Shown: one piece after another, positions 1 to 64,000 of the stretch | How positions within the stretch are numbered: the stretch's first letter is position 1 | How the letters are laid out: the number at the start of each line of letters is the position of its first letter | Assembly: GCA_028707065.1 (NCBI GenBank) | Contig: JAQTUZ010000004.1 | Coordinates: forward strand, 6,656 to 70,655 | Source of the DNA: Patescibacteria group bacterium | Lineage (GTDB): Bacteria; Patescibacteriota; Patescibacteriia; Patescibacteriales; WJLG01 | Direction: 5' to 3' | DNA length: 64,000 nt | Notes under the pieces: generated by a model | Databases searched by the model: none | What the model saw: only the letters and a program-made list of their open reading frames with translations | Told to the model about the DNA's origin: nothing | Made by a program: the position numbers and the translations under genes

Positions 1-572
1 CGAGCCTGGCGAAAGCCGATAAGCCTTATAGTTTTTATAAAAATTTTACCGTGGGCGCCTGGTGCGGCAGCGGCGATCGGCGCCGTTTGGAAATACTTTT
101 GCAGTCGGCCAAGGCTTGCGTTAATCTTATTCCTAATTTCCGACTGGTGGTTATCGGCCAGGATACCTCGAGCGGAAATCTTAATTGGCTGATCAAGAAA
201 TTAGGGCTCGAGCGGCGAGTTTGGCTGGTGGGCGAACAAAAAAATCTGATCCAATGGTTTGCTGATCTGGATTTGTACGTTGTTTTGGCGGAAAATCCCG
301 GCTTGAATGATTTGGAGAGAGCGTTGATGGCCGCCTCCCGCGGCTTGCCCTTGCTCGGTTTTCCGACCAGGAATTTAACTGATATTATCATTGAGGGCCA
401 AAACGGTTTTATCTGCGAGGATGACCGCGCCGAAGCGCTCGCCCAAAAAATAATCGCGATTGAAGCAGACGAGCGGGCGCGGAAAAAAATGGGCGCCAAC
501 GGCCAGCAGCTGGTTTACCGGAATTTTGATAGGCAAAAACAACTTCAGCGGTTGAGAGAAATAATAGGTTAA
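1..572 (+). CDS. glycosyltransferase, C-terminal part (5' end lies outside the window)
   Basis: Frame 3 is open from the left edge to the stop at 570-572. The translation (…LPLLGFPTRNLTDIIIEGQNGFICEDD…) resembles the C-terminal half of GT-B/GT4-type glycosyltransferases. Confidence 0.6.
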   Translation, partial: SLAKADKPYSFYKNFTVGAWCGSGDRRRLEILLQSAKACVNLIPNFRLVVIGQDTSSGNLNWLIKKLGLERRVWLVGEQKNLIQWFADLDLYVVLAENPGLNDLERALMAASRGLPLLGFPTRNLTDIIIEGQNGFICEDDRAEALAQKIIAIEADERARKKMGANGQQLVYRNFDRQKQLQRLREIIG

Positions 573-717
573 AAAATAATCCGAACTTACGAAATATCCG
601 AATACTACGAACATTTTAACGAAAAGTTGTTCGGTTCGCAGAGTTCGTAGTATTCGGATATTTTGTAGGTTCGGATTGTGTGTTAGGCTTGTTATCATTA
701 ATAAAGCATTGATTATT

Positions 718-1659
718 ATGAAGTATAAAATAACCAAAGAAAACGCCGGACTACGCTTGGATTTGTTTTTAGTCCAAAAAACCAAAAAAACCCGCGGGCA
801 AGTTCAAAATTTAATCGGCGCGGGGCAAGTTTTGGTTAATGGAAAAGTTTTGAGCAATCATTACGCGTTAAAAGAAGGAGAAGTCGTTGAAATTAGAAAA
901 TTAGAAAATTTGAAAATTAGTAAAGATAAAAAAGAGGATCATTTGAAGCCCGAGATCGTTTTTGCCAATGATGAATTCATCGTGGTGAATAAGCCGGCCG
1001 GATTGATCGTCCATGGCGCGCCGCACATCAAGGGGCCGACGCTGGCCGATTGGCTGGTAAAAAAATATCCCGAACTTAAAAAAGTCGGGGAGGATAAAAC
1101 CCGTCCGGGCATCATGCATCGCCTGGATAAGGACGTCAGCGGCTTGTTGGTGATCGCGCGAACCAATAAATCTTTTGCCAATCTGAAAAAACAATTTCAA
1201 AAACGCGAAGTGGAAAAAGAATATACGGCGCTGGTTTATGGCGCGGTGGCCAAAGAGAATGATAAAATAAATTTTTCGCTGAAGCGCGCCGCCGGCGGAT
1301 ACCGGCAGGCGGCCGTTCCCGCCCGTTACGACTTTAAACAAAACTTTTCGGAATTGCGGGAAGCTTTTACCGAATTCCAAGTTTTGCGCCGCTTCGTCAA
1401 TTACACAATGCTGGCGGTAAAAATAAAAAGCGGGCGCAAGCATCAGATTCGCGTCCACCTTTTCGCTTATGGTTATCCGTTGGTGGGAGATAATTTATAT
1501 AGCACCAAGAAAACCCGCGAGCTGAACCGGAAAAATAATCTGGGCCGGATTTTTTTGGCGGCGAGCAAATTATCTTTCGCGGATCTGGCCGGAAAAAAGC
1601 ATTCTTTCCGCATCGGGTTGCCGCCGGAATTGGCCAGTTTTTTGCCGGGCATCAAATAG
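718..1659 (+). CDS. rluD: RluA/RluD-family 23S rRNA pseudouridine synthase
   Basis: N-terminal S4-like segment (GLRLDLFL…GQVLVNGK) and catalytic motif HRLDKDVSGLLVIA, followed by KHQIRVH. ATG at 718 is preferred over the upstream alternative start at 676. Confidence 0.9.
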   Translation: MKYKITKENAGLRLDLFLVQKTKKTRGQVQNLIGAGQVLVNGKVLSNHYALKEGEVVEIRKLENLKISKDKKEDHLKPEIVFANDEFIVVNKPAGLIVHGAPHIKGPTLADWLVKKYPELKKVGEDKTRPGIMHRLDKDVSGLLVIARTNKSFANLKKQFQKREVEKEYTALVYGAVAKENDKINFSLKRAAGGYRQAAVPARYDFKQNFSELREAFTEFQVLRRFVNYTMLAVKIKSGRKHQIRVHLFAYGYPLVGDNLYSTKKTRELNRKNNLGRIFLAASKLSFADLAGKKHSFRIGLPPELASFLPGIK

Positions 1660-1669
1660 CTTCCCCCTT

Positions 1670-1930
1670 TTATCGGAAAGGATCGGTAACGGAACTTGAC
1701 AGAGATGAGCTGGAAGTTTTTTGGTCGATATTTTCAACGAGTTTATCGAATTTGTTGACATCTACGGCTTGGGCGGCCATATTTTTTTGCAAGGCGAAAA
1801 CCGTTTGCGAGCCGGTTAGAGCGGGGTAAAAATCATTTTGCGCAAAGGAAAAAATGTAAACACCGGCGCCGAGCACGGCGCCGAGCAACAGAACTTTTAC
1901 ATAAGGTCTGATTTTTTTTGCGGAAATCAT
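1670..1930 (-). CDS. small single-pass membrane protein, last gene of the pilus cluster
   Basis: 86-aa ORF 16 nt downstream of pilO on the same strand, with an N-terminal TM helix (VKVLLLGAVLGAGVYIF). No recognisable family. Confidence 0.45.
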   Translation of the reverse strand: MISAKKIRPYVKVLLLGAVLGAGVYIFSFAQNDFYPALTGSQTVFALQKNMAAQAVDVNKFDKLVENIDQKTSSSSLSSSVTDPFR

Positions 1931-1945
1931 ATTTTTTTTCAGGTT

Positions 1946-2530
1946 TTATTGACCTTGCCAGTAGGTGAAGGCGGAAATTTGCGCCGCCAAAATTTTCTGC
2001 GGCGTGCTGGTCTCGGTCTTGATTGGCAGTTCCGAACCGATCGCGGTTATTTGCAGCGAATTTATATTGATGTATTTTTTAAGCGTTTCCAGATCGGTGA
2101 CAAAACCGATCAAACCGCTGAAGTTGCCGCTCACGTCGAGCCGCAAGGGGATCTGACTGTAAAATTTTCCCAAAGGAGTTTCCGCCCCCAGCTTGGCCTT
2201 TTCCGTCACTTTGTTTTTTTCGGCTGCCGCCTCCAATGAAGTTACAAAGGACAAAGAATCGCTTTTGCTGATAAAAATTTGTTCGATCTCTCCTATCCGG
2301 GGCGCGACGGCCTTGATATCGTCCTTTATTTTTTTTAAATTTTGCCCTTGCGCGTAATCTCTTTCCGCCGCGAGTCTTTGATTTTGCATTTGGACCTTGG
2401 TTGTTTCGACATTATTTACGGCCGGAATGATCAGCCAATAAAATAAAGCAAAGGCGGCGGCCAGAAAAGCGAGGACGCTCAAAGCGATTTTACTCGGATA
2501 AGTCAGGCGGGTTAAGATATTATTATTCAT
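1946..2530 (-). CDS. pilO: type IV pilus assembly protein PilO-like
   Basis: N-terminal TM helix, coiled-coil and C-terminal alpha/beta region, directly after pilN. ATG at 2528-2530 sits one nt from the pilN stop (2532-2534). I trimmed the ORF track's longer start. Confidence 0.6.
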   Translation of the reverse strand: MNNNILTRLTYPSKIALSVLAFLAAAFALFYWLIIPAVNNVETTKVQMQNQRLAAERDYAQGQNLKKIKDDIKAVAPRIGEIEQIFISKSDSLSFVTSLEAAAEKNKVTEKAKLGAETPLGKFYSQIPLRLDVSGNFSGLIGFVTDLETLKKYININSLQITAIGSELPIKTETSTPQKILAAQISAFTYWQGQ

Positions 2531-2531
2531 A

Positions 2532-3077
2532 TTAGTCGGAAGTAATTTTAAAGGCATCAAATTCCATGTCAATATCAAAATCAATTTTATTTTGGCTGAA
2601 TTTTTCTTCCAGCGGGACGTTGACGTTCTTGAGCCACGGCGCGTCTTTCAGGTTTTTTTCCAAATTAAGCAGATCGTCTCTGGTCATGGCCAACCCCCTC
2701 AGCTTAATGGTTTTCGCGTCCGAATCGATGTTTAAAAAAGACAAAGAAATATTATCCGGCATTAAAGCGGCGAGATGGCGGAGAATCCGCGCGTAGGAAA
2801 GATGGCTGTTTTCGATCTGGGCCACGGCCGCCATTTTTTCGTTTAATTCCCTGGCTTTGACATTGTAATCGGCGCTCGAAGCGTTGATCAATTTGGCCGT
2901 TTCCTGGCTTGATTGATAGATATTGGCAGAAAGCATTTTTTCCGCCGCAAAAACAATTACTCCCACGAGGATGGCGAGGATAAGCAAAATACTCTCTGCT
3001 TTGAGTAAGAGAAAATATAGCCGTTGATATTTAATTGTCTGTTTTGCTTCTTCAGCAAGCAAATTTAATCGAAGCAT
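2532..3077 (-). CDS. pilN: type IV pilus assembly protein PilN-like (fimbrial assembly)
   Basis: Characteristic N-terminus MLRLNLLAEE…, then a TM helix and a periplasmic domain. Lies between pilM and pilO. Confidence 0.65.
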   Translation of the reverse strand: MLRLNLLAEEAKQTIKYQRLYFLLLKAESILLILAILVGVIVFAAEKMLSANIYQSSQETAKLINASSADYNVKARELNEKMAAVAQIENSHLSYARILRHLAALMPDNISLSFLNIDSDAKTIKLRGLAMTRDDLLNLEKNLKDAPWLKNVNVPLEEKFSQNKIDFDIDMEFDAFKITSD

Positions 3078-3203
3078 ATTTAAGTTGGGGCAGTTTAAAT
3101 GTTTCCCTCCGCCCGTTTGCCAAAAGGTTGCGAGGGTCGGCGTCCGCCGGCGGGCGGATCATTCCGCGGCACGCGGGAACGCAAAATATTGCGTTCCTAC
3201 CAA

Positions 3204-4370
3204 TCATTCGTCAATAAAGATTCCGCGCAAGGCCAGGCCGATGGCCGTGGCATAGCAGAGGCTGACATCATGAGAAATTTTGATGGTTTTGCTTTCCTTG
3301 GCCTTGGTTTTTTTATTTTGTTCTTCGTCGAGAAAATCGGTGTTCAAACCGAAAGAGCGGTTAAATTGGCCAAAAAAATTTTTTTTGTTTCCCAGGAAAT
3401 TAACCAGGACATCGCCTCTGATCGTATTGATGCCGGTTTCCTTCCGGATCAGCTTGTCCAGATCTTTGATGTTGGCGCCGCCGCCGCATAAGATGATCTT
3501 TTCGATCGGCCCCCAGGCGGAAAAATGATGATTGAAAAAAGCCAGCGCTTCCGTGCATTTATCTTTCAGATCATCGGCCAGGTCGTCGATGATTTTTTTT
3601 GCCTCCGTTTCTTCGCTGTTATTTACCAGGCCGTAAAGGATTTTGACTTTTTCCGCCTGGGCATGATCGATCTCCAGCGCGGCGGCTATTTTTTGGGTTA
3701 TGGCTTCGCCGGAGATCGGCAGATTCACCGAGAAAAGAATGGTGTTTTTTGAATAAAAAGTGAGGCTGGCGTCAGTGGCGCCGATATCGACGATCGCACT
3801 ATTTTTATTAGCCGCGCCGCGGTAAGCCGGATTTTCCGATGACAAAAGACAGCGGCAAACGGAAATCGGTTCGGTTTCCACGACCGAGGCCAGAAGACGG
3901 CATTCTTTGAGCAATTCCTGATGGTCGTTGACTAATTTTTTGGGAGCGGCGCCGATCAAGACGAGATTCGAATGTCCGGAGTCGCCGATGATCTGCCAGT
4001 CGAATAACAAGTCGTCGATCGGCAGCGGAACGTGTTTTTCCAGCTCGCTCTTGACGGCCTTGTTTTTGTCCGAGCTTTGTTTGTCGATTTCCACGATTTT
4101 GAGAAAAGTTTTTCCTTCCGGCAGGCAAATTGCCGCCTCGCGGCCGGTAACTTTCCCCCACTCGGGATGAGCGACCAATTTTCTGATCGATTTAGCCAGC
4201 TCTTTCTGGTTGATGATCTCTCCGTTCGCCAAAAGACCCGGCGGAAGATCGATCTTTCCCAGGGCTTGGATTTTAATTTTTTTCCCCGTTTTTTTCAGCT
4301 GGACTAATTTTATCGATAAGTCGGAAATGTCCAGGCCGATCGGACTGGCGAAACCGCTAAGAAGTGACAT
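3204..4370 (-). CDS. pilM: type IV pilus assembly protein PilM (actin-like ATPase fold)
   Basis: 388 aa with PilM-type N-terminus (IGLDISDLSIKLVQLKK…) and later VDIGATDASL / ILCGGGANI phosphate-binding-like motifs. Confidence 0.8.
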   Translation of the reverse strand: MSLLSGFASPIGLDISDLSIKLVQLKKTGKKIKIQALGKIDLPPGLLANGEIINQKELAKSIRKLVAHPEWGKVTGREAAICLPEGKTFLKIVEIDKQSSDKNKAVKSELEKHVPLPIDDLLFDWQIIGDSGHSNLVLIGAAPKKLVNDHQELLKECRLLASVVETEPISVCRCLLSSENPAYRGAANKNSAIVDIGATDASLTFYSKNTILFSVNLPISGEAITQKIAAALEIDHAQAEKVKILYGLVNNSEETEAKKIIDDLADDLKDKCTEALAFFNHHFSAWGPIEKIILCGGGANIKDLDKLIRKETGINTIRGDVLVNFLGNKKNFFGQFNRSFGLNTDFLDEEQNKKTKAKESKTIKISHDVSLCYATAIGLALRGIFIDE

Positions 4371-4601
4371 AAAAGTTTTTTACGACAACTAATTTTAAAA
4401 ATCCAAAATTTAAAGCACGAAATCCAAAACAAGCACAAAATTTAAATAACAAAAAATTTAAACTTTCTTAATTTTAGATTTTGAGCTTTTAAATTTGTTT
4501 TGAATTTTGGATTCTGAGTTTTGGATTTAAAGAGTACACAGCATTTATGATTTCTTTGACCCGTTAAAATTATAGCACAAAAATTCGGTCAGAGGGGATA
4601 T

Positions 4602-6047
4602 TTATCGCACTTCCTGCCAGGAAAGGATGGTGTATTGGTCGGAGGTTTGAGGAAAGCTGGGCGGCGGCGAGTACAATAAGTGTTCGTCATAATTGATATT
4701 TCTGATCTGATAGCCGGTGCCGCCGACGTAGGCAAAACCATAGCGCAGGCTGGAAGCGATCATGCCATTGAGGGTTAAGGTCGATTTGATAGCGTCGGAA
4801 CCGCAGTAGCTTGAGCCGTTAGCGTAATAATAGCGGCCGGCGCGCCCGGTTTCGGCGACTAGCGCGGCGTCAATGGTTAAAATATTCTGGCTATACAATC
4901 CGACATTGATATTATTTTGGGCGATCAGCGAAATGACATCGCGTCCGTCATCGTTGGTGTAGCGCAGATTATTATTGATGGTAATGCTTTTTCGCGTGGC
5001 AGGGTCGTCGGGGAAAGCCGCCGCGGCAATGGTTACCCGGGCGGTATTGATCTGCCCCTCGACAAAAACATTATCCTCCAAAAAGATTATACCGTTGCCG
5101 GGGAAAGGATAGTTGCCCAAAAGAGTCTGCGTATTGACGCTCCAAGTGCCCCAGCCGGCTTGGTAGTTTCCGGCGTTAGTGCAGTTGCTTGACGGCGAGG
5201 CTTTGAGGACGGTGACTTGATAGAGGTCGAAGGTGTCATTGGTTTTTAAGATCAGATTATAACCCATGGCGCCGGAACCGGCGCGATAAAAACCATTGGC
5301 GACGGCGTCGGTTTTCATCTGCGCCAGATCAGCGGTCAGTCCGGTAAAGTCCACCGCTGGCACGGGAAATTGCCGGCCGGCCACAAAGACATCGGGTCGA
5401 TTGGGGACGGAAGCGGGGGGCACTGGATCGTACGAGCCGTGATGAGTGTAGACGCCGAACTCGTTTGATTTTATGTCAGAGTCATTATCGTAATACTGGG
5501 TCAGGGCGCTGGTGACCAGATTATAGGCGATGCCGTCGAAATGGATGCCTTTATTGGAACTGATCGGGCCCTGGACTATCGTGCCCTCGCCAAAGCGCAT
5601 ATTATCATTGGCGACGACGGCGAATTTGGCCAGCGAAGGCTTGGCCATTTTAGTTTCGATCACTCTTGAACCATGAAAATCACTGATAGTTTTTCCCGTC
5701 GAACGAACCGTGACAATGCTCGAGCCGATCAGCGGCGGCGTGATAGCCAGAGAAAAACTGCCGACCAGACCCCCGGCTTTATTATAAAATTGATGGACAT
5801 AAGGCCCTGGTCCGGCCGTGCCGTCTTGATAATCGGTCGGGGCGTGCGCCAAATGCCAGCGATAATATTCGCTGCCTGATTCGGCGATTTGAAAAGCCGC
5901 TTCGCGCTTCACCGCTTGTTGCGCCGCGCGCAGATTGATCATGGCCCAGCTGACGATTCCGCCCATGATGATCATGGCGATCGTCCCGAAAACGAGCACC
6001 AGCGGCAAGGTTATACCGTCTTGGTTATTGATTATTTTTAGCCTCAT
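4602..6047 (-). CDS. PilX-N-like large pilus-associated protein
   Basis: N-terminus MRLKIINNQDGITLPLVLVFGTIAMIIMGGIV…QIAESG resembles the PilX N-terminal hydrophobic segment. No G|FTLxE prepilin site. Large beta-rich C-terminal region. ATG at 6047 is preferred over TTG at 6068. Confidence 0.55.
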   Translation of the reverse strand: MRLKIINNQDGITLPLVLVFGTIAMIIMGGIVSWAMINLRAAQQAVKREAAFQIAESGSEYYRWHLAHAPTDYQDGTAGPGPYVHQFYNKAGGLVGSFSLAITPPLIGSSIVTVRSTGKTISDFHGSRVIETKMAKPSLAKFAVVANDNMRFGEGTIVQGPISSNKGIHFDGIAYNLVTSALTQYYDNDSDIKSNEFGVYTHHGSYDPVPPASVPNRPDVFVAGRQFPVPAVDFTGLTADLAQMKTDAVANGFYRAGSGAMGYNLILKTNDTFDLYQVTVLKASPSSNCTNAGNYQAGWGTWSVNTQTLLGNYPFPGNGIIFLEDNVFVEGQINTARVTIAAAAFPDDPATRKSITINNNLRYTNDDGRDVISLIAQNNINVGLYSQNILTIDAALVAETGRAGRYYYANGSSYCGSDAIKSTLTLNGMIASSLRYGFAYVGGTGYQIRNINYDEHLLYSPPPSFPQTSDQYTILSWQEVR

Positions 6048-6219
6048 AATATGATGCGAATACAACAAATTTTACGCGAATACAGCGAATAGATTTAACG
6101 AATTTTTTGGAGTAATTCGATAAGTAATTTGTAGTATTCGCGTCCGTTATTACTAATTCGTATGAGCCGCATTCGTAGTGCGGCGGACAAATCCGTAGTA
6201 TTCGTATTATGCGCCCAGC

Positions 6220-6843
6220 TTATAAATTATCCTTCAAATTCCTGATCGAGACTTGCGTGGAAAATCCCATCGCGGCCGGCGGCTGACTTGGATCATGATC
6301 GATCAGCACGTTTATTTTGATCAGCCGCACGGCGGAAATATTTATCGGCAGTGTCAGCGGAGCGGTCGTTCCGTCATAGGAGCTGTCATAGTAAGAAAAG
6401 ATCGGCGTTGCCGCCGGATTGACCACGTCGTTGATCAGGGCGGATGTTTTTTCATTGGCCGGATTATAAATCGGCGGATTGCCGGTCGGCTCGATGACCC
6501 CGATCCTTAAAATTTTGCCGCTCAAAAAATAGCGGATTTTTTCTTTTAAGCCGTCACGGTCGACATCCGAATAAAAAGAGAAATAAGTCGAGCTGGCGGT
6601 ATCAATAGTGTAGGCGCCGGCAGCCGATGGCGAAGCGCTGCGGATGTTAGCCAGCATCGAAGTAAAAGCGGCTCGAACTTCCATTTGGGCGTTAAGATTG
6701 CCGGTCAAAGCGTCGTTAGTTTTGATCGTATCGTTATATAAAGTTAAAGATCCCTGCAGGAGTATTAAAAAAATAAACATCGCGGCGAGCGTTTCCGCCA
6801 GCGTAAAGCCGGAAGATGATTTAATCGGCGGAAATCTGAACAT
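6220..6843 (-). CDS. prepilin-type N-terminal cleavage/methylation domain pseudopilin
   Basis: Class III signal MFRFPPIKSSSG|FTLAETLAAMFIFLILL, with Glu at +5. Confidence 0.75.
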   Translation of the reverse strand: MFRFPPIKSSSGFTLAETLAAMFIFLILLQGSLTLYNDTIKTNDALTGNLNAQMEVRAAFTSMLANIRSASPSAAGAYTIDTASSTYFSFYSDVDRDGLKEKIRYFLSGKILRIGVIEPTGNPPIYNPANEKTSALINDVVNPAATPIFSYYDSSYDGTTAPLTLPINISAVRLIKINVLIDHDPSQPPAAMGFSTQVSIRNLKDNL

Positions 6844-6864
6844 AAATATTTAAATTTTTTTGCC

Positions 6865-8664
6865 TTAATGGGGCATTAAAATGACTTGGTGCTGCTGCCA
6901 GGACGAGGAAGCGGTAATCGTTTCATGGCTGGGATCGAAACCCAATTTGGAAACATCCAGGGTATAATCAGCGTCGGTTAAGCCGTCAAATAGCACTTGT
7001 CCCGACGGCACGCAGAGCGAAGAAAAAGTAAAATCGACTTCGCCGACGTTGGGCGTGAAAGTCGAACTGGCAGTGGCCAGATAAATTTTGTAGCGGAAAT
7101 AGCGCTTGTTATTATTAATGGCGCTGATATTGGTGTCAGTGGCCGTGTAATAAGTTGAAGCGGTGCCGTCCGGCCCCTTAAAGTCCCAGGTTAAATTGTC
7201 ATTATTGGTGGCGAGCTGCAAGCGGACGCTCGAAGTGCCGGCGCTCTCCGGCTGATCGGTCGGTGAAAATTCCAGCTGATAAAAATTGCTGACCGAACCG
7301 GTATCGAACGTCGAAGAAGTCAGATCTCCGGCCGCGGCAAATAAGCCGGCATTGTTTTTTAATTTTATTTCTCCGGCCGGGTCAGCCGTTTCAATATTGC
7401 CGTCGGAGCTGGAATAAGAAGTTTGGTCGATAAAATTTTCCTGGCCCGAGCCGCCCGACCAATCAGACTGCCGCAAGAATCCCCGCCCGGTGATCAATTG
7501 TTTGGTCGAAGTTCCCAAAGACAATTCCACGGTGGCGCCGGAAAGCGGCTGGGTTGTGCCTCCTTGTTTGACGCTGACCAAAATACTATTGGGATTTTTG
7601 GGAGTGGCGACGATTTTTACCTCCTGGGTGCTGCCGGGCGCGAGCGAGAGAGGAATCGGGGAGATCGAACCGGCCAAATCGCGGGTAGTATCGGTGAAAG
7701 TCAGGGTGTAGGTGTCCCACTCGAGATCGTTGATGATTTTTAATCCGGTCCCGTCGGTGGTAAAATCATTTTGATATTTTAAAACATCGGGAGAGCCGAT
7801 CAGTTTGCTCCCCCGCAAATTAAAGGCGATATTGGCTACTGGCGCGCAAGTTTGAGTGACGCTTTCAATGTTAAGCGTCGCGACTCGGTCGATCATAAAA
7901 CTGGTTTGTGTTACTTGCTGGGTGAGGACGGTCGCGTCCGGCATCGTCGGACTGGGATTAGTGGAAGAGCCCATCGGATAGGTCCGGTCTTGCGAATAGC
8001 CGCTTTTGCTGACGAAGATTTTATAGACGTTGGCGCCCGGCGGCACGTCGACGATCGTGAGAATGCCGTCGTTGTTGGTGACATCATTGATTATTCTCGG
8101 CGGCTCGGCCTCGTTGTTTTCGATGTGGACTTCAGCTTCCGGCACCGGCTGGCCGTTGGCGTCAAAAACGCGGACAAAAAGCGCGCCGTTGGTGGTGGAA
8201 TTTTCCAAATTTTTCGGGGCGATGTATTCGGTGTAAATCTGCGCCGGAAAGCGGGAATTGCCGGGCACGGAAATTTTCAGTTCCATCCGCTTATAGTCGG
8301 CCGGCGAAGTATCATTCGGAGTGCCGCCGATGGTTCCGTCGAACGGATCATCAATATTGCTTATGAATGTTTCTACCAGAAAATTAAAATTATCGCGCGC
8401 GATATTTTGCAGGGGCGGTATTTTTCCGAGCGGGATGCCGCTCAACAGGCCGACATCGGCATAAGGCAGGTTGTGGGCGATTTCGAATTGCTCATTGGCT
8501 AACGCGGCGGAGGAGACGAGCATTCTTGATGTTTCAACCAAGCGGGCCGCCATTTCAAACGCCCCGTAAATACCTACGGTGAAAAGCAAAAAAACCGCCA
8601 GGCCCACGATACCTTCGATCAGAGTAAAACCGGCGGCGCTTGATTTTAGTTTGGGTTTTTTCAT
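6865..8664 (-). CDS. giant (600 aa) prepilin-type pseudopilin with carboxypeptidase-regulatory-like beta-sandwich region
   Basis: Start MKKPKLKSSAAG|FTLIEGIVGLAVFLLF at 8664. The 767-aa ORF-track call runs 504 nt further into pilC and was trimmed. An internal segment (FVRVFDANGQPVPEAEVHIEN…GILTIVDVPPGANVYKIFVSKSGY) looks CarboxypepD_reg-like. Confidence 0.7.
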   Translation of the reverse strand: MKKPKLKSSAAGFTLIEGIVGLAVFLLFTVGIYGAFEMAARLVETSRMLVSSAALANEQFEIAHNLPYADVGLLSGIPLGKIPPLQNIARDNFNFLVETFISNIDDPFDGTIGGTPNDTSPADYKRMELKISVPGNSRFPAQIYTEYIAPKNLENSTTNGALFVRVFDANGQPVPEAEVHIENNEAEPPRIINDVTNNDGILTIVDVPPGANVYKIFVSKSGYSQDRTYPMGSSTNPSPTMPDATVLTQQVTQTSFMIDRVATLNIESVTQTCAPVANIAFNLRGSKLIGSPDVLKYQNDFTTDGTGLKIINDLEWDTYTLTFTDTTRDLAGSISPIPLSLAPGSTQEVKIVATPKNPNSILVSVKQGGTTQPLSGATVELSLGTSTKQLITGRGFLRQSDWSGGSGQENFIDQTSYSSSDGNIETADPAGEIKLKNNAGLFAAAGDLTSSTFDTGSVSNFYQLEFSPTDQPESAGTSSVRLQLATNNDNLTWDFKGPDGTASTYYTATDTNISAINNNKRYFRYKIYLATASSTFTPNVGEVDFTFSSLCVPSGQVLFDGLTDADYTLDVSKLGFDPSHETITASSSWQQHQVILMPH

Positions 8665-8666
8665 AA

Positions 8667-9812
8667 CTAGATCACTGACGTCAGAGAATACATCGGCATA
8701 ATGATGGCCACGGCGATCGCTCCGACGCCAAGGCCTAAAAGCAAAATCAAAACCGGTTCGATGATCGAAGGAAGATTTTGCATGGTTTGATCGACTTCGC
8801 CCTCGTAGAATTCCGCCAGGTCGGCCAAAATATTGCTCACCTCGCCGGTTTGTTCGCCGACCGTGATCATTTGCGTGACCATGGGCGGGAAAAAACGCGG
8901 ATAATTCTTGATGATCTCGTTGATCTGCCCGCCTTTTTTTATTTGTTCGCTGATTTCCAGTATCACCCGGCGGTAATGATGATTGGAGACGACGTTGGCG
9001 GTGATGCGGAAGGCATTGACGATCATCACGTCGGTTTTTAAAAGAGAGCCGGCCGTGCGCGAGAAGCGGGCCAGATTGATTTTTTTGGTGATCGGCCCGA
9101 TGATCGGCAGCCGCAAAATGATTCCCTGAAAAAAATATTGGCCTTTTTCCGTGCGGAGTACGGCCCAAATCGCGAAGATCAGGACCAGCGCGCCGGCCAG
9201 GGACAATAACCAGTTATTGGCCAAAAAATTGCTGGTGTCGATCAGTATTCTGGTTAACAGCGGCAGCGGAACATTGCTTTCGGTAAAAACCGAAGTTATT
9301 TTGGGAATGACGAAAATCATCATGAAAATTCCGATGCCGATCATCGCCATGACCACGATCAGCGGATAGGTCATCGCCCCCTTGATCCGCGAAGTCAGTT
9401 CGTACTGTTTTTTGGTTTGCAAATGAAGCTGGGCGAGCACCTCTTCCAATTTGCCCGAAACTTCTCCGGAACCGATCATATTGATAAAAAGTTCGTTAAA
9501 AACCCGGGGATACATTTTCATGCTTTCGCTCAAGCTCGAGCCTTGCTCCAGTTTCAGGGCGACCTGTTTGATGATCCGGGAAAAGTTTTTGCTTTCGGTC
9601 TGCTCGGCCAAGGTGCGGAAAGAAGCCAGCACCGGAATGCCGGCCTTGATCATTACCGAAAGATTTTGGATGAAGACCAGTTTTTCCCGGATACTGACGC
9701 CCTGCAAATCGAACCATAAGTCTCCCAAGGTCCGGGAAAAAGATTTTTTTTCTTCGGCGGTTTGACCCAAATTCTGCGGGTTTATTTTTTTGTCGGGCTT
9801 GAATAAAGACAT
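8667..9812 (-). CDS. pilC: type IV pilus platform protein PilC (GspF family)
   Basis: 381 aa with two GspF-type repeats, three TM segments and a typical C-terminus (…PVLILLLGLGVGAIAVAIIMPMYSL). Confidence 0.9.
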   Translation of the reverse strand: MSLFKPDKKINPQNLGQTAEEKKSFSRTLGDLWFDLQGVSIREKLVFIQNLSVMIKAGIPVLASFRTLAEQTESKNFSRIIKQVALKLEQGSSLSESMKMYPRVFNELFINMIGSGEVSGKLEEVLAQLHLQTKKQYELTSRIKGAMTYPLIVVMAMIGIGIFMMIFVIPKITSVFTESNVPLPLLTRILIDTSNFLANNWLLSLAGALVLIFAIWAVLRTEKGQYFFQGIILRLPIIGPITKKINLARFSRTAGSLLKTDVMIVNAFRITANVVSNHHYRRVILEISEQIKKGGQINEIIKNYPRFFPPMVTQMITVGEQTGEVSNILADLAEFYEGEVDQTMQNLPSIIEPVLILLLGLGVGAIAVAIIMPMYSLTSVI

Positions 9813-9898
9813 CGAAAGATAAGTAAAAAATAAAAAACCAAAAGTAAAAAATTAATTCTAAATAATTTTTTGTTTTTTGTTTTTTACTTTTTGTTTTA

Positions 9899-11635
9899 TT
9901 ATTCTTGCGTTACTCTCATCACTTCTTCCAGGTTGGTCAGGCCGCTGACCGCTTTGATAAAACCGTCTTCCACCAGGCTGAGCATACCTTGTTTTTCCAC
10001 CTGTTTTTTCAATTCGGCGGTGTCGATCGTGTTGGTGATGAGTTCGGCCATTTCCGGAGTCATTTCCAGGGTTTCGTAAACGCCGATCCGGCCCTTGTAG
10101 CCGGAATTGTTGCAACGATTGCAACCTTGGCCGCGATAAAAGGTGATTGATTCCAGGCTGTCTTTAGTGCTGATGTTTTTTCCCCTTTCCAGCCGGGCCA
10201 GGATGTCGGTGATATTCAATTGTTTTTCAATGTCTTCGATGGCTTTATGGGAAAGGTGAAAAGGCTGTTTGCAGTAAGGGCAGACTTTTCTGACCAGGCG
10301 CTGGGCGATGATCAGGTTGGTCGTCGAAGCGATCAAAAACGAAGCAATGCCCATTTGCGCCAGGCGCGGCAAAGTCGTTACGGCATCATTGGTGTGCAAG
10401 GTGGACAAAAGCAAATGGCCGGTCATGGCGGCGTTCACCGAAATCTTGGCGGTTTCTTCATCGCGGATCTCGCCGACCATGATAATATTGGGGTCTTGGC
10501 GCAAGAGCGATCTTAAGCCGGCCTCGAAACCAAAACCGATCTTGGGATTGATCTGGGATTGATTAATATGCGGGATGCGGTACTCGATCGGGTCCTCGAT
10601 GGTGGCGATATTTACCTTGGGCGTGTTCAGTACGCTTAAGATCGTATAAAGCGTAGTTGTTTTTCCCGAACCGGTCGGGCCGGTGACGATGATCATGCCG
10701 TGCGGCTTGGTAATATTTCTTTTGACGATTTCCAGCGAGCCGGACAAAAAGCCGAGATTTTCCAAGCTAAGCGCCTGGGCTTTTTCATCCAATAATCTGA
10801 TCACGATCTTTTCGCCGTCAAAAGTGGGGATGATCGAGACGCGGCAAGAGACGCGGTATTTATCGGTGTAAATCTTAAAGCGTCCGTCTTGCGGCAAGCG
10901 GTGTTCATCGACTTTCAGGCTGGAAAGGATTTTTATTCTGGCGACAATGCCGGGCTGGACGTTTTTGCCCAGCGTCATCACATTATATAGTATGCCGTCG
11001 ATGCGGTAGCGGACGATCACGTCGTTTTCTTCCGGTTCGATATGGATGTCCGAAGCGTCTTTGAACATTCCGTATTCCAAAAGATCGTTGACGATGCGGA
11101 CGATCGGCAGATTGGCGGCGATTTTTTCCAGTTCTTCCGGCCGGTTGATCTCCATGCCCTCGCCTTCTTTTTTGGGCTCGCAAAAATTTTTGATCTCGGC
11201 ATTGATGGTTTCGCGATATTGTTTCAGCCCTTCTTTGATGCTTTCCGGAGTCGTCAAATAGACTTCAATTTCATAACCGGTTTTTTTTCTTAAAAAATCA
11301 AAAATTTCCAGATTTTCCGGATCGAGCACGGCGATCTTCAAGACATTGCCCGCCATAGTAAAGGCGATCAGATCGTGGGCGACCGCGATCGGCTCCGGAA
11401 CATTGAGCAGGGCATCTTTTTGGATGGTCTGTTCTTTCAAATTGACGAACGGCACTTTGAAATATTTGGCGGTTTCTTTGGCCAGATCTTCCGGAGCGAT
11501 GATTTTTTTCTCCGCCAGCAGGTCTTCGATCTTTTTGTCGTTTTCCGCGGCTTCGCGGGACAATTTATCAAAGTCCTCCTCGCTGATGATTTTGGCGCCG
11601 GTCAGAATATTTTTTAATTGTTGCTCGTTAAACAT
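9899..11635 (-). CDS. pilB: type IV pilus assembly ATPase PilB (GspE family)
   Basis: N-terminal MshEN/T2SSE_N-like domain, Walker A GPTGSGKTTT, Walker B IIMVGEIRD, His box GHLLLSTLHTNDA and a tetracysteine motif (CPYC…CNRC). SD AAGGGGG lies upstream of the ATG. Confidence 0.9.
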   Translation of the reverse strand: MFNEQQLKNILTGAKIISEEDFDKLSREAAENDKKIEDLLAEKKIIAPEDLAKETAKYFKVPFVNLKEQTIQKDALLNVPEPIAVAHDLIAFTMAGNVLKIAVLDPENLEIFDFLRKKTGYEIEVYLTTPESIKEGLKQYRETINAEIKNFCEPKKEGEGMEINRPEELEKIAANLPIVRIVNDLLEYGMFKDASDIHIEPEENDVIVRYRIDGILYNVMTLGKNVQPGIVARIKILSSLKVDEHRLPQDGRFKIYTDKYRVSCRVSIIPTFDGEKIVIRLLDEKAQALSLENLGFLSGSLEIVKRNITKPHGMIIVTGPTGSGKTTTLYTILSVLNTPKVNIATIEDPIEYRIPHINQSQINPKIGFGFEAGLRSLLRQDPNIIMVGEIRDEETAKISVNAAMTGHLLLSTLHTNDAVTTLPRLAQMGIASFLIASTTNLIIAQRLVRKVCPYCKQPFHLSHKAIEDIEKQLNITDILARLERGKNISTKDSLESITFYRGQGCNRCNNSGYKGRIGVYETLEMTPEMAELITNTIDTAELKKQVEKQGMLSLVEDGFIKAVSGLTNLEEVMRVTQE

Positions 11636-11665
11636 ACATTAGACCCCCTTTTAATTATTTCTATT

Positions 11666-11674
11666 ATTATAACA
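11666..11674 (-). promoter_or_regulatory. extended -10 promoter element (TGTTATAAT) for the pilB operon
   Basis: The minus strand reads …TATATGTTATAATAATAG… about 30 nt upstream of the SD/ATG of pilB. There is no good -35, consistent with a TGn-type promoter. Confidence 0.5.
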
Positions 11675-11700
11675 TATAATGCGACTTTTGGAGAATTTCA

Positions 11701-11738
11701 TAACACGTAACACGTAACACGTAACACGTAACACGTAA
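11701..11738. repeat. tandem heptanucleotide repeat (TAACACG)x5
   Basis: Five perfect consecutive heptads, read directly. They lie in the divergent pilB / HD-gene control region, immediately upstream of the putative pilB promoter. Confidence 0.95.
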
Positions 11739-11803
11739 AAATAGTTTTTTCTGTTATGATAAAAAGAAGGAAAATTGATTTTGTCAAATTATTTTTTCAG
11801 CAC

Positions 11804-11834
11804 CGTTACGTGTTATGTGCTATGTGTTATGTAA
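11804..11834. repeat. inverted, degenerate copies of the heptad (CGTTACGTGTTATGTGCTATGTGTTATG)
   Basis: Reverse-complement-related to 11701-11738. The two could pair as a long interrupted hairpin. A third patch lies at 13304-13332. Confidence 0.8.
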
Positions 11835-11856
11835 TAAAGGTGATAAAATAAATAAC

Positions 11857-12447
11857 ATGAAATACAATTACGCCAAAATAATTCAAGAAGTAAAAAGGTT
11901 GGTCAAGGCGGCCAATGATTCGCCGCGCAATAAATACAGCGCTTCGGTTTGGAAATACCATTTGGAGCTGGTCGCCAAGTACGGTTTGGCGTTGGCCAAG
12001 AAACTAAAAGCTGATGCCGAAGTGGTGGAGTTGGCAGCTTATTTGCACGATTACGCTTCTTTGCTCAATGTCAAAAACGCCGCCCAGCACCATCTGGCCG
12101 GAGCGAATTTGGCCGGAAATATTTTGCGAGATTTGGGGTTGCCCGAAGCCAAGATCAGGGCGGTCAAAAAATGCATTTTTTCCCATCGCGGCAGTGTCAA
12201 GATAAGAAAGCAGACCTTGGAAGCCAAGATCATCGCTTCAGCCGACGCCATGTCCCATTTTTATTATCTGCCGGATATGTTTTATCTCGCTTACGGCGTT
12301 CATAAATTCAAAACCGACGAAGGCGCGGCCTGGCTTAAGGCGAAGTTGCAAAGGAGCTGGGATAAAATAGTTTTGCCCGAGGCGCGGGTGATGATCAGAA
12401 AGGACCGGAAGTTATTTTTTGAAGTTTTGGACCAGGTATTAAAATAA
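11857..12447 (+). CDS. HD-domain phosphohydrolase
   Basis: H…HD signature (AAYLHDYASL) with downstream His and Asp residues (FSHRGS, SADAMSH). ATG at 11857 is preferred because the upstream ATG lies inside the heptad repeat patch. Confidence 0.7.
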   Translation: MKYNYAKIIQEVKRLVKAANDSPRNKYSASVWKYHLELVAKYGLALAKKLKADAEVVELAAYLHDYASLLNVKNAAQHHLAGANLAGNILRDLGLPEAKIRAVKKCIFSHRGSVKIRKQTLEAKIIASADAMSHFYYLPDMFYLAYGVHKFKTDEGAAWLKAKLQRSWDKIVLPEARVMIRKDRKLFFEVLDQVLK

Positions 12448-12504
12448 CCAATATTCAAAATAATAAATAAACAGTTTGATATCTGAATTTTCGCCAATAA
12501 ATGG

Positions 12505-12714
12505 TATTCAACCGCAGGTCAAGACCCGCCCCCCTATCTTTTCTGTTGGGTGTCCCCGCCACAAGTGGACGAGATCTTTATCGGCGCTCGCTCGGAAATA
12601 ATCCCCGCGAGGCGCGGGATCATTTCACTCACTCGCTTGATAAGCAAGGTTATCGGCGCTCGCTCGGAAATAATCCCCGCGAGGCGCGGGATCATTTCAC
12701 TCACTCGCTTGATA
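12505..12714 (-). repeat. copy 1 of a ~136-nt structured intergenic element (reverse orientation, with an internal duplication)
   Basis: The reverse complement aligns along its length with 44223-44358 and 62522-62657: TATCAAGCG…GAAAT(A/G)ATCCCGC-loop-GCGG(G/A)GATTATTTC…AGAAAAGAT…TTGA(A)TACC. Confidence 0.85.
12579..12714. repeat. perfect 64-nt direct repeat x2 (period 72 nt)
   Basis: TATCGGCGCTCGCTCGGAAATAATCCCCGCGAGGCGCGGGATCATTTCACTCACTCGCTTGATA occurs at 12579-12642 and 12651-12714, separated by AGCAAGGT. Confidence 0.95.
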
Positions 12715-12747
12715 ATAAAAAAAGACCGGTCGCGAGATCGGTCTTTT
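12715..12747. terminator. bidirectional intrinsic terminator-like hairpin
   Basis: A-run, AGACCG-N10-CGGTCT, then T-run. Confidence 0.6.
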
Positions 12748-12960
12748 GCCTGCTTATTGGCCGGCAGTAATAGTTTTTTGATAAGTAGATAGTTTTACTC
12801 GTTTCTTGCCCGGACGATTTTTCGCGCTAGCGGAGCTAGCCGTTTTTATAAACGGCGCATTATCTTTTTGTGGCCGCTGATTGTTATGGCAGAAATTCGG
12901 GTATCAGTCATCGGGCCTCCGTGAGGAAAAGGTTAAAATCCATCAATGGCGCGGGGAAAA

Positions 12961-13248
12961 TTAAAAATTTTCGACTGCTCGCAGTTTCCGGATCAATGAC
13001 CTTTTCAGTTTCATCAATCTTGAGTCCTTGGCCGAGATGCGGGTAACAAAGTTTCCGGAGACAAAATCATTTTTAGGGAAAACGCCGCCTTTTGACGCGC
13101 CTTCCGGCCGCAAAAGCTTAGTTGAGTATAAGCCGAGCTTCTTGTCTTCACCGGCGATCTTTACAAAAGCGCCGGTGAGCGTGATGAAACAGCTTCCTTT
13201 TCTGATAGGCACAAGCTTCTCCTTTGTTGATGGTGGAAAAAGGTGCAT
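12961..13248 (-). CDS. hypothetical protein (doubtful)
   Basis: 95-aa ORF with a protein-like, beta-rich composition, but no SD before the ATG and no recognisable family. Confidence 0.25.
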   Translation of the reverse strand: MHLFPPSTKEKLVPIRKGSCFITLTGAFVKIAGEDKKLGLYSTKLLRPEGASKGGVFPKNDFVSGNFVTRISAKDSRLMKLKRSLIRKLRAVENF

Positions 13249-13342
13249 TTTTGCTGACTAATCAAATTAACACAAATTAATAAAAAAAGCAAGCCACGAT
13301 CGCACAACACATAACTCGTAACACGTAACATGTTTCCTCTGC

Positions 13343-13433
13343 GCCATGCGGCAGTCCCCTAATCGGGAGACTGCCGCATGGCAAGGGAGTAAGAGGTCGC
13401 AAGTCCCCTGATCGGGAGACTGCCGCATGGCAA
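13343..13433. repeat. two direct copies of a hairpin element (CCATGCGGCAGTC-CCCT(A/G)ATCGGGA-GACTGCCGCATGG)
   Basis: Copy 1 (13343-13384) has perfect 13-bp arms. Copy 2 (13402-13433) keeps the loop and right arm, but its left arm is degenerate. Confidence 0.85.
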
Positions 13434-13485
13434 AGAACAGGTTACTTAGTGACAAAAATTATTAATTTTGTTAAAATATTTTTGT

Positions 13486-13566
13486 ATGAAAAATCAAGGA
13501 GGGAAAATATTTTTGATCTTGGGCGTTTTGCTATGTCCGGGATTTTTTATTGGCTTTGGCAAATAA
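13486..13566 (+). pseudogene. relic duplicate of the 5' end (signal peptide) of the LTD-protein gene
   Basis: ATGAAAAATCAAGGAGGGAAAATATTTTTGATCTTGGGCGTTTTGCTATGTCCGGGATTTTTT nearly matches 14084-14146. The copy reads MKNQGGKIFLILGVLLCPGFFIGFGK and then stops. Confidence 0.7.
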
Positions 13567-13595
13567 AAAACCCGCCAGTGAAATGTCCTGGCGGG
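13564..13595 (-). terminator. intrinsic terminator of the 87-aa membrane protein gene
   Basis: On the minus strand: CCCGCCAG-N9-CTGGCGGG followed by TTTTTTT. Confidence 0.8.
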
Positions 13596-13621
13596 ATAAT
13601 GACTCGTCCATGATCTGCAGC

Positions 13622-13885
13622 TTACGCCCAGGCCATGATTCCTCCTATTACAATGAGGATAAGCCCGAGATTTCTGAAGAACGTTCCTTGCAGCCAGATC
13701 GGAGCGCCACGACCGTCCTTTACTGTGTTCCGGGAAAGGATCCACCAGCCGGCAACTACCAAGCAAACGCCGAAGAAACCGGTACCCAGGTTGGGATTAT
13801 TCTTGTGCTTGTCGCTTATGCAGGAACAGAGAATGCAACTGAAAGCGCATAAAGTACACAGGAATGAAGAAATGTAAAAACGCAT
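13622..13885 (-). CDS. small Cys-rich membrane protein
   Basis: 87 aa with 2-3 hydrophobic helices, SD AAGGGGG 6 nt upstream of the ATG, and its own terminator. Confidence 0.55.
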   Translation of the reverse strand: MRFYISSFLCTLCAFSCILCSCISDKHKNNPNLGTGFFGVCLVVAGWWILSRNTVKDGRGAPIWLQGTFFRNLGLILIVIGGIMAWA

Positions 13886-14083
13886 AAGAGCCCCCTTGTT
13901 TGTTGTGGTGATTTTTTTTGGCCTTTATCAGATTATCATCTGATAAACGTTGATTTACCAGTGGATTTTTCAAAGATCTCTTTTGACATCCTATCTAATC
14001 ATAAGCCGGCATTTTTGTCAATATCGGCAAATCGGCGTTGCTGCCGGAAAAAAGTTAAATAATTCGGTAAAAAATTACTGGCT

Positions 14084-16867
14084 ATGAAAAATTGGGGAGG
14101 AAAAATATTTTTGATCTTGGGCGTTTTGCTATGCTCGGGATTTTTTGTTACGCAAAAATGCCAGGCGGCTTCGGCCGGTGACGTTGTAATCAGCGAGATC
14201 GCTTGGATGGGAACGTTAAATAGTGCTAATGATGAATGGCTGGAATTGGCGAATAAGACGGATCAAGACATAATAATTGAAGGCTGGACTATAACTTTCG
14301 GCACCAGCACGCCGAAAAAAATTGAAAAATGCAAAATTAATCAGCCTTGCGCCATCCCGGCCGGAGGATTTTTTCTGCTGGAGCGCACCGACGATACCAG
14401 CGCCCCGCCGCCGGCTGATTTGATTTATACCGGCGCTTTGAATGATAATGGTGAAATTTTGGAATTAAAAAATGATTCGGGCGTCACGGTCGACCGGCTT
14501 GACGCCTCGGCAAAATGGCCGGCCGGAAATAAAGATTTAAGATCAACCATGGAACGAGCGGCTGATAATTCTTGGTGCGATAGCCAATCGCCCGGCGGGA
14601 CGCCGAAAGCGGCAAATGATTGCGCGGGCGGAAGTTCGGCGCCGGAAACGCCCGAGCCGCCGCCAGCGGAAAGCGGCGGAAGTTCAGTGCCGGTTTATCG
14701 CTACGGCGACGTGCTGATCAACGAATTCGTCAGCGATCCGGCCGCGGGAGAAAACGAATGGGTGGAATTGTATAATCCGAGCGGCGGGGAAATATCGCTT
14801 GAGGGCTGGACGATCGCCGACGGTTCGGGCGCGGAAACTGCGCTGTCCGGCGGTTTTGATGAAACTGATTATTATTTTTTCGTCGCGGAAAAATTCAAGG
14901 GCGCTTTAAATAACGACGGTGATGAAATTAATTTATACAGCGATACCCATAATTTGATCGATAAGGTTATTTATGGAAAGTTCGGCGCCTTGCCGGCGAA
15001 TAATGCTCCGGCGCCGGGAAAAGGCGAGTCAGCAGCTTTAAAAACCGACGGACAAGAAGCTGTTTTTGATAAAGATAGTTACGCGGTCACTGATTCTCCG
15101 ACCAAGGGCAAAAGCAATATTATTTCCTCGCCGGTTGAAGAAAACAATGATGATACGGCGGCCGCCGGCGCTGAAACCGCCGGCAAAATAATGATCACGG
15201 AAATTTTTCCCAATCCGATCGGCTCGGACCGGGAAGGGGAATTCATCGAACTTCATAACGCAACCGATCAGGCGATTGATCTGGCCGGCTGGCGGATTGA
15301 AATTGAAGGCGGAAAAATTTTTGAGTTTGGCAGATTTTTCAATCCCACCCGGACGCTCTCCGCCGGAGAATACTTTGCGCTTTTTCGGGCGGCCAGCAAT
15401 TTGATCTTGGACAATAACGGCGGGAAGATCCGCTTGTTCGCGCCGGGCAAGAGCAAGGCCGCGCAATTATTGGAATATGGCCCGGCCGGCGAAGGTTTGA
15501 GTTTTGCTGATACGGAAAATATCAATTTAAAGAACGCGGCCAGCTCGACCAAGAATTTTTTGCGCAATTCTTTGCTGCTTAACCGCTGGGTTTGGAGCGA
15601 TTTGCCCACGCCGGGCGCGCCCAATCAGATCAGAACCGCCAATCACGCGCCGAAAATAAGTTTTTCAACGCCGGATAAAATTATCACCGGCGCGCCGATG
15701 GTTTTTGACGCTTCTGATTCTTTTGATGAAAACGGCGACACAATCTCTTTTGTTTGGGATTTTGGCGATGGCGCGCGATTGAATCTGGAAACACCGGCGC
15801 ACGTCTTCATGCGGCCGGGAAATTACCCGGTAAAATTGACAGCCAGCGACGGGCAAAATTTTTCCACGCTGGAAAAAATCATCAAAGTCACGGGCGCTTC
15901 TTTTGGCAATGCGGCGGTGCTGGGAGAAAAAATCGCGGCCAATAATATTCCGATTGAGTTGAAAAATAATTTGCCTGCTAAAAAAATAAGCCCTAAGCCG
16001 AGCGCGGTCGCGGCCACGACGGCGAGCAAGAATAATTCAGCGGTGAAAGTCGCGGTTGCTACGCCAACAATTAAACCAAGCGCGCCTGGAACCGCGATAG
16101 ATAAAATAAAGCTGGGCGCGGCTTGGAAAATTTCCGGAACCGTCATTGTCTTGCCCGGGATTTTCGGCGTCCAATATTTTTATATAATAAATAATTCCCC
16201 TCTCGGGATCACCGCCGAGGCGGGACAGGGGGGTGGCGACGCCCCTGGCGGAGACGGGGTGGGTCAGCCGGCGGTGAAAATTTATAATTATTACAAAGAT
16301 TTTCCCGCTTTAGCGATCGGCGACATTGTCGAAGTAAACGGCGTGATCGGCGGGTCAGAAGCTGATAAATATTTAAAAACTAAAAGCAAGGCCAATATAA
16401 AAATTTCGAGCCATGGCGATCCGCCCGTTCCGGAAAAAATAAATGCCGCCGGATTTAAAGAAGAAAATTTGGGAAAATTCGTGCAAGCCGAGGGCGAAGT
16501 CGAGTCGCGAAGCGCTCAAGAGATGAAACTTTTCGACGGCCAGGGCGATATCAATTTATATTTCAAAAGCAACGCCAAGATCGACGTTAAAAATATTCCG
16601 GCCGGAGCCAAAATCACGGCTATCGGTTTATTAAGCAAAGTTTCCGGCGGCCTAGCCATTTTACCCCGCAATCAAGCTGATTTGATTTTAGCCACGACGA
16701 CTGAAGACGCAACCGGCCAAGTTCTTGGCGCGGCCACCGGCTCCTCGGCCTGGACTTTGCCTGCCCGCTCGAATAATTCTCAGCTTCTTTTATATATCTT
16801 GATCGCTGCCGGCGGAGTAATCATTATTTTAGCCATTGTACTTTTAAAAAAATATTTAGCCAGATAA
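14084..16867 (+). CDS. surface protein with three lamin-tail (LTD) domains, a PKD domain, an OB-fold-like region and a C-terminal TM anchor
   Basis: Signal peptide. LTD-type segments: VVISEIAWMG…NDEWLELAN, VLINEFVSDPAAGENEWVELYNPSG, IMITEIFPNPIGSDREGEFIELHN. PKD segment: FDASDSFDENGDTISFVWDFGDG…YPVKLTASDG. C-terminal helix: LLLYILIAAGGVIIILAIVLL. Confidence 0.8.
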   Translation: MKNWGGKIFLILGVLLCSGFFVTQKCQAASAGDVVISEIAWMGTLNSANDEWLELANKTDQDIIIEGWTITFGTSTPKKIEKCKINQPCAIPAGGFFLLERTDDTSAPPPADLIYTGALNDNGEILELKNDSGVTVDRLDASAKWPAGNKDLRSTMERAADNSWCDSQSPGGTPKAANDCAGGSSAPETPEPPPAESGGSSVPVYRYGDVLINEFVSDPAAGENEWVELYNPSGGEISLEGWTIADGSGAETALSGGFDETDYYFFVAEKFKGALNNDGDEINLYSDTHNLIDKVIYGKFGALPANNAPAPGKGESAALKTDGQEAVFDKDSYAVTDSPTKGKSNIISSPVEENNDDTAAAGAETAGKIMITEIFPNPIGSDREGEFIELHNATDQAIDLAGWRIEIEGGKIFEFGRFFNPTRTLSAGEYFALFRAASNLILDNNGGKIRLFAPGKSKAAQLLEYGPAGEGLSFADTENINLKNAASSTKNFLRNSLLLNRWVWSDLPTPGAPNQIRTANHAPKISFSTPDKIITGAPMVFDASDSFDENGDTISFVWDFGDGARLNLETPAHVFMRPGNYPVKLTASDGQNFSTLEKIIKVTGASFGNAAVLGEKIAANNIPIELKNNLPAKKISPKPSAVAATTASKNNSAVKVAVATPTIKPSAPGTAIDKIKLGAAWKISGTVIVLPGIFGVQYFYIINNSPLGITAEAGQGGGDAPGGDGVGQPAVKIYNYYKDFPALAIGDIVEVNGVIGGSEADKYLKTKSKANIKISSHGDPPVPEKINAAGFKEENLGKFVQAEGEVESRSAQEMKLFDGQGDINLYFKSNAKIDVKNIPAGAKITAIGLLSKVSGGLAILPRNQADLILATTTEDATGQVLGAATGSSAWTLPARSNNSQLLLYILIAAGGVIIILAIVLLKKYLAR

Positions 16868-16962
16868 ACGGCAGAATTTCCGGCGGCAGCCATAGGTTTA
16901 TTAAGAAAGGAAATTCGGGCAAAGCTTGCAATTTTCGGCAAAAAGTATAAAGATAAAAACAT

Positions 16963-17415
16963 ATGATCAACGGCGTAGTTATCAAAGAAGTGAAAAAAAA
17001 TATCGACGAGCGCGGCTGGCTGGCCGAAGTTTTTCGCCATGATGAAACGAATTTTCAGGAAGCGATGTGTTATGTGAGCTTAACCAAGCCCGGCGTGATC
17101 CGCGGCCCGCATGAACACGTGCAACAGGCCGATTGTTTCGTTTTTCTCGGTCCGGGCGCGTTTGCCTTGCATCTTTGGGACCGCCGCCCCGGATCAGCGA
17201 CGGCCGGCGAATATTTGAAAGTCGTGGTCGGTGAAGACAATCCATCTTTGGTTATCATTCCGCCGGGAGTGGTGCACGGCTACCAATGTATTTCCAAGCA
17301 ACCCGCCTGGTGTTTGAATTTTCCGGACAAATTGTACGGCGGCGAGGGGAAAAAAGAAGAAGTTGACGAGATCCGCTGGGAAAAAGATCCAAACTCGCCT
17401 TACAAGATTGAATAA
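16963..17415 (+). CDS. rfbC: dTDP-4-dehydrorhamnose 3,5-epimerase-like cupin
   Basis: DERGWLAEVFR…IRGPHEH…IIPPGVVHGYQ matches the RmlC-type pattern. At 150 aa it is short, so a related sugar epimerase or isomerase is possible. Confidence 0.65.
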   Translation: MINGVVIKEVKKNIDERGWLAEVFRHDETNFQEAMCYVSLTKPGVIRGPHEHVQQADCFVFLGPGAFALHLWDRRPGSATAGEYLKVVVGEDNPSLVIIPPGVVHGYQCISKQPAWCLNFPDKLYGGEGKKEEVDEIRWEKDPNSPYKIE

Positions 17416-17434
17416 AATGTTATTTTGAACTTCT

Positions 17435-17604
17435 TTTGTCATCCTGAGCCTCTGGCGAAGGATCTATTTTGAATTAGATTGGGATATAGTTGAAAAATTT
17501 TTTATGATAATCGTTGGTGATTAAGGCAATTGCTCAAAATTTATATCTCGTGTATCGGCGTATTGCGATAATAGATCCTTCGCGCGGCGCTCAGGATGAC
17601 AAAA
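17435..17604. repeat. MITE-like element: 35-bp terminal inverted repeats (TTTTGTCATCCTGAGC-N6-CGAAGGATCTATT) around ~100 bp
   Basis: The left arm (17435-17468) and right arm (17570-17604) are reverse complements except for the central 6 nt. The element lies between convergent rmlC and rmlD. Confidence 0.8.
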
Positions 17605-17617
17605 TACAAAAATCGTC

Positions 17618-18487
17618 TTAAGAGACGATTTTTTTGATATATTCTTTTAAAGCTTCCTGATAGCTTCGTAGCGGCGGCAGTTTGGTGTTGAGGAGAACGG
17701 ATTGAGCCGGGCGCCGGGCCGGCCGGGGAAATTCATTGCCGGTAACCGGCATGACTTTTTTTTCAACGCCGGCAATCTTAAAGAGTTCGAGGCAAGCTTC
17801 ATACCAGGTGGCCGGATTGCTGTTAATAATATGGTAGATGCCAAAAGGTTTTTTTTCTTCCAATAATTTTTTCGTCGCTTTCGCCAAATCAGGCGTATAA
17901 GTGAAACAGCTTTTTTCTTCATCAACCGCTTTAACCCTGTCATTTTTTTCGGCCGCTTTGAGCATCAGATCAAAAAAGCTGGGCTTGGCCGAAACAGACG
18001 GCCCCTGCGGGCCGAAAAGCTTGGAAGTTCTGATCAAATAATGGCGCGGTCCGTCTGAACTTGTCATGAGCTCCTCTTCGCCCAATAATTTACTGATTCC
18101 GTAATTATTGATCGGAGCGGGAAGGGCGGCCTCGTCATAACCGTCTCGATTTACGCCGTCAAAAACATAATCGGTCGAATAATGGACGATCGTGGCGTTG
18201 ATCTTGGCCGCGGCTTGCGTTAAAAAGCCGACCGCCTCGCCGTTGATTTTTTTAGCCAGCGCAAATTCATTATCGTCGGCTTCGCATTTGTCCACGGCAT
18301 TGTAAGCGGCGGCATTGATGATGAACTGCGGCTCGAGGCCGATAATTTTTTCAATCAAGCTTTCGCCATCGGCGATATCAATATCTTCTTTATCCCAACT
18401 GATCACTTCCGCTTCATTCGCTTCAGCGAAGACAGCGGCTAATTGCGCCCCCAAATTTCCTTTGGCTCCTAAAATTAATATTTTCAT
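17618..18487 (-). CDS. rfbD: dTDP-4-dehydrorhamnose reductase
   Basis: N-terminal Rossmann motif MKILILGAKGNLG, catalytic YGISK, and overall RmlD-like length and sequence. Confidence 0.85.
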   Translation of the reverse strand: MKILILGAKGNLGAQLAAVFAEANEAEVISWDKEDIDIADGESLIEKIIGLEPQFIINAAAYNAVDKCEADDNEFALAKKINGEAVGFLTQAAAKINATIVHYSTDYVFDGVNRDGYDEAALPAPINNYGISKLLGEEELMTSSDGPRHYLIRTSKLFGPQGPSVSAKPSFFDLMLKAAEKNDRVKAVDEEKSCFTYTPDLAKATKKLLEEKKPFGIYHIINSNPATWYEACLELFKIAGVEKKVMPVTGNEFPRPARRPAQSVLLNTKLPPLRSYQEALKEYIKKIVS

Positions 18488-18626
18488 AGCTTATTGCATT
18501 AATTTAGCACAAAAGAAAGAAAAGTTAAATGTGACCTAACCGGCGCTGCAGGCACGAAGATTTAGCCGGAGTAAAAAAATCCCCATTCATTAAAACGAAT
18601 GGGGATTGATTGAATAACATTTTTAT

Positions 18627-19196
18627 TTACTTGCCAAGAAGGTGGAATGCTACGTCGCCCTTGAGGACCAGGCCTATCATTTTTGTCCAGGAGAACAGGT
18701 TTAATCCTCCGTTTGGGCAAGAGTAAGTGTAAAAGGAATCGTTCTTGTTTGTCATGCACTGGACATATTGATCGACGCTTACAAATTCCCAGGCGGAGAT
18801 ATCGGGATTATACCGATATCTAACCTGCCAAAGGTTTCGAGAAACAATTCTCCCGTTAGAAATTCTCTGCAAATAAGCAATAACGTGAACATGTGCTTCC
18901 GCCACTACCCTGTCAGTAACATACAAGATATCGACCGCAGAAGAAAAGTCTTTCGCTTTCTCAAAGTTAGCAGTGGACTTCTGATAGCTGCGATTTTCTC
19001 CGCAGCCGGGAAAACTTTTAACTTTGACGAAATACCATTTTAAATAATAACCGGGGTTATTATTTTTTTTACTGTTAAAGATATTGCTGATTTCTTGGGC
19101 AAGGTCTTGTAAGGGAGTGTTTTCCTGACCAAGGACCGGGCTGCTCATAGCGCCGAGCAGGGCGACAACAACGATAGTTCGTAATGAATAAAACAT
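18627..19196 (-). CDS. secreted hypothetical protein
   Basis: Signal peptide (…VVVALLGAMSSPVLGQE) and SD GAGGGA. No family recognised. Confidence 0.55.
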   Translation of the reverse strand: MFYSLRTIVVVALLGAMSSPVLGQENTPLQDLAQEISNIFNSKKNNNPGYYLKWYFVKVKSFPGCGENRSYQKSTANFEKAKDFSSAVDILYVTDRVVAEAHVHVIAYLQRISNGRIVSRNLWQVRYRYNPDISAWEFVSVDQYVQCMTNKNDSFYTYSCPNGGLNLFSWTKMIGLVLKGDVAFHLLGK

Positions 19197-19511
19197 AAGT
19201 CCCTCGTCTGTTTAAGGTTTCAGTTATTCTGCTGATAAACGATGGATATAACCCATTTTTAATGAACATTTTAAAATCATTTTAATATAGGATAATATTA
19301 GTTTTTTGTCAATAGTATAATATTGGCAATGCCTACGCGCGTCACCTTTTATTTTTGTTACCGTCTTTTATCGGATGATTCTGGCGTAGTCAAAAATCAC
19401 CTTTTTTTAATGTTTTTTCTGTGATATCATAAAGATAACAAGGGGGATAAACTATCCCCAATTTTGAATATAAAATTTTTTACTTATTACTTTTTACTTC
19501 TTACTTTTTCT

Positions 19512-22148
19512 ATGGCTCGCCGCAAAAAATTCAAAAATCCGCTTGATTATCTGGAGATTCCCGATGTGGAGATCAGCGCCGAAACCAAAACCAGCCTTTT
19601 TATCCTGTTGATTCTGCTCGTGGCCGTGCTTTGCCTGTTGGGCTTGTTCGATCTGGCCGGCGCGGTGGGCAAATATCTGGCCCGGGGCGAGGAGCTGGCT
19701 TTCGGCTGGGGCAAATGGCTTTTTCCGCTCTTGCTGATTTGGTGGAGCTTCCTCTTATATAAGAAGGACCGCCGCTACTTCCGCGGCGCGGGAATTTTGG
19801 GAATTTTTTTGGCTTTTATCACCTTGCAGGCTTTTCTGCAAATTTTTATTCCCTTAAGCGAATGGAATGATTCGATCAAGACCGGCATCGGCGGCGGTTA
19901 TGTCGGCTTATTTCTCGCTTCGTCATTTATTAAGATTTTGGGATTCTGGGGCGGGCTGGTCGTGCTGGTCGCTTTGATGATCGTCGCCGGCTTGCTGATC
20001 TTTAACACGTCGCTTTTGAAATTGATCGGCGGGGAAAGCATTTTTGCCAAAACCGCTCATCCGTTCCGCGCCTTGTTCGGCCGCTTGTTCGGCGGCGAGG
20101 ATCGGGAAGAAGAAATTGAAGAAGAGGAGGAAACCGAGAAAGAAGAAAAGGCCCAAGAAAGCTTGTTTACCAAAAAAAGCATTGTCGAAGAAGAAGGGGA
20201 GGCTGGAGCCGAGGAGACGGTGGAAGAAAAAAACGAAGAAGAAGCCGATGATGAATTAGCCGACAAAGAGGAACAGCCGGTTCGCCGGATGACCGAAAGG
20301 GAAATTTGGAAAACCAATCGCGTCAAGATTGATCTGCCGATCGAATTGTTAGACAGTAATAATAGCAAGCCGACTTCCGGCGATATCAAGAATAATTCTT
20401 TGATCATCCAGCGCACGCTGGAAAATTTCGGCATTCCGGTGGGCATGGGCGAAACGCAGATCGGCCCGACCATCACCCAATATACTTTCCGGCCGGCCGA
20501 GGGGGTCAAGCTTTCTAAGATCACCACTTTAAGCAATGACTTGGCCTTGGCTTTATCGGCGCATCCGATCAGGATCGAGGCGCCGATCCCGGGCAAGCCG
20601 CTAGTTGGAGTGGAAGTTCCCAATAAGACCAAAGCGATCGTCGGCTTGAAAGAAATTTTGGAATCCAGCGAATTCAAAGCGAGAAAAAATAATTTGACGA
20701 TTGCGATAGGCAAGGACGTGGCCGGAGCGGCTTGGTGCTATGACATCAACCGCATGCCGCATTTGCTCGTCGCCGGCGCCACCAACTCGGGAAAATCCGT
20801 CTGCTTGAATTCGATCGTGGTTTCGCTTTTGTATCAAAACAATCCGGAAGATCTGCGTTTTATCATGGTTGATCCCAAGCGCGTCGAACTTACCGTCTAT
20901 GACGGCATCCCGCATCTGTTGACCCCGGTCATTACCAATGTGCCGAAAACGATCAATGCTTTGCGCTGGTGTTTGAATGAAATGGACCGCCGTTTCGAGG
21001 TTTTGCAAAATTTTAAAAAGAGAAATATCCAGGCTTATAACGCGACCGCCCGAGAAAAAATGCCCTATATCGTTTTTATTGTCGATGAGTTGGCTGATCT
21101 GATGGTGGCGGCCGGCCGCGACATTGAGGCGAGCGTGATCCGCCTGGCGCAGATGGCCCGCGCGGTCGGCATTCATCTGGTGCTCGCCACGCAGCGGCCG
21201 AGCGTTGACGTGATCACCGGTTTGATCAAGGCCAATATGCCCGCCCGCATCGCTTTCTCGGTCGCTTCCAGCATTGATTCCAAAACGATCTTGGACGGCA
21301 TGGGCGCGGAAAAACTTTTGGGCAAGGGCGATATGCTCTTCCAGACTCCGGAAATTTCCAAACCGAAAAGATTGCAGGGCGCCTATGTTTCTGATAATGA
21401 AATCAAACGGATCGTCGATTATATCAAAGACAAGGGCGGTGATTTTGAATATGTCGAAGGCGTGACGGAAAAGCAAGCCGTGCACGGCATCGCTTCGGTC
21501 GGCATCGACGGCCAGACCGGCGATGAAGATGAATTATTGGCCGAAGCTCGGGAGTTGATCATCAGATCGGGCAAGGCCTCGGCTTCGATGCTGCAGCGCC
21601 GCCTTTCAGTCGGTTATGCCCGTGCGGCCAGATTGCTGGATGAGTTGGAAGAAGCCGGGATCGTCGGTCCGTCCAATGGCGCCAAACCGCGGGAGATTAT
21701 GATCAGCCAATCGCAATTTGAAGAAATGGAAGATCAGCCGACCGCCGGAGTCGGGTTGCACGATCGCGCCAAAACCAAAATGCCGGAAAATTTCTTGGGT
21801 GAAGATAATAGCCTGGGCGAAGCGCCGGACGATGACGCGACAGTTTTTGCCGGTGAGGAGGAAGAAGTAGAAGATGAGGATGATGAATCGGAAGAATCCT
21901 CCTTCGCTAAAGCTTCGGAGGATGAAGAAGCTGCGCCAGAAGAGAAAGAAGAAACCAAAGAAGAGGTTGACGAGCCGGACTTGTCCGCCGAAGCTGCGTC
22001 AGACGCAGCGGAGGTGGATTTTGAAGTCCCGGCCGAGTCCGAGGAGAAAAAATCATCTGCGCCGAAAGCTGAAAAAATAATCGATTTAAGAAAAGACAAA
22101 AAATCCGTAGCAGACATCGAGGATGATGGGATGTTTTTTTCCCGCTAA
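19512..22148 (+). CDS. ftsK: DNA translocase FtsK/SpoIIIE with a long acidic C-terminal tail
   Basis: N-terminal TM helices, an acidic linker, a motor domain (Walker A GATNSGKS, Walker B VFIVDELADL) and a gamma winged helix (SASMLQRRLSVGYARAARLLDELEEAGIVGP). ATG at 19512 is preferred over TTG at 19464. Confidence 0.9.
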   Translation: MARRKKFKNPLDYLEIPDVEISAETKTSLFILLILLVAVLCLLGLFDLAGAVGKYLARGEELAFGWGKWLFPLLLIWWSFLLYKKDRRYFRGAGILGIFLAFITLQAFLQIFIPLSEWNDSIKTGIGGGYVGLFLASSFIKILGFWGGLVVLVALMIVAGLLIFNTSLLKLIGGESIFAKTAHPFRALFGRLFGGEDREEEIEEEEETEKEEKAQESLFTKKSIVEEEGEAGAEETVEEKNEEEADDELADKEEQPVRRMTEREIWKTNRVKIDLPIELLDSNNSKPTSGDIKNNSLIIQRTLENFGIPVGMGETQIGPTITQYTFRPAEGVKLSKITTLSNDLALALSAHPIRIEAPIPGKPLVGVEVPNKTKAIVGLKEILESSEFKARKNNLTIAIGKDVAGAAWCYDINRMPHLLVAGATNSGKSVCLNSIVVSLLYQNNPEDLRFIMVDPKRVELTVYDGIPHLLTPVITNVPKTINALRWCLNEMDRRFEVLQNFKKRNIQAYNATAREKMPYIVFIVDELADLMVAAGRDIEASVIRLAQMARAVGIHLVLATQRPSVDVITGLIKANMPARIAFSVASSIDSKTILDGMGAEKLLGKGDMLFQTPEISKPKRLQGAYVSDNEIKRIVDYIKDKGGDFEYVEGVTEKQAVHGIASVGIDGQTGDEDELLAEARELIIRSGKASASMLQRRLSVGYARAARLLDELEEAGIVGPSNGAKPREIMISQSQFEEMEDQPTAGVGLHDRAKTKMPENFLGEDNSLGEAPDDDATVFAGEEEEVEDEDDESEESSFAKASEDEEAAPEEKEETKEEVDEPDLSAEAASDAAEVDFEVPAESEEKKSSAPKAEKIIDLRKDKKSVADIEDDGMFFSR

Positions 22149-22254
22149 AAGGCCAATTGATAAGTTTTGGGGAATTGTTGACAGATAATCAAAAAAGTGC
22201 TATTTTATAAAGAATAACTATTTTTTCGACCTCTTTAAAAATATTTTAAATTAT

Positions 22255-22578
22255 ATGAATACAAAAGATGATATAACTGAAGCGGGGCTTTCCGAGCCGG
22301 AAGCGGCGGCCATGATCCGCGGGCGCAAGCTTGGATTTTTAGTAGCCGCATCGACTTTACCCGATGAGGTTAAAGACGAATTGGCGGTTTTGACCGAGGA
22401 GATGACCGAAGAACAGCAAAACAAACTTTTGGATATCTTTGAAGCGAAATATCTGGACGAGCAAACCGAAGACGCGGAGAAAAAATTAACCGAGGAAATC
22501 GAAGCTTTAGTAAAAAAATATCAAGCCGAGGACGAAGCGCTGGCTAAAAGTTTAGCCGCCGCCATCGGCCGAATATAA
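22255..22578 (+). CDS. small acidic hypothetical protein
   Basis: 107 aa, Glu/Ala-rich and helical. Its stop lies 2 nt before the start of the 1362-aa ORF, suggesting translational coupling. Confidence 0.5.
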   Translation: MNTKDDITEAGLSEPEAAAMIRGRKLGFLVAASTLPDEVKDELAVLTEEMTEEQQNKLLDIFEAKYLDEQTEDAEKKLTEEIEALVKKYQAEDEALAKSLAAAIGRI

Positions 22579-22580
22579 AT

Positions 22581-25500
22581 ATGCCAAATATTGAAGCAGA
22601 AATCGGAGCGGCAGTTGAGAAAATCGAATCGCTTCCCAGCGTTGAGAAAAAAAGAGGCGACTTGCCCCAGGGAAAAGATTTGTCGCGAAAGATCGATAAT
22701 CTGGTCAAGGAAGTCGAGTCTTTGCCGAACAAAGAAAGGCTTGACGCCGACTTGGCGTCAAAAAAAGAAGAAGCCTGGATGCCGGCAGTCGGGAAAAGCG
22801 TTTTTGTCAAAAGAACCGACGGCGAAATTGACGGGGGCTGGGAAGTTTCCCGAGTTGAAAACGGCATTGCTTATCTTTTGAAGCCCGATGCGAATAATCC
22901 GGGAAGAACTTTCAGAAAGAGCGGTCCGGTGGAAGAATTGGAAAGATTGAATGAAAAGGGAAAAATAGATTTTTCGCAAGCGGAAAATTTTTCTGATTTG
23001 TATAAATTGATTAATTATAACGGTCCGGTGAGGGGATCCAGCCGGGAATATTCTCCTGACAGATTGCAAAAGATAATTGAAGATGTAAAAAGCAAGAAAG
23101 TCGGTTTGGAAATGGTTACGCAGACGGGAAATTTGCGCCAAGCCGTGACTAAGCTTTTGGAAAAAGAGCCGGACGCGGAAATGAAAACTCTGGACGAGCG
23201 GATCATGGGCAGCCGCAGTTTTGCCGATTTGCGCGAGGTTATTGGCACATCACAATTATCCTATAAAAAGCAGGTTCTCGCGGCGCTTAATCAGACCGAA
23301 GCGGTCGTTAAGGAATCTTTGGCGAAGGGAAAAAATTTTCAAACTCTTTCCCCTGATTTTGTTAAATCAATTCCCGAAACTCACGGCTTATCCCGCAAGA
23401 TCAGACAAATCGCTTCCGATTTTTTCGCTTCAGCCAATGGCGAGACCCGCTCCGGGAAAGAAAAATTAATCAGTGAAAAATCAAAAATTGTTTTTCCGCC
23501 CGAAGCGGTTAAAGCCGCCAAGCCTGAACCGGCCGCGGGAAAGAGCCCGGCTGAACTGGTTGCCGGGATGGACAAGGAAATCGAAGAGTTAGATAAAAAA
23601 ATGGCCGCTCCCGATGCCGGTATGAGCAATTGGGAAGTCGGCGAGCGGTATTTGGCCAAGCATCCGGTTTCGCCGTTCGGCCGCCGGCCGGAAAGAATAG
23701 AAAAAGAACCTTATGATCCGGCAATTGAAGAATATAAAGCTTCTAACAAATTGGTCGGCGATAGCGGAGCAAAAAAGTCGCGCCGGGAATATGATCCGGT
23801 TGACGGCATTATCAGGCGTTTGGATGAACTGACTAAAAGTGAAGACATTCACGATCGGGTGGAAGCCGCTCGGATTTTGAGGGAGATGACTCCGGAGCAG
23901 ACGGCGAAGCTTCCGGAAAAGATGCCGCCCGAATTAATCAGAAGATTGATGAAGATCGAGGCGCCGGGATTTGGCCGCCGGCCGGAAAGAAAAGAAAAAG
24001 ATTTTCCCGTCGCCGATGAACGCGCTCGTGAAAGGGGAAAAATATTTAAAGTGGAGAATGGCAAGCGAAAAATAATAAAGTCGCGCCGGGAATATGATCC
24101 CGATGCTCCGCGGGTTTCACCGCCGGATGAAAAAGGCGCGCCAGAACCAGCGGGGGCGGAGCCCCGGCAAAGGGACAATCCGAACAATCTTCCGCGGGAA
24201 GAATTGGATAATTTGCGCCGTTTCGGCCCGAGCAAGGCTGAAGCTTTCGGGCGCGAGGTGGAGGAAAAAATTTTTGGCGGAGAAAGGAAAAATAAGAACG
24301 AAAGTTTTCATAAAAAATTCAAGAATCTCCTGGCTGACCATCCGATCGCTACCCAGATTTTTAAGACCGGGGCTGCTTCGGTTGCTTCGATTTTGGGCGT
24401 CAAATCTTTTTATGACGTGCCGGCTTATTTTACCCAGCGCTATGCCGTGCGCGGCAATATTTTCGGCATCGGCCACGGCAAAAATTTAGCCGATTCGGTC
24501 GAGGAATTGGTCGCTGCCAACAAAGCGTCCAAAGAAAAAAGGCGCGGTGAAAAGCCGGCGAAAAAAGAAGGGTCAACTGAAAAAAGCGCGGTTGATCAGG
24601 CGATCGATGATCTGAACAAGCGCCTGGCCAAGACCAAAGAGGGCACGACCAAAGGTTCCGAGCAAAGAAAGATGTTAGCTGAACTCCTTAAGGCTAATCG
24701 CAACAAGGAACAACAGACCAAGGAAGAAAGGCGCAAAGAGTTGGAAAATATTCTGGATAATTATACCAATACTAAGGTTTCCGGCATTCAGGCGGCTCGC
24801 GAGGCGCTCAACACCGCTTGTATGGCTACCGGCGCGATTTCCCTGCGCGGCGTCACTTATGGCGGCTTGGCTTTTTTTGAGAAACGGGAAGAGATGCGTC
24901 ATCAGGCCCAAGGCGAGGCGAACAGAAAGGGCACGGAAGCCAAAGCCGAATATGTCAGCCTCGAACAAGTCTTTATCCGCGGTCTAAAAGAAACTTATAA
25001 CGGCATTACGCTTCAAACCGGACGGAATAAAAAAGAAAAATCCATTGCCGCCATCAAGTCCTTCGGGTCGATCGCCCGTTTTGCCGGCATCGCCTTTGGC
25101 ATGGGTACGGGCGGCCATGCCTATCACGGGGATTTGGAAAAAGTCATCAATGCTTTTGAAGGTAAAGTTAATTTTTCGGACATTGGCCATAATTTTATCC
25201 ATAATGCCGAACGATACTTAAAGTTGATGCCCAATCTGGTAAATTCAATGCCGCATCTTCCCGGAGCGGCCCTTGGCGCCGAAGCCAGCCATCAATTTTC
25301 GTCTGCTCCGGCCGATTCGGCGGCGGGAAAACTACCTTCGATGGTAACGCCGGAAGGAGCGCCGGCGGCCGTTGAGCCGATTCCGGAAATTCAGTATCAG
25401 GGAGGCAATAGCATTTGGAATGAATTGAAACAGCAGCTAGCGGCGCGGTATGGGAAGGATTTTGACGGCTTGAGCGAAGCGGCTAAAAATGAATCAATCA

Positions 25501-26669
25501 ATATTTTAGCCAATCGGATCACCGGCAATCCGGCGGCTTTCGGCCTGCCGACTGATGTCGACTTCACTAAATTAACCAAGGCCGATTTGGAAAAAATTCC
25601 CTGGAATAATTTTTTTGGCAACGAAGAAACTCCGGCAGCCGCCGTTCATAATTTGGGAAAAACTTTGGCCGAGCCGGGCGAAAATTTAAAACATTTTGGC
25701 GGCGGAGCGGGAAGAGAATGGACGCCGGAGGAAAGTCAGCATAATGCCGAGAATTTTTTTGAAAGTAAGGCGATAAGCGATGAGCTGGCCAAAATGTCGG
25801 AAAGAGCCCGTCATCTTAACGATGGAACTCTGGGACAAATAGAAAAGCAGAAGTTTTACGATGAGTTTGAGCGGCTGCGCAGCTCGGTTAAAAATCTGAC
25901 CAACGGAACTTTGTTTTTTGATCCGAGCGGCGATTGGAATATAAAAATGCCCAACAACGAAATAATGAATGTTTTTCATGCCCAGGGGCCGCTGGCGATA
26001 AATATTGAAAAAGGCGCCGGAATGGGCAGCGGAATGGTAACGGCCGAGGAATATTTGCCGCCCGATAAATCCCCTCTGGTTGGACTGACTGCCGATGAAG
26101 CGGAGCGTTTGGAAATAAAAATTCCGGCTCCGGATATGTCGGATGAAATGGCGGTCGCGGCTGCCGGCCCTGCGCCCGAGGCTCCGGAGTTTCACCGGCC
26201 AAGTTTGGGCTATCAAAATGCGCCGGCTCCGCATGAGACCGACGTGTCCGGTCATGAGGAAGCCGAGCCTTTGGCGCCGAGCGCGGTAGGCGCGATCGAG
26301 CCTACGATTGATTGGCAGCACCCCGCAAAAATAACAGGCTCATTTGATGATGTCGCGGCGGCCAAGCGGATGATCGCTCATCAGGGCAAGAATCTTGATT
26401 TGCGGAAGGTCACCTCTATTTCTCCCGAAGTCCTGGAAATTTTGGCAGGCAAAAAAAATGGCGCGATAATCTTGACCGGGCTTTATCCGGAAAATATCCC
26501 GCCTGAATTGGCTGAAAAAACTTTTCAGGCCCTGACCGAAGTCCAGCCGCGCGGCGGAGTGGCGATGAACGATGAGATGATCAAGTGGATGGAAAAGAAC
26601 GCGCCGGTTAATGAGGCTTGGCTGCCGCCCGATGAAAATCTGGAGGTTACCGCGGCTCCCAATCCTTGA
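22581..26669 (+). CDS. giant (1362 aa) hypothetical protein with internal repeats
   Basis: Uninterrupted ORF with a repeated ~100-aa module: FGRRPER(I/K)EK… then KSRREYDP, twice. Gly/Ala-rich hydrophobic stretches occur mid-protein. No family recognised. Confidence 0.7.
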   Translation: MPNIEAEIGAAVEKIESLPSVEKKRGDLPQGKDLSRKIDNLVKEVESLPNKERLDADLASKKEEAWMPAVGKSVFVKRTDGEIDGGWEVSRVENGIAYLLKPDANNPGRTFRKSGPVEELERLNEKGKIDFSQAENFSDLYKLINYNGPVRGSSREYSPDRLQKIIEDVKSKKVGLEMVTQTGNLRQAVTKLLEKEPDAEMKTLDERIMGSRSFADLREVIGTSQLSYKKQVLAALNQTEAVVKESLAKGKNFQTLSPDFVKSIPETHGLSRKIRQIASDFFASANGETRSGKEKLISEKSKIVFPPEAVKAAKPEPAAGKSPAELVAGMDKEIEELDKKMAAPDAGMSNWEVGERYLAKHPVSPFGRRPERIEKEPYDPAIEEYKASNKLVGDSGAKKSRREYDPVDGIIRRLDELTKSEDIHDRVEAARILREMTPEQTAKLPEKMPPELIRRLMKIEAPGFGRRPERKEKDFPVADERARERGKIFKVENGKRKIIKSRREYDPDAPRVSPPDEKGAPEPAGAEPRQRDNPNNLPREELDNLRRFGPSKAEAFGREVEEKIFGGERKNKNESFHKKFKNLLADHPIATQIFKTGAASVASILGVKSFYDVPAYFTQRYAVRGNIFGIGHGKNLADSVEELVAANKASKEKRRGEKPAKKEGSTEKSAVDQAIDDLNKRLAKTKEGTTKGSEQRKMLAELLKANRNKEQQTKEERRKELENILDNYTNTKVSGIQAAREALNTACMATGAISLRGVTYGGLAFFEKREEMRHQAQGEANRKGTEAKAEYVSLEQVFIRGLKETYNGITLQTGRNKKEKSIAAIKSFGSIARFAGIAFGMGTGGHAYHGDLEKVINAFEGKVNFSDIGHNFIHNAERYLKLMPNLVNSMPHLPGAALGAEASHQFSSAPADSAAGKLPSMVTPEGAPAAVEPIPEIQYQGGNSIWNELKQQLAARYGKDFDGLSEAAKNESINILANRITGNPAAFGLPTDVDFTKLTKADLEKIPWNNFFGNEETPAAAVHNLGKTLAEPGENLKHFGGGAGREWTPEESQHNAENFFESKAISDELAKMSERARHLNDGTLGQIEKQKFYDEFERLRSSVKNLTNGTLFFDPSGDWNIKMPNNEIMNVFHAQGPLAINIEKGAGMGSGMVTAEEYLPPDKSPLVGLTADEAERLEIKIPAPDMSDEMAVAAAGPAPEAPEFHRPSLGYQNAPAPHETDVSGHEEAEPLAPSAVGAIEPTIDWQHPAKITGSFDDVAAAKRMIAHQGKNLDLRKVTSISPEVLEILAGKKNGAIILTGLYPENIPPELAEKTFQALTEVQPRGGVAMNDEMIKWMEKNAPVNEAWLPPDENLEVTAAPNP

Positions 26670-26691
26670 TAGTTATAAATATTTTGCAAAT

Positions 26692-26722
26692 AAAAAAGGC
26701 GGCTCGAGCGAGTCGCCTTTTT
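26692..26722. terminator. bidirectional intrinsic terminator
   Basis: AAAAAA-GGCGGCTC-GAGC-GAGTCGCC-TTTTT between convergent genes. Confidence 0.8.
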
Positions 26723-26725
26723 GGT

Positions 26726-27169
26726 TTATCGTTGTTTTGGCGCCAATCGCCAGTAGCTTCGGGGATGGTTGATCAGGAAGTCGATATCATCCCTGGTTAC
26801 CTTGCGGGGCGGAATGAATTTTTGATTATCCAATTCCGTGGCCTCCAATTCCATCAAATTGAATTCCAGCAGCGTGCCTAAACAGCTGTCGTTGATGGCG
26901 GAGAGCAAGAACAGGCTGTCCGTGAAAATCATTTTCTGGCCGTTGGGAAGGCTGATAGCCACCTCGATATTCTTGTAATGAAAGCTGGAATCATAAAAAT
27001 AGGGCAGTTTGATCTCCGTGAATTTTCCGTTCCCGTAAAAAGTAGCGGACTTGATCGAAAAACAGATGGCATCGCCGATCAGTTGCTCGGCCGGTTCACA
27101 GCCGGCTGATTCGGCCGCAACAACAGCGAGCGGCCAGCAAAAGAGCCAGCAAAAGAGGAATAATTTCAT
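26726..27169 (-). CDS. small secreted protein, paralog 1 of 3
   Basis: Signal peptide, beta-rich body and a C-terminal …DIDFLINHPRSYWRLAPKQR shared in pattern with the two neighbours. Confidence 0.6.
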   Translation of the reverse strand: MKLFLFCWLFCWPLAVVAAESAGCEPAEQLIGDAICFSIKSATFYGNGKFTEIKLPYFYDSSFHYKNIEVAISLPNGQKMIFTDSLFLLSAINDSCLGTLLEFNLMELEATELDNQKFIPPRKVTRDDIDFLINHPRSYWRLAPKQR

Positions 27170-27295
27170 AATACCCTTCTTTCCGTAATGTAAAGAGCTT
27201 CAAAAATCCTTCCCGCCATCTTTTCACATTTTTTAAAAAAAATCAAGCCCATGAAAAATATAATTCGGATTATCTAAATTCGTAGCATTCGCTGT

Positions 27296-27325
27296 AAAAA
27301 AGGCGGCTCTATTGAGTCGCCTTTT
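27296..27325 (-). terminator. intrinsic terminator (near-copy of 26692-26722)
   Basis: GGCGGCTC-TATT-GAGTCGCC flanked by A- and T-runs. Confidence 0.75.
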
Positions 27326-27345
27326 ATTTGCTCATTTGATGTTGT

Positions 27346-27753
27346 TTATTTCTTCTTCGGAAGGTGCAGCCGCCAATTTGAAGCCGTCTTTTTAAAATTT
27401 GCGGCCTCGGCGGGTGTGATTTTTCCGTTATTCTGGGTTCCCAGTCTTTTGCTGGCTTCATTGGAATATTCGGCCACTAATCGATAAAGATCGATAATTA
27501 CGTCTGTCCCGCCGGTGGCGCTGGCCAGCAGGCGGAAAGTTGTGTCATGGATAGTGATGACCTTGGTCCCGTTGGCGATGTCCACCAACAGTTCGCCGTT
27601 CTGGAACGCCTTCGGTATCGTGTCCAGCGAAACGATCCACATAATTGAATCGTTGTTAAAGGGGAGAGCTTTCTTCGGAGAGAGATAAATTGTGTTATTC
27701 GCATTGGCGATGGCGCAGGCGGCAAAGACGATGCCTGCTAACAGTTTGAACAT
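27346..27753 (-). CDS. small secreted protein, paralog 2 of 3
   Basis: Signal peptide MFKLLAGIVFAACAIANA, SD AAGGAGG, and C-terminus …AANFKKTASNWRLHLPKKK. Confidence 0.6.
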   Translation of the reverse strand: MFKLLAGIVFAACAIANANNTIYLSPKKALPFNNDSIMWIVSLDTIPKAFQNGELLVDIANGTKVITIHDTTFRLLASATGGTDVIIDLYRLVAEYSNEASKRLGTQNNGKITPAEAANFKKTASNWRLHLPKKK

Positions 27754-27783
27754 GGGTCCTCCTTGAGAGATTGTTTAAAGATT

Positions 27784-27807
27784 AAAGGCGACTGGTTAGC
27801 CGCCTTT
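27784..27807 (-). terminator. terminator-like hairpin
   Basis: AAAGGCG-N10-CGCCTTT immediately downstream of paralog 3. Confidence 0.55.
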
Positions 27808-27823
27808 GTTACCGAGAGTGGGC

Positions 27824-28240
27824 TTAGCTTTCCAGCCGCCAGTTTTTCCCGTTCGCGAGAAGATCATTGATATCCTCTTTGGAAAATATCTGTTCGGAAA
27901 AACTTGCGTCCTTCTGCAGTTGCGACCAGTTTCTCAATAGTCCGGTCAGGGAGAAGAAAATAACCGTTGTCGGATATTTATCCCCTTCGATTTTTGCAAT
28001 CGTTCTGACTTTGACGGTTACGCCCTCGTAATCGACGGCGACTTTTACACTGTCGCTGTAGAATTTTGTCCCCTGGATTTCGGCCCGGATTCCAATCTGG
28101 CCTTTAAGTTGAATGAAGCTGTAATAAGCTTTGAATCCGTAAAAATACATCTTCGAATCTGACATGGAAAATGCACTTTCCTCGGCCGACACAATTGATA
28201 CAACTGAAACCAGCAGCGAAAGCAGGCAAATCCGGAACAT
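27824..28240 (-). CDS. small secreted protein, paralog 3 of 3
   Basis: Signal peptide MFRICLLSLLVSVVSIVSAEE, SD AGGAGG, and C-terminus …DINDLLANGKNWRLES. Confidence 0.6.
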   Translation of the reverse strand: MFRICLLSLLVSVVSIVSAEESAFSMSDSKMYFYGFKAYYSFIQLKGQIGIRAEIQGTKFYSDSVKVAVDYEGVTVKVRTIAKIEGDKYPTTVIFFSLTGLLRNWSQLQKDASFSEQIFSKEDINDLLANGKNWRLES

Positions 28241-28347
28241 AAAGCCTCCTGTAAAAATGGTTTATATGGGTTATTTAGGTTGTTTTTAATGTTCATTCTC
28301 GTACTTTTATAATAGCATATTTTATATAAATTGTCAATAAGAGCTGA

Positions 28348-28375
28348 TTGACACTAATGGCCGATTTGCTATACT
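28348..28375 (+). promoter_or_regulatory. consensus sigma-70 promoter (TTGACA-N16-TGcTATACT)
   Basis: Read directly. It lies ~175 nt upstream of the MBL hydrolase gene. Confidence 0.6.
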
Positions 28376-28440
28376 TATTATAGGCAAAATGGGTGCCTAT
28401 TTTTCAATTTTTAGGTTGATTTTACTAATAAATTTTGGGA

Positions 28441-28535
28441 TGTAATACTAATCCACGAATACATACTAATCTGACGAATATTTTTTCAACAAGCATTCGT
28501 TATATTAGTATGTATTCGTATTTATTAGTATTACA
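28441..28535. repeat. ~95-bp AT-rich imperfect palindrome, copy A (words AATAC/TACTAAT/CGAATAC)
   Basis: TGTAATACTAATCCACGAATACATACTAAT… pairs with …ATTAGTATGTATTCGTATTTATTAGTATTACA. About 90% identical to copy B. Confidence 0.9.
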
Positions 28536-28549
28536 TTTAAAATAATATT

Positions 28550-29200
28550 ATGATGATAAGTTATTTAGGACAATCGTGTTTCAAACTTCAGGACAAGCTC
28601 GGACCGGAAGGCGTGACCTTGGTCACCGATCCGTTTGATAAAGAGCTGGGTTTAAAAGTCCCGAATTTTGAAGCTGATATCGTAACCGTGAGCCATCAGC
28701 ATCACAATCATAATAATGCCGCGGCTTTGCGCGGCAATCCTTTTATCATCGACACGCCCGGAGAATATGATATTAAAAACGTCATGGTGCAGGGCATTAA
28801 AACCTGGCATGATGCCAAGGGCGGCGCCGAGCGCGGCGAGAATATTGTTTATCGGATTGAGATGGATGATTTGACCATCGTGCACTTGGGCGACCTCGGC
28901 CATATATTAACCGATGAACAATTGGAACAGTTGGACGACGTCGATATTTTGTTTATTCCGGTCGGCGGAAAAGTTACGTTGGATGCCAAAGCGGCCGTGG
29001 AAGTTATCGGCCAGCTTGAACCGCGGATCGTCATTCCGATGCATTATAAATTATCCGGCGCCAAGGCCGATCTTGATGCAGTGGAAAAATTCATCAAAGA
29101 ACTGGGAGTCCAGCCCCGCAAGGAAGAAAAATTGAAAGTCGCCAAGAAAGATCTGCCGGTTGAGGGGATGGAGCTTGTTGTTTTGGATGTGATAATGTAA
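28550..29200 (+). CDS. metal-dependent hydrolase, MBL fold (UPF0173-like)
   Basis: MISYLGQSCFKLQ…, HQHHNH-type metal motif (VTVSHQHHNHNN), …IVHLGDLGH…, 216 aa. Confidence 0.8.
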   Translation: MMISYLGQSCFKLQDKLGPEGVTLVTDPFDKELGLKVPNFEADIVTVSHQHHNHNNAAALRGNPFIIDTPGEYDIKNVMVQGIKTWHDAKGGAERGENIVYRIEMDDLTIVHLGDLGHILTDEQLEQLDDVDILFIPVGGKVTLDAKAAVEVIGQLEPRIVIPMHYKLSGAKADLDAVEKFIKELGVQPRKEEKLKVAKKDLPVEGMELVVLDVIM

Positions 29201-29288
29201 TACTAATCCACGAATACATACTAATTTCGAATATGTTTTTAGCAAGAATTCGTCATATTAGTATGTATTCGTATTCATTAGTATTACA
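29196..29288. repeat. ~93-bp AT-rich imperfect palindrome, copy B
   Basis: Starts within the stop codon of the MBL gene, in the same orientation as copy A. Confidence 0.9.
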
Positions 29289-29318
29289 TTTAAAAAGTAA
29301 ATAAAAGAACAATCATTT

Positions 29319-29651
29319 ATGTCAGTGGAGGAAAAAAAATCAACCCCGCCGGCTTCTTCGCCGAAAGAAGAGCGGGATAAGCATAACGCGCTCTTGGCCG
29401 GAGTTATTTTTTTCATGCTGCTGATTATTATTTTGTGGGCGATGAATTTGAATTTGGTTTTTAAGAGCGCTTCCCCGAAGCCAAACGATCTGGCCAATAT
29501 CAATCAGTTAAGCCGGGATTTTAAAAAGGCTTTCAATCAGGTGGGAGCAAAAATCACTGAGTTGAAGAATATCGACTCTGCCGAGCTGCAAAAATACGCG
29601 GCGCAATTTTCAGCCTCCAGCTCCCTGGCCACCACTACGATTAAAAAATAG
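29319..29651 (+). CDS. single-pass membrane hypothetical protein
   Basis: 110 aa with one TM helix (LLAGVIFFMLLIIILWAM). No family recognised. Confidence 0.45.
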   Translation: MSVEEKKSTPPASSPKEERDKHNALLAGVIFFMLLIIILWAMNLNLVFKSASPKPNDLANINQLSRDFKKAFNQVGAKITELKNIDSAELQKYAAQFSASSSLATTTIKK

Positions 29652-29677
29652 ATTTTTACTTTTTAATTATTTAGGAT

Positions 29678-32443
29678 ATGCCGAAAAACAAGAAACCCGC
29701 GAAATTATCTTCCGTCCGCCCTGGGCGGACTACGGCGGACAAGCCCGCCTCCGCCAAGGCTACGGCGGACAAGGGCGGAAAAAAGCATAAAGTCGAGAGA
29801 AAAGAGGAGAAAGAAAAGAAAGTGGATAAAAAATCCATAGCTATTCCTGTTGGCGAAGTTGCGGCCGATAAAGCGGAGAAGAAGCAGCCTAAGCTGGAAA
29901 ATCCCGTTTCCGCCAAGGCTATGGGGGACAAGCCGGAGGACAAGGGCGAGATGGTCGGGCTGCAGCCTAAATCCGGCATGGGACAATCACGGACCATGTA
30001 TGGCTTGGTGCAAACCCAGCCGATCGTCGAAGAAATGAGCCGGTCATATTTGGATTACGCGATGAGCGTAATTGTTTCGCGCGCCTTGCCTGACGTCCGC
30101 GACGGCTTGAAACCGGTGCACCGCAAGATTTTATACGCGATGTGGGATATCGGCTTGCGCGCCGGCGGTAAATTTAGAAAATCAGCTACGGTCGTCGGCG
30201 AGGTCTTGGGCAAATATCATCCGCACGGCGACAGCGCCGCTTATGAATCGATGGTCCGCATGGCGCAGGATTTTTCCATGCGCTATCCGCTCGTCAAAGG
30301 CCAGGGAAACTTCGGTTCGATGGACGGCGATTCGGCCGCGGCCATGCGTTATACCGAAGCCAAGCTCTCGGCGATTTCCGAGGAGATGCTTTTTGATATT
30401 GATAAAAATACTGTTGATTTCATACCGACTTATGATGGTTCGCATCTTGAGCCGAGCGTTCTGCCATCCAAATTACCCAATCTTTTATTGAACGGCACCA
30501 TGGGCATCGCCGTCGGCATGTCCACGGAAATCCCGCCGCATAATTTGCGCGAACTTTCCGACGCCATCGCTTATCTGATCGAAAAACCGGATGCGACAGT
30601 CGAAGATCTCTGCCAATTCGTCAAAGGCCCGGATTTCCCGACCGGCGGAATTATTTATAATCAGAAAGATATCGAATCGGCTTACGGGACGGGCAAAGGC
30701 GGGATCGTGATGCGCGGCGTGGCCGAGATCGAAGAAATGAAAGGCGACAAATTTCAGATCGTCATTTCCGAAATACCCTATCAGGTTAATAAGGCGACTT
30801 TAGTGGAAAAGATCGCCGAGTTAGTGACAGAGAAAAAGATCGATGGCATCCGCGATTTGCGCGACGAATCCGACCGCGAGAAAAGCGTGCGCATCGTGAT
30901 TGAATTAAAGAAAGATGCTTATCCGAAAAAAGTTTTGAACGCCTTGTTCAAGATGACCGCCCTGCAATCAACCTTTCATGTCAATATGCTCGCCTTGGTC
31001 GACGGCATCCAGCCCAAGGTTTTGAATTTGAAATCGATTTTGGAAGAATATATCAAGCATCGCGAAGTGGTGGTCAGGCGCCGGACGCAATATGATCTGG
31101 ATAAAGCCAAGGATCGCGCCCATATTTTGGAAGGCTTGGTGATCGCTTTGGAAAATATCGATGCCGTCATCAAGACGATCAAAGCTTCCCGCGACAAGGA
31201 TGACGCGAAAATAAATCTGATCAAGAAATTCAAGCTGACCGAACGGCAGGCGATCGCCATTTTGGAAATGAAACTCCAGCAATTGGCCAATCTGGAAAGA
31301 TTGCGCGTCGAGGAAGAACTGAAAGAAAAGAAAAAATTGATCGCCGAATTGGAAGCGATCTTAAGATCAAAAACTAAAATATTAAGCATCGTCAAAACGG
31401 AATTGAAAGAATTGGCTGATAAATACGGCGATGAGCGCCGCACCCAAGTCGTCGCCCGCGGCGTTAAGGATTTTAGCATTGAAGATCTGGTGCCGAACGA
31501 AGAGGCGATCGTGATGATGACCCGCGATGGCTATATCAAGCGCCTGCCGCCTGATACGTTCAAACAGCAGGAACGCGGCGGCAAAGGCGTGATCGGCTTA
31601 TCGACCAAGGAAGAAGATACGGTGGAATTCATGTTCACCACCATGACTCATACTGATCTGCTATTTTTTACTACCAAGGGGCGTGTTTTCCAATTAAAGG
31701 CTTATGAGATTCCCGTGGCCTCTAGAACGGCCAAGGGCACGCCGATCGTTAACTTCCTTCAATTATTGTCCGAAGAAAAAATAACTTCCACTTTGCCTTT
31801 GGACAAGATCGTCGGCGCGGAATATTTATTCTTTGCCACCGAGCAAGGCTTGGTGAAAAAAGTCAAGCTGGAAGCTTTTGCCAATGTCCGCCGCTCCGGA
31901 TTGATCGCCATTAAAATAAAAGGCGAAGATAAATTGATCTGGGCCAAGCCGACTTCTGGCACTGACGATATCCAATTGATCACTTCCGAAGGCCAGTCGA
32001 TCCGTTTTGCCGAAGATGATGTTAGAGAAATGGGCCGCAATGCCGCTGGCGTCCGCGGCATCCGCCTCAAGGGCAAGGATGTGATGGTCGGCATGGGCGT
32101 AATTTCCACTGATAAAGAAAGAGTGAAAAAATATCAATTGATCAGCATTATGGCCAACGGTTTTGGCAAGCGCTCGCCGCTTTCTCTCTATAAAGTTCAG
32201 GGCCGCGGCGGTTCAGGCATCCGCACCGCGCATGTCACTGACAAGACCGGCAAATTAACCAACGCTTTCGTAGTCAATGCCGAAACTATGGCTGACCGCG
32301 ACCTCATTATTATTTCTGAAAAAGGCCAGGTGATCCGTCTGCCGTTCAAGCAGGTTAACGAACTCGGCCGCGACACCCAGGGCGTCCGGGTGATGCGCTT
32401 CAAGGAAGAGGGCGACAAGGTCGCCTGCGTAACCTGGGCCTAG
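29678..32443 (+). CDS. gyrA: DNA gyrase subunit A (start ambiguous; possible ~100-aa Lys/Ala-rich N-terminal extension)
   Basis: [33 protein letters not shown], the active-site region AAMRYTE, and C-terminal beta-pinwheel repeats. Alternative in-frame ATGs at 29951, 29978 and 29996 would give a canonical N-terminus. Confidence 0.95.
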
Positions 32444-32517
32444 CCCCCCTCCTTTCGAAGGAGGACCCCCCTCCTTTTCAAGGAGGGGTTTGGGGGTGGT
32501 TCTGGGGGTGGTTCTGC
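32444..32517. repeat. GC-rich palindromic element, intergenic reference copy (two hairpins plus a GGGGGTGGTTCT x2 tail)
   Basis: CCCCCCTCCTTTCGAAGGAGG, then CCCCCCTCCTTTTCAAGGAGGGG, then TTTGGGGGTGGTTCTGGGGGTGGTTCTGC directly after the gyrA stop. Confidence 0.9.
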
Positions 32518-32567
32518 GGGGAGGGCGGGGGCGATTTCAGATTTACGATTTTCGATTTTTTTGTTTT

Positions 32568-32601
32568 GGCAGAATCTCCTCTCGGGGGATTCTGCCCTTT
32601 T
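32568..32601 (+). terminator. intrinsic terminator downstream of gyrA
   Basis: GGCAGAATC-N11-GATTCTGCC followed by CTTTT. Confidence 0.7.
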
Positions 32602-32664
32602 GTCCGGCGTGCTCATAAGTATTTTAAACAGTATAATATAATTGAATAAAACATAAAATAAATT

Positions 32665-33003
32665 ATGAATTCGATCTTGGGCGCGTTTTTGATCGGTATC
32701 GGGTTGAGCGTGATAACGGTTTTTGCCGATGCCTTGATAAAACATGCCTCGCTGCAAAATGCTTTTTCCGGGTGGCGAACGCTGATTTTGGGCGCGATTA
32801 TCTATGGCTTAACCGCTTTCGGCTGGTTTTTTACCATGCGGAAAATAAAACTTTCCACGCTCGGAGTTTTATACGCGGTTAGTTGCGTCATTTTGCTGAC
32901 TTTAATAAGTATGTTTTATTTTAAAGAAAGAATATCTCCTTGGGAAATTAGCGCTATAATTTTGGCGATTTTTTCTCTGATCATCCTTTTCCGTTTTGCT
33001 TAA
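32665..33003 (+). CDS. 4-TM small transporter (SMR/EamA-half, ArnE/F-like)
   Basis: 112 aa with four predicted TM helices and the general pattern of SMR-like small membrane transporters. Confidence 0.55.
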   Translation: MNSILGAFLIGIGLSVITVFADALIKHASLQNAFSGWRTLILGAIIYGLTAFGWFFTMRKIKLSTLGVLYAVSCVILLTLISMFYFKERISPWEISAIILAIFSLIILFRFA

Positions 33004-33015
33004 ATTTTTTCAAAA

Positions 33016-33047
33016 TAAAAAAGGGCGGAATTGTTTCCGTCCTTTTT
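33016..33047. terminator. bidirectional terminator between convergent genes
   Basis: A-run, GGGCGGAA-TTGT-TTCCGTCC (one mismatch), then T-run. Confidence 0.65.
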
Positions 33048-33052
33048 GTAAT

Positions 33053-33943
33053 TTAAAGTTTTTCCTGTCCTAGAACCATCGCCTCTATTTCTCTTTTTTT
33101 CTTTTCATTACGCCGGCCGATTTCTTTCCCTAATAAGGAAAGTATGATCGCGGCTCCGATCGCCAAAAGGTAAACGAATCCGTTAAGCCGGGAAGAATAA
33201 AGGATGGCAAAAAAGCTCACAACTACGCCCCACCAGAAAAGAGAGTTATAGAATAAGGTCTTTACTTTGGCATCGACGCAGGATTGTTCCCCTTTTCCCG
33301 ATAAGCAGAAGATTAAAATGCCGGTAGCTGTTAATCCCAGGGCGGCGGCAATCGCCGCTCCTCGCCAGGGAATGTCCAGAACCGGCTGGCCGAATCCCAG
33401 CCAGCCAAGGTAGATAAGGTAGATCATGACGAATAAACCCGCGGAAATTATCAGTAAACTCGAATAGTTCAAAATCTGGGGTGGGAGCAATTTGGCGACG
33501 CGCAAGAAAATTATCAAGACCAGCAAGGCGAGAAAGATCAAACCGATCCGCCCCTGGTAATTGGGAAAAATTTTTTCTTCCGGTTTGACGTGCCGGGGAT
33601 AGATTTTTATCTCGCCATCCATCCCTTCAAGCTGGACTCCGGGTCCTTGCCGGACAATGTCAGTTCTGGCGATGACGCGGGCAAGATCAATACCCCAAAA
33701 TCCCGCCGGGTCATAGACCGTGTCGAACAGAGCGACGCTTCCGGTCGATAATACTTTTTTGATCAGCGCGGAATCAATATCGATCGCGGTAATTATGTCT
33801 TGGTGGCCGTCATAGTAAAGGTGATATTTACCCGGGCCGGTTGGGACAAGCAAAATTCCGTTTTTTTCCGGCGCGGCTGAACCGAAAACTATTGCCGCCG
33901 CCAAAACGGTGATAATCAGAAAACTTCGCGATAAAATAATCAT
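33053..33943 (-). CDS. membrane protein (N-terminal exo-domain plus ~5 TM helices)
   Basis: 296-aa ORF with a signal/anchor, a ~130-aa soluble region, then multiple hydrophobic helices. No family recognised. Confidence 0.55.
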   Translation of the reverse strand: MIILSRSFLIITVLAAAIVFGSAAPEKNGILLVPTGPGKYHLYYDGHQDIITAIDIDSALIKKVLSTGSVALFDTVYDPAGFWGIDLARVIARTDIVRQGPGVQLEGMDGEIKIYPRHVKPEEKIFPNYQGRIGLIFLALLVLIIFLRVAKLLPPQILNYSSLLIISAGLFVMIYLIYLGWLGFGQPVLDIPWRGAAIAAALGLTATGILIFCLSGKGEQSCVDAKVKTLFYNSLFWWGVVVSFFAILYSSRLNGFVYLLAIGAAIILSLLGKEIGRRNEKKKREIEAMVLGQEKL

Positions 33944-34129
33944 GGCCCAACTCCTTTCGTTTAGTGGAGGTTGTTAAAAGAACATTTCGTTCAATATTAC
34001 GATTTCTTCAATCTTCTGTCAATCTCGGGACTTTGAGTTTTAAAAATGATATAATCAATATTAAGCAGCAAGGATATTTTTTCGTTGCGCGACAATGTAA
34101 CAATTTAGCAATCTAATAATATATTTTTT

Positions 34130-35080
34130 ATGAAACATTTTTTAATTTTCGGAGGAGCTTTTTTATTGATTTTAATTTTAGCGGTAGGCACTGTCAGGTT
34201 TCTTTCCGGGCCGGAGGATACTTGGCTTTGTCAGAACGGCGCTTGGGTCAAACATGGTGTTCCGGCCAATCTTCCGACTGGCATCTGTTTGTCAAAGGAA
34301 ACCGGCGGTGTGGTCCAAACCAGCACGACGACCGCGCCTAATCTGCCGACCGCCGATAATGTGGCCGCGGAAATAACCATCAGTTCCCCCGCTTCGAACG
34401 GGATCGTTTCCAGCCCGCTCTCGATTGCCGGCGAGGCCAGGGGAAATTGGTATTTTGAAGCTGTTTTTCCGATCAAATTGATCGGCGAAAACGGCCAGGT
34501 GATCGCCCAAGGGCAGGCAACCGCCCAAGCGGATTGGATGAGTCCGGACTTTGTGCCGTTTAAGGCCGAGCTGAAATTCGATCCGGGAACTTCGACGATC
34601 GGCATGCTGGTTTTTGCCAATGATAACCCGAGCGGGTTGCCGCAGAATGAAAAACAATTCGGCGTTCCAATCCGTTTCAGTAACGTCCAAAAAATTCCCG
34701 TCAAGATATATTTTGGCAATACGCAGCTGGACAGCGGCTCAACCGATTGCAGCCTGGTTTATCCGGTTGAACGTTTGATCACCAAAACTCCGGCCGTGGC
34801 CCGCACCGCTTTGGAGCAACTGCTGTCGGGAACTAACAGCGCGGAAAAAATCCAGGGATATTTTTCTTCGATCAACCCGGGAGTAAGCATCAATTCGATC
34901 ACCATCGAGAACGGCACGGCTAAAGTTGATTTTGACGCCGAAATGCAAAAGCAGCTGGGCGGTTCTTGCCGTGTCACCGGCATCCGTTCCCAAATCACCC
35001 AAACCCTGGAACAGTTTCCCACCGTCAAGGAGGTGATAATTTCCGTTGACGGCAACGTCGAAGAAGCGTTGCAGCCGTAG
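34130..35080 (+). CDS. secreted protein with Gmad2 Ig-like and GerMN-like domains
   Basis: ITISSPASNGIVSSPLSIAGEARGNWYFEAVFPIKLIGENGQVIAQG… is Gmad2-like. VKIYFGN…CSLVYPVERLI…ALEQLLSG… is GerMN-like. Confidence 0.65.
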   Translation: MKHFLIFGGAFLLILILAVGTVRFLSGPEDTWLCQNGAWVKHGVPANLPTGICLSKETGGVVQTSTTTAPNLPTADNVAAEITISSPASNGIVSSPLSIAGEARGNWYFEAVFPIKLIGENGQVIAQGQATAQADWMSPDFVPFKAELKFDPGTSTIGMLVFANDNPSGLPQNEKQFGVPIRFSNVQKIPVKIYFGNTQLDSGSTDCSLVYPVERLITKTPAVARTALEQLLSGTNSAEKIQGYFSSINPGVSINSITIENGTAKVDFDAEMQKQLGGSCRVTGIRSQITQTLEQFPTVKEVIISVDGNVEEALQP

Positions 35081-35112
35081 TCGCGTCTTTCAAGAATTTT
35101 AGAAATCAGCTT

Positions 35113-35143
35113 AACCGGCGGATTGATTAATCGGCCGGTTTTT
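35113..35143 (+). terminator. intrinsic terminator
   Basis: AACCGGC-N14-GCCGGTT followed by TTT. Confidence 0.6.
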
Positions 35144-35662
35144 ATATTGATTACTTTTTCGTTTTGTGGTAATATCGTGGGCAAAAGAGATATACTTAAT
35201 TTTTTGACTATTTTTAGCTAAATTATTAATTATATTTCGGCGCGATCTTTGACAATTTTTTTCTAACATTGCCAATAATATTGACTTAAATAATCATCCT
35301 AAAAAAGGAGAGAGAAGTATAAGCCAAGAGTAAAGTTGAAGTCAGCTTGGTGCGTTTTTTCATCCTCTTACCATTTTCGGTTAACGAGGATTTTCTGACA
35401 GACGGCTGTCAGCGCGGTTGCGTATGTTTCACCTAAATTTTTCGGAGGAATGAAAAAGAGATAAACAGATGATTTGCCGCTTTCAATGGTTGAGTCTTGG
35501 TCGCCGGTCGGCATCAGGACAAGGGAGGCGGCCCTCACCTTAAACCCGGGACTTTTCCCAATTCGGGACGGTTCTTCGAACCGTTGTTTTCCGGCAGATA
35601 TTTTCGGACGGTTGTTATTTGAATTGTTTTTTACCTTAACTGAAATTTCCTTGGAGGCAATT

Positions 35663-37678
35663 ATGTTCCGCTTTATTCATCCAGTAATCGTTTGGCTCTG
35701 GTTGTTGTTAATGGTAAATGTCTCTTTCGGACAGGCGGCCTGGGTTACTTTAAGCCCTTCGCCCACCGCGGCTAATTTATCTGATGTTGTCTGGGGCGAT
35801 TCGCAGTTCGTGGCCGTGGGAAGCGATGGAACAGTACTTACTTCATCCGATGGCGCAAAGTGGTCGGTTCGTTTGGCAAAGACTTCGGGTCTTTTGAACA
35901 AAGTCATCTGGACGGGGAAACAGTATGTGGCGGTCGGTTCGGCCGGCGTGATCGTGACGTCGGAGAACGGAATCAATTGGACGGCGCGAGTTTCCAATTC
36001 AGCCCGAGATCTCCTCTCTGTTGCCTGGACCGGCAGCAAGCTGGTGGTCGTGGGGTCATTAGGAACAGTGCTTACTTCGCCCGATGGTATTGCCTGGACC
36101 GCGCAGCCTTTGGCCTGCAATCAATGCTATTTGCGCAGCGTCGTTTGGACCGGCGCGCAACTGGTAGCAGGCGGTTATTCGACGACTGGTACGGGCAGTT
36201 CGCTAATTCTGACTTCGCCGGACGGGACAGCCTGGACCGCGCATTCAGCCGGCGCGATCACGATCATTAATGATCTTGCTTGGACCGGCAGCAGACTGGT
36301 GGCGGTAGGATATTTTGGGCTGACGACATCGCCGGATGCGATTGTTTGGACCCTTAATTCGAGTGTGACTTACGGGTTAAACAAAGTTGTCTGGACCGGC
36401 AGCCAGTTGGTAGCCGTGGGAATAAGAAGCCAGTATCAAAATAGTATTTTTACTTCGCCGGATGGATTGGCCTGGACTTACCGCCCCACCGATAATATGG
36501 AAAGCCTGTTCGGCGTAGCGAGTAACGGCAAAACGCTGGTAGCAGTCGGAATAGTCGGAACGATCCTTAGTTCCGGCGATGGCATCAGTTGGGTCGCCCG
36601 ATCAACGGGCATTGCCCGCGATTTGGCCGACGTGGCCTGGAGCGGGCACCTGCTGGCGGCGGTAGGCCGGGACAATATGATCGCGACTTCGGTTAACGGT
36701 ACTGTTTGGACGCCGCGCTCTTGCGGATTTATGCAGAGTTTTCACTCGATCATCTGGGCCGACACCCAATTCGTGGCTTCCAGCGATAATTATACGGTAA
36801 CGTCGGCTGACGGCGTGAATTGGCGGCTCCGAACCAGGGATGGAAACGGATTTTCGGCCATGGTTTACGCGAACAAACGAATCATCGGAGCGGGGATCAA
36901 AGGCATAATCAAGACCTCGCCGGATGGCCAAGTTTGGACGCCTTGCACTTCGAACGTGACCGTGGATTTGCGCGGGATAGTTTCCAATGGTCAGCGGCTG
37001 GTGGTTGTCGGCGACAGCGGGGTTGTTTTGACTTCGACTGACGGCAATGTTTGGCAAAAACAAATCCCCGATTCGTTGATCGATCTCTGGACCGTTGCCT
37101 GGGGCGGAGGAAAATTCATTGCCGCCGGCGCCAGTGACACGGTTTTGGTATCGCCAGACGGCGCGGTTTGGTCGGCGCATGCTACCGGTATGGGCGGTTT
37201 CTATGAAATCGTTTGGACCGGCCGGCAATTTGTCGCGCAAAATAACGGCGAAATCTTTTCTTCGTCCGACGGGGTAAATTGGTCAAAACGCACTTCGGGC
37301 ATCAGGGGGAGCGCGCTAGTCTGGCAAGCCAACACGCTGGTGCTGGTCGGGGCAAGCGGCGAGATCAAAATTTCTCCCGAAGACATTGTGGCCGTGGAAG
37401 ATTCCCGGCCGGTTCTTTCGGCAAGATCGACTCGCGCGTTGTCGGTCAGCTTGTCTGATCGCCAATTGTTCATTTCTTACGTTGTGGAACGGCCAGCCGC
37501 GCTGTCGATCGGTTTGGTTGATTTGAGCGGCCGCAGGATTTTTTCCGCGGTAGATAAATCCAACCAGGCCGGGACGCGGTCGATCCGAGTGCCCTTACAC
37601 AATCTGGCTGCCGGCGCCTATTATCTAATTCTCAAGTCCGAATCGGCTCGAGAGTGCCGGATGGTAGTCATAGAGTAA
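35663..37678 (+). CDS. secreted multi-bladed propeller-repeat protein (BNR/Ycf48-like repeats) with a C-terminal T9SS-type/FlgD-Ig-like beta-sandwich
   Basis: SD GGAGG and ATG at 35663. Signal peptide MFRFIHPVIVWLWLLLMVNVSFGQA. About 15 repeats of the pattern W…V(A/V)W(T/G)G…(F/L)V(A/V)VG..G.(I/V)LTS.DG..W. The tail is …AGAYYLILKSESARECRMVVIE. Confidence 0.7.
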   Translation: MFRFIHPVIVWLWLLLMVNVSFGQAAWVTLSPSPTAANLSDVVWGDSQFVAVGSDGTVLTSSDGAKWSVRLAKTSGLLNKVIWTGKQYVAVGSAGVIVTSENGINWTARVSNSARDLLSVAWTGSKLVVVGSLGTVLTSPDGIAWTAQPLACNQCYLRSVVWTGAQLVAGGYSTTGTGSSLILTSPDGTAWTAHSAGAITIINDLAWTGSRLVAVGYFGLTTSPDAIVWTLNSSVTYGLNKVVWTGSQLVAVGIRSQYQNSIFTSPDGLAWTYRPTDNMESLFGVASNGKTLVAVGIVGTILSSGDGISWVARSTGIARDLADVAWSGHLLAAVGRDNMIATSVNGTVWTPRSCGFMQSFHSIIWADTQFVASSDNYTVTSADGVNWRLRTRDGNGFSAMVYANKRIIGAGIKGIIKTSPDGQVWTPCTSNVTVDLRGIVSNGQRLVVVGDSGVVLTSTDGNVWQKQIPDSLIDLWTVAWGGGKFIAAGASDTVLVSPDGAVWSAHATGMGGFYEIVWTGRQFVAQNNGEIFSSSDGVNWSKRTSGIRGSALVWQANTLVLVGASGEIKISPEDIVAVEDSRPVLSARSTRALSVSLSDRQLFISYVVERPAALSIGLVDLSGRRIFSAVDKSNQAGTRSIRVPLHNLAAGAYYLILKSESARECRMVVIE

Positions 37679-37702
37679 AGTCCAACCGTTCTTTGACTTG
37701 AT

Positions 37703-37730
37703 AAAGCCTGGAAAATCTTCCAGGCTTTTT
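37703..37730 (+). terminator. intrinsic terminator
   Basis: AAAGCCTGGAA-AATC-TTCCAGGCTTT followed by TT. Confidence 0.85.
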
Positions 37731-37873
37731 ATATCCTTGACTTTTCAGTGTTTCTAAGTTAGTATGATAAAAGCTAATAAAAATCGTTCAAAAGTCAATT
37801 TTTATCGGCTTATTTAGTTAAATAATTTATTAATTAGTCAGACTATATTGTTTGTCTATTTATTTTTTTAAAA

Positions 37874-38323
37874 ATGTTAGTTATTAGATTAGCCAGGATC
37901 GGCACCAAAAATAAGCCGAATTATCGAATTATCATCACTGAAAAAGGCCGGGACAATTACGGCAATGTTTTAGAAAATTTGGGCACTTATAACACTTCGA
38001 CCAAAGCTTTGAAATTGGAAGAAGCCAAAGTTAAGGCTTGGATCTCCAAAGGCGCGCAATTATCCGCGACTTTGAATAATCTCTTTATTGATAAAGGAAT
38101 TATTAAGGGTGAAAAAATGAAATCCCGCCGGATGAATACGGAAAAATTAGTGAAAGCGCGCGCTGACAAGGATGTCGCAGCTAAAAAGAAAATTGAAGAC
38201 GATAAAGCTGCCGCCGAGGCTGCCAAGGCTGCTGAAATTGCCGCCAAGGAAGCTGAAGCCGCTGCTAAGGCCGAAGCCGCTGCCGCTCCGGTTGTTGAAA
38301 ATCCAGTTGCCGAAGTAAAGTAA
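37874..38323 (+). CDS. rpsP: 30S ribosomal protein S16 with an Ala/Lys/Glu-rich C-terminal extension
   Basis: MLVIRLARIGTKNKPNYRIIITEK… is the canonical S16 N-terminus. Confidence 0.9.
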   Translation: MLVIRLARIGTKNKPNYRIIITEKGRDNYGNVLENLGTYNTSTKALKLEEAKVKAWISKGAQLSATLNNLFIDKGIIKGEKMKSRRMNTEKLVKARADKDVAAKKKIEDDKAAAEAAKAAEIAAKEAEAAAKAEAAAAPVVENPVAEVK

Positions 38324-38412
38324 TCCGAAGTTAATAAAATAACGATATTTTTTATGTCAAATCCTACTGATGAAAATGGTTAAGATAGTTAGGCTAATAT
38401 TAGCTTTTACTA

Positions 38413-38440
38413 TTGACAAATTTAGCCAGTGTGCTATAAT
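38413..38440 (+). promoter_or_regulatory. consensus sigma-70 promoter (TTGACA-N16-TGcTATAAT)
   Basis: Read directly. It lies ~105 nt upstream of the KH-domain gene. Confidence 0.7.
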
Positions 38441-38544
38441 TTATTCAGAATGTAATTAGTCCTGTCGAATGACGGGGTTAATATAAAATTAATGAAATCT
38501 TGCGAATAAGGTTTAAGCTTTATTCGGTGAGAAGAAACACTACT

Positions 38545-38871
38545 ATGGCAGACCAAGACAAGGCGTTCTTAGAAATGATTGTCAAGTCCATCGTGGGCAA
38601 GCCAGACGCTGTCCAAGTTGACCGCACAGTCGACGAAATGGGAGTCCTCTTAACTCTCAAGGTTGATCCGACCGACATGGGTTATGTCATCGGCCGCAAG
38701 GGCCAGACCGCTCAAGCGATCAGAACTCTCTTGAAGATTGTTGGCGCGAAGAACAACGCCAGAGTCAACTTGAAGATCTTTGATCCGGAAGGCGGCAACC
38801 GCCCGCGCCGGATGGAATCTTCTTCCTCTTCCGAGGTTGATACCTCCGCTGTCGATGATTTGAAGATCTAA
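38545..38871 (+). CDS. KH-domain RNA-binding protein (YlqC/UPF0109-like)
   Basis: …MGVLLTLKVDPTDMGYVIGRKGQTAQAIRTLLK… contains the GxxG KH motif. Its position after rpsP is conserved. Confidence 0.85.
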   Translation: MADQDKAFLEMIVKSIVGKPDAVQVDRTVDEMGVLLTLKVDPTDMGYVIGRKGQTAQAIRTLLKIVGAKNNARVNLKIFDPEGGNRPRRMESSSSSEVDTSAVDDLKI

Positions 38872-38882
38872 ACCAAAAAACA

Positions 38883-38930
38883 CTTCAAATAATTGCAAAA
38901 CCGCTCCAGACTGGGGCGGTTTTGTTTTAT
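38883..38930 (+). terminator. intrinsic terminator; left copy of a ~48-bp direct repeat
   Basis: CTTCAAATAATTGCAAAACCGCTCC-AGACT-GGGGCGGTTTTGTTTT. The same sequence, with compensatory stem changes, occurs at 42107-42156. Confidence 0.85.
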
Positions 38931-39054
38931 GCAAGCGCTCAGTTTTTTTGTGGTACAAGGTAATAGATGTTATAATATTAGTACATTTTTCAGTTAAGCG
39001 CATAATGCGCGCCAGATGGGCAAATTAATTACGTAATGTTTGACATTCTTCAGG

Positions 39055-42000
39055 ATGTTAAAAAATAAAATACGCCACAATTTTTTATTTAAAAGTTTAG
39101 CGCTGAAATTATTTTTTTTGGCAGCCGTTTTTTTATTGCTGGTATCGAATGCTCAAGCAGATGATCCGCCAACCGAAATCTACCAAGTTTATGCGACGCC
39201 GGCATCCGCTACATCCGCTCTAATTACTTGGAACCTTCAGAACGATAACACAGGTGTCGATCACTATGAAATTAGCCGGGGATTGTGCGGTAATGACAGC
39301 TTGACTTTACTTGAAACCGTAGGGAGTACCACGACCTCTTATGTTGATTCGGATAGAGCTAATACCGTTTGTTACATTTATGGCGTCGTTGTTGTTGATG
39401 AGCTGGCGCATTCTGGTTCTATTTGGCACCGAGCCAGCCTGACTATGCCAGCCGGACCAAGTTTAAAGAAACCGATTTACGTTGATCAGACGTGGGGCGG
39501 AACCGATGGCCAGCCGTATACCGGCACTCCCGGAGTGGGCGTGGGTTATCACACGCTACAAGCCGCGGTTGATAACATAATCCCCGGCGATACGATTTAT
39601 TTGCGCGGCGGAGTGCATCAGGAATTAACAAACCTTCCTAGTAATCGGAACGGGTCATCTTGGAATGACGGCGAATTTAATACCATCACCTCCTATCCCG
39701 GGGAGTGGGCGATATTAGACGGCGGGAATAATGTTAACGCCAACTATAAATATGTTATTGGAGTTAATTTTGGCACCGGTTATCTGGCCTATTGGAAAAT
39801 TGAGCGGCTGGAAGTTCGTAATGGCTCAACTGCCGACGGCACCGGCGCGCACGGTCTTTCTTTAACTGGAATATTCAGCGTTCGTTATTGCTACATTCAT
39901 GACAATGTGGCGACTTCATACGATAATTACGCCGGGCTTTATGGAGCTCATTGGACTGACGCTATTGTTGAATATAATGTTTTTAAGAATAATGGCTGCC
40001 CTACTCAGGGGAATAGTACCCATATGGGGCAATATACCGATTATAACGCTACCAATATTTCCAATAATGGTTTTGTCGACCTGGGAATAGCAAGGCACGA
40101 TACGCGGAACGAAATTCGCTACAATCTATTTTTAGGAGGCAGTAATCATGGCTATAAGGAAAAAATGGATCAATATTTTTCATCGCGCTCTGTTTGGCAG
40201 GATGCCGATTTCAAGACCTATGGTAATAATATCCATCACAATGTTTTTCTGAATTTGGACGGTAGTGCTATTGTGGCGGATCAGGATTACACCCAAATAC
40301 ATAACAATATTATTGCCAATAGCGGCGGCGGCATCGTTCTCGGTGATGATCCGTTGCGCAAGCCCGTGGTATACAATAATACCATTGTAAATACTGCGGG
40401 TGATGCGATGACCTTCCTCAACAGCCCGGGAAGTTCCCATCTGCCTCTCCTAAATCCTTATTATGGCTATGCCTTCAATAATATTGCGGACGGTGATGAA
40501 GTTTCTGGGGCGAATTGGACTTCGGAAGAGTATACGGTCTGGGCCACCACAACAAACCCAAGCAAAATGTATTTTAAAAATAATTATTCCTACCGGCCAG
40601 TTTCCAACGGTAATGATCCGGCAGGTACCTATATGTTTTGGGCGGGTCCCTATAATGTTTGTCCCGGAGTCGCTTGTCGCTATACCATTGCTCGCTATAA
40701 ATCCGAGATCGATCCTTCTGCTACCAATTGGATGAACGCTTACGATGCCGGCAATCTTCTCTATCGGGGTGTGGCTGGCACGGACTTGTATCGGACAGTG
40801 GGAACACATAGTTTGGGTGATGGTTTAACTATTGCTAATGGCGGAATCGGCGGTACGCACCCATATCTGGACGGCGTTGGCGTAGACGGCCGCGGAGTGG
40901 CCGTACCGTTGGTTACTATTCCGTCATACGTTGGCGCCACCAATCCCAACGATGACGCTTGGGTCGCGGGAGTCCTTGGTCTGGAAGCAACCTCCACTTT
41001 AATGGCCGCTTCTTCCAACGATCCGGGTTGGATTGAAGGTGCTGGGCCTGATATCACCGCTCCGTCCATTCCAACCGGTTTAACCGCGACCGCGATTTCT
41101 TCTTCGCGAATCAATTTATTTTGGACTGCATCCGCTGACGCTGTCGGCGTTTCCGGCTACCGCGTCTATCGCAATAGCATCCAGATCGCCACTTCCACCG
41201 GTACCAGTTATTCCAGCACCGGACTCTCCGCCTCCACTCAATATTCCTATACCGTTTCCGCCTTTGACGCGGCGCGCAATTTCAGCGCGCAAAGTTCCGC
41301 GGTTTCCGCCACCACCCAAGCCGCTCCCGTAGTCGCGCCGCCGTCAGGCGGGGGCTCTTCCGGCGGAGGAAGTTCCGGCGGCAGCGTTACTCCGGTCGTT
41401 CCGCCTGTCGTTTCTCCGGTAGCCACTTCCACCGGCCAAACCCCGGAGCCGGAAACCACTCCGCCCGCGGCCGCCAATCAAGAAAATCAAACCTCTGTTT
41501 CCGCTCCGGCCACATTGTCCGGCGCCTCCTCGGCCACGGTCAATCAAGTCACGGCCGCCGAAGCCGCGATTATCAGTTCCCGAACCACCTATGTTAATTT
41601 TTCCACCGGTTCCAAAATCTCCTACGACAAACTGATGGCGCAAATATCCGTCCCGGTAACTAACGAACAAAAAGCAATTGTCGCTAATTTCATCCAATCC
41701 GGCACTCCGACCACGCTAGTCTTGGGGGCGGGCGAGCGGGCCGGTTCGATCAATTCCTTCCGCTCCGCCTTTACCCGTTTGCCGGCTTCAACTCTGGACT
41801 GGCAGGACGTGATCAAGATCGGCAACGGCCGCTGGACAACGCAAAGAAGCGCCACGGCCGAAGCCAAAGCGAAAATCAGTTTCAAAAAAATCTATCTCCG
41901 CGAGCCGAATATGGCCAATGCCAAAGACAATGCCGCCGTTACGGTCATGGCCTACGGCCTGCGGCCGGCGCAAAGAAATATGAATAGCGAAAAAGCCGCG

Positions 42001-42096
42001 ATCAATTCCTTCAAATATATTTTCCACAAAATTCCGGTGTCGGCGGCGGACTGGGATATAGTCCGAGCAATTGCATATAGCGGCGCCAAAAGATAA
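39055..42096 (+). CDS. secreted right-handed beta-helix protein with Fn3 domains and a Gly/Ser/Pro linker
   Basis: Signal peptide. Fn3-like segments: ATSALITWNLQ…YEISRG and LTATAISSSRINLFWTASADAVGVSGYRVYRN…YSYTVSAFD. Parallel beta-helix-like repeats: NN(I/V)…N… (HHNVFLN, IHNNIIANSGGGIVLG, YNNTIVN). Confidence 0.7.
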   Translation: MLKNKIRHNFLFKSLALKLFFLAAVFLLLVSNAQADDPPTEIYQVYATPASATSALITWNLQNDNTGVDHYEISRGLCGNDSLTLLETVGSTTTSYVDSDRANTVCYIYGVVVVDELAHSGSIWHRASLTMPAGPSLKKPIYVDQTWGGTDGQPYTGTPGVGVGYHTLQAAVDNIIPGDTIYLRGGVHQELTNLPSNRNGSSWNDGEFNTITSYPGEWAILDGGNNVNANYKYVIGVNFGTGYLAYWKIERLEVRNGSTADGTGAHGLSLTGIFSVRYCYIHDNVATSYDNYAGLYGAHWTDAIVEYNVFKNNGCPTQGNSTHMGQYTDYNATNISNNGFVDLGIARHDTRNEIRYNLFLGGSNHGYKEKMDQYFSSRSVWQDADFKTYGNNIHHNVFLNLDGSAIVADQDYTQIHNNIIANSGGGIVLGDDPLRKPVVYNNTIVNTAGDAMTFLNSPGSSHLPLLNPYYGYAFNNIADGDEVSGANWTSEEYTVWATTTNPSKMYFKNNYSYRPVSNGNDPAGTYMFWAGPYNVCPGVACRYTIARYKSEIDPSATNWMNAYDAGNLLYRGVAGTDLYRTVGTHSLGDGLTIANGGIGGTHPYLDGVGVDGRGVAVPLVTIPSYVGATNPNDDAWVAGVLGLEATSTLMAASSNDPGWIEGAGPDITAPSIPTGLTATAISSSRINLFWTASADAVGVSGYRVYRNSIQIATSTGTSYSSTGLSASTQYSYTVSAFDAARNFSAQSSAVSATTQAAPVVAPPSGGGSSGGGSSGGSVTPVVPPVVSPVATSTGQTPEPETTPPAAANQENQTSVSAPATLSGASSATVNQVTAAEAAIISSRTTYVNFSTGSKISYDKLMAQISVPVTNEQKAIVANFIQSGTPTTLVLGAGERAGSINSFRSAFTRLPASTLDWQDVIKIGNGRWTTQRSATAEAKAKISFKKIYLREPNMANAKDNAAVTVMAYGLRPAQRNMNSEKAAINSFKYIFHKIPVSAADWDIVRAIAYSGAKR

Positions 42097-42106
42097 ATTT
42101 AAGCAG

Positions 42107-42156
42107 CTTCAAATAATTGCAAAACCACTCTTTAAACGGGGGTGGTTTTGTTTTAA
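42107..42156 (+). terminator. intrinsic terminator; right copy of the ~48-bp direct repeat
   Basis: CTTCAAATAATTGCAAAACCACTC-TTTAAAC-GGGGGTGGTTTTGTTTT. Confidence 0.85.
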
Positions 42157-42390
42157 TGTATTATGTATAAAGTATAATGTATGAATAATTTTGTTTTTCA
42201 CATCATACATAATACATTATACTTTATACAAAAAGCTTGTTCCGAGGCGATGCTTTATTAATGTGGTTCTTGTTTTCCTGGCAGCTACCCATTTGCCCCG
42301 GTTTTGTGCTATAATATGAAAAGATAAATCTTTTCAATTAAATAAATCTTGTTTGGGCTCTACAAGGAGGACAAACAAGAGACATATTTT

Positions 42391-43404
42391 ATGTTCCTCT
42401 ATCGCGACATCTTAAAAAAATCTTTGGCCATCACCTGGACGCATAAGAATTTATGGTTCCTCGGCATTTTCGCCGGCCTGATCGGCGGCGTCAGCCAGTA
42501 CACCATGTCGATCAGCCAGTCTGCCGAAGATTGGACCTCGACCATTTTTTCCTCCTTGGCCATTTTTTTCGGACAGACGGCTAACGGAAACGCCTTTTCC
42601 AACTTGATCATGCTTTTCAAAGGCGCTCCGGTTTTCGCCACCATTTTCACCGCTTTTATTTTGATTGTTTTTGTCGTCACCTTATTTGTTATCTGGCTGG
42701 CGGTCGTTTCTCAAGCCGGCTTGGTCAATAATGGGGCGGCGATCATTAAAAGCAATAATAAAAAAGAAGGCCTGCCGATCCGGGACGGGCTGGATAAAGG
42801 GATTAAGAAGTTTTGGCCGGTATTCGGTTTTGATCTGATCGGCGCCGCCCTGACCTGTTTCTTCGCCGCTTTGGTCGGTTCGCCTTTGGTATTTTTGACC
42901 GCCGGGTCGGATGTGCGGGTTTTTCTGCTTTATGTCTTGCTCTTCATCGTCTTGATTCCGTTGTCCCTGATAATTTCTTTCATTGTTAAATACGCGGTTA
43001 ATTTTTCCATCATCAAAGAACGCAAATTCGTCGATTCTTTTATCGACGCTTGCCGCCTTTTCAGCAAGTACTGGCTGGTTTCCATTGAAATGGCCCTGAT
43101 CCTTTTTATGATCGACTTCCTTTTTGTTTTTGTTTTGGCCTTGGTGGTTCTGGTGCTGGCCATTCCTTATATTTTCGTGACGAGAATTTTGTCTTTGACT
43201 TTCTTGGCGGTGATCGGGGTGGATCCTATTTCCTCGATCGCGCTGACCGCCGGATTATTTCTCGCGCTGATTCTCGTTGTTTTGGGCAGCGCGGTCATTA
43301 CCGTCTTCAAGACCATGGCCTGGACCGACATCTTCATCAATCTGGTTGACAAAAAAGGCGGCCTGGCCAAATTGGAAAGAATGGCGGCGGGACTCAAGAA
43401 GTAA
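42391..43404 (+). CDS. polytopic membrane protein
   Basis: ~338 aa with at least 6 hydrophobic helices. No family recognised. Confidence 0.6.
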   Translation: MFLYRDILKKSLAITWTHKNLWFLGIFAGLIGGVSQYTMSISQSAEDWTSTIFSSLAIFFGQTANGNAFSNLIMLFKGAPVFATIFTAFILIVFVVTLFVIWLAVVSQAGLVNNGAAIIKSNNKKEGLPIRDGLDKGIKKFWPVFGFDLIGAALTCFFAALVGSPLVFLTAGSDVRVFLLYVLLFIVLIPLSLIISFIVKYAVNFSIIKERKFVDSFIDACRLFSKYWLVSIEMALILFMIDFLFVFVLALVVLVLAIPYIFVTRILSLTFLAVIGVDPISSIALTAGLFLALILVVLGSAVITVFKTMAWTDIFINLVDKKGGLAKLERMAAGLKK

Positions 43405-43433
43405 AAAGTTAAAAGTAAAAAGTAATAAAATAC

Positions 43434-43462
43434 AAAAGCAAGCTTCTTTGAAGCTTGTTTTT
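43434..43462 (+). terminator. intrinsic terminator
   Basis: CAAGCTTC-TTT-GAAGCTTG followed by TTTTT. Confidence 0.8.
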
Positions 43463-43587
43463 GCTATATATAAAATAAAGACACATTGACAGATTATAAA
43501 TTGTATGCTATTGTAACAGCATCTTAAATAGGTTGTACGTTCAAAATAGTTAAAACAAAACACAAACTTTTTAGAAGGGAGCTATCC

Positions 43588-44121
43588 ATGAAAAAGATAG
43601 CAGTTTTAATGGTTTTGACAGCGATGTTTTTTGCGGGATGCGGGAATAAAGTCGCCGGACCTGAGGTTCCGCAATATTCCGCCGTCGTCAATTACGACCT
43701 TTCTCTTACCGAGATGATCGCCGACGGGGAATACGACGGTACTGATAATATCGGTGCCGATAATTTTTCCATAGAAGGAAAAGGGCAGGTTAAGGTCGAT
43801 TTTATTCTCGTTCTCGCTAGCCACAGTATTCTAATGGATACGATACGAGAAACCATTCCAATGGACACCGTGCTCAAAGAGCTTGATTACCAAGGATTAC
43901 GGCCGGCAACGATTGCGGAGCTTCTATCTTTTGGAGCTAAATATCCCGATGAGCAGCGGAAGTATCCTATCGTTGCCCTTGGCTCGGTTGGCTTAGACCC
44001 TGACGGCGGCAGCGTGGTGGCGGTTCTTTGCAAAGTTTATGCCGGGGGGCGCGAGTTGAAATTGTATTACGTTGATGGGGGTTGGTTTGTTAACTACCGT
44101 TACCTAGCCGTGCGCAAGTAA
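43588..44121 (+). CDS. lipoprotein, function unknown
   Basis: Lipobox MKKIAVLMVLTAMFFAGC and SD GAAGGGAG. Confidence 0.6.
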   Translation: MKKIAVLMVLTAMFFAGCGNKVAGPEVPQYSAVVNYDLSLTEMIADGEYDGTDNIGADNFSIEGKGQVKVDFILVLASHSILMDTIRETIPMDTVLKELDYQGLRPATIAELLSFGAKYPDEQRKYPIVALGSVGLDPDGGSVVAVLCKVYAGGRELKLYYVDGGWFVNYRYLAVRK

Positions 44122-44168
44122 ACGCTTGGGCGATTGGATGCTTAATCCTTTTTGCCCTTTATCTCTTT

Positions 44169-44221
44169 GTCCGTTTCAATCACTGTGTTGCAAAACATGG
44201 TGGTCGAAACGGACTTTTTTA
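44169..44221 (+). terminator. intrinsic terminator (long loop)
   Basis: GTCCGTTTC-N28-GAAACGGAC followed by TTTTTT. Confidence 0.6.
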
Positions 44222-44222
44222 T

Positions 44223-44358
44223 TATCAAGCGAAGCGAGTGAAATAATTCCGCTACGGCGGAGATTATTTCCGAGCGAGCGATGATAAATACCTCGTCCGC
44301 TGGTGGCGAGGATACCTTTTAGAAAAGATGGGGCGAGTGCCTGCCCCGCGATTGAATA
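44223..44358 (+). repeat. copy 2 of the ~136-nt structured intergenic element
   Basis: TATCAAGCGAAGCGAGTGAAATAATTCCGC-TAC-GGCGGAGATTATTTCCGAGCGAGCGATGATAAATACCTCGTCC…GGCGAGGATACCTTTTAGAAAAGATGGGGC…GCCCCGCGATTGAATA. Confidence 0.85.
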
Positions 44359-44496
44359 CCATTTATTATTACAATTAAGAAATTGATTTAATTGGCAAAA
44401 AACAAGGGGTAAGATATAATATATAACAAAGAACAGGGAACAAAGAGCAATGCGTTAATAATTATTTTATACTCTTTGATTTATGTTCTTTGATCA

Positions 44497-47400
44497 ATGA
44501 TTTTTATGGCTACTTCTAAATCAATCGAAGAATTGATCAAGTCTTCCCGGGGTGAACCAATGGCTGATGAGTCAGCCGAAGCTAAATTCGCCAAAAAAGA
44601 AGAGGAGATAAAGATCAAGGAAATGGAACGCCAGACCGGCGAGCGGGCCGCCGCCGCGGGGTTGCCTTACATTGATCTTTTCGGTTTTCCCATCAGTCCG
44701 GAGGCGATCGCGCTGATTCCCGAGGCTGACGCGGCCAGATTGAAAATCGTTTGTTTTTTTTATGACGGCAATAACGCCCGGATCGCGGTGATGGATCCGT
44801 CCTTGCCGGAAATCGGACCGATCGCCGAAGCGATCGCCCATGATTACCACGTCAAAGTGGCGTTTTATATGATCTCCTCGCACAGTTTTGACTATGCCTT
44901 GAAAATATACCAGACACTCCCCAAGATCATCCGCCAGACCAGAGGAGTTGATATTACCGAAGAAGAATTGGAAAAATTCAAAACTTATATCGAAGACTAT
45001 CGGAGCTTGGCGCAAAAGATCAACGAGGTCAACACCACCGATGTCATCACCCTGATTTTGGCTACCGCTTTAAAGATGGATTCAAGCGATCTGCACATCG
45101 AGGCGGAAGAAAAAGGCATCGCCGTCCGAGTCCGCGTCGACGGCGTTTTGTACGAGGCGGCAATGATCGAAAAAGAAAAATGGAAGCAGATCATTTCCCG
45201 CTTGAAACTTTTAGCCAAGGTCAAGATCAACATCACCGATAAGCCGCAGGACGGGCGCTTCACTATTTTTTTAACCAAGGAAAAAATCGAAGTCAGGGTT
45301 TCCTTTCTGCCCACCAATTACGGCGAGAGTGTGGTCGTTCGCTTATTGCGGCCGGGTTCGATAAGTTTGGGTTTTGAAAAATTGGGTTTGCGCCCCAAGG
45401 CCTGGGAAATTTTGGAACGGGAGATCAATAAGCCGAACGGCTTGGTCCTTGCCACCGGTCCGACCGGTTCGGGAAAAACCACCACGCTGTACGCGATTTT
45501 GCGGAAGATCAACAAGCCGGGAATGAAAATAATCACCTTGGAAGACCCGATCGAATATCAGCTGGAAGGGATCAACCAAAGCCAGATTGATCCTTCCAAA
45601 GGTTATACTTTCGCGAGCGGCCTAAGGTCGATCTTGCGCCAGGACCCGGACGTGATCATGGTCGGCGAGATCCGCGATCTGGAAACGGGGGAAACGGCGA
45701 TCCAGGCCGCGCTGACCGGCCATCTGGTTTTAAGCACTTTGCATACCAACGACGCCGCCGGCGTACTGCCCCGTTTGATCGATCTGGGCGTCAAGCCGTA
45801 TTTTATGACGCCGTCGATCAACTGCATTGTCGGCCAGCGTTTGGTCAGGCACCTTTGCCCCCAATGCCGGGTTGAGCATATTCTTAATGAAGAAGAAAAA
45901 CAAAAACTGGAAAAAATACTCGCGGTGGTTTCGCCTAAATCCGGAGAAGACGTGCCCACGGTCTTGCCGAAAATTTATCAGGCCGGCGCCGGCTGCAAAG
46001 CTTGCAATGGCATCGGCTATAAAGGCCGTCTCGGCATTTACGAACTTTTTACCATGACCGAGAGCATCAAAGAATTGGCGACGCAAAACGCTCCGGCGTT
46101 CAAATTGCTGGAGCAGGCGATCGAGGATGGCATGCTGACCATGCTGCAGGATGGCGTGTTTAAAGTTATGGACGGACTGACTTCCTTGGATGAAGTTTAT
46201 CGCGTCATCGGCAAAACCGATTATGTCGACGCCTTGTATGATATCGTCATCTCCAAAACTTTCGGCCATGGCATCAAAGTCACCGAAGCGGATATTGCCC
46301 GCAGCGAAGAGATCGCGGCCGACCCGGCCACGATGAATGCCAAAGCCGGCCGCATTCCTTCCAGTGAACTTCTTAATCTGGTTATGGCTTTGGCTCTCAA
46401 AGATGATGCCGGTGATGTCCATATTGAACCGACCGAAGGCGACGTCAAGATCAGATTCAGGATTGACGGCATTTTGCATGATATCTTGACTTTGTCCAAA
46501 GAGCATTATTTGCCGCTTTTGTCGCAAGTGAAAATTTCCGCCGGCTTTCCGACCAATGTCAAAAAGGCTACCTGGGACGGGCGCTTCGGCATATTCTTGA
46601 AAGACAAGAAGATCGATTGCCGCATTTCCATCATTTCCGGCGGCTATGGCGAAACGGTCGTGGTCCGCGTTTTGTCTTCCCAGGCGGAAAGCTTGGATCT
46701 GGAAAAATTAGGCATGCGGCCTTACGCTTTGGATCCGGTCAAGCGCTCGATGTCCAAAACCAAGGGTGTGATCATCAATACCGGTCCGACCGGTTCGGGA
46801 AAAACTACCACGCTTTACGCTATTTTAAACGCCTTGAATAAATCAGACGTGAAAATTATTACTGTCGAAGATCCGATCGAGTATCATCTTCCCGGCGTGA
46901 TGCAGACCCAGATCGACCCGGAACAAGGCTATACTTTCGCCGCGGCCATGCGTTCGCTCTTGCGCCAGAATCCCAACATTATGATGATCGGCGAAATCCG
47001 CGACGAGGAAACGGCCAAGATCGCGATTGAAGCATCGCTCACCGGCCACTTGGTCTTATCAACCATCCACGCCAACACGGCCGCCACCGCCATTTCCCGT
47101 TTTGCCGGCTTGGGCGTGGGCGCGCAAATGCTGGCTTCGGCGGTCGAATGCACGATCGGCCAGCGCCTGGTCCGTAAAAATTGCCAATTCTGCAAAGCGG
47201 AAGTGAAATTATCCGACGAGCAAATGAAAGAAGTAAAAACGATCCTTGATTCCATCAGTCCGCTGGCAAAAATAAAAATCCCCAAAATTTTGAAGTTTTA
47301 TCAAGGGAAGGGCTGCGCCAAATGCAATAACTTGGGCTACAAAGGGCGCTTGGGTATTTATGAAACGATTGAGATGATCCCGGAAATGCAGCGCAAGATC

Positions 47401-47538
47401 CAGGAAACCAACGTGACCGCTTTTGATATCGAGCAAGAGGCGATCAAATACGGCACGGTGACGATGATGCAAGACGGCATTTTGAAAGCTTTGGACGGGG
47501 AGACGAGCGTGGAGGAAGTGTTCCGGGTGGTAAAATAA
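44497..47538 (+). CDS. tandem-duplicated GspE/PilB-family secretion ATPase (two complete ATPase modules in one polypeptide)
   Basis: MshEN-like N-domain, then module 1 (Walker A GPTGSGKTTT at nt 45457, VIMVGEIRD, GHLVLSTLHTNDA, CPQC…CKAC). A ~45-aa linker leads to module 2 (Walker A at nt 46783, IMMIGEIRD, GHLVLSTIHANTA, CQFC…CAKC). Confidence 0.85.
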   Translation: MIFMATSKSIEELIKSSRGEPMADESAEAKFAKKEEEIKIKEMERQTGERAAAAGLPYIDLFGFPISPEAIALIPEADAARLKIVCFFYDGNNARIAVMDPSLPEIGPIAEAIAHDYHVKVAFYMISSHSFDYALKIYQTLPKIIRQTRGVDITEEELEKFKTYIEDYRSLAQKINEVNTTDVITLILATALKMDSSDLHIEAEEKGIAVRVRVDGVLYEAAMIEKEKWKQIISRLKLLAKVKINITDKPQDGRFTIFLTKEKIEVRVSFLPTNYGESVVVRLLRPGSISLGFEKLGLRPKAWEILEREINKPNGLVLATGPTGSGKTTTLYAILRKINKPGMKIITLEDPIEYQLEGINQSQIDPSKGYTFASGLRSILRQDPDVIMVGEIRDLETGETAIQAALTGHLVLSTLHTNDAAGVLPRLIDLGVKPYFMTPSINCIVGQRLVRHLCPQCRVEHILNEEEKQKLEKILAVVSPKSGEDVPTVLPKIYQAGAGCKACNGIGYKGRLGIYELFTMTESIKELATQNAPAFKLLEQAIEDGMLTMLQDGVFKVMDGLTSLDEVYRVIGKTDYVDALYDIVISKTFGHGIKVTEADIARSEEIAADPATMNAKAGRIPSSELLNLVMALALKDDAGDVHIEPTEGDVKIRFRIDGILHDILTLSKEHYLPLLSQVKISAGFPTNVKKATWDGRFGIFLKDKKIDCRISIISGGYGETVVVRVLSSQAESLDLEKLGMRPYALDPVKRSMSKTKGVIINTGPTGSGKTTTLYAILNALNKSDVKIITVEDPIEYHLPGVMQTQIDPEQGYTFAAAMRSLLRQNPNIMMIGEIRDEETAKIAIEASLTGHLVLSTIHANTAATAISRFAGLGVGAQMLASAVECTIGQRLVRKNCQFCKAEVKLSDEQMKEVKTILDSISPLAKIKIPKILKFYQGKGCAKCNNLGYKGRLGIYETIEMIPEMQRKIQETNVTAFDIEQEAIKYGTVTMMQDGILKALDGETSVEEVFRVVK

Positions 47539-47653
47539 TTATTTAATTTTTGCAATTTTTAATTTTTAAATAATTTTTAAACAACTAATTTTTAAGGCTT
47601 AAAAATTAAGGCTTATTTAAAAATTACAAAATTAAAAATTTAAAAAACTGAAC

Positions 47654-48229
47654 ATGTTAAATAAGAAGTTCATCGAGAAGCTCAAGGGGGATTATCAAAA
47701 GTCGCAGTCGGAAAGACGGCAGATCATTTCTATTTCCAATGAAATCCTGCATGATTCGAAAAAGACGATTTTCGCCCTGCATCGCGGAGAAATAAAACAG
47801 GCCGAGGAAACTTTCAAAGCGATCGAGGAATCGCTGGCGCGGATGGAAAAGAATTTCGGCTTTAACCGCAACGAGGACGAGGGTTCTTATAAAGCGGCGG
47901 TTGAAGAATATGTCGAAGCCAAGATGTTTTATTATTATCTGTCCGGCCAAAAGATCGACAAAATTTCCGAAGTCAATCTGGATTATGACAGCTATATCGG
48001 CGGCATCTGCGATTTCACCGGCGAGATGGTCCGCTACGCCACTAACCAGGCGGCGGCGGGAAATTTCGAGAAAGTCGCGGAAGTGAAAGAAGCGATCAAT
48101 CTGGTGATCGGCGAACTGATCGATTTTGATCTGGGCGGCTATCTGCGGACCAAGTATGACCAGTGCCGGTCTAATTTAAGGAAGATCGAAGAAATGGCTT
48201 ATGAGGTGAAATTAAAAACTGGCAAATAA
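47654..48229 (+). CDS. translin-family protein
   Basis: …DYDSYIGGICDFTGEMVRYATNQAAAGNFE…LRTKYDQCRSNLRKIEEMAYEV matches the conserved translin C-terminal pattern (Y..G..D.tGE..R……LR.KyD…….E…Y). Confidence 0.65.
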   Translation: MLNKKFIEKLKGDYQKSQSERRQIISISNEILHDSKKTIFALHRGEIKQAEETFKAIEESLARMEKNFGFNRNEDEGSYKAAVEEYVEAKMFYYYLSGQKIDKISEVNLDYDSYIGGICDFTGEMVRYATNQAAAGNFEKVAEVKEAINLVIGELIDFDLGGYLRTKYDQCRSNLRKIEEMAYEVKLKTGK

Positions 48230-48246
48230 AGTTTGGAAAATAGCAA

Positions 48247-48276
48247 AAGCGCGGGTTGGACCCGCGTTTTTTGTTT
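48247..48276 (+). terminator. intrinsic terminator
   Basis: CGCGGGT-TGG-ACCCGCG followed by TTTTTTG. Confidence 0.85.
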
Positions 48277-48367
48277 TCAGTGACTGGTTGACTGGCAACT
48301 ATTATTTTGTTAAGCTGCAGGGTCGGTTAGTCCTTTGCGAAATAAACTTTAGCAGAAAGGAAGTTGC

Positions 48368-49573
48368 ATGAAAAAGGAAACGTCAGTCAATCTATACCAG
48401 GAATTGGGAGTTGATTCGGGAAAAAGAATCGTGCGTAAAGTCTTCAAGAGGCTCGTCCGGAATGAATTTCCCGGCGCGTTCTGCAATATCGTGGCTGATC
48501 CGATGGTGCCGGGCTGGGTGATGACCCAACATGGCGATGGCGATGGCAGCAAGATCGTGCCCCGGATAATCCATTATTTGGAAACCGGCAAGCCCGAAAT
48601 CATCAAGGGCTCGGTCGATGACGGGATGACGATGAATTACGCGGATGTGGCCGCGGCTGGTTTCGTCTATGGCTATTCGGTGATTACGGACACGATAAAT
48701 TTCGGTCTTCCGAAAAAACTGAAAGAAATCGTGATGACCCAGATGGCGGCGCGAATCGCCGAATTGATCGATTTCTACGCCAAGCATGGTATCAACTTGA
48801 TTTATTTTTTGGGCGGCGAAACGGCCGATCTGCCCAATCAGGTCTGTTCCGCCGTGTTTGATGTCACGGTCAATGCGCACATGCCCAGAGAAAAAGTCAT
48901 TGCCGGAAACGTCAAACCGGGTGATGTTATTTACGGTTTGGCCAGCGGCGGCAAAGCGCGGGGGGAAAAGGTGGAAAGTTCCTGGTTGATGTCGAACGGT
49001 TTGACCCTGGCATCTTCCTGCCTGCTGCACCGATCATATAACAAAAAACACCGCGATATCTTGCGCAATCCTTTTTGGTTCAAGGGTCGCTATCGGATCG
49101 GCGACGTTCCGGCTGGGCTGGGTTGCGAAGTGAACGAGGCGCTGCTGGCGCCAACCAGACAATGGGTGATCTTCATCCGTAAATTTCTGGATTATCTGGA
49201 TCATGAGGGCATTGGAAAAATGCTTCATGGTATCAGCGTTAACACCGGCGGCGGAGCCACGAAAATTCTTCATGTGGGCGAAGGCGGTATCCGCTACGTT
49301 AAAGAAATGCCGACCCCGGGGCCGATCTTCCAACTCATTCATGAGGAATCCGGCCAGAACTGGCGCAATATGTTCGAGACTTTCAATTGCGGAGTCGGGC
49401 TTGACGTTGTCGGCAAAGATGATCCGCGATTTCAACGGGCCATCAGCCAAGTAGCCGCGAACTGCGAAATCGAGCTTTATCGGCTCGGCCAATGCGAAGC
49501 CAAGGAAGGGGAGAATGACGTCATCTTGAAAACTCCTTATGGGACGTTCGACGACTATACGAAGAAGAAGTAA
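48368..49573 (+). CDS. purM: PurM-like (AIR synthase family) protein, divergent
   Basis: Matches to E. coli PurM blocks recalled from memory: GGETADLP (GGETAEMP), LLAPTRQWV (LLAPTRIYV), NTGGG (LTGGG), MFETFNCGVGL (MYRTFNCGVGM). The GTDGVGTK block is altered to HGDGDGSK. Confidence 0.65.
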   Translation: MKKETSVNLYQELGVDSGKRIVRKVFKRLVRNEFPGAFCNIVADPMVPGWVMTQHGDGDGSKIVPRIIHYLETGKPEIIKGSVDDGMTMNYADVAAAGFVYGYSVITDTINFGLPKKLKEIVMTQMAARIAELIDFYAKHGINLIYFLGGETADLPNQVCSAVFDVTVNAHMPREKVIAGNVKPGDVIYGLASGGKARGEKVESSWLMSNGLTLASSCLLHRSYNKKHRDILRNPFWFKGRYRIGDVPAGLGCEVNEALLAPTRQWVIFIRKFLDYLDHEGIGKMLHGISVNTGGGATKILHVGEGGIRYVKEMPTPGPIFQLIHEESGQNWRNMFETFNCGVGLDVVGKDDPRFQRAISQVAANCEIELYRLGQCEAKEGENDVILKTPYGTFDDYTKKK

Positions 49574-49594
49574 ACCAAAAGGACCAAGGGTAAG

Positions 49595-49625
49595 CGGGTA
49601 AGGCACAAGCCATACCCGTTTTTTT
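49595..49625 (+). terminator. intrinsic terminator
   Basis: CGGGTA-N12-TACCCG followed by TTTTTTT. Confidence 0.7.
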
Positions 49626-49652
49626 GTTGCCGAACAAGCAGTTTGTCTAAGC

Positions 49653-49685
49653 AAAAAAAATGAGGACCGTTTAAGAAAGGTCCTC
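49653..49685 (-). terminator. intrinsic terminator of the 115-aa gene
   Basis: On the minus strand: GAGGACC-N10-GGTCCTC followed by ATTTTTTTT. Confidence 0.75.
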
Positions 49686-49717
49686 GGCAACGCGAGCGTT
49701 GCGATGGTTTTGATGTT

Positions 49718-50065
49718 TCAGACAAAACGTTTTTTTCTGAATTCGGTAAAATACTTCCTGAACTCCCTTTGCTTATCATACCCCCGTAAATTCGGTTTCT
49801 GGTCCGGTTTGGGCCAGTTACTTTTTTCGATGTCCTTGCGGTCATCGGTTTTATTTTCCGGATTTTCCGGAATAGTTTGCGAAGCGGGGTTGGTGGAATC
49901 TTTGAGGTTGGGGGAATTTTGGGTGTTGGGGGCAGAGAGAGTATTTGTCGGTTGATAAGGAGCTTGTTTGGTTTGATTGGATTGAGCGTTGGTGATGAAA
50001 AAGAGAGCAGAGATGAAAAGGACGAGAAGAATGGGGGAGATTGGGATCGTTTTCATAGGTGCCAC
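49718..50065 (-). CDS. secreted/anchored low-complexity (Pro/Asn/Gln/Lys-rich) protein
   Basis: SD AAAGGTGG and N-terminal hydrophobic helix. No family recognised. Confidence 0.4.
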   Translation of the reverse strand: MAPMKTIPISPILLVLFISALFFITNAQSNQTKQAPYQPTNTLSAPNTQNSPNLKDSTNPASQTIPENPENKTDDRKDIEKSNWPKPDQKPNLRGYDKQREFRKYFTEFRKKRFV

Positions 50066-50333
50066 CTTTGTTTGGTGTGTTTTTGGTGTTGGTGAAGAAA
50101 AAATATTAGCCCTTGCGGGCGCCCGTCAGGGCTACTTTCTGCTTTGAAATTACCACCAAGCCGATTGTTTGTCAAGGGGCGGTTTTGGGCGTCTTTATAT
50201 CCCAAAAAGGCAAAAAAATAACCCTCCTTGATAGGGGGGGGCTGTTTGTTGAAATTTATAAAAAGATAATTTTTGGACAAATTGAAAGGGGACTGTTGAA
50301 TCAGTCCCCCTCGTGATCGTTTTTTGAGGTCAA

Positions 50334-50744
50334 TCACCAACCTATGACAACAGACGTCGTTGTCGTTTGTGCTTGCTGCGCGTTCTTGCTGGCGAGTTCT
50401 TCCAGCATCAGGCTCTGGATCCTTTCGTCGACGCTGATTTTTTTGCTATAAACCCATTCGTTAATGGTAACCAGATTGTTCGGAAAGAGCGTTTCGACTG
50501 AACTCCTGCTCATCCTGGGGAGGGGGGTGGATGCGATTCGCAAGTTCCTCGCCGCGATGTAATCGTCGCCGGCTTTTTCGATTGTCGCGATTTCGGCATC
50601 CGATATTTTGGGTGCCGGCAGCGTGCAGGTGTCCGTCATCGACGAGTACCCCACCTGGGACGTTGAATTTTCCTGGGCGCTGGCGCTGAAGGAAAGGGCG
50701 AGACTGGCGATGAGGGCGGCAACTGCGATTGTGATACGGAACAT
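50334..50744 (-). CDS. secreted hypothetical protein
   Basis: Signal peptide MFRITIAVAALIASLALSFSASAQE. A hairpin (GGGGACTG…CAGTCCCC) lies downstream. Confidence 0.5.
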   Translation of the reverse strand: MFRITIAVAALIASLALSFSASAQENSTSQVGYSSMTDTCTLPAPKISDAEIATIEKAGDDYIAARNLRIASTPLPRMSRSSVETLFPNNLVTINEWVYSKKISVDERIQSLMLEELASKNAQQAQTTTTSVVIGW

Positions 50745-51002
50745 GGCGTACTCCTTTGTGGATTGTGATGCCCTATTTTTGTAGGGCTGGTGTATGGGTT
50801 TGTTTAAATAACATTCTGTTTTATTCTCGATGACTATATCATAGCATAAATATAAAATTATGTCAAGAGTTTTGGCAAGAAAAAAGATGAAAAAATGGCA
50901 TTTATTATTTAAAATTAGCTAAGTAATTGTTAATGGCTGGCTAATATTAAATAAGAAACGTTATATCAATATTGTCAATTTTACTGGTTATTTAACATTA
51001 TA

Positions 51003-51074
51003 TTAGCGTCGCAGTCCGCGGCGGCTTGTCCCGAGTTTGCCGAGGGAAGACTGCGACGAGGCTAATATTTTTTT
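51003..51074 (+). promoter_or_regulatory. long terminator-like hairpin with T-run in the leader of the sigma-factor operon
   Basis: TTAGC-GTCGCAGTC…(32-nt loop)…GACTGCGAC-GA-GGCTAA followed by TATTTTTTT, ~60 nt before the preferred sigma-factor ATG. No upstream plus-strand gene is present for it to terminate. Confidence 0.45.
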
Positions 51075-51135
51075 AAAAAGAACAATCTCTGATATAATGA
51101 AGGTAATAAGTTACTCTCAGTTGCGTTATAACTTT

Positions 51136-51720
51136 ATGGCATCAACCGAAGCGTTTTTAGAAAATGAAGCCGAGCTCGTGGAAAAAGCCAAGGTCGATGA
51201 CCAGGCTTTTAGTATTCTTTACCAGCATTATTTTCCCAAGATTTACGGCTACGTGCAGAAGCGCGTCTCGGGCCGGGAAACGGCGGAAGATATTGTCTCG
51301 CAAGTTTTTTTAAAGGCTTTCGGCCATCGGCAAAAATATCAGAGCCGCGGTTTTAGTTTTGGCGCCTGGCTTTACCGCATCGCCACCAACGCCTTGACTG
51401 ATCATTATCGCCGCCAAGGCTCTCATCTCGAAGAAGCGATCACTGACGATTCGGCGCGCGAGCCGGCGGGCGAAAATTTAACCGAAGAATTGATCCAAAA
51501 AAGCGATCGGCAAGCGATCGAAAAAGTGCTTAACAAGATGCCCGAACGCTACCGGCAAGCCGTCTATCTGCGCTATTTCGCGGAAATGGAAATTTTCGAG
51601 ATCGCTGAAACTCTGCAGCTTCCCAAAACGCATGTTTCGGTGATCTTGCATCGCGCCCTGGATTGCTTCCGCCAAAAGGCGGACAAAGCCGGAATAAAAT
51701 TTTATCTGATAATTTTTTAA
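51136..51720 (+). CDS. sigma-70 family (ECF-type) RNA polymerase sigma factor
   Basis: Region 2 (FSILYQHYFPKIYGYVQKRV…AEDIVSQVFLKAF…WLYRIATNALTDHYRR) and region 4 (RYRQAVYLRYFAEMEIFEIAETLQLPKTHVSVILHRAL). The start could instead be 51097. Confidence 0.85.
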   Translation: MASTEAFLENEAELVEKAKVDDQAFSILYQHYFPKIYGYVQKRVSGRETAEDIVSQVFLKAFGHRQKYQSRGFSFGAWLYRIATNALTDHYRRQGSHLEEAITDDSAREPAGENLTEELIQKSDRQAIEKVLNKMPERYRQAVYLRYFAEMEIFEIAETLQLPKTHVSVILHRALDCFRQKADKAGIKFYLIIF

Positions 51721-51723
51721 TAT

Positions 51724-54700
51724 ATGGAACAAGAATTAAATCCAAACCAAGGCCAAGACCTGGCTGGGCGTAATAAAGAGGATGAGGCAGCGTTATTAAA
51801 GGCAGAGGAAAAAATTAAAAACCTCGCTTTTAAAGACGAACCCGCTACGCCGGATTTCCAGGAAAATTTGCAAAATCGGATTTTGGCGGCGCGCCATCGT
51901 CATTTTTCTATGTCCGAATTTTTAAACAAGCTCGCCAAAGGATTGATTTTTATGTTTGACACCAAGGCTTTTGTCCCGGCCGTGGCCGTTTTTTTGATCA
52001 TTGCCGTCGGCTTGAGCCTGACCATGCCCTGGCTGCCGCGGCAAGCGGGCGTTAATAATCCCTGGGGGAAGATCTCCCAATTGGTTATCAACCCGGCCTA
52101 CGCGCAGGATAATTTTTCCGCCGAGGCGACCATTTCCGACAGCTTGGGCGTTGGCGCCGATACGGCTTTTATCATTAAAAGCAAAGAGGCGATTGACGAG
52201 CAAACTCTGCGGGCGAACATAACTTTACAACCGACGACCGAATTTTCCTTAACCAAGATCGATGATCATACTTATCAAGTAATTCCGGCGCAAGCTTTGG
52301 CGGCCAAGAAAGTTTATAGCTTGAAGATCGCCAGCGCTTATGTCGATCAAAGCGGCGCCACCGTCGAGCGCGATTATTCCTGGGCCTTCCAGGTCAAAGA
52401 TATTTTTAAGGTTTTGAATTCGATCCCGGGCAATCAGGCCAATGGCGTGCCGTTGGATGCCGGAATTGAAGTGACTTTTTCCAACGAAAACTTCAGCAAT
52501 TACGAACAAGCGTTCAAGATCGAGCCGGCCATTGCCGGGCGTTTTGAGATTCACAAGCGCACTTTGGTTTTTGTGCCCAAAGCTTTGGAGGCGGGGATGA
52601 TCTATACCGTGACCATCAATAAAGATTTGCTGAAAGTTACGGGGAGCGAAGCCAAGCTCGCGGAAAATTATGTCATTCAATTTGAAACCGATCCGGCCGG
52701 AAAAAAACGCGGCGAGTATTCCGAATTCAATTTCCAAAATAATTTTAACGAGATCTATACCGAACGCGCGCCGGCGCTGGCTGTCAATCTATACAACATC
52801 AAACAGGAAACTTTTGCCGTCGAAGTTTACGCATTTTCCGGCGCGGACGGATTTATTGCCGCCCTGGAAAAGTCGCAAAAAATTCCCTATTGGGCGCAGT
52901 ACAATCGCGCTGTCTACAATACCGACGTTTCCGCCTTGACTAAAGTTTCCTCGTTTTCCATTCCTTTGTCGCCTTTTGGCTACAACAAATACTTGGTGTT
53001 TCCCGACAAGATCGCCAAGGGTTTTTATGTCGTTCAGGTCAATATCAACGGCGTTTATCTTCAGACATTTATGGAGGTTTCCGATTTGACCAATTATACG
53101 ACCGTGACTGATACCAATACTTTGGTTTGGCTCAACAATATCAAAACCAAAGGACCGGCGGCCGGGGCGAAGGTAAAAATTATCGGCACGGACAAGCAGA
53201 CGGTTACCGGAAGCGACGGAACGGCCGTGATGCCGACCAGCTGGCTGTCTGCCGGCACCACCAGCGACCGCACTTACTTGCTGATCGACGCGGGAGAAAA
53301 AACGATCGTGCCGATCAATTTCAATTATCAAAACACCGCGCCAACGGGCGTCATGCCTTTGAGCGCCGCTTCTAAATTCTGGTATTATTTTTATACCGAT
53401 CGGATGACTTACCAGCCGGGCGACACGGTCAGCTATTGGGGCTTTGTCAAACCACGGGAAGGAGTGAAAAGCTCTTCGACGGTCACGATCAAATTATTCG
53501 GCTGGCAAAGTTATTACGATTATTACAATGACCCGGTGCCGCTCTTGCAAACCGCGGCGCAGCTTGATCCTAACTTTACTTTTACCGGCAAGATCGATCT
53601 GGGGCGTTTATCCGCCGGGTATTATTATTTGGAATATTTTATCGGCGACCAGATGATCGGCAGCCGCGGTTTGAACATCGAGAACTATGTCAAACCGGCT
53701 TATAAAGTGGAGGCGAACGCCGACCAGCACGCGGTTTTTGCGGGGCAGACCCAGTCGATCGCGGTCAAGGCCAGCTTTTTCGAAGGCACGCCGGTTCCTA
53801 ATCTGGCTTTAACTGACCCGAACGATAACGGGCAATTAAAAACCAACGCTTTGGGCGAAGCGATCAAAACTTTTAAGGTCGATCCGGTTTCCGGCGACTA
53901 CGGCAGCAACTGCAATTATTTTTATCCGGTCGCGTCCGAGGAAGCCGATATTTCCGCCAGCGCTTGCTACACTGTTTTCAATTATAGCGTCGTCCCCAAG
54001 GGGGAACTGGTGAAAACGGACGGAGCCGATCAGGCGAAATTGCAATTAAACGTGAAAAAGGTGGATATCGCCAAAGCCAACGTGGTCGGGGCGACCGAAG
54101 ATCAATTCTTGCACGAAGCCGCTCCGGGCATGCCCGTAACCGTTTCGGTCACGGAAATTTCTTATCAGGCCGTTTCCACCGGACAGTATTATGATTTCTT
54201 CAATAAGATCGTGCGTAATACCTATCGCTACAATGAGATCAGAAATAATATCGCCTCGGCCAAGGGCAAAACCGATTCGGCCGGCCAATACCAGTATTCA
54301 TTTCCGATCAAGCCGAAAAACAGTTATGAAGTCAATGTCACGATCAAGGATGTTAACGGCCAGGATATCAATGAGCGATATTATATCTATTACAGCCAGT
54401 ATAATTTTGACGATCAAAGCGATTATTATAATTTGGGATTCAAAGATCAGAAGAAAACGGATTTTTCCTTGGGCGAACAGGTGCAGATCCAATATAAGAA
54501 TAAGGATCAGCTCTTGCCTGTTGCCCCCGGCCATTATCTTTTCTATCGCCTGTTCAAAGGATTGGTGGATTATCAGATCGGCGGCAGCGCGGAATATAAT
54601 TTCAATTTTACCGACCGCTTCTTGCCCGGCGTGTACGTGATGGGAGTTTATTTTGACGGTGAAACTTACCATCGGCCGGGAAGTTACGGTTATTGGGAGT

Positions 54701-57297
54701 CATATTCCCCCGGGCTGTATGTGCCTTTCAAGCAAACCGACCGGGAATTAAAAGTCGAGGTGACGCCGGATAAAGACAAATATCAGCCGGGAGGCGAGGT
54801 GAAGTTGGCTGTCAAAGTTACCGACAAATCCGGCAAGCCCGTGGCGGCGAGCGTCAATCTTAATCTGGTTGACGAGTCTTATTACGCGATCTATCCGGAA
54901 AACGTCGATGCCCTGGGAGGATTATACGGCAATCGGGTCGAGGACGGCGAGTTAGTGACTTATATTTCCAATCCGGCGCCGGCGCTTGGCGCCGAAGTCG
55001 CGGAAAGGGGCGGCTGTTTTCTCGCGGGCACCAAAATAACCATGGCCGACCGGTCGCTTAAAAATATCGAAGATGTTAAAATCGGCGACGAGGTGCTTAC
55101 CTTTACCAATGAAACGGCGCGGAGTTTGGTGGCGGGAAAAGTAACCAAGACCTATGTCCACGAAGTCGGCGAGTATTTGATCATTAATGATAAATTAAAA
55201 ATCACTCCGATCCACCGCGTTTTCTTGAACGGCCAATGGCGGATGATCGGCGAAGCCAAGGTCGGCGACTGGCTTTTGGACGAGCAAGGCGAAAAAGTTA
55301 AGATTGCCAAGATCGAGGACCGCCGCGGTCTGTTCAAAGTTTATAATCTGACGATCGAGCCTTATCATACTTTTTTTGCCGAAGGTTTTTATGTCCATAA
55401 TGATAAAGGCGGCGGCGTGCGTTCGCTGTTCGTGGATACGGCCGTGTTTATGAACGTCAACACCGGCGCTGATGGCGCGGCAATCGCCGCCTTCAAGCTG
55501 CCGGATAATATCACTTCCTGGCGCGTGACCGCGCAAGCTTTAAGCGGCGATCTTTACGCCGGCGACAAGGTCATCAATCTCAAATCGTCTCTGCCGGCCT
55601 TCGTCAACACCACTTTCGCCAAAGAATATTTAACGGTCGATAAGCCGATCGTAAAAGTGCGGGCTTTCGGCGACGCGCTGCGCGATAATGATCCGGTGCA
55701 ATTCAAAATGGACGCGCCGACTTTGAATTTTTCGAGCACGACCGTCGGCCAGGCCTTTGTTGCTTCCTATTTTAAGCTCCCGCCATTGGCGATCGGCGAG
55801 CACTCGATCACCACGGCGATCAAAGCCGGCGGCAACCAGGACGCGGTTTTGGAAAAAGTGAAGGTGCTCGATACTCGTTTTAAAGAAACCAAAACCCAGT
55901 TCTATGAATTATCGCCGGGCCTTAAAGCGGCCGGGGCGCCCGATGGCCAGACTAATTTGATTTTCAGCGACAAAAACCAAGGCCGATTCTACGGCCAGCT
56001 TTCCTATTGTTTCTTTTGTTCGGGCGGCGATCGGGTCGATCAAAAATTGGCCCGGGTCGTATCGGCCGATCTCTTGAAGAAATATTTCGGCGAAGAACCC
56101 TTTAACCCGGAAACTTTTAACGGGGCGATGTATCAAACCGATGACGGCGGCGTCGCTTTGCTGCCCTATGCTTCTTCGGATTTTGAATTGTCAGCCAAGG
56201 TCGCTTTTGTCGCCGGAGATTATTTCGATAAGACCCGGCTGACCAATTATTTTTACAAGATTTTGACGGCCGATGATTCGACCCGCGAACAAGTCGGGGT
56301 TTCTCTTTTCGCCTTGAGCGGTTTGGGCGAACCGATCTTGTCGCCGGCGGAAAATTTCGCCGCGCTGCCCGATCTCACCGCTAAGGAAAAATTGTATATC
56401 GGCATTGCCCTGAATCATTTGGGCGACGCGGAAACGGCGCGCGCTATCTATTCGGCGGTAATAAAAGACAAAGGAGAAAAATTAGATCCTTATCTGCGGG
56501 TCAAAGTTTCGGATTCCAACGATGAGATTTTGGCGGCGACCTCGCTGGCGGCGATCTTGGCGGGCGGGCTCTTAATTCCCGATCATGAACAATTATGGAA
56601 TTACGCGGAAAGTAATTATACCCGGAATATCTCGATTGATCTGGAAAAGCTGGCCTATGTTTCCGAAACTTTGCCCAAACTTACTCCGGGCGAAGTATCC
56701 TTTACCATCAATCTGCCCGGAAGAAAAATCGACAAAACTCTCTCGCGCGGCGAAAGTTTCCGCCTGAAAATCGAACCGGCTGATCTGGGAGTGATTTCAT
56801 TCTCCAATATCAAAGGCCAGGTCGGCTTGACCAGTTCTTACCAGGCGCGCGAAGCCAATATCGCGCCTCGTGATGATTCTTATGTTTCCTTGCGGAGAGA
56901 ATACTATGTCAACGGCGTTAAGACCAATACCTTCAAAGAAAGCGACTTGGTGGAGATCAGGATGTACCCGTCCTTCAAACCCGGCGCCTTAAATTATGGT
57001 TATCAAATTACCGATCTGCTCCCTTCCGGGTTGAGCGTGATGACCAATCTTTATTCGCGCGGCATGAATTACTCCTGCAGCAATTATTATCCTTACGAAG
57101 TTAACGGGCAGACGGTTAAGTTCTCGATCTGGAAGGACTGGAATAAAGGTTCATATTGCCATACGGATTATTTCAGTTATTTCGCCCGCGTCGTTAATCC
57201 GGGCGAATACCGGGCCGAATCGGCCGTGATCCAGTCGTTCGAGGCAAGCACCGTCAAGAATTATTCCGGCGCGAATACGGTGTTGATCGAAAAATAA
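51724..57297 (+). CDS. membrane-anchored alpha-2-macroglobulin-like protein (1857 aa) with an inserted Hint domain
   Basis: Starts 4 nt after the sigma-factor stop. N-terminal ~80 aa, then a TM helix (AFVPAVAVFLIIAVGLSLTM). MG-type domains (FYTDRMTYQPGDTVSYWGFV; VEVTPDKDKYQPGGEVKLAVKVTDKSGKPVAASVNLNLVDESYYAI). A2M block (VRSLFVDTAVFMNV…FKLPDNITSWRVTAQA). I saw no CxEQ thioester motif. Confidence 0.8.
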   Translation: MEQELNPNQGQDLAGRNKEDEAALLKAEEKIKNLAFKDEPATPDFQENLQNRILAARHRHFSMSEFLNKLAKGLIFMFDTKAFVPAVAVFLIIAVGLSLTMPWLPRQAGVNNPWGKISQLVINPAYAQDNFSAEATISDSLGVGADTAFIIKSKEAIDEQTLRANITLQPTTEFSLTKIDDHTYQVIPAQALAAKKVYSLKIASAYVDQSGATVERDYSWAFQVKDIFKVLNSIPGNQANGVPLDAGIEVTFSNENFSNYEQAFKIEPAIAGRFEIHKRTLVFVPKALEAGMIYTVTINKDLLKVTGSEAKLAENYVIQFETDPAGKKRGEYSEFNFQNNFNEIYTERAPALAVNLYNIKQETFAVEVYAFSGADGFIAALEKSQKIPYWAQYNRAVYNTDVSALTKVSSFSIPLSPFGYNKYLVFPDKIAKGFYVVQVNINGVYLQTFMEVSDLTNYTTVTDTNTLVWLNNIKTKGPAAGAKVKIIGTDKQTVTGSDGTAVMPTSWLSAGTTSDRTYLLIDAGEKTIVPINFNYQNTAPTGVMPLSAASKFWYYFYTDRMTYQPGDTVSYWGFVKPREGVKSSSTVTIKLFGWQSYYDYYNDPVPLLQTAAQLDPNFTFTGKIDLGRLSAGYYYLEYFIGDQMIGSRGLNIENYVKPAYKVEANADQHAVFAGQTQSIAVKASFFEGTPVPNLALTDPNDNGQLKTNALGEAIKTFKVDPVSGDYGSNCNYFYPVASEEADISASACYTVFNYSVVPKGELVKTDGADQAKLQLNVKKVDIAKANVVGATEDQFLHEAAPGMPVTVSVTEISYQAVSTGQYYDFFNKIVRNTYRYNEIRNNIASAKGKTDSAGQYQYSFPIKPKNSYEVNVTIKDVNGQDINERYYIYYSQYNFDDQSDYYNLGFKDQKKTDFSLGEQVQIQYKNKDQLLPVAPGHYLFYRLFKGLVDYQIGGSAEYNFNFTDRFLPGVYVMGVYFDGETYHRPGSYGYWESYSPGLYVPFKQTDRELKVEVTPDKDKYQPGGEVKLAVKVTDKSGKPVAASVNLNLVDESYYAIYPENVDALGGLYGNRVEDGELVTYISNPAPALGAEVAERGGCFLAGTKITMADRSLKNIEDVKIGDEVLTFTNETARSLVAGKVTKTYVHEVGEYLIINDKLKITPIHRVFLNGQWRMIGEAKVGDWLLDEQGEKVKIAKIEDRRGLFKVYNLTIEPYHTFFAEGFYVHNDKGGGVRSLFVDTAVFMNVNTGADGAAIAAFKLPDNITSWRVTAQALSGDLYAGDKVINLKSSLPAFVNTTFAKEYLTVDKPIVKVRAFGDALRDNDPVQFKMDAPTLNFSSTTVGQAFVASYFKLPPLAIGEHSITTAIKAGGNQDAVLEKVKVLDTRFKETKTQFYELSPGLKAAGAPDGQTNLIFSDKNQGRFYGQLSYCFFCSGGDRVDQKLARVVSADLLKKYFGEEPFNPETFNGAMYQTDDGGVALLPYASSDFELSAKVAFVAGDYFDKTRLTNYFYKILTADDSTREQVGVSLFALSGLGEPILSPAENFAALPDLTAKEKLYIGIALNHLGDAETARAIYSAVIKDKGEKLDPYLRVKVSDSNDEILAATSLAAILAGGLLIPDHEQLWNYAESNYTRNISIDLEKLAYVSETLPKLTPGEVSFTINLPGRKIDKTLSRGESFRLKIEPADLGVISFSNIKGQVGLTSSYQAREANIAPRDDSYVSLRREYYVNGVKTNTFKESDLVEIRMYPSFKPGALNYGYQITDLLPSGLSVMTNLYSRGMNYSCSNYYPYEVNGQTVKFSIWKDWNKGSYCHTDYFSYFARVVNPGEYRAESAVIQSFEASTVKNYSGANTVLIEK
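55015..55401 (+). other. Hint / bacterial-intein-like (BIL) domain, 129 aa, no endonuclease
   Basis: CFLAGTKI (block A), ITPIH (block B TxxH), VYNLTIEPYHTFFAEG (block F), FYVHN (block G). The next residue is Asp. Confidence 0.8.
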
Positions 57298-57307
57298 ATC
57301 TTATCTT

Positions 57308-59266
57308 ATGGCGGGAAGAAGGATCATCATTTTAATTTTTGTTTTAGGCGCATCGGCGGTCATCTTGGCCGCCGGTGCGTTTGTATTGGAGAAAAAGAAT
57401 TTTTCCGCGGAAAAGGCGATCAGCCCGGATCGGCCGGCTAATGAAGCGGTGAATGAATCGGCGCATATTTTTCCTTATGATCGTAATCTTTTCAATTCAG
57501 CCATCAGTAAAAATTATCTTGAGCGAATGGCGACGAGCGGGCCGGTCATTGCCGGCCTGGTGCCGCATCATGAGTTGGCCGGGGATCTGGCCGCGGAATT
57601 TTTTTCCTCGCTGGCGCAAAAACAAAAAGTTAATAATTTCATTGTCATCGGACCCTTGCACTCGGATCAAGCGGTCGGCCCCGCGGTAAGCGGGCGGTTT
57701 ATCTGGGATGCCGGGTTTGGCCAGGTGGAAAATAATTATGAAATACTGGACGATCTGGTCGCGGCTCATTTGGTGGTTTATGACGAGAATGCGGTGCGGA
57801 GCGAGCACGCTCTTTATAATATGGCGCCGTTCATCGCCCATTATTTTCCGGAGGCGAAGATCGCGCCGATCGCCTTGACTTCGCGTAATTCTCCGGAACA
57901 ATGTTTCGCTTTGGCTCAGGCTCTGCAGAAATATCTGGCCCAAGGGGATACGGTGCTGGTCGCCTCGATCGATTTTTCCCATTATCTTCCGGCTGATCAA
58001 ACTCCGGCCAAAAATTTGCGAATGATCGAGTTGATAAAAAATAAGGATTACCAGACGATTGCCGGCCTGGCCAATGATTATTTGGATTCGCCCCCTTCGC
58101 TTATCACCTTGCTTAAGGCCGCTGATCTGTCGGATGCCGGCGTTAATATTTTAGCTTCGACCAATTCCGGAGAAATTACCGGGACGCCGGTTCTTTCTTC
58201 AACCAGCTATATCAGCGCCTTTTTTGCCGTCCCCCTCCTTTCAAATGAGTCTGTCCCCGCGAAGGCGGGGAAGGGGTCTGGGCCCGTCTCGGTTTTACCT
58301 ACAGCGTCCAGTAGTCCCTTGAAGCTGCTTTTTTTCGGCGACATTATGCTTGATCGCCAGGTCGGCGAAAAGATCAAGGCTTCGGGAAGCTTGGACTGGA
58401 TCTTCAAGGGCTTGAATTCGACCGGAATTTTTCAAGGCAATGATATTGTTTCCGCCAATCTGGAAGGCGCGGCCACTGATAATGGCGCGCATTATCCGCC
58501 GGCCTTGGTTTTTGATTTTGCTTTCGCGCCCAAGCTGGTCGGAGAGCTCGCGAAATATAATTTTAATTATTTTAATCTGGCCAATAATCATTTAGCCGAT
58601 CAGGGCAAAAATGGTATAATAGAGACAGAGAAAAATCTTACTGATCTGGGTTTTGTTTTTGCCGGCTGCCAGGATCGCCAAGTCGGCGACTGCACGGCCA
58701 AAATTGTGGAGAAAAGCGGCCGCCAGATCGGGTTGATCGGCGCGAGCATGGTTTATGGCGCGCTTGATGAAAACCGCCTGATCGCCGAAGTAAAAAAGCT
58801 GGCCAGTTCCACCGATTTAGTGGCGGTGCAAATACATTGGGGAACGGAATACAAGCACGAGGCGGCGGCCAACCAAACCGTTTTGGCGCGCAAATTGATC
58901 GATGCCGGCGCTGATATCATCATCGGCCATCATCCGCATGTGGTCGGCGGGGTGGAACTATATAAAAATAAGCCGATTTTTTATTCGCTGGGGAATTTCG
59001 TTTTTGATCAGTATTTTTCTCTTGATACGCAGGAAGAGTTGGGAGTGAGGATAGCCGTAACCACCCCCAAACCCCTCCTTGGAAAGGAGGGGGGCGAGGG
59101 GAAAAATTTCCAGATCGATCTTTTGCCGATCAAATCGGAAGCCGGACGCTTGCGCCTGATGAATAACGCGGAGAAAGATAAATTTTTGACCAAGCTGGCG
59201 GGCTGGTCGATCGGCGATAAAAATTTTTTGTCGGAAGTCGGAGCGGGTAAAATAGTTATTGAATAA
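57308..59266 (+). CDS. fusion protein: Memo-like (AmmeMemoRadiSam B-type) N-domain plus CapA/PGA_cap metallophosphatase C-domain
   Basis: N-terminal TM helix. Memo-like blocks are GLVPHHELAG and ASIDFSHYLP. CapA-like blocks are LLFFGDIMLDR, ANLEGA, NLANNHLADQG, GHHPHVVGG and YSLGNFVFDQ. Confidence 0.7.
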   Translation: MAGRRIIILIFVLGASAVILAAGAFVLEKKNFSAEKAISPDRPANEAVNESAHIFPYDRNLFNSAISKNYLERMATSGPVIAGLVPHHELAGDLAAEFFSSLAQKQKVNNFIVIGPLHSDQAVGPAVSGRFIWDAGFGQVENNYEILDDLVAAHLVVYDENAVRSEHALYNMAPFIAHYFPEAKIAPIALTSRNSPEQCFALAQALQKYLAQGDTVLVASIDFSHYLPADQTPAKNLRMIELIKNKDYQTIAGLANDYLDSPPSLITLLKAADLSDAGVNILASTNSGEITGTPVLSSTSYISAFFAVPLLSNESVPAKAGKGSGPVSVLPTASSSPLKLLFFGDIMLDRQVGEKIKASGSLDWIFKGLNSTGIFQGNDIVSANLEGAATDNGAHYPPALVFDFAFAPKLVGELAKYNFNYFNLANNHLADQGKNGIIETEKNLTDLGFVFAGCQDRQVGDCTAKIVEKSGRQIGLIGASMVYGALDENRLIAEVKKLASSTDLVAVQIHWGTEYKHEAAANQTVLARKLIDAGADIIIGHHPHVVGGVELYKNKPIFYSLGNFVFDQYFSLDTQEELGVRIAVTTPKPLLGKEGGEGKNFQIDLLPIKSEAGRLRLMNNAEKDKFLTKLAGWSIGDKNFLSEVGAGKIVIE

Positions 59267-59293
59267 ACAATAAAAGTTAATTTAAATATCAAG

Positions 59294-59860
59294 ATGAAAT
59301 TTTTTGAACCAAAAAGCCGGGGGGCGAATTTATTCCGCGATCTGGCGATTATTCTTTTTAGCATCATTATTACGATTTTGTTGATAAAAACCGGCGTCCT
59401 GAACACTTTATTGGCCGGAACTCAACAGGTAAAAATATTAGGAAGTTTTATCGCGGGAATGTTTTTTACTTCCATCTTCACGACCGCGCCGGCAACGATA
59501 ACTTTGGCGGAGCTCGCCCGCTCCAATTCTATTTGGCAGGTGGCGATTTTCGGGGGGATAGGGGCGACGATCGGGGATTTGGTTATTTTTCAATTTCTTA
59601 AAAATGAATTGGTCGAAGATTTTTCCGGCTTGGTTAAGAAGTACGGTTCGAAAAGAGTTATCGCGATCTTCCACCTGAAATTTTTGCGCTGGTTTTTTGC
59701 TTTTTTGGGAGCGCTGGTGATCGCCTCGCCCTTGCCCGATGAATTAGGGCTGGCAATGATGGGGGTGTCTAAGGTCAAAACCCGGGTCTTTATTCCTCTG
59801 TCTTTCGCGCTTAATACCTTGGGAATTTTGATTATCGGCCTGATCGCCAAATCATTATGA
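59294..59860 (+). CDS. membrane protein (4-5 TM helices)
   Basis: 188 aa and hydrophobic. Overlaps the next gene by 4 nt (ATGA). Confidence 0.55.
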   Translation: MKFFEPKSRGANLFRDLAIILFSIIITILLIKTGVLNTLLAGTQQVKILGSFIAGMFFTSIFTTAPATITLAELARSNSIWQVAIFGGIGATIGDLVIFQFLKNELVEDFSGLVKKYGSKRVIAIFHLKFLRWFFAFLGALVIASPLPDELGLAMMGVSKVKTRVFIPLSFALNTLGILIIGLIAKSL

Positions 59861-61005
59861 AAATATCCAAGAATTACTTTATGGCCGTGGCGGTTTTGGT
59901 CGGCGCGATTACCGGCGCCGGAGTTTTTGCCATGCCTTTTGTTTTGACTCATTCCGGTCTTTGGCCGTTTGTTTTTTGGTTTCCCATTTTGGTCGCGGTC
60001 CAATGCCTGATCCATCTTCTTTTTGCCAAAGTCATTTTGTCCACCAAGGGCTTGCACCGCGTTCCCGGCTACACGGAAATTTATGCCGGAAAGAATTGGA
60101 AAAAAATTGTTTCGATTTTTGCCGTAATCGGCGGCTGGGGCACGATCCTGGCCTATATAATTTTGGGCGGCGTCTTTTTTAATCAGTTTTTTTCCCCGCT
60201 GATCGGGGGCAGCCTTTTCACTAATTCGCTCATTTTTTTCGCCTTGGAAACTGTGGTGGTCATTGCCGGATTAAAGACGATCGCGGGATCGGAAATGATT
60301 TTTTCCTTTTTACTCCTTATTTTATTCGTGGTGCTGTCGGTCAAATGCTTCGGCCGGTTTGATCTGAGCAATTTTACGGCGGTCAATTGGGAGGATTTTT
60401 TTCTCCCTTATGGCGTGATTTTTTTCGCGATTGGCGGCGATGCGGCCATTCCGGAAGTGGTAAAACTTTTGGATAAGGAAAAGGAAAAAATAAAAAGCGC
60501 GATCTTGTGGGGGACGATCTTGCCCGCGGTTATGATGTTTATTTTTGTGATCGCCACGGTCGGGGCAATGGGCGCGTTGACTACCGCAGACGCTTTGTCT
60601 GGATTGAACAAATTTTTCGGCAATGGCTTTGTTTCCATCTCCCTGCTTTTCGGCTTAATTTGCATTGCCACTTCGTTCTGGGTATTTGCCCAAGCGGTGC
60701 GGGAAATATTCTGGTGGGACTTTAAGATCAATAAGTATTGGTCGCTGGTTTTAGCCGTCGGCGTTCCGCTGGCATTTTTTATTTTCGGCTTTACTAATTT
60801 GACGACAGTCGTTTCTCTTTCCGGCGCGATCACCAGCGGCGTTTTAGGAATTATTCTGATTTCTCTGACCGCGGCCGTGGACCGTGAGGGGCAAAAAAAA
60901 TCGCCCATCGCCATTAAAACTTCCCGGCCGTTGGCGATCGTTTTGTATTCTCTTTTCATTGTCGGGTTTTTGACCGAGCTGTGGACGATAATTTTTAAAT
61001 TATGA
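59857..61005 (+). CDS. amino-acid permease-like transporter (~11 TM helices)
   Basis: The N-terminus …AVAVLVGAITGAGVFAMPFV… is typical of amino acid/aromatic amino acid permease families. 382 aa and polytopic. Confidence 0.65.
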   Translation: MKISKNYFMAVAVLVGAITGAGVFAMPFVLTHSGLWPFVFWFPILVAVQCLIHLLFAKVILSTKGLHRVPGYTEIYAGKNWKKIVSIFAVIGGWGTILAYIILGGVFFNQFFSPLIGGSLFTNSLIFFALETVVVIAGLKTIAGSEMIFSFLLLILFVVLSVKCFGRFDLSNFTAVNWEDFFLPYGVIFFAIGGDAAIPEVVKLLDKEKEKIKSAILWGTILPAVMMFIFVIATVGAMGALTTADALSGLNKFFGNGFVSISLLFGLICIATSFWVFAQAVREIFWWDFKINKYWSLVLAVGVPLAFFIFGFTNLTTVVSLSGAITSGVLGIILISLTAAVDREGQKKSPIAIKTSRPLAIVLYSLFIVGFLTELWTIIFKL

Positions 61006-61571
61006 AAATCGCGGTAATTTCCGATCTTCACGATAATCTGGTCAACTTGAGAAAATGTCTCTCTTGGTGCGGGCAAAATAATATCGAGAAGCTGATCTGC
61101 TGCGGCGACGTGACCAACGCGGAGACGCTGGGAATTCTTTCCCGGGAATTTAAGGGAGAAATTTTTTTAGTCCGCGGCAATTTGGAGATCTACCAAGAAG
61201 AAGAAATCGAGCCTTATAAAAATTATACTTATGGCGGGCGGCTTGCCGGCCATAGCCTTGGCGACGGCCGGACGGCGATTTGGGAGATTGATGGAAAAAA
61301 AGTCGGCGTCTGCCATGAACCTTTTTTTATCAATCAAGTTTTAGCAAAAGCAAAATCCCCCCTCCTTTCTAAGGAGGGGTCTGGGGGTGGTTCTGCAAAG
61401 GCGGCGGACATCGTCTTTTACGGCCATACTCATAAGCCCTGGATCGAAGAAAAAGACCATGTTCAAATAGTGAATCCGGGAACTTTGGGCGGAGTCTTCA
61501 CTCAGCCGACTTTTGCTGCTTGGGATACCGTGAGTGGTAAACTGGAATTAAAATTGCTGAATAATCTCTAA
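61002..61571 (+). CDS. YfcE/MJ0936-type metallophosphoesterase
   Basis: MKIAVISDLHDN, CCGDV, VRGNLE and FYGHTHKP motifs. Carries a 14-aa insertion encoded by the GC-rich palindromic element. Confidence 0.8.
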   Translation: MKIAVISDLHDNLVNLRKCLSWCGQNNIEKLICCGDVTNAETLGILSREFKGEIFLVRGNLEIYQEEEIEPYKNYTYGGRLAGHSLGDGRTAIWEIDGKKVGVCHEPFFINQVLAKAKSPLLSKEGSGGGSAKAADIVFYGHTHKPWIEEKDHVQIVNPGTLGGVFTQPTFAAWDTVSGKLELKLLNNL

Positions 61572-61596
61572 TTTAAACTCCAAAATCTTCACTTAA

Positions 61597-62382
61597 ATGA
61601 ATATTGATCGGCAAATTAAACAAATCGCGATCAACGCGGCCAAACAGGCCGGTAAGGCTTTGAGCGCGGAATATTTCCGCTTCAATCGGGCCGACGTCCA
61701 GATGAAATCGCGCTTTGAAATTTTGACCCGGGCGGATCTTTTGAGCGAGGAAATTATTTTAAAAGAGATCAGGCGTAATTTTCCGCATCACCATATTTTG
61801 TCCGAAGAAACCGGCGATAATAAAGCGGTGTCGGATTATTTTTGGATCATTGATCCTTTGGACGGAACCACTAATTTTTTCATGCGCGATCCAATGTGGT
61901 CGATCTCGATTGCCTTGGCTTATCAAGGCGAATTGATCTTGGGGATTGTTTACGCGCCGATCTTGGGTGAATTTTATCTGGCCGAAAAGGGTGAGGGCGC
62001 AACCTTGAATGGTCGATCAATAAAAGTTTCCGATATCAGTAAAAATCAGGTAGTTAATTTGTTTTGTCATGGTCATAATGATCCGGCCATAAAAAAGGCC
62101 GTGAAATATTATACCTATCAGAAAATTCATGGTTTTGATTCTCGGCAGATAGGATCGGCCGCGCTGGAATTGGCTTATACTGCCGGAGGCCGGGTTGAAT
62201 CGATCTCGATTCCGGGCGCTGATCTTTATGACGTGGCTGCCGGCGTGCTTTTGGTCAAAGAAGCGGGCGGAAAAGTGACTGATTTGAAAAATAAGGAATG
62301 GACAATTGCCAGTCAGGACATGGTCGCTTCTAATGGCAAGGTCCATCAGGATGTTTTGGGTGTTTTTAAGAAAATCAGCTAA
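61597..62382 (+). CDS. suhB: inositol monophosphatase family protein
   Basis: ILSEETG…, WIIDPLDGTTNF, and the C-terminal WD-like block (…DVAAGVLLVKEAGG). Confidence 0.85.
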   Translation: MNIDRQIKQIAINAAKQAGKALSAEYFRFNRADVQMKSRFEILTRADLLSEEIILKEIRRNFPHHHILSEETGDNKAVSDYFWIIDPLDGTTNFFMRDPMWSISIALAYQGELILGIVYAPILGEFYLAEKGEGATLNGRSIKVSDISKNQVVNLFCHGHNDPAIKKAVKYYTYQKIHGFDSRQIGSAALELAYTAGGRVESISIPGADLYDVAAGVLLVKEAGGKVTDLKNKEWTIASQDMVASNGKVHQDVLGVFKKIS

Positions 62383-62396
62383 AGACCTTAAGGCTC

Positions 62397-62425
62397 TTGA
62401 CAGCTTTTTTGATTTGTAATATAAC
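62397..62425 (+). promoter_or_regulatory. sigma-70-like promoter (TTGACA-N17-TATAAC)
   Basis: Read directly, 15 nt after the suhB-like stop. Confidence 0.5.
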
Positions 62426-62429
62426 ACAA

Positions 62430-62522
62430 TTAAGTGGGTGAATTCCCTGTTTAATGGTGTTAGTCGAAGCAGTATGGGCTTTGCTCGAACGAAGCAATCG
62501 TTTTGGCAAAGCCCTTTTTTTT
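62430..62522 (+). ncRNA. candidate ~90-nt small RNA (promoter-to-terminator unit without an ORF)
   Basis: Bounded by the promoter at 62397-62425 and the terminator GGGCTTTGC-N21-GCAAAGCCC-TTTTTTTT (62476-62522). The loop contains CGAAGCAATCG, as does the terminator at 62854-62903. Confidence 0.35.
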
Positions 62523-62657
62523 ATCAAGCGAAGCGAGCGAAATAATCCCGCGACAGCGGAGATTATTTCCGAGCGAGCGATGATAAATACTTCGTCCGGC
62601 GGCACGCGAGGATACCTTTCAGAAAAGATGGGTGCGGGGATTGCCTTGCGCTTGATA
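62522..62657 (+). repeat. copy 3 of the ~136-nt structured intergenic element
   Basis: Terminal inverted repeat TATCAAGCG…CGCTTGATA. Internal hairpins are GAAATAATCCCGC-GACA-GCGGAGATTATTTC, CTTCGTCC…GCGAGG and GCGGGG-ATTG-CCTTGC. Confidence 0.85.
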
Positions 62658-62752
62658 CCATTCGTTTGTTATAATTATCTTGGTTCATTCAGCCCCTTTT
62701 CTGGCATGAAAAGGGATATCCGCATTTCAACCCCTTTAAAGAGAGGTGAATT

Positions 62753-62830
62753 ATGCTTCACTTTACCATCGGCCAAAACATTGGCCCTCCGGCGATCATA
62801 GTCGCCAAAAAAACAGCGCGCATCAAATAA
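62753..62830 (+). CDS. possible 25-aa micropeptide (MLHFTIGQNIGPPAIIVAKKTARIK)
   Basis: Strong SD AGAGAGGTG 4-5 nt upstream of the ATG, followed by its own terminator. Too short to support further. Confidence 0.25.
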   Translation: MLHFTIGQNIGPPAIIVAKKTARIK

Positions 62831-62853
62831 GAAAAAAGTGCGTGGTGTTGGTC

Positions 62854-62903
62854 GGGTTCTGGCTAAGCGAAGCAATCGCTTGGACAGAACCCCCTATTTT
62901 TTT
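62854..62903 (+). terminator. intrinsic terminator
   Basis: GGGTTCTG-N23-CAGAACCC followed by CTATTTTTTT. Confidence 0.8.
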
Positions 62904-62909
62904 ACACGC

Positions 62910-62937
62910 TTGATCGGTGGAAAAAAATTGCTACAAT
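62910..62937 (+). promoter_or_regulatory. sigma-70 promoter (TTGATC-N16-TGcTACAAT)
   Basis: Read directly. It drives a ~300-nt unit holding only two tiny overlapping ORFs (17 and 15 codons, ATGA overlap). Confidence 0.55.
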
Positions 62938-63219
62938 TATATTCTGTTCCTTTGCTCATTATTATTTAAATTTATCTAAATATTATCCCCTGTAAAAAGG
63001 GGAGTTGGCAATAAACCTTCCACTTTCAAAAATAGAAAGGACAACCGTCTATGATTGTATCGATCAGCACGTCACAAGCGGCCGCCAAAACGCAAACCGC
63101 ATGAAGAAGCCGGCGTTACCAATGAAAGGGGAAAAAGATGAGGCATAAACACCCTCTGCCAAGGGATTCTCCCTAGGAAAATAGTGTCGGAATATATCCG
63201 ATAGTTAGGGCAAATTCGG

Positions 63220-63254
63220 CGGAAGCAAGACTAAGGTCTTCGCTTCCGTTTTTT
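63220..63254 (+). terminator. intrinsic terminator
   Basis: CGGAAGCAAGAC-TAAG-GTCTTCGCTTCCG followed by TTTTTT. Confidence 0.8.
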
Positions 63255-63265
63255 AAAATGTGGTA

Positions 63266-63294
63266 TTGACAAATTTTATAGAATGTGATAATGT
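63266..63294 (+). promoter_or_regulatory. consensus sigma-70 promoter (TTGACA-N17-TGaTAATGT)
   Basis: Read directly, 12 nt after the preceding terminator. Confidence 0.65.
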
Positions 63295-63334
63295 TAAAAT
63301 ACGAACGTTGAAAAGATTATAGCCGGTTTTAGAG

Positions 63335-63363
63335 CCACTGGGAAGGCGTCCCAATGGTTTTTT
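63335..63363 (+). terminator. early hairpin plus T-run (attenuator-like) ~40 nt after the predicted transcription start
   Basis: CCACTGGGA-AGGCG-TCCCAATGG (one C/A mismatch) followed by TTTTTT. Confidence 0.5.
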
Positions 63364-63885
63364 GTTCCACCTTAACTATCCCAACCCAGCGCGGGTGCCG
63401 GATAATAGAAAGAGAAAGCATACATTCGCCGCCTGTTTTCATTGTTTCGGTAAACACATTTTCTCAACACGGGCCACGGACCTACTGTGGACACAGGAAG
63501 CAGTGGGGCCAGTTCTGTACCGGCAGGAACTAAAATACTTGTCCGGACATTGTTGCCTGCACTCCCCATCGGGACCCCGCACGGGCGGTAAACCGAGGCT
63601 CCAGGCAACGCGATGCGCAATCGACAATCGCCGCCACCAACGACATCATTTCCTGCGGCGACGCGCAAAACCTCGTTCCTTTAATGCGCGCTACGTTCTG
63701 TCGATATGAAGAACGAGCAATTCCAACCACGAAATCCAATCCCGGGCTAACGTGACATTGGCCCAAAGGAAAGGGACATCATGCGAAGAAAATTCGCCTA
63801 TGAAAGTCGAGCAGCGCCGCAGGCACTGACATCCTGAATCTTCAGGGGCAGCAACCTGCAAGGCTGACTGTCTACGATAGCATAC

Positions 63886-63922
63886 GGGAGCGAGATTGAT
63901 CTAATCAACTCGCTCCTTTTTT
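63886..63922 (+). terminator. intrinsic terminator
   Basis: GGAGCGAG(A)TTGAT-CTA-ATCAACTCGCTCC followed by TTTTTT. Confidence 0.85.
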
Positions 63923-64000
63923 AATATCCAATATCAAATAATAAATATCAAAAAAATATTATAATATTTAAATATTTTTTAATATATCGGTTATTTGATA

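Follow-up and report, generated by a model that had tools for sequence, protein, structure and literature searches.

The analyzed window comprises 64 kb of a Patescibacteria metagenome-assembled genome (MAG), taken from a 90-kb contig, and all copy counts given for it refer to these 64 kb. A gyrA-type open reading frame (ORF; 29678-32443, stop codon TAG at 32441-32443) encodes a DNA_topoisoIV domain and six DNA_gyraseA_C blades (Pfam); its product starts with a Lys-, Glu- and Ala-rich extension of approximately 100 residues (29678 to about 30000), the topoisomerase domain beginning at residue 135. The stretch behind it, from 32444 to 32530, contained two hairpins of the CCCCTCCTT-N3-AAGGAGG(GG) type and two GGGGTGGTT tails (Table 1). 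That two hairpins follow directly upon the gyrA stop had already been recognized in the initial annotation of this DNA, and the sequence is as described there. Hairpin A lacked an adjacent tail of its own, and could use the second tail as its third arm, in which case unit B would lie inside its second loop. The second tail itself is the product of a tandem duplication of the 12-nt segment GGGGGTGGTTCT.

A terminator scan located a canonical terminator downstream of the cluster (32568-32605) and no intrinsic terminator at the triplex units, which run into TTTG and then into G runs; a terminator role for the cluster was dropped in view of this separate terminator. Searches of the 64-kb window against Rfam 15, tRNAs included, remained without a match at gathering score, and those of 32300-32750 gave none even at E-values up to 1. 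The fold z-score was only -1.5, and ViennaRNA predicted the hairpin alone. Tandem heptamers (GCGATTT CAGATTT ACGATTT TCGATTT) occupy 32531-32563, and 4-5 copies of CGGATTT/CGGATGT were found at the gyrA stop of relatives (among loci L166, L170-L172 and L176); heptamer repeats behind gyrA in several relatives look like a conserved 3'-UTR feature.

Table 1. Coordinates of triplex-type units, their arms and related features in the window
Feature	Position	Strand	Description
Hairpin A	32444-32464	+	CCCCCCTCCTT-TCG-AAGGAGG: pyrimidine arm, loop TCG, shortened purine arm
Hairpin B	32466-32488	+	CCCCCCTCCTT-TTC-AAGGAGGGG, after a single A following hairpin A
Unit B	32468-32501	+	Complete class II triplex motif; all 9 triplets fit the rule
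Unit B, pyrimidine arm	32468-32476	+	CCCCTCCTT, then loop TTC
Unit B, purine arm	32480-32488	+	AAGGAGGGG, then loop TTTG
Unit B, reverse-Hoogsteen arm	32493-32501	+	GGGGTGGTT, then CTG
Second copy of third-strand arm	32505-32513	+	GGGGTGGTT, then CT
G-rich relic	32516-32530	+	GCGGGGAGGGCGGGG; 3' end of the 87-nt block without counterpart in L166
Possible relic	50221-50241	.	Imperfect CCCTCCTT-GAT-AGGGGGGGG hairpin, intergenic, weak
Decayed unit, Memo-CapA linker	58231-58290	+	5' arm intact, remainder degenerate
Complete unit, CapA domain of Memo+CapA ORF (57308-59266)	59059-59092	-	Encodes VTTPKPLLGKEG
Complete unit, YfcE/MJ0936-type phosphodiesterase ORF (61002-61571)	61359-61392	+	Encodes (S)PLLSKEGSGGGS

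The units were 34-39 nt long and consisted of a homopyrimidine arm, a 3-nt loop, a complementary homopurine arm, a second loop of 3-4 nt, and a G/T arm mirroring the purine arm. The last of these had been taken initially for a tail appended to the hairpin, but within the triplex motif it makes up the third arm: the purine arm AAGGAGGGG read backwards is GGGGAGGAA, and the tail is GGGGTGGTT, each A becoming T or staying A. A mirror of this kind, in which each G faces a G and each A faces a T or an A, is the code of antiparallel purine-motif triplexes (G.G-C, T.A-T/A.A-T). In all three intact copies of the window CCCCTCCTT and AAGGAGGGG formed 9/9 Watson-Crick pairs, and the nine triplets of GGGGTGGTT with AAGGAGGGG conformed to the code without exception. 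With a stem of 9 nt and loops of 3 and 4 nt, the window unit lies within the limits of the ITxF definition (stem 6-15 nt, loops 1-6 nt; PMC4666352). As judged from its sequence, it has every structural attribute of a class II purine-motif intrastrand triplex, and the single strand bearing the predicted triplex is d(CCCCTCCTTTCTAAGGAGGGGTCTGGGGGTGGTT).

Across genomes, tails changed together with stems. Of 73 C-rich pyrimidine-purine hairpins whose stems differed from the query, 50 were accompanied by a mirror tail on the 3' side (one mismatch or none), while random places qualified in 47 of 3650 cases. Stem and tail pairs included CCTCCCCTT/AAGGGGAGG with GGTGGGGTA, CCCTCCCCTT with GGGTGGGGTA, TCCCCCTTT with AGGGGGATT, and CCCTCTCCC with GGGTGAGGG, and five further stems (CCCTCCTT, TCCCCCTT, CCCCTCTCTT, CTCCCCCT and CCCTCTCCT) were found in relatives at the gyrA locus, each with its matching tail. 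In a blind test on 304 units picked on G opposite G only, the base opposite A was T in 612 cases, A in 217, C in 59 and G in 51, so that T or A stood opposite A in 88% of cases overall and in 92% at internal positions. This covariation shows selection for mirror symmetry under a code that pairs G with G and A with either T or A, and in principle a protein reading both arms could leave the same pattern. Among the matches listed, 121 of 145 exact genomic hairpins had a GGGG(T/A)GGT tail within 50 nt, as did 47 of 50 exact hairpins from viral contigs within 45-50 nt; the frequency of such tails in control 50-nt windows was 1.3%. Information content dropped to approximately zero immediately beyond the three arms (137 unique contexts), position -1 alone being biased, to T or C. 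Since the tail adjoins most hairpins and conservation ends at the arms, hairpin and tail form one unit.

The window contained 10 strand-specific matches to the pattern CCCCTCCTTNNNAAGGAGG with up to two mismatches (0.02 expected from shuffles), and four matches to GGGGGTGGTTCT with up to one mismatch (0.09 expected). Three full units (32468-32501, 59059-59092 and 61359-61392) differed at three loop positions alone. The existence of a genuine dispersed repeat family, proposed in the initial annotation, was confirmed. Copies inside coding regions were also confirmed, but they fall in two ORFs rather than in the three regions then proposed, one ORF with an intact and a decayed unit and the other with a single unit. 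The fragment reported at about 50221-50245 does hold a hairpin, but it is weak, a recognisable third arm is absent at 50221-50241, and its membership of the triplex-unit family is uncertain. Two further candidates were discarded, namely GGGGGTGGTTTT at 42138, which belongs to an ordinary unrelated terminator stem, and a chance half-match at 49502. Within the decayed linker unit, positions 58254-58269 form a perfect small hairpin (CCCCGCGAAGGCGGGG) that resembles the mini-hairpins seen in the second loop of one subclass of units (see below). All units placed a perfect Shine-Dalgarno core, AAGGAGG, within an ORF or a 3' UTR (e.g. at 32480-32486, 59084-59090 and 61371-61377), and the 5' arm and loop of the copy at 61359, CCCCTCCTTTCT, are one position off the 3' end of 16S rRNA, CACCUCCUUUCU.

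Comparison with relatives revealed the cluster behind gyrA to be an insertion. The closest relative found was L166, with 93% identity across the 300 C-terminal residues of GyrA; its gyrA stop is followed directly by GCGATTTACGATTTCAGATTTTCGATTT (GCGATTT...), the equivalent of 32531-32563 in the window, and because L166 lacks the intervening 87 nt, the block 32444-32530 is an insertion placed exactly at the stop. The block was also missing from L176 (96%), which carries a different unit past its terminator, and no unit at the gyrA stop was found in any of 80 relatives. The CapA unit is likewise a precise insert, of 36 nt (12 codons) at 59057, absent from three syntenic orthologs. No target duplication was detected at 32444/32530 or at 59057. 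Ortholog comparison, with CapA and YfcE orthologs lacking the insert, thus bears out the initial suggestion that the coding copies are in-frame insertions.

The linker between Memo and CapA (PGA_cap) is built on a triplex unit as well. A unit lies at the same Memo/CapA site in four genomes, in states ranging from perfect in L124 (7611-7644) through half decayed in L121 (about 7680) to decayed in the window and in L123; the shared site and the graded decay identify it as an old common insertion that now evolves as coding sequence. The perfect state of the L124 unit despite divergence would reflect either constraint, gene conversion or re-insertion, or a decay slower than assumed. In L122 the PGA_cap gene stands alone, without fusion to Memo. 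A stop-free intergenic unit could have aided the fusion of the Memo and CapA genes.

At the YfcE site the window exceeds the ortholog in L121 by 48 nt (16 codons). The modal length of YfcE orthologs was 163 aa; the segment at the insert site was short (16-18 residues) in 79 of 112 orthologs and measured 20-60 residues in the remaining 33. The DNA of four long-loop orthologs held different, partly degenerate units at slightly shifted codons: a perfect unit of the mini-hairpin subclass in L122, one of the same subclass with a slightly degenerate tail in L123, two tandem units in L125, one perfect and the other with a mismatched tail, and a rearranged copy in L124. From these differing units and remnants at shifted codons, the loop has been hit repeatedly. 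The flanks of the window insert at 61356 (GCAAAA|...|GCAAAG) are ambiguous, and could be a short duplication. In an AlphaFold model (AF2; mean pLDDT 89) the insert occupied one of only two low-confidence blocks and had no secondary structure, lying between a helix (107-117) and a strand (137-140), so that a disordered loop at the surface is predicted.

The composition of the arms bears on their tolerance within genes. A homopyrimidine arm contains no A or G and a homopurine arm no T, and both are consequently free of stops whichever strand and frame are read; the same applies to the G/T third arm, stops being possible at loop junctions only. By manual derivation, the copy at 61359, whose loop is TCT, is open in two of three frames on either strand, and the frame in use yields a Pro/Gly/Ser-rich peptide. 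The symmetry of codons within the stem, pointed out in the initial annotation, is accordingly no feature of design but a by-product of triplex composition together with selection for lengths divisible by three. Likely coding copies were found in sense orientation in 35 cases and in antisense orientation in 22, a weak bias that is confounded by units tailed on both sides.

The unit is not specific to this genome, as it recurs in many phyla as well as on viral contigs. The exact hairpin CCCCTCCTT-N3-AAGGAGGGG, sought in one genome per species, was present at a minimum of 120 loci (at least 120), and the matches listed include Chlamydiota, Bacteroidota, Acidobacteriota, Nitrospirota, Gammaproteobacteria (with Thiomargarita), Planctomycetota, Chloroflexota and Patescibacteria, two cultured isolates being among them. 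It also occurred in 40 viral stretches (L126-L165, IMG/VR viral contigs). Contigs 3300044996_000692 and 3300038435_000085 were among those with 4-6 copies, and several viral units had a third arm on both sides, such that either strand could fold. The exact identity across phyla was at first taken for horizontal transfer; convergence is now judged at least as likely, because the space of C-rich homopyrimidine 9-mers is tiny and the stem dictates the tail. Across phyla, 13-22% of hairpins lay within long ORFs, compared to 49-75% of random sites; the units are thus depleted from genes, not excluded from them, and in relatives of the window genome they were found inside holA (L124) and GlyRS (L123). 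Searches of the literature with the unit sequence strings matched unrelated primers and oligonucleotides only, and the concatenated unit-encoded peptides, used as query, gave 81 candidates with one weak match.

In one subclass the second loop was a mini-hairpin of variable sequence, in many cases belonging to the GCGAAGC or CTTCGG type (e.g. TGGCGCGAAGCGCC), with apparent compensatory changes in its stem; such a mini-hairpin would leave the third arm able to return to the main stem. The subclass was seen at L001, L014, L033, L036, L056, L063, L064, L081, L112, L122 (10336-10373) and many viral loci, and a long version, AGCTCCCCTCCTTACGAAGGAGGGGTGGCAGCCGCTTCGGCTGACGGGGTGGTTCTCT, recurred nearly unchanged in several contigs. 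Compound arrangements were also observed. A Thiomargarita MAG (L069) contained a head-to-tail array with a 41-nt period (7048-7312), made of five exact hairpins with two degenerate copies between them, as well as an inverted pair at 5892/5944, and in relatives the units were often arranged as inverted pairs at close spacing, with two different stems and their own matching tails (L171, 3129-3196; L218, 2127-2205; L225, 3300-3392), much like the type A plus type B pairs of E. coli.

Among known repeats, the closest architecture is that of the class II intrastrand triplex motifs of Holder et al. 2015, in which pyrimidine, purine and reverse-Hoogsteen arms lie on one strand and which occur in Proteobacteria, E. 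coli among them, and in Cyanobacteria (PMC4666352). Their TM_ECO, the same element as BoxC (credited to work of the 1990s) and PIT (credited to Maher et al. 2000), measures 37 nt with 9-nt arms, CCCTCNCCC-N3-6-GGGNGAGGG-N3-GGGNGAGGG; Escherichia coli K-12 carries 23 of them, all between genes, with some arranged in inverted pairs of type A plus type B (PMC4666352). CD and NMR showed a very stable triplex for the single strand of TM_ECO but not for the duplex, stable triplex went undetected by in vivo footprinting, and the loci vary between strains, the question whether copies were inserted or deleted being explicitly raised (PMC4666352). The repeat described here shares with BoxC/PIT/TM_ECO the class II arm order, the 9-nt G/C-rich arms, a first loop of 3 nt and a second of 3-4 nt, and a length of approximately 35-37 nt. 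Many near-identical copies per genome, present as single units and as inverted pairs of unlike members, are a further likeness, as are the lack of an associated transposase, for the window within the 40 ORFs scanned, and the differences in presence among close relatives. It differs in its arms (CCCCTCCTT/AAGGAGGGG/GGGGTGGTT in the window, CCCTCNCCC/GGGNGAGGG/GGGNGAGGG in TM_ECO), and the window unit does not match the TM_ECO/BoxC consensus; TM_ECO-pattern units were recovered by the scanner in other loci (e.g. L056, L020), as a positive control. Moreover, the host is a Patescibacteria MAG and two of the three intact copies lie in frame within genes, whereas TM_ECO is reportedly always intergenic, and the second-loop mini-hairpins of other genomes exceed the 1-6-nt loops of the ITxF search.

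Rickettsia palindromic elements (RPE), to which the repeat had been compared in the initial annotation, are palindromic elements that measure about 100-150 bp and follow an RPE consensus, and to our knowledge they occur in one lineage only and lack a triplex-type third arm. The analogy holds for behavior, in that a short palindromic repeat inserts in frame into genes and the added peptide is tolerated, but not for size, architecture or class, the window unit being a three-armed element of 34-39 nt. With H-DNA the units have in common the mirror symmetry of homopurine sequence as well as the triplet code of the purine motif; a duplex mirror repeat suffices for H-DNA, however, whereas here all three arms are carried by one strand, which is able to form the triplex by itself, and the preference for T over A opposite A means that the unit is no true mirror repeat. 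Small cyanobacterial repeats are similar in being very short, less than 40 nt, and apparently mobile without a recognisable transposase. For these repeats we know of no reported triplex rule. Their mobility is stated in the title of a paper, 'Very small mobile repeated elements in cyanobacterial genomes'.

Taken together, the block at 32444-32530 is probably a small cluster of a structure-defined dispersed repeat of 34-39 nt with BoxC/PIT/TM_ECO-type architecture, inserted in this lineage between the gyrA stop and a pre-existing 3' UTR. The family is best filed as a member of the known class of intrastrand-triplex repeats, not as a lineage-specific RPE-like element. Units were copied to new sites within the genome, as near-identical copies and empty sites in relatives demonstrate, and copies were gained inside genes, with clean junctions at two clear sites; tandem and partial duplications (the gyrA cluster, the 41-nt array of L069) and inverted pairs of two stems occurred as well. 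In the mechanism that we propose, the single-stranded unit would fold such that the major groove of the hairpin is filled by the third arm through reverse-Hoogsteen G.G-C and T.A-T/A.A-T contacts. Spread or retention would depend on this folded single strand, a dependence that would account for the covariation of third arm and stem, and the route may involve replication forks or a structure-recognising host enzyme acting in trans. Gene-internal copies would survive selection if their length is a multiple of three; their arms are stop-free, their Pro/Gly/Ser-rich product lies in a surface loop or linker, and the survivors would later decay like ordinary coding sequence. The gyrA copy presumably has no dedicated regulatory role, as close relatives lack the block and a normal terminator follows it.

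A different origin would be that of a REP/REPIN- or MITE-type element moved by a dedicated transposase (of the RAYT or IS200-type HUH kind) encoded elsewhere in the genome, with the symmetry serving as recognition site, which we consider unlikely. As outlined in PMC3116915 and PMC3733652, REP/REPIN sequences are GC-rich hairpins of 20-40 nt, mostly extragenic, that occur as singlets, inverted doublets and clusters, and the units resemble REP/REPIN/BIME in size, in the hairpin and in their occurrence as singlets, inverted pairs and clusters; insertion without target duplication would in addition suit single-strand HUH transposition, and the second loop of one subclass carries stable DNA mini-hairpins of the GCGAAGC type. 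The tetranucleotide tag given for REP/REPIN in the outline of PMC3733652 (GTAG or CGTC at one hairpin end) was nevertheless absent beside the triplex hairpins, with no conserved flank beyond the arms, and no transposase association was found for TM_ECO in E. coli (PMC4666352). Nor were RAYT, transposase, HUH or integrase domains found in 40 scanned ORFs of the window (64 kb of the genome), and single units lack the terminal inverted repeats of MITEs, with no target duplication at the two clear sites. The mirror-repeat third arm, and the same rule with different stems across many phyla, also set the triplex family apart from REP/REPIN and fit a single sequence-specific enzyme poorly.

It is very unlikely, in our assessment, that the cluster acts at the RNA level, either through hairpins in the gyrA 3' UTR that hinder 3' exonucleases or aid termination, or through the AAGGAGG arm and GGNGGT tail as Shine-Dalgarno-like sites of binding or pausing. 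Its position between the gyrA stop and the terminator indicates that it is transcribed, the stem is stable, the Shine-Dalgarno core is perfect, the 5' arm resembles the 16S rRNA 3' end, and the slight excess of sense copies points in the same direction. Relatives with 93-96% GyrA identity, however, lack the block and have their own terminators, the units occur in both orientations and within ORFs, and neither the Rfam search nor the fold z-score gave support. The covariation of G opposite G and T opposite A has no explanation in RNA base pairing, and purine-motif triplexes do not form in RNA (PMC4666352); PIT/TM_ECO elements, for their part, showed neither promoter nor terminator activity (PMC4666352). 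Selection of the G-rich half (GGAGGGG-N-GGGGTGG) as a G-quadruplex former instead of a triplex is more improbable still. Four G runs extend over the purine arm and tail, and CD spectra alone cannot tell the two structures apart (PMC4666352), but neither the C-rich arm nor a T or A placed specifically across from each A is required for a quadruplex, tails such as GGGGGATT opposite AAAGGGGG reach past any G tract, and NMR identified TM_ECO as a triplex and not a quadruplex (PMC4666352). Finally, there is hardly any chance that a conserved protein motif (Pro-Leu-Leu-x-Lys-Glu-Gly) accounts for the coding copies and coincidental resemblance for the intergenic one. The linker copy is indeed common to four Memo-CapA orthologs; the residues are missing, however, from 79 of 112 YfcE orthologs and from three CapA orthologs, other YfcE orthologs have different units at shifted codons of the same loop, the DNA of the copies matches across unrelated genes and an intergenic site, and the peptide is predicted to be disordered, so that for the two intact coding copies this explanation is refuted.

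BoxC/PIT/TM repeats have been known since the 1990s, and new to them here are the in-frame insertions in genes, the evidence for gain over loss, the arm sequence and the host phylum. Polarity comes from copies in conserved proteins and from empty sites at 93% identity, which show gain, together with an age series from perfect to decayed units. We put forward tentatively, as a possibility still open to considerable doubt, that intrastrand-triplex units may be a pan-bacterial and phage-borne form of structure-defined mobile DNA, whose fold-dependent spread would be sustained by core host replication and repair without a transposase, and that they may be a recurrent source of loops and linkers in gene-dense Patescibacteria. 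That the fold itself is selected or propagated can be argued from the three-arm rule in Patescibacteria, many phyla and viral contigs and from the co-varying tails, and a new source of loops and linkers is suggested by the YfcE inserts in 33 of 112 orthologs and by the Memo-CapA linker built on one unit. If this is true, coding copies would provide the test of gain versus loss, and the dating, that BoxC/PIT repeats have been missing for decades. For annotation, the units account for recurrent Pro/Gly-rich peptides (PLLxKEGxGGGS) and for variation in the length of surface loops.

YfcE of the window carries in addition a second, unrelated in-frame insert, which is not a triplex unit. It consists of 30 GC-rich nucleotides at 61239-61268 (CGGCTTGCCGGCCATAGCCTTGGCGACGGC) encoding GRLAGHSLGD, is absent from L121 and most orthologs and common to P0003, and was modeled with low confidence in AF2 (block 81-90 with mean pLDDT 58, residues 82-86 below 50).

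Follow-up and report, generated by a model that had tools for sequence, protein, structure and literature searches.

A tandem PilB/GspE-type ATPase with two motor modules in one polypeptide of Patescibacteria

Locus and architecture of the tandem ATPase

The window (the whole stretch of 64,000 nt that was analysed, from contig JAQTUZ010000004.1 of a Patescibacteria group bacterium) carries on its plus strand a gene for a PilB/GspE-type ATPase of unusual architecture. The following features were identified in and around it:

42391..43404, plus strand: polytopic membrane protein, about 337 aa from its first Met (the mechanically called ORF starts at 42349)
43588..44121, plus strand: lipoprotein-like ORF, 177 aa, between the membrane-protein gene and the ATPase gene
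44216..44377, plus strand: repeated hairpin element (136-nt element of the original prediction), intergenic, upstream of the tandem ATPase
44392..44420, plus strand: sigma-70-type promoter-like site TTGGCA-17-TATAAT, 11 of 12 positions, a consensus match only
44497..47538, plus strand: tandem PilB/GspE-type ATPase gene, 1013 aa plus stop, ATG start
44659..44898, plus strand: N1 domain (Pfam MshEN / T2SSE_N fold), residues 55-134, single copy per chain
44947..46218, plus strand: module 1 (connector, N2 domain, CTD), residues 151-574, the conservative half
46219..46272, plus strand: inter-module linker, residues 575-592, KTDYVDALYDIVISKTFG
46273..47535, plus strand: module 2 (connector, N2 domain, CTD), residues 593-1013, the faster-evolving half
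47654..48229, plus strand: Translin-family gene, 191 aa, Pfam Translin E 4.7e-24
48245..48271, plus strand: intrinsic-terminator-like hairpin, 12-bp stem followed by a T run, a consensus match only

The 1013-aa protein, for which an exact-sequence look-up gave no identical record, matched the Pfam family T2SSE (PF00437) in two stretches (758 bits in total, cut-off 24.9) and MshEN (PF05157) once, at residues 55-134 (30.6 bits, cut-off 23.1), i.e., there is one N1 domain per two motors, and this domain count bears out the original prediction of two full PilB/GspE modules after one N-domain. All motifs were found at the residues given there: Walker A GPTGSGKT at 321/763, the Asp box EDPIEY at 349/791, the atypical Walker B GEIRD with the catalytic Glu at 390/832, the His box at 408/850, and CxxC pairs at 454 and 500 in module 1 (CPQC...CKAC) and at 896 and 940 in module 2 (CQFC...CAKC). 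These two halves and the PilB of the pil operon are the only three ATPase modules detected in the window by tblastn. The halves are 45% identical to each other over 422 residues (E 9e-138), and their homology begins at the residue pair 151/593; the non-duplicated linker is about 18 aa long (575-592) and not about 45 aa as first estimated, and residues 593-620 belong to the duplication, as the second copy of the N1-N2 connector. The c-di-GMP-binding MshEN motif is a tandem 24-residue RLGxx(L/V/I)(L/V/I)xxG(L/V/I)(L/V/I)xxxxLxxxLxxQ (PMC5013675); neither the strict nor a relaxed pattern of it was found in the tandem ATPase, and a c-di-GMP-binding N domain was rejected on these grounds.

The four boxes of the PilT/VirB11-like secretion ATPases are each present twice and conserved family-wide, and the protein has the features of the PilB/GspE clade (a tetracysteine Zn motif, which is absent from PilT/PilU, Arg fingers, the Asp-box Glu and N1), but it has two N2+CTD modules per chain instead of the one motor per polypeptide of that clade. 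PilT/PilU lack both the Zn motif and N1, whereas both halves of the tandem protein carry the Zn motif. Scores of the halves fell below the cut-offs of the models for PilB (TIGR02538, equivalog, cut-off 675.65 bits; N part 469.8, C part 397.3), GspE (TIGR02533, equivalog, cut-off 630.25 bits; 470.2 and 422.7) and ComGA (NF041000, cut-off 300 bits; 248.6 and 228.7); with the PilT/PilU model (TIGR01420, cut-off 319.1 bits) the N part scored 189.9 and the C part gave no match at E <= 1e-50. The 859 bits of the whole tandem protein on TIGR02538 arise only as the sum of two stretches, and the window's operon PilB (558.9 bits) is also below that cut-off.

For each module the best match in sequence and structure was PilB (Geobacter metallireducens 5TSG/5TSH/6OLJ; Myxococcus xanthus 3JC8), with E about 1e-99 and 44-45% identity, and each module is predicted to fold as a PilB unit (pLDDT 82.8; Foldseek TM-score up to 0.94, normalised to the target, for module 1 against Geobacter PilB 5tsh). 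Shared with PilB are the domain order N1 - N2D - CTD, Walker A, Asp box, atypical Walker B and His box, as well as two Arg fingers, the tetracysteine motif and the acidic pore loop; PilB, however, is a homohexamer in C2 CCOCCO states with a single motor in each chain, whereas the query has two diverged modules and lies outside the pil operon. Similarity to GspE/EpsE (Vibrio 1P9R, 4KSR/4KSS, 4PHT) is about equal (E about 1e-96) and includes the motif set with the Zn-binding cysteines, but GspE/EpsE belongs with T2SS genes, which the query lacks, and Patescibacteria are described as having neither a secretin nor an outer membrane; the sole "fused" GspE structures are engineered GspE-Hcp1 chimeras that force hexamers. 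The multi-N-domain PilB of Thermus thermophilus, PilF (5IT5, 5OIU, 6EJF, 6F8L), which serves pili and DNA uptake, is likewise long (a 913-residue chain in 6f8l) and off the canonical length through internal duplication, and its motor core matches each module with a TM-score of 0.92-0.94 (to target). In PilF, however, the duplication is limited to the N-terminal GSPII/MshEN-type domains and there is one motor, whereas the query duplicates the motor and has a single N domain.

Conservation and origin of the fusion

The window belongs to a metagenome-type assembly, which raised the prior concern that two adjacent ATPase genes had been fused by a sequencing or assembly error, or that a repeat had collapsed. 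The frame is uninterrupted across the junction in the window, and the same uninterrupted architecture was found in other data. All 120 matches listed in a word-index search were tandem proteins, at least 118 of them full length (about 990-1030 aa, 62-92% identical to the query; from NCBI, JGI, ENA and Logan), and the named members among the listed matches were Patescibacteria, Parcubacteria or Falkowbacteria. In genome contigs, a scan by full-length alignment was swamped by generic GPTGSGKTT and T[VI]EDPIEY matches (only one of 80 loci, L005, was tandem), and we therefore collected loci from metagenomes by alignment of the junction only. From these junction-specific loci of independent metagenomes, 59 complete, uninterrupted tandem ORFs of 1003-1041 codons were obtained that span the junction. 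They share 57-87% identity with the query, form 42 clusters at 90% identity and have, without exception, two GxxxxGKT P-loops. An exhaustive search of 1.84 billion representatives, in which about 15,700 relatives reached E <= 1e-30, gave only 14 tandem clusters; wherever their source was named, it was Patescibacteria/Parcubacteria. The linker itself is conserved (mean conservation 0.81 in 119 members), and its motif DY[IV]xxLY...RGI is present again in the majority of the distant tandem representatives. A collapsed (recent) repeat is impossible because the halves are only 45% identical. With at least 118 database proteins and 59 metagenome ORFs in agreement, the fusion in a single polypeptide was correctly called in the original prediction, and an artefact is hardly conceivable. 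Two candidates for a natural split version were rejected: P0140 is a contig-edge fragment, and P0205, related to an N-half, genuinely has only one module and ends at a real stop codon.

A characterised or solved tandem-motor fusion was not found in searchable papers or solved structures, in line with the earlier statement that none was known, and all 20 matching sequences in the PDB are single-module. The tandem ATPase represents a conserved and so far uncharacterised protein family of the ultra-small Patescibacteria and appears to be inherited vertically.

A bootstrapped neighbour-joining phylogeny of 160 modules gave about 45% bootstrap support for the monophyly of the C-halves, and the N-halves intermingled with single-module PilBs and were not monophyletic. 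From this tree a single origin of the fusion did not emerge, and we therefore relied on the shared linker motif, half-specific substitutions and synteny. Three other proteins (P0129, P0126 and P0133) resemble the query in that a single chain of about 1000 aa carries two T2SSE modules, but none of them has the linker motif of the query family. The halves of P0129 are each other's nearest relatives (distance 0.32), which marks it as a recent independent duplication, and P0133 carries a PilC-type T2SSF region at its N-terminus, has lost the Lys of its first Walker A and occurs in a non-CPR context. As independent fusions, P0129 and P0133 show that tandem arrangements have arisen more than once.

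Catalytic residues and assembly of the modules

We mapped the residue numbering to Geobacter PilB and scored conservation in 119 close and 13 divergent members. Every residue named in the Geobacter PilB mechanism paper is conserved in both tandem halves, i.e., the P-loop Lys, the Asp-box Glu, the catalytic Glu, two Arg fingers, the His box, the inter-unit contacts and the acidic pore loop (D394/D836, E396/E838). Besides the pore-loop pairs, K327/K769, E353/E795, E391/E833, R267/R709, R282/R724, R254/R696, T407/T849, H409/H851, H416/H858 and R451/R893 are kept in both halves across the close and divergent members, and R267/R709, R282/R724 and E353/E795, the counterparts of Geobacter R271, R286 and E357 (Arg fingers and Mg-coordinating Glu), are invariant. 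Judged by their sequences, both modules keep all residues for ATP binding and hydrolysis and for inter-unit nucleotide sensing, together with the acidic pore loop. All eight tetracysteine Cys are invariant in the 119 close members but the motif is incomplete in the distant tandem representatives P0121, P0123 and P0126, which qualifies the claim of a separate tetracysteine motif for each module.

The earlier view that neither half is degenerate stands for the catalytic, Arg-finger, His-box and pore residues; the halves are nevertheless not equivalent. At 81 positions that are at least 90% conserved in 125 single-module relatives, module 1 keeps 74 and module 2 keeps 65. The equivalent of R235, an N2-domain helix Arg, is replaced by Q677 and that of D383, the first Asp of the extended Walker B box, by N825, both in the C-half alone. 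R235 is a candidate for the clade-specific inter-chain arginine of the GspE hexamer. The C-halves also evolve faster (mean distance 1.07 vs 0.91 for the N-halves), and the two modules have become distinct types, the N-type being conservative and the C-type faster-evolving. These three differences would fit an asymmetric motor, in which only the N-module is the working ATPase and the C-module a slow or regulatory pseudo-subunit for ring architecture or nucleotide sensing, as would the loss of the Walker A lysine from one module in the independent fusion P0133. We consider this reading unlikely: throughout the 119 close and 13 divergent members the C-half shows no change at the Walker A Lys, the Mg-binding Glu, the catalytic Glu, either Arg finger or either His-box histidine, and purifying selection of this kind would be hard to account for if the site were inactive.

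Our overall explanation, to which we assign a probability of about 55%, is a genuine tandem ATPase of the type IV filament assembly type, in which both modules are active and three chains form a pseudo-hexamer. Both modules would be active motor subunits lining one pore; the ring would therefore be a pseudo-hexamer in which the N- and C-type modules of three chains alternate and only three N1 domains are present. The PilB hexamer resembles "beads on a string", the N2D of one chain packing on the CTD of the next, a geometry in which it is natural for neighbours to be covalently linked. With three chains in the ring, every second N2D:CTD packing unit would lie within a single chain, and this could be why the N2 domain of the C-module is under relaxed constraint. 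A three-chain ring with alternating subunits plausibly fits the conservation of pore-loop and inter-unit residues in both halves, and is in our view the most plausible assembly. Engineered linked dimers of Msp1 form pseudohexameric trimers of dimers (PMC12793716); they share with the query two ATPase subunits per chain and the concept of a six-site ring with non-equivalent alternating sites, but they are artificial and AAA+, whereas the query is natural, anciently diverged and belongs to the PilT/VirB11-like secretion ATPase superfamily.

AF2 predicted N1 as an alpha/beta domain (pLDDT about 80-90) and the linker as a helix (575-588) followed by a low-confidence hinge (584-591). Neither the full-length monomer (pTM 0.48) nor a CTD1-linker-N2D2 sub-construct (pTM 0.64) gave a confident inter-module placement, and no fixed CTD1-N2D2 contact was predicted. 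The flexible hinge and the missing contact would suit a stacked double ring, i.e., six chains in two hexameric tiers on a common axis, one formed by the N-modules and the other by the C-modules (cf. ClpB, p97 and KaiC). Two-tier rings are the usual result of tandem ATPase duplication in other superfamilies, and the modules have distinct conserved identities like the tiers of two-tier proteins. However, there is no stacked double ring among the solved PilT/VirB11-like ATPase structures, and the principal contact of the family, N2D(n):CTD(n+1), lies in one plane, into which a covalent neighbour link fits directly. Moreover, the acidic pore loop, which in PilB is proposed to engage PilC on the membrane-facing side, is kept in both modules although a distal tier would not need it. 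A two-tier assembly is, on balance, quite improbable.

As a separate observation, the C2 (CCOCCO) state of canonical PilB mismatches the three-fold sequence symmetry of a tandem trimer, which counts against such a trimer.

Genomic context and possible function

The pil operon of the window (minus strand, about 1.9-11.6 kb) encodes a 578-aa PilB, PilC, pilin-like genes and PilM/N/O, and the tandem gene stands apart from it, as had been noted originally, at a distance of about 33 kb. The tandem gene is not next to PilC, PilM/N/O or pilin genes; no pil genes adjoin it in 10 annotated related contexts, and there are no gsp genes near it in the window.

The membrane protein upstream has no Pfam or NCBIfam match and is 33-37% identical to the gene directly 5' of the tandem ATPase in three related loci (L081, L083 and L086), in which the gap between the two genes is 3-156 nt; a homologue is directly upstream in 44 of 55 junction-specific loci. 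By hhalign against a PilC family, this family showed no relationship to PilC (probability 0.3%). The 177-aa lipoprotein-like ORF matched no family, and the relatives have no such gene at that position. The hairpin element, correctly reported to precede the tandem gene as one copy of a repeat, has its other copy at 62515-62677 (93% and 71% identity in two blocks) and related inverted units at 12578-12643 and 12650-12715; its RNA fold has -55.2 kcal/mol (z = -3.76), and an Rfam scan of the whole window, this element included, gave no matches. The promoter-like site, 77 nt 5' of the tandem ATG, had the best score in a scan of 43.4-48.4 kb and, together with the terminator-like hairpin, brackets the ATPase-Translin pair (both consensus matches only), and the two genes are probably co-transcribed. 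The Translin-family protein had its best PDB matches with NEQ131 (5jr9, E 3e-12) and AfTRAX and appears closest to archaeal TRAX/C3PO nucleases. A Translin gene is directly downstream of the tandem ATPase in 53 of 61 metagenome loci, and a Metallophos gene is in the cluster in 45 of 61 (loci in 42 clusters at 90% identity). The conserved cluster of the query's subclade consists of the membrane protein, the tandem ATPase and the TRAX/C3PO-like nuclease; the Translin link is confined to this subclade at >=57% identity and a DHH/RuvB link to other clades; four deeply diverged loci have orthologous DHH genes 5' of the tandem gene.

These neighbours, the flanking promoter- and terminator-like sites, the distance from pil genes and the canonical PilB already present in the pil operon may suggest that the ATPase is not a pilus motor but powers an undescribed membrane machine, together with the upstream membrane protein and single-strand nucleases, for import or turnover of nucleic acid. 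The conserved cluster, with its unannotated membrane protein and TRAX-like nuclease, suggests that the ATPase may be part of a machine other than the canonical pilus. In a tentative and rather doubtful version of this, a three-chain, six-site ring of alternating motors, with the membrane protein in place of PilC and coupled to nucleases (TRAX/C3PO-like plus metallophosphoesterase, or DHH in the older clades), would import and dismantle foreign nucleic acid for nucleotide scavenging. The argument is, however, guilt by association only: no fold or family was recognised for the membrane protein, and each of the two nuclease associations is limited to clades of its own and may be housekeeping synteny (PolA, TsaE, RuvB) in small genomes. 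Genes of T4aP, the ATPase genes among them, are often found apart from the rest of the pil genes, so that a location outside the operon is compatible with a function with pili, and the PilB-type pore residues kept in both modules suggest a PilC-like partner. We regard a role apart from pili as improbable.

A motor of filament assembly remains our preferred reading: the tandem ATPase most likely drives type IV filament-like assembly in a monoderm-like cell, on a platform that would be either PilC/PilM encoded elsewhere or the adjacent membrane protein, and the recurrent nuclease neighbours (TRAX-like; DHH in older clades) would be a hint that it takes part in the uptake or processing of nucleic acids. 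For the episymbiotic lifestyle of Patescibacteria, type IV pili are reportedly essential.

The tandem ATPase is a real variant that fuses two motors within the known PilB/GspE-type ATPases, and such a fusion is new to the literature and structures searched; its hosts are Patescibacteria, in which almost nothing has been tested biochemically. PilB, PilT, GspE, FlaI and VirB11 have been described as homohexamers, and it is debated how six identical sites take turns and whether the cycle has two-fold or three-fold symmetry. A natural and anciently conserved covalent dimer with two diverged, catalytically intact modules would be a ready-made asymmetric motor, in which mutations could be placed in every second ring position without engineering and the three-fold sequence symmetry would limit the possible conformational cycles, and it could show how ring motors coordinate their subunits.

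Two secretion-ATPase modules in one chain

The tandem ATPase is encoded by a 1013-aa open reading frame (44497..47538, + strand) with an ATG start and an uninterrupted frame. Two full-length stretches of the protein were matched by the Pfam secretion-ATPase model T2SSE (758 bits summed), and the PilB and GspE models of NCBIfam matched two stretches each; each half scored under the PilB, GspE and ComGA equivalog cut-offs, as did the PilB of the window's pil operon. All motifs lie where the original prediction had placed them, and its proposal of two complete motor modules in a single chain is thereby confirmed.

Domain and motifs of the tandem ATPase (residues, N-half/C-half where paired)
55-134: MshEN/T2SSE_N domain, single copy (Pfam)
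321/763: Walker A
349/791: EDPIEY
390/832: GEIRD
408/850: His box
454, 500 / 896, 940: CxxC pairs

Judged by these motifs and the Zn sites, the protein is of the PilB/GspE type and not of the PilT type. The c-di-GMP motif was absent from its N domain. The N-half and the C-half share 45% identity across 422 residues (E 9e-138), and both are 44-45% identical to the window's own PilB (about the same distance as half to half), which indicates an old duplication and excludes a collapsed repeat. Because the homology between the halves starts at residues 151 and 593, the unique linker comprises only about 18 residues (575-592) instead of the ~45 aa initially proposed; residues 593-620 are a second, duplicated copy of the N1-N2 connector.

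Conservation, rarity and repeated origin of the fusion

Among 5.8 billion proteins covered by a word-index search, the tandem architecture was found in all of the 120 best matches listed, 118 of which were full length (about 990-1030 aa, 62-92% identity) and came from NCBI, JGI, ENA and Logan assemblies. The named matches carry the annotation 'GspE/PulE family protein' and come from Patescibacteria, Falkowbacteria or Parcubacteria (e.g., KKU82539.1 from Parcubacteria GW2011_GWA2_47_8), with no Saccharibacteria among them; the tandem family has been deposited under generic names since the CPR genomes of 2015. A metagenome scan with junction-only alignment retrieved 80 loci, and the complete junction-containing ORFs were all single frames (59/59; 1003-1041 codons) with two GxxxxGKT P-loops each, showing 57-87% identity to the query and forming 42 clusters at 90% identity. 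Conservation of the inter-module linker averages 0.81. An assembly artefact is ruled out by the at least 118 full-length database proteins, the 59 single-frame metagenome ORFs and the conserved linker.

The tandem ATPase is therefore real and conserved, and apparently uncharacterised. No two-module chain was found in the PDB, and full-text literature searches, in which most subscription journals lie outside the coverage, returned no account of a PilB or GspE in tandem form, in agreement with the earlier statement that no characterised tandem-motor fusion was known. On targeted reading, a type IV filament evolution paper, a 2024 PilB review, and CPR protein-family and perspective papers likewise gave no tandem PilB/GspE, and a 2026 survey of archaeal TFF states that neither fusion nor fission of the ATPase was found in archaea. 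Conceptually closest are Thermus PilF, in which the N domains are multiplied but not the motor, whereas here the motor is duplicated, and engineered AAA+ linked dimers (Msp1; PMC12793716), which assemble into pseudohexameric trimers of dimers.

An exhaustive phmmer search (1.84 billion 50%-identity representatives, E <= 1e-30) yielded 15,738 relatives, with only 14 tandem representatives among them (about 980-1047 aa). Together with the query, twelve of these 14 seem to form a single old family of Patescibacteria, given their common linker motif (DY[IV]xxLY...RGI), the clustering of their C-halves and their common synteny. In the NJ tree the C-halves group together, but with bootstrap support of only about 45%, and the N-halves are mixed among single-module PilBs. 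P0126, a tandem protein, has unusually similar halves, yet has the RuvB neighbourhood in common with the family.

The two other tandem proteins, P0129 and P0133, are independent fusions. In P0129 (995 aa, on a 7 kb NCBI contig) the halves are mutually nearest relatives (distance 0.32) and the family linker motif is absent, apparently reflecting a recent, independent tandem duplication. P0133 (1047 aa; L090, 8001-11144) combines PilC-type T2SSF domains and two T2SSE modules in one chain, lacks the first Walker A Lys, and adjoins an ECF sigma/anti-sigma pair in non-CPR-looking surroundings (sulfatase, CBM9, BatA/MoxR); apparently a platform and two motors were joined here in a separate fusion. 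The tandem fusion of a PilB/GspE-type motor thus arose more than once. P0205 (L092, 908-2584) is a true single-module protein: a real stop codon closes its frame, and the sequence beyond is non-coding. Its gene overlaps an AbiEii gene. P0205 is most closely related to the N-half of P0127, a tandem protein (distance 0.41), and may have arisen from a tandem gene by truncation.

Gene neighbourhood of the tandem ATPase

Features of the window around the tandem gene
1946-11635 (-): pil operon with PilB (578 aa), PilC, a 767-aa CarboxypepD_reg-domain protein, pilin-like genes, a 488-aa unknown and PilM/N/O
12578-12643, 12650-12715: hairpin repeat, two tandem inverted units
42391-43404 (+): polytopic membrane protein, about 337 aa, upstream of the tandem gene; no Pfam/NCBIfam match
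Upstream of the tandem gene: 177-aa ORF, window-specific
44216-44377: palindromic hairpin repeat, copy upstream of the tandem gene
44392-44420: near-consensus promoter-like site upstream of the tandem gene
47654-48229 (+): Translin-family gene, 191 aa, downstream of the tandem gene
48245-48271: strong terminator-like hairpin after the Translin gene
62515-62677: hairpin repeat, second direct copy

The tandem gene stands apart from the pil operon, as had been noted, with a conventional PilB encoded there at a distance of roughly 33 kb. PilT was found neither in the operon nor in the 64-kb window, which holds three T2SSE modules in all, and no pil genes were adjacent to the tandem gene in 10 contexts. 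In 44 of 55 junction-specific loci, the gene immediately before the tandem ATPase encodes a homologue of the membrane protein; comparison with PilC by hhalign gave a probability of 0.3%, i.e., no relationship. Directly downstream, Translin is present in 53 of 61 such loci, and the window's Translin protein most resembles NEQ131 and AfTRAX, two archaeal nucleases of the TRAX/C3PO kind, with the acidic motifs within the alignment. The promoter-like and terminator-like sites flank the ATPase-Translin pair. A metallophosphoesterase occurs within 2.5 kb in 45 of the 61 loci. Five distant tandem loci (L085, L087, L088, L089, L005) show a different, older syntenic block, in which PolA and TsaE (opposite strand) are followed by DHH (weakly NrnA-like), the tandem ATPase and, further on, RuvB; the DHH genes are orthologous in four loci (28-43% identity). 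With these recurrent nuclease neighbours and a predicted transcription unit shared with the TRAX-like gene, a nucleic-acid-related role, suggested by association alone, is worth testing.

The repeated element originally reported before the tandem gene was recovered as a hairpin repeat (unit size about 66-160 nt), the copy upstream of the ATPase having a stable fold (z = -3.76); no Rfam family matched anywhere in the window. In most related loci the metallophosphoesterase comes after Translin; the window's homologue of it (61002-61571, +; 48% identity to the L081 copy) lies 13 kb downstream and adjoins the second hairpin-repeat copy, which suggests a local rearrangement. The window also encodes a 1857-aa alpha-2-macroglobulin-like protein (51724-57297, +; Big_5, MG2, A2M_BRD, A2M) with a PT-HINT/Hint-type domain (residues about 1097-1226) between the bait-region and A2M domains, and just upstream an ECF-type sigma factor (51037-51720).

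Retained and lost residues and a possible ring

The PilB mechanism paper (PMC5424180) names a set of functional residues, which were checked with numbering calibrated by alignment to Geobacter PilB (its PDB chain includes a tag of 20 residues).

Functional residues in the two halves (N-half, C-half)
P-loop Lys: K327, K769
P-loop Thr: T323, T765
Mg-binding Asp-box Glu: E353, E795
Catalytic Glu: E391, E833
Arg finger: R267, R709
Arg finger, second: R282, R724
PQDGR Arg: R254, R696
Inter-unit contact (Geobacter T411): T407, T849
His box: H409, H851
His box, second His: H416, H858
Inter-unit contact (Geobacter R455): R451, R893
Acidic pore loop, Asp: D394, D836
Acidic pore loop, Glu: E396, E838

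Every one of them is kept in both halves of 119 close and 13 divergent members, and the view that neither half is degenerate holds. At 81 positions at least 90% conserved in 125 single-module relatives, the N-halves keep 74 and the C-halves 65, and divergence within the set is higher among C-halves (1.07 vs 0.91). Two losses are C-half-specific: twelve of 13 C-halves have another residue in place of the N2-domain helix Arg (query R235, about Geobacter R238), and nine of 13 carry Asn instead of the first Asp (D383) of the extended Walker B box. The two halves are not equivalent, and constraint on the N2 domain of the C-module is relaxed or altered. An asymmetric motor, in which the C-site would be slow, is possible.

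Within the PilB ring, each N2 domain sits against the CTD of the next chain, giving six rigid 'packing units' with flexible linkers between them (PMC5424180), so a covalent link from the first CTD to the second N2 domain would be a natural tie between neighbours. Since both modules keep the residues for catalysis and for sensing between units, as well as the pore loop, which is proposed to engage the platform protein (PMC5424180), the assembly we favour is one ring in a single plane, made of three chains, in which N- and C-type modules would alternate and three N1 domains would be present. Half of the packing units would then lie within one chain, a possible reason for the relaxed constraint on the C-module N2 domain. 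In the AF2 model (mean pLDDT 82.8) both modules take the PilB fold with confidence (Foldseek TM-score to target up to 0.94 vs 5tsh); neither the full-length prediction (pTM 0.48) nor that of residues 298-730 (pTM 0.64) gave a confident inter-module geometry. A stacked two-tier hexamer is also possible.

We class the tandem ATPase as a PilB/GspE-type motor with a duplicated and putatively sub-functionalised motor module. It would offer a natural asymmetric ring for testing site coordination in such motors, and its conserved gene cluster hints at an undescribed machine.

Follow-up and report, generated by a model that had tools for sequence, protein, structure and literature searches.

Why does an ECF sigma factor gene on a Patescibacteria contig run almost without a break into the gene for a giant A2M-like surface protein, and could the cytoplasmic N-terminus of that protein hold the sigma factor? 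Genomes of the Candidate Phyla Radiation are tiny and encode few regulators, so that a conserved sigma switch on a 200-kDa surface protein is probably a sign of something central to life on the surface of a host cell. Here, we report an analysis of this locus, taken from a 64,000-nucleotide stretch of DNA (the window), with a comparison set of 68 related patescibacterial and clostridial loci, each with at least 700 nt upstream. We give a probability of about 0.7 to the reading that the locus encodes an ECF sigma/single-pass anti-sigma pair, with a putative two-helix module (~60 residues) carried on a 1750-residue A2M-like protein.

The sigma gene and its giant partner

51136 to 51720, + strand: ECF (group IV) sigma factor, 194 aa (Pfam, TIGR02937)
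51724 to 51966, + strand: cytoplasmic module, residues 1-81, putative sigma-binding segment (alignment A8, AF2 helices, sigma co-occurrence)
51967 to 52026, + strand: sole transmembrane helix, residues 82-101, AFVPAVAVFLIIAVGLSLTM (hydropathy scan)
52027 to 57297, + strand: A2M-like ectodomain (Big_5, MG2, A2M_BRD, A2M) with inserted Hint (Pfam)
52096 to 52104, + strand: A-Y-A (residues 125-127), followed by QDNF, candidate site-1 cleavage point (alignment A1)
57308 to 59266, + strand: Memo-like and PGA_cap (CapA) fusion gene, 10 nt past the giant gene (Pfam)

The sigma gene (ATG at 51136, TAA stop at 51718-51720) was matched in Pfam by Sigma70_r2 (68 bits) and Sigma70_r4_2 (43 bits), with r3 and r1 absent, and was assigned to the ECF factors by TIGR02937 (99.3 bits; cut-off, 42.9). 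The start at 51136 fits because homologues are 184 to 197 aa long. Foldseek confirmed the ECF fold; the nearest solved structure is that of Bacillus subtilis SigW (5wuq; E, 1e-16). The best NCBIfam match is the BldN family (TIGR02952), at 110.3 bits (cut-off, 206.45), and the protein therefore falls outside that family. The giant open reading frame (ATG at 51724, end at 57297, 1857 aa) shares its reading frame with the sigma gene, and the close adjacency described in the initial annotation is real, with 3 nt (TAT) between the sigma stop at 51720 and the giant ATG. An Rfam search of the entire window found nothing.

About 80 cytoplasmic residues followed by a single transmembrane helix had been proposed for the giant, and the hydropathy scan bears this out: residues 1-81 lead into one strong hydrophobic segment at residues 82-101 (Kyte-Doolittle, 2.45). 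A second, weak peak (about 1.8) at residues ~1600-1620 we read as a buried ectodomain helix, not a second membrane helix. The positive-inside rule gives no decisive orientation for helix 82-101. The zinc motif HxxxCxxC is absent from the N-terminus, as stated at the outset, and residues 1-81 are also free of Cys.

Beyond the membrane, the ectodomain belongs with the alpha-2-macroglobulins (A2M_BRD, 36.9 against a Pfam threshold of 22.7; A2M, 24.1 against 21). No C.EQ, the pattern of the CxEQ thioester, occurs in the full-length giant; by eye, GDRVDQ aligns in its place. A Hint insertion occupies residues 1098-1226 (55015-55401), with a PT-HINT match at 1111-1226 (56.7; Pfam threshold, 27.7) directly after the bait-region domain. 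Splicing inteins begin with Cys, Ser, or Thr, end in His-Asn, and are followed by a nucleophile (+1). The insert has Cys1098 and HN1225-1226, but its +1 residue is Asp, which is no nucleophile; a splicing intein was thus rejected and, from its residues, the insert is a Hint/BIL-type domain. About 60 giant homologues were found, some with Hint and some without.

The candidate cleavage point is a signal-peptidase-type AXA site ~26 residues beyond the membrane. Alignment A1 (55 sequences) has A in 39/55 and V in 11/55 at position -3 and A in 52/55 at position -1; sigma-less homologues have the site too. The Memo/CapA gene is probably in the same operon as the giant, and a homologue lies directly 3' of the giant in 46/68 loci, across phyla.

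Conservation of the pair and of the N-terminal module

Adjacency of the two genes recurs among the relatives: an ECF sigma gene lies directly upstream, on the same strand, in 31/68 loci, from both Patescibacteria and Clostridia, and the pairing is not due to chance. The nine closest metagenomic sigma relatives are likewise followed by an A2M giant with a long N-terminus (9/9). The gap from sigma to giant in linked loci is -17 to +60 nt, with one of about +212 nt (L050), and the start and stop often overlap at these junctions (-4 to -17 nt). A gap of 103 nt was found in L084; given this gap and that of L050, translational coupling is therefore not universal.

The cytoplasmic extension follows the sigma gene closely. 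It is at least 34 aa long in 31/31 sigma-linked loci versus 10/37 loci without sigma (Fisher's test, P = 5e-11, a test that treats phylogenetically related loci as independent and so overstates independence). The helix-B motif, P-x-x-F-x3-L-x3-(I/L), in which F45 never varies and L49 hardly does (alignment A8), occurs in 21/31 sigma-linked loci versus 0/37 sigma-less ones. Sigma and module are both kept in the close syntenic relatives L084 and P0004 and are both missing in the syntenic L165 and L166 (giants 64-69% identical). In L079, the sigma gene, the module, and two promoter motifs described below (P1 and P2) are kept, but a DUF3160 ectodomain replaces A2M, and the partner resembles the window giant only to residue 60; the same ectodomain exchange is seen in L080. 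The module thus travels with sigma, since L079 keeps both under a DUF3160 ectodomain. Co-oriented gene order is conserved, and an N-terminal domain, one helix, and a variable ectodomain follow one another, as in single-pass anti-sigma factors.

AF2 predicted, with low to moderate confidence, helix A at residues 18-35 (its confident core taken as 18-32 when class I was considered), helix B at 43-58, and a further helix at 63-71. Between the window and L084, 34 module codons are identical, 11 differ synonymously, and 11 differ nonsynonymously; on this codon comparison, the module is translated and its reading frame is under purifying selection. Helix B is also common to the N-termini of other ECF sigma partners (hhalign, 76% probability; E, 2e-5), and these partners of related sigmas have VOC domains or no known domain.

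Searches for known anti-sigma families in the module found none in Pfam, NCBIfam (even at E = 10), or PDB profiles, and 0/46 module sequences matched an anti-sigma family. The class I anti-sigma domain has four helices, three of them in a bundle, and a zinc subclass marked by H-x3-C-x2-C. The module is shorter and, with no family match and no Cys in residues 1-81, does not match class I (zf-HC2/RskA_N type) by sequence. A homologue search with giant residues 1-139 gave no match. With residues 1-81, phmmer returned five matches among 1.84 billion representatives, including the giant itself; one was a 122-aa protein (62% identity over module residues 14-67), and the remaining three were weak, internal in other proteins, and look spurious. 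Single-sequence searches fail because the module evolves too fast. When sigma and module were folded as one chain with a sigma-only alignment, AF2 gave a pTM of 0.42, and pLDDT changed from about 60 (module alone) to about 80 (fused) for helix A and from about 72 to about 65 for helix B.

Of the alternatives, the one that survives best takes sigma as simply a dedicated transcription factor of the giant operon and the extension as a long leader, for signal anchoring or targeting, with no binding to sigma. The lack of detectable similarity to known anti-sigma domains would fit such a leader, as would an AF2 result on the fused chain that is not decisive and the 38 to 102 cytoplasmic residues that some sigma-less homologues still have. 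However, a helix-B-bearing extension was never found without an adjacent sigma (0/37), was lost together with sigma in syntenic relatives, and accompanied sigma to the DUF3160 protein; moreover, helix B is found in soluble partners of related sigmas, which need no membrane targeting. We consider this alternative unlikely. The anti-sigma reading first offered for the N-terminus is supported by co-occurrence, joint loss, portability, selection, and the shared helix B. On all the comparative tests run, the segment looks like an anti-sigma domain.

It had further been suggested that the circuit is coupled to Hint autoprocessing, and a related explanation makes Hint self-cleavage, A2M bait cleavage, or both the signal passed to sigma. 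The Hint domain does sit right behind the bait-region domain, and loss of the ectodomain to a protease is the usual trigger of single-pass anti-sigma factors (RseA, RsiW, and RsiV). Against this, Hint is present in 27/31 sigma-linked and 24/37 unlinked loci and is absent from the Clostridial sigma-linked giants; by its distribution it is independent of the sigma link and not part of the signalling unit, and the coupling to autoprocessing is therefore unsupported. Moreover, this sigma and module are also paired with a DUF3160 ectodomain that has neither A2M nor Hint, and the bait region is >900 residues from the membrane, which we infer to be too far for its cleavage alone to make a site-2 substrate. 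A signal of this kind is quite unlikely.

Promoter motifs and the proposed circuit

51103 to 51129, + strand: P1, predicted cognate ECF promoter (GTAAT at 51103-51107, 16-nt spacer, CGTTAT at 51124-51129)
51770 to 51796, + strand: P2, copy of the promoter motif within giant codons 16-25, conserved in 13/13 group-A loci
51910 to 51912, + strand: Met63, candidate start of a short form without helices A and B, first AUG past the P2 start

A search for an ECF-type promoter upstream of the sigma gene found the predicted cognate motif, P1, and the likely promoter of the window sigma, judged from motif conservation, is GTAA(T/C)-N16-CGTTA. P1 ends 6 nt before the sigma ATG, and the sigma mRNA would therefore be leaderless or nearly so. 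In 10 relatives, the motif stands at -29 to -33 relative to the sigma start. A GTAAC variant precedes the real start in L006, and the sigma genes of Clostridial relatives are preceded by CGTAAC-N16-CGTTAA. Exact matches numbered 3 in the window (0.07 expected) and 31 across 166 loci, 29 of them at P1 or P2, and as a specificity control the motif was found in 0/38 sigma-less loci.

In P2, GTAAT (51770-51774) falls on codons R16-N17 and CGTTAT (51791-51796) on codons A23-L24-L25. The copy lies +34 to +67 from the start of the partner gene in 13/13 group-A loci, DUF3160 partners included, and its codons always read NGT AAT/C ... NCG TTA/G while the amino acids differ (C/R/S and A/S/P); going by codon choice, P2 is constrained at the DNA or codon level. 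It is very unlikely that the extension is mainly a DNA or translation device that houses P2 and couples the giant to sigma translation, its peptide being functionless: the P2 DNA motif, not the protein, accounts for the positions at which helix A varies least ([CRS]N and [ASP]LL), and the frequent start/stop overlaps would suit such a device, but groups B, C, D, and E, in which P2-like copies were looked for and none was seen, have the extension as well, and helix B (F45, L49) is conserved as protein despite synonymous variation and is common to several phyla and other partner families.

Transcription from P2 is predicted to start at ~51803, and no other ATG occurs in any frame until 51910. 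Conservation of Met63 was withdrawn as evidence for an internal start, since it is also conserved in VOC-type partners without P2; by that comparison it is explained at the protein level. Helix B would be retained in the product of four relatives, which have an AUG at the P2 start site, and a module-free isoform is therefore not general. We found no precedent in the literature for internal promoters in anti-sigma genes and, as far as found, no earlier description of a cognate promoter repeated inside the codons of an anti-sigma tail.

The data show the gene order, the topology, the co-occurrence, the portability of the module, and the two promoter-like motifs; from these, for the sigma/anti-sigma pair, we infer the following course of sigma binding, release, and P2 and Met63 use. 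P1 would drive sigma and giant together, from a leaderless mRNA with the genes 3 nt apart, and the module would hold sigma inactive at the membrane. Loss of the ectodomain, either at the signal-peptidase-like site between AYA and QDNF or by foreign-protease attack, would leave a stub whose degradation by intramembrane proteolysis would release sigma. Released sigma would recognise the motif and fire both P1 (autoregulation) and P2. P2 transcripts would span the giant gene, short of ~26 codons at its 5' end, and the Memo/CapA gene that follows; in the window, their first AUG would be Met63, and the resulting giant would lack the module that holds sigma. Protease encounter as the signal is a guess. 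Doubtful, too, is the full extension of this scheme to a self-replenishing surface-defence circuit, in which the trap is the sensor, its loss frees sigma, and P2 makes a module-free trap with no re-silencing.

The putative anti-sigma module, shared by A2M and DUF3160 partners and with its helix-B motif recurring in VOC-type partners of related sigmas, has been missed by current domain libraries. A predicted promoter specificity is gained for an uncultured lineage, and P2 is a clear case of a promoter-like motif kept within coding sequence by codon choice, with a bearing on how sigma/anti-sigma operons escape inducing more of their own inhibitor. Were the circuit reading true, signalling would gain its first bacterial A2M-type protein, and the locus would be the first ECF example of a gene divided into sensor and effector forms by a cognate promoter within the anti-sigma codons; trap output would rise without re-silencing sigma.

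Comparison with known systems

Bacterial alpha-2-macroglobulins (ECAM/YfhM with PBP1c; YfaS type) share with the giant the MG-type Ig, bait-region, and A2M domains and an outward-facing membrane anchorage. Unlike these proteins, the giant has no CxEQ thioester, is held by a signal-anchor helix instead of a lipid, carries a Hint insertion, and is paired with a Memo/CapA gene, not a PBP. No report of a bacterial A2M linked to a sigma factor was found in the literature, nor a precedent in that on ECF sigmas in Patescibacteria and on DUF3160.

The putative sigma-binding part is small, helical, and without a zinc site, as in CnrY and NepR (class II) and in RsbN of BldN. The Foldseek list for sigma includes the RsbN-BldN, CnrH-CnrY, and NepR complexes, whereas the window module has no sequence similarity to CnrY, NepR, or RsbN.

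SigW-RsiW of B. subtilis has a class I single-pass anti-sigma subject to regulated intramembrane proteolysis by PrsW and RasP. Here, as there, the partner gene is directly 3', the partner is single pass with its N-terminus inside, and the operon is (by prediction) autoregulated. The SigW promoter, TGAAAC-N16-CGTA, is of the same type as the predicted GTAA(T/C)-N16-CGTTA. Unlike RsiW, the module is made up of about two helices, lacks a zinc motif, and is matched by nothing in Pfam; the 1750-aa A2M-like ectodomain, the predicted P2 inside the anti-sigma codons, and the predicted leaderless sigma mRNA also set the locus apart from SigW-RsiW.

In SigV-RsiV, the anti-sigma is itself the lysozyme receptor, and site-1 cleavage is by signal peptidase. 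There is no sequence relationship, and in the giant ~26 residues separate the helix from the AXA site, which sigma-less homologues share. Like RsiV, the giant nonetheless has a conserved AXA signal-peptidase-type site outside the membrane, here a candidate site, and the logic would be similar, with the anti-sigma using its ectodomain to recognise the very threat countered by the regulon.

The sigma gene, the giant and its downstream neighbour

The initial annotation had described an ECF sigma gene adjacent to the A2M-like giant, which it read as a single-pass protein whose cytoplasmic N-terminus carries no zinc-binding motif. Each of these observations holds.

51136 (ATG) to 51718-51720 (TAA): ECF sigma ORF, 194 aa
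51724 (start): giant ORF, three bases past the sigma stop and in the same frame, 1857 aa

The sigma protein has only sigma-70 regions 2 and 4 and scored 99 bits against the ECF superfamily TIGR02937 (cut-off, 42.9); its best named family was BldN, at a score far under the cut-off of BldN itself, and its closest solved relative was SigW. Its C-terminus (51679-51717) is a hydrophobic tail, GIKFYLIIF, which reads GIKFYLIIF, GIKFYFLTF, or GIKFFCFLF in the closest homologues and is missing from more distant ones. By hydropathy, residues 82-101 are the sole strong hydrophobic segment of the giant, the only other peak (residues ~1600-1620, KD about 1.8) being weak and deep in the ectodomain. No Cys occurs within residues 1-81, the cytoplasmic segment called the module here. 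The ectodomain comprises Big_5, MG2, A2M_BRD, a PT-HINT insertion (1111-1226), and A2M, and a motif search of the protein found no CxEQ thioester. Both proteins are present in NCBI, from a Patescibacteria MAG.

Relatives were collected by a search with the giant (about 60 full-length, some with the Hint insertion and some without) and by a one-genome-per-species scan, whose 78 loci cover many classes of Patescibacteria as well as Chloroflexota and Clostridia. All ORFs of the scanned loci were compared with the window's sigma factor, start codons were set mechanically, N-terminal types (groups A to E; the window is in group A) were sorted by eye, and pairing was counted wherever at least 700 nt of sequence precede the giant, in 68 loci. 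A gene for a Memo-like plus PGA_cap (CapA) fusion starts 10 nt after the giant (57308-59266), and a homologue directly follows the A2M-like gene in 46/68 loci, including Clostridia and Chloroflexota. Giant and fusion gene seem to form a conserved unit of two genes, much as A2M and PBP1c are paired in Proteobacteria.

Co-occurrence of the module with the sigma factor

Conservation of the sigma/A2M adjacency, one of the checks that the initial annotation had named, was found in 31 of the 68 loci, where a same-strand ECF sigma gene lies directly upstream at gaps of -17 to +60 nt (one at +212), with overlaps of 4-17 nt common. In every one of the 31 linked giants, 34-106 residues at the N-terminus are cytoplasmic; the 37 sigma-less giants mostly have a 4-30-residue signal anchor at the start, with at least 34 residues in only 10 (Fisher p=5e-11; such p-values overstate independence because the loci are related). 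The motif F-x3-[LF]-x3-[ILVM] occurs in 21/31 linked and 0/37 unlinked N-termini. The nine closest metagenomic sigma relatives all precede an A2M giant with a long N-terminus, and the partners of more distant ones either carry Glyoxalase/VOC, FecR, or beta-propeller domains or have no known domain.

Comparisons between close relatives are less subject to kinship than these counts. Sigma gene and module are both kept in locus L084 (giant 75% identical) and in the P0004 contig. Locus L165 (giant 64% identical) has the same neighbours as the window (T2SSE ATPase, translin, giant, Memo/PGA_cap, Trp_Tyr permease); its sigma gene is absent, as is the module from its giant. Locus L166 (giant 69% identical) likewise has neither, and upstream of its giant (2928-3955) are a MerR-family gene and a 96-codon ORF instead of the sigma gene; judging from this locus, the regulator of the giant's gene appears exchangeable. 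In L079, a locus with a window-like neighbourhood and a sigma factor 60% identical to the window's, the gene after sigma encodes a 921-aa DUF3160 protein, whose BLASTP alignment with the window giant is confined to residues 1-60 (42% identity, E 9e-12). A second DUF3160 partner gene and its sigma gene have an 11-nt overlap. It is thus the sigma factor, not the ectodomain, that the module accompanies, and anti-sigma domains behave in this way. In L082/L083 (5726-6397, minus strand), a protein of 223 aa that weakly matches RskA_C (anti-sigma-K C-terminal) is encoded divergently from another sigma/A2M-giant pair, about 600 nt upstream.

Within the module, AF2 predicted helices A (about residues 18-35) and B (43-58). 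In an alignment of 46 modules, F45 is invariant, L49 nearly so, and L24 highly conserved (invariant in a smaller alignment). Codons 26-81 of the window and L084 (34 identical, 11 synonymous changes, 11 non-synonymous changes) show that this stretch is translated and that purifying selection acts on it. The module matched no anti-sigma family, whether in Pfam, in NCBIfam, or among solved structures, and single-sequence searches returned almost nothing; a profile of the module aligned, through helix B, with the N-terminal regions of VOC-type proteins that partner related sigmas (hhalign probability 76%, E 2e-5, 16 columns). On these grounds, we describe it as a segment that would work like an anti-sigma domain, without assigning it to class I. 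When sigma factor and module were modelled as a fused chain (AF2, sigma-only alignment), the sigma domains were confident and pTM was 0.42, with pLDDT about 80 for helix A and 65 for helix B (about 60 and 72, respectively, for the module alone). By Foldseek, the model came closer to anti-sigma-bound ECF structures (rmsd, 10-12 Å) than to RNA-polymerase-bound ones (about 20 Å), which is weak evidence.

Predicted promoters P1 and P2

The new part of the findings is the promoter motif at this locus. A search for an ECF-type promoter ahead of the sigma gene, as initially proposed, found GTAAT-N16-CGTTAT common to group-A upstream regions, ending 4-6 nt before the sigma ATG.

51103-51107 (GTAAT) and 51124-51129 (CGTTAT): P1, predicted, upstream of the sigma ATG (group-A upstream comparison)
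51770-51796: P2, predicted, second exact motif copy, within codons 16-25 of the giant

Given this spacing, the predicted sigma mRNA is leaderless or nearly so; most genes of this genome have no Shine-Dalgarno sequence before them. Clostridial relatives have CGTAAC-N16-CGTTAA upstream of sigma, which resembles the promoters of Bacillus subtilis SigW, SigX, and SigM. The 64-kb window contains three copies of the exact pattern GTAAT-N16-CGTTA (0.07 expected); across all 166 loci it has 31 matches, 29 of them at P1 or P2. P2 lies at +34 to +67 from the partner gene's start in 13/13 group-A loci, DUF3160 partners included, and near the giant's start the motif occurs in 0/38 sigma-less loci. Its codons are without exception NGT-AAT/C, then NCG-TTA/G seven codons on (background NCG share of NCN codons, 0.10-0.44), and the encoded residues differ (C/R/S-N; A/S/P-L); the constraint is therefore on DNA, not protein.

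Transcripts from P2 are predicted to start near 51803. The first ATG beyond, in any frame, is Met63 (51910), which precedes the membrane helix by 18 residues, and a product from it would resemble the sigma-less homologues. Four relatives have an in-frame ATG right at the P2 start site, in the same arrangement as at P1, and their product would retain helix B. VOC-type partners that lack P2 conserve an equivalent of Met63 as well, so the conservation of this Met is no argument for an internal start. We give a module-free short form made from P2 somewhat less than even odds.

At L165 (3914-3940), GTAAT-N16-CGTCTA is kept 87 nt upstream of the module-less giant, which suggests control by a sigma of the same type encoded elsewhere or a P1 remnant. 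The third exact copy in the window (6124-6149, plus strand) lies in the 150-nt spacer of two minus-strand pilin-like genes, among GCGAATAC/GTATTCG repeats and ahead of a 27-codon ORF at 6162; it would read antisense into the gene at 6220-6843. Upstream of P1 (50972-51098), a sigma-70-like TTGTCA-N18-CATTAT precedes a GC-rich hairpin (about 51000-51068; dG -32.8 kcal/mol, z -4.3), a T-run, and an extended -10, TGATATAAT, whose position (about 51090-51098) was judged by eye. Shared with L084 (weak fold, z -0.5) and missing from L079, the hairpin has no Rfam match and may be an attenuator.

Proposed mechanism and comparison with known systems

We infer module binding, ectodomain cleavage, and P1/P2 use, most likely in the following order. 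P1 would make sigma and full-length giant together, and the module would tether sigma at the membrane; loss of the ectodomain would turn the stub into a substrate for intramembrane proteolysis, and liberated sigma would fire P1 and P2. The candidate first cut is a family-wide site.

52096-52116: candidate signal-peptidase-like site AYA↓QDNF, giant residues 125-131 (alignment of 55 sequences)

The site lies about 26 residues beyond the membrane helix, has A or V at -3 in 50/55 sequences and A at -1 in 52/55, and occurs in sigma-linked and sigma-less members alike. It may be a signal-peptidase site, recalling the cleavage of RsiV by signal peptidase. By eye, the DUF3160 partners show ASA↓W and AFA↓S about as far from the helix.

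The Hint module, initially drawn into the signalling unit, was rejected as its component: it is present in 27/31 linked and also 24/37 sigma-less loci and missing from Clostridial linked giants. The insertion (55015-55401, residues 1098-1226) directly follows the bait-region domain of this thioester-less protein and has Cys first and His-Asn last; it cannot splice as an intein because the next residue is Asp. A Hint-made thioester in place of the missing CxEQ one is speculation.

Full-text searches turned up no paper linking anti-sigma factors to macroglobulins and no description of a cognate promoter within anti-sigma codons, an absence from the literature searched that does not prove novelty; in its main text, the 2021 ECF reclassification names no macroglobulins and none of these phyla. 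The system belongs to a well-known kind, an ECF sigma plus a single-pass anti-sigma. Four features set it apart: its two-helix module goes unrecognised by domain libraries, its ectodomain is A2M-like (or DUF3160), its sigma gene is predicted to be leaderless and autoregulated, and a predicted cognate promoter is kept inside the anti-sigma codons.
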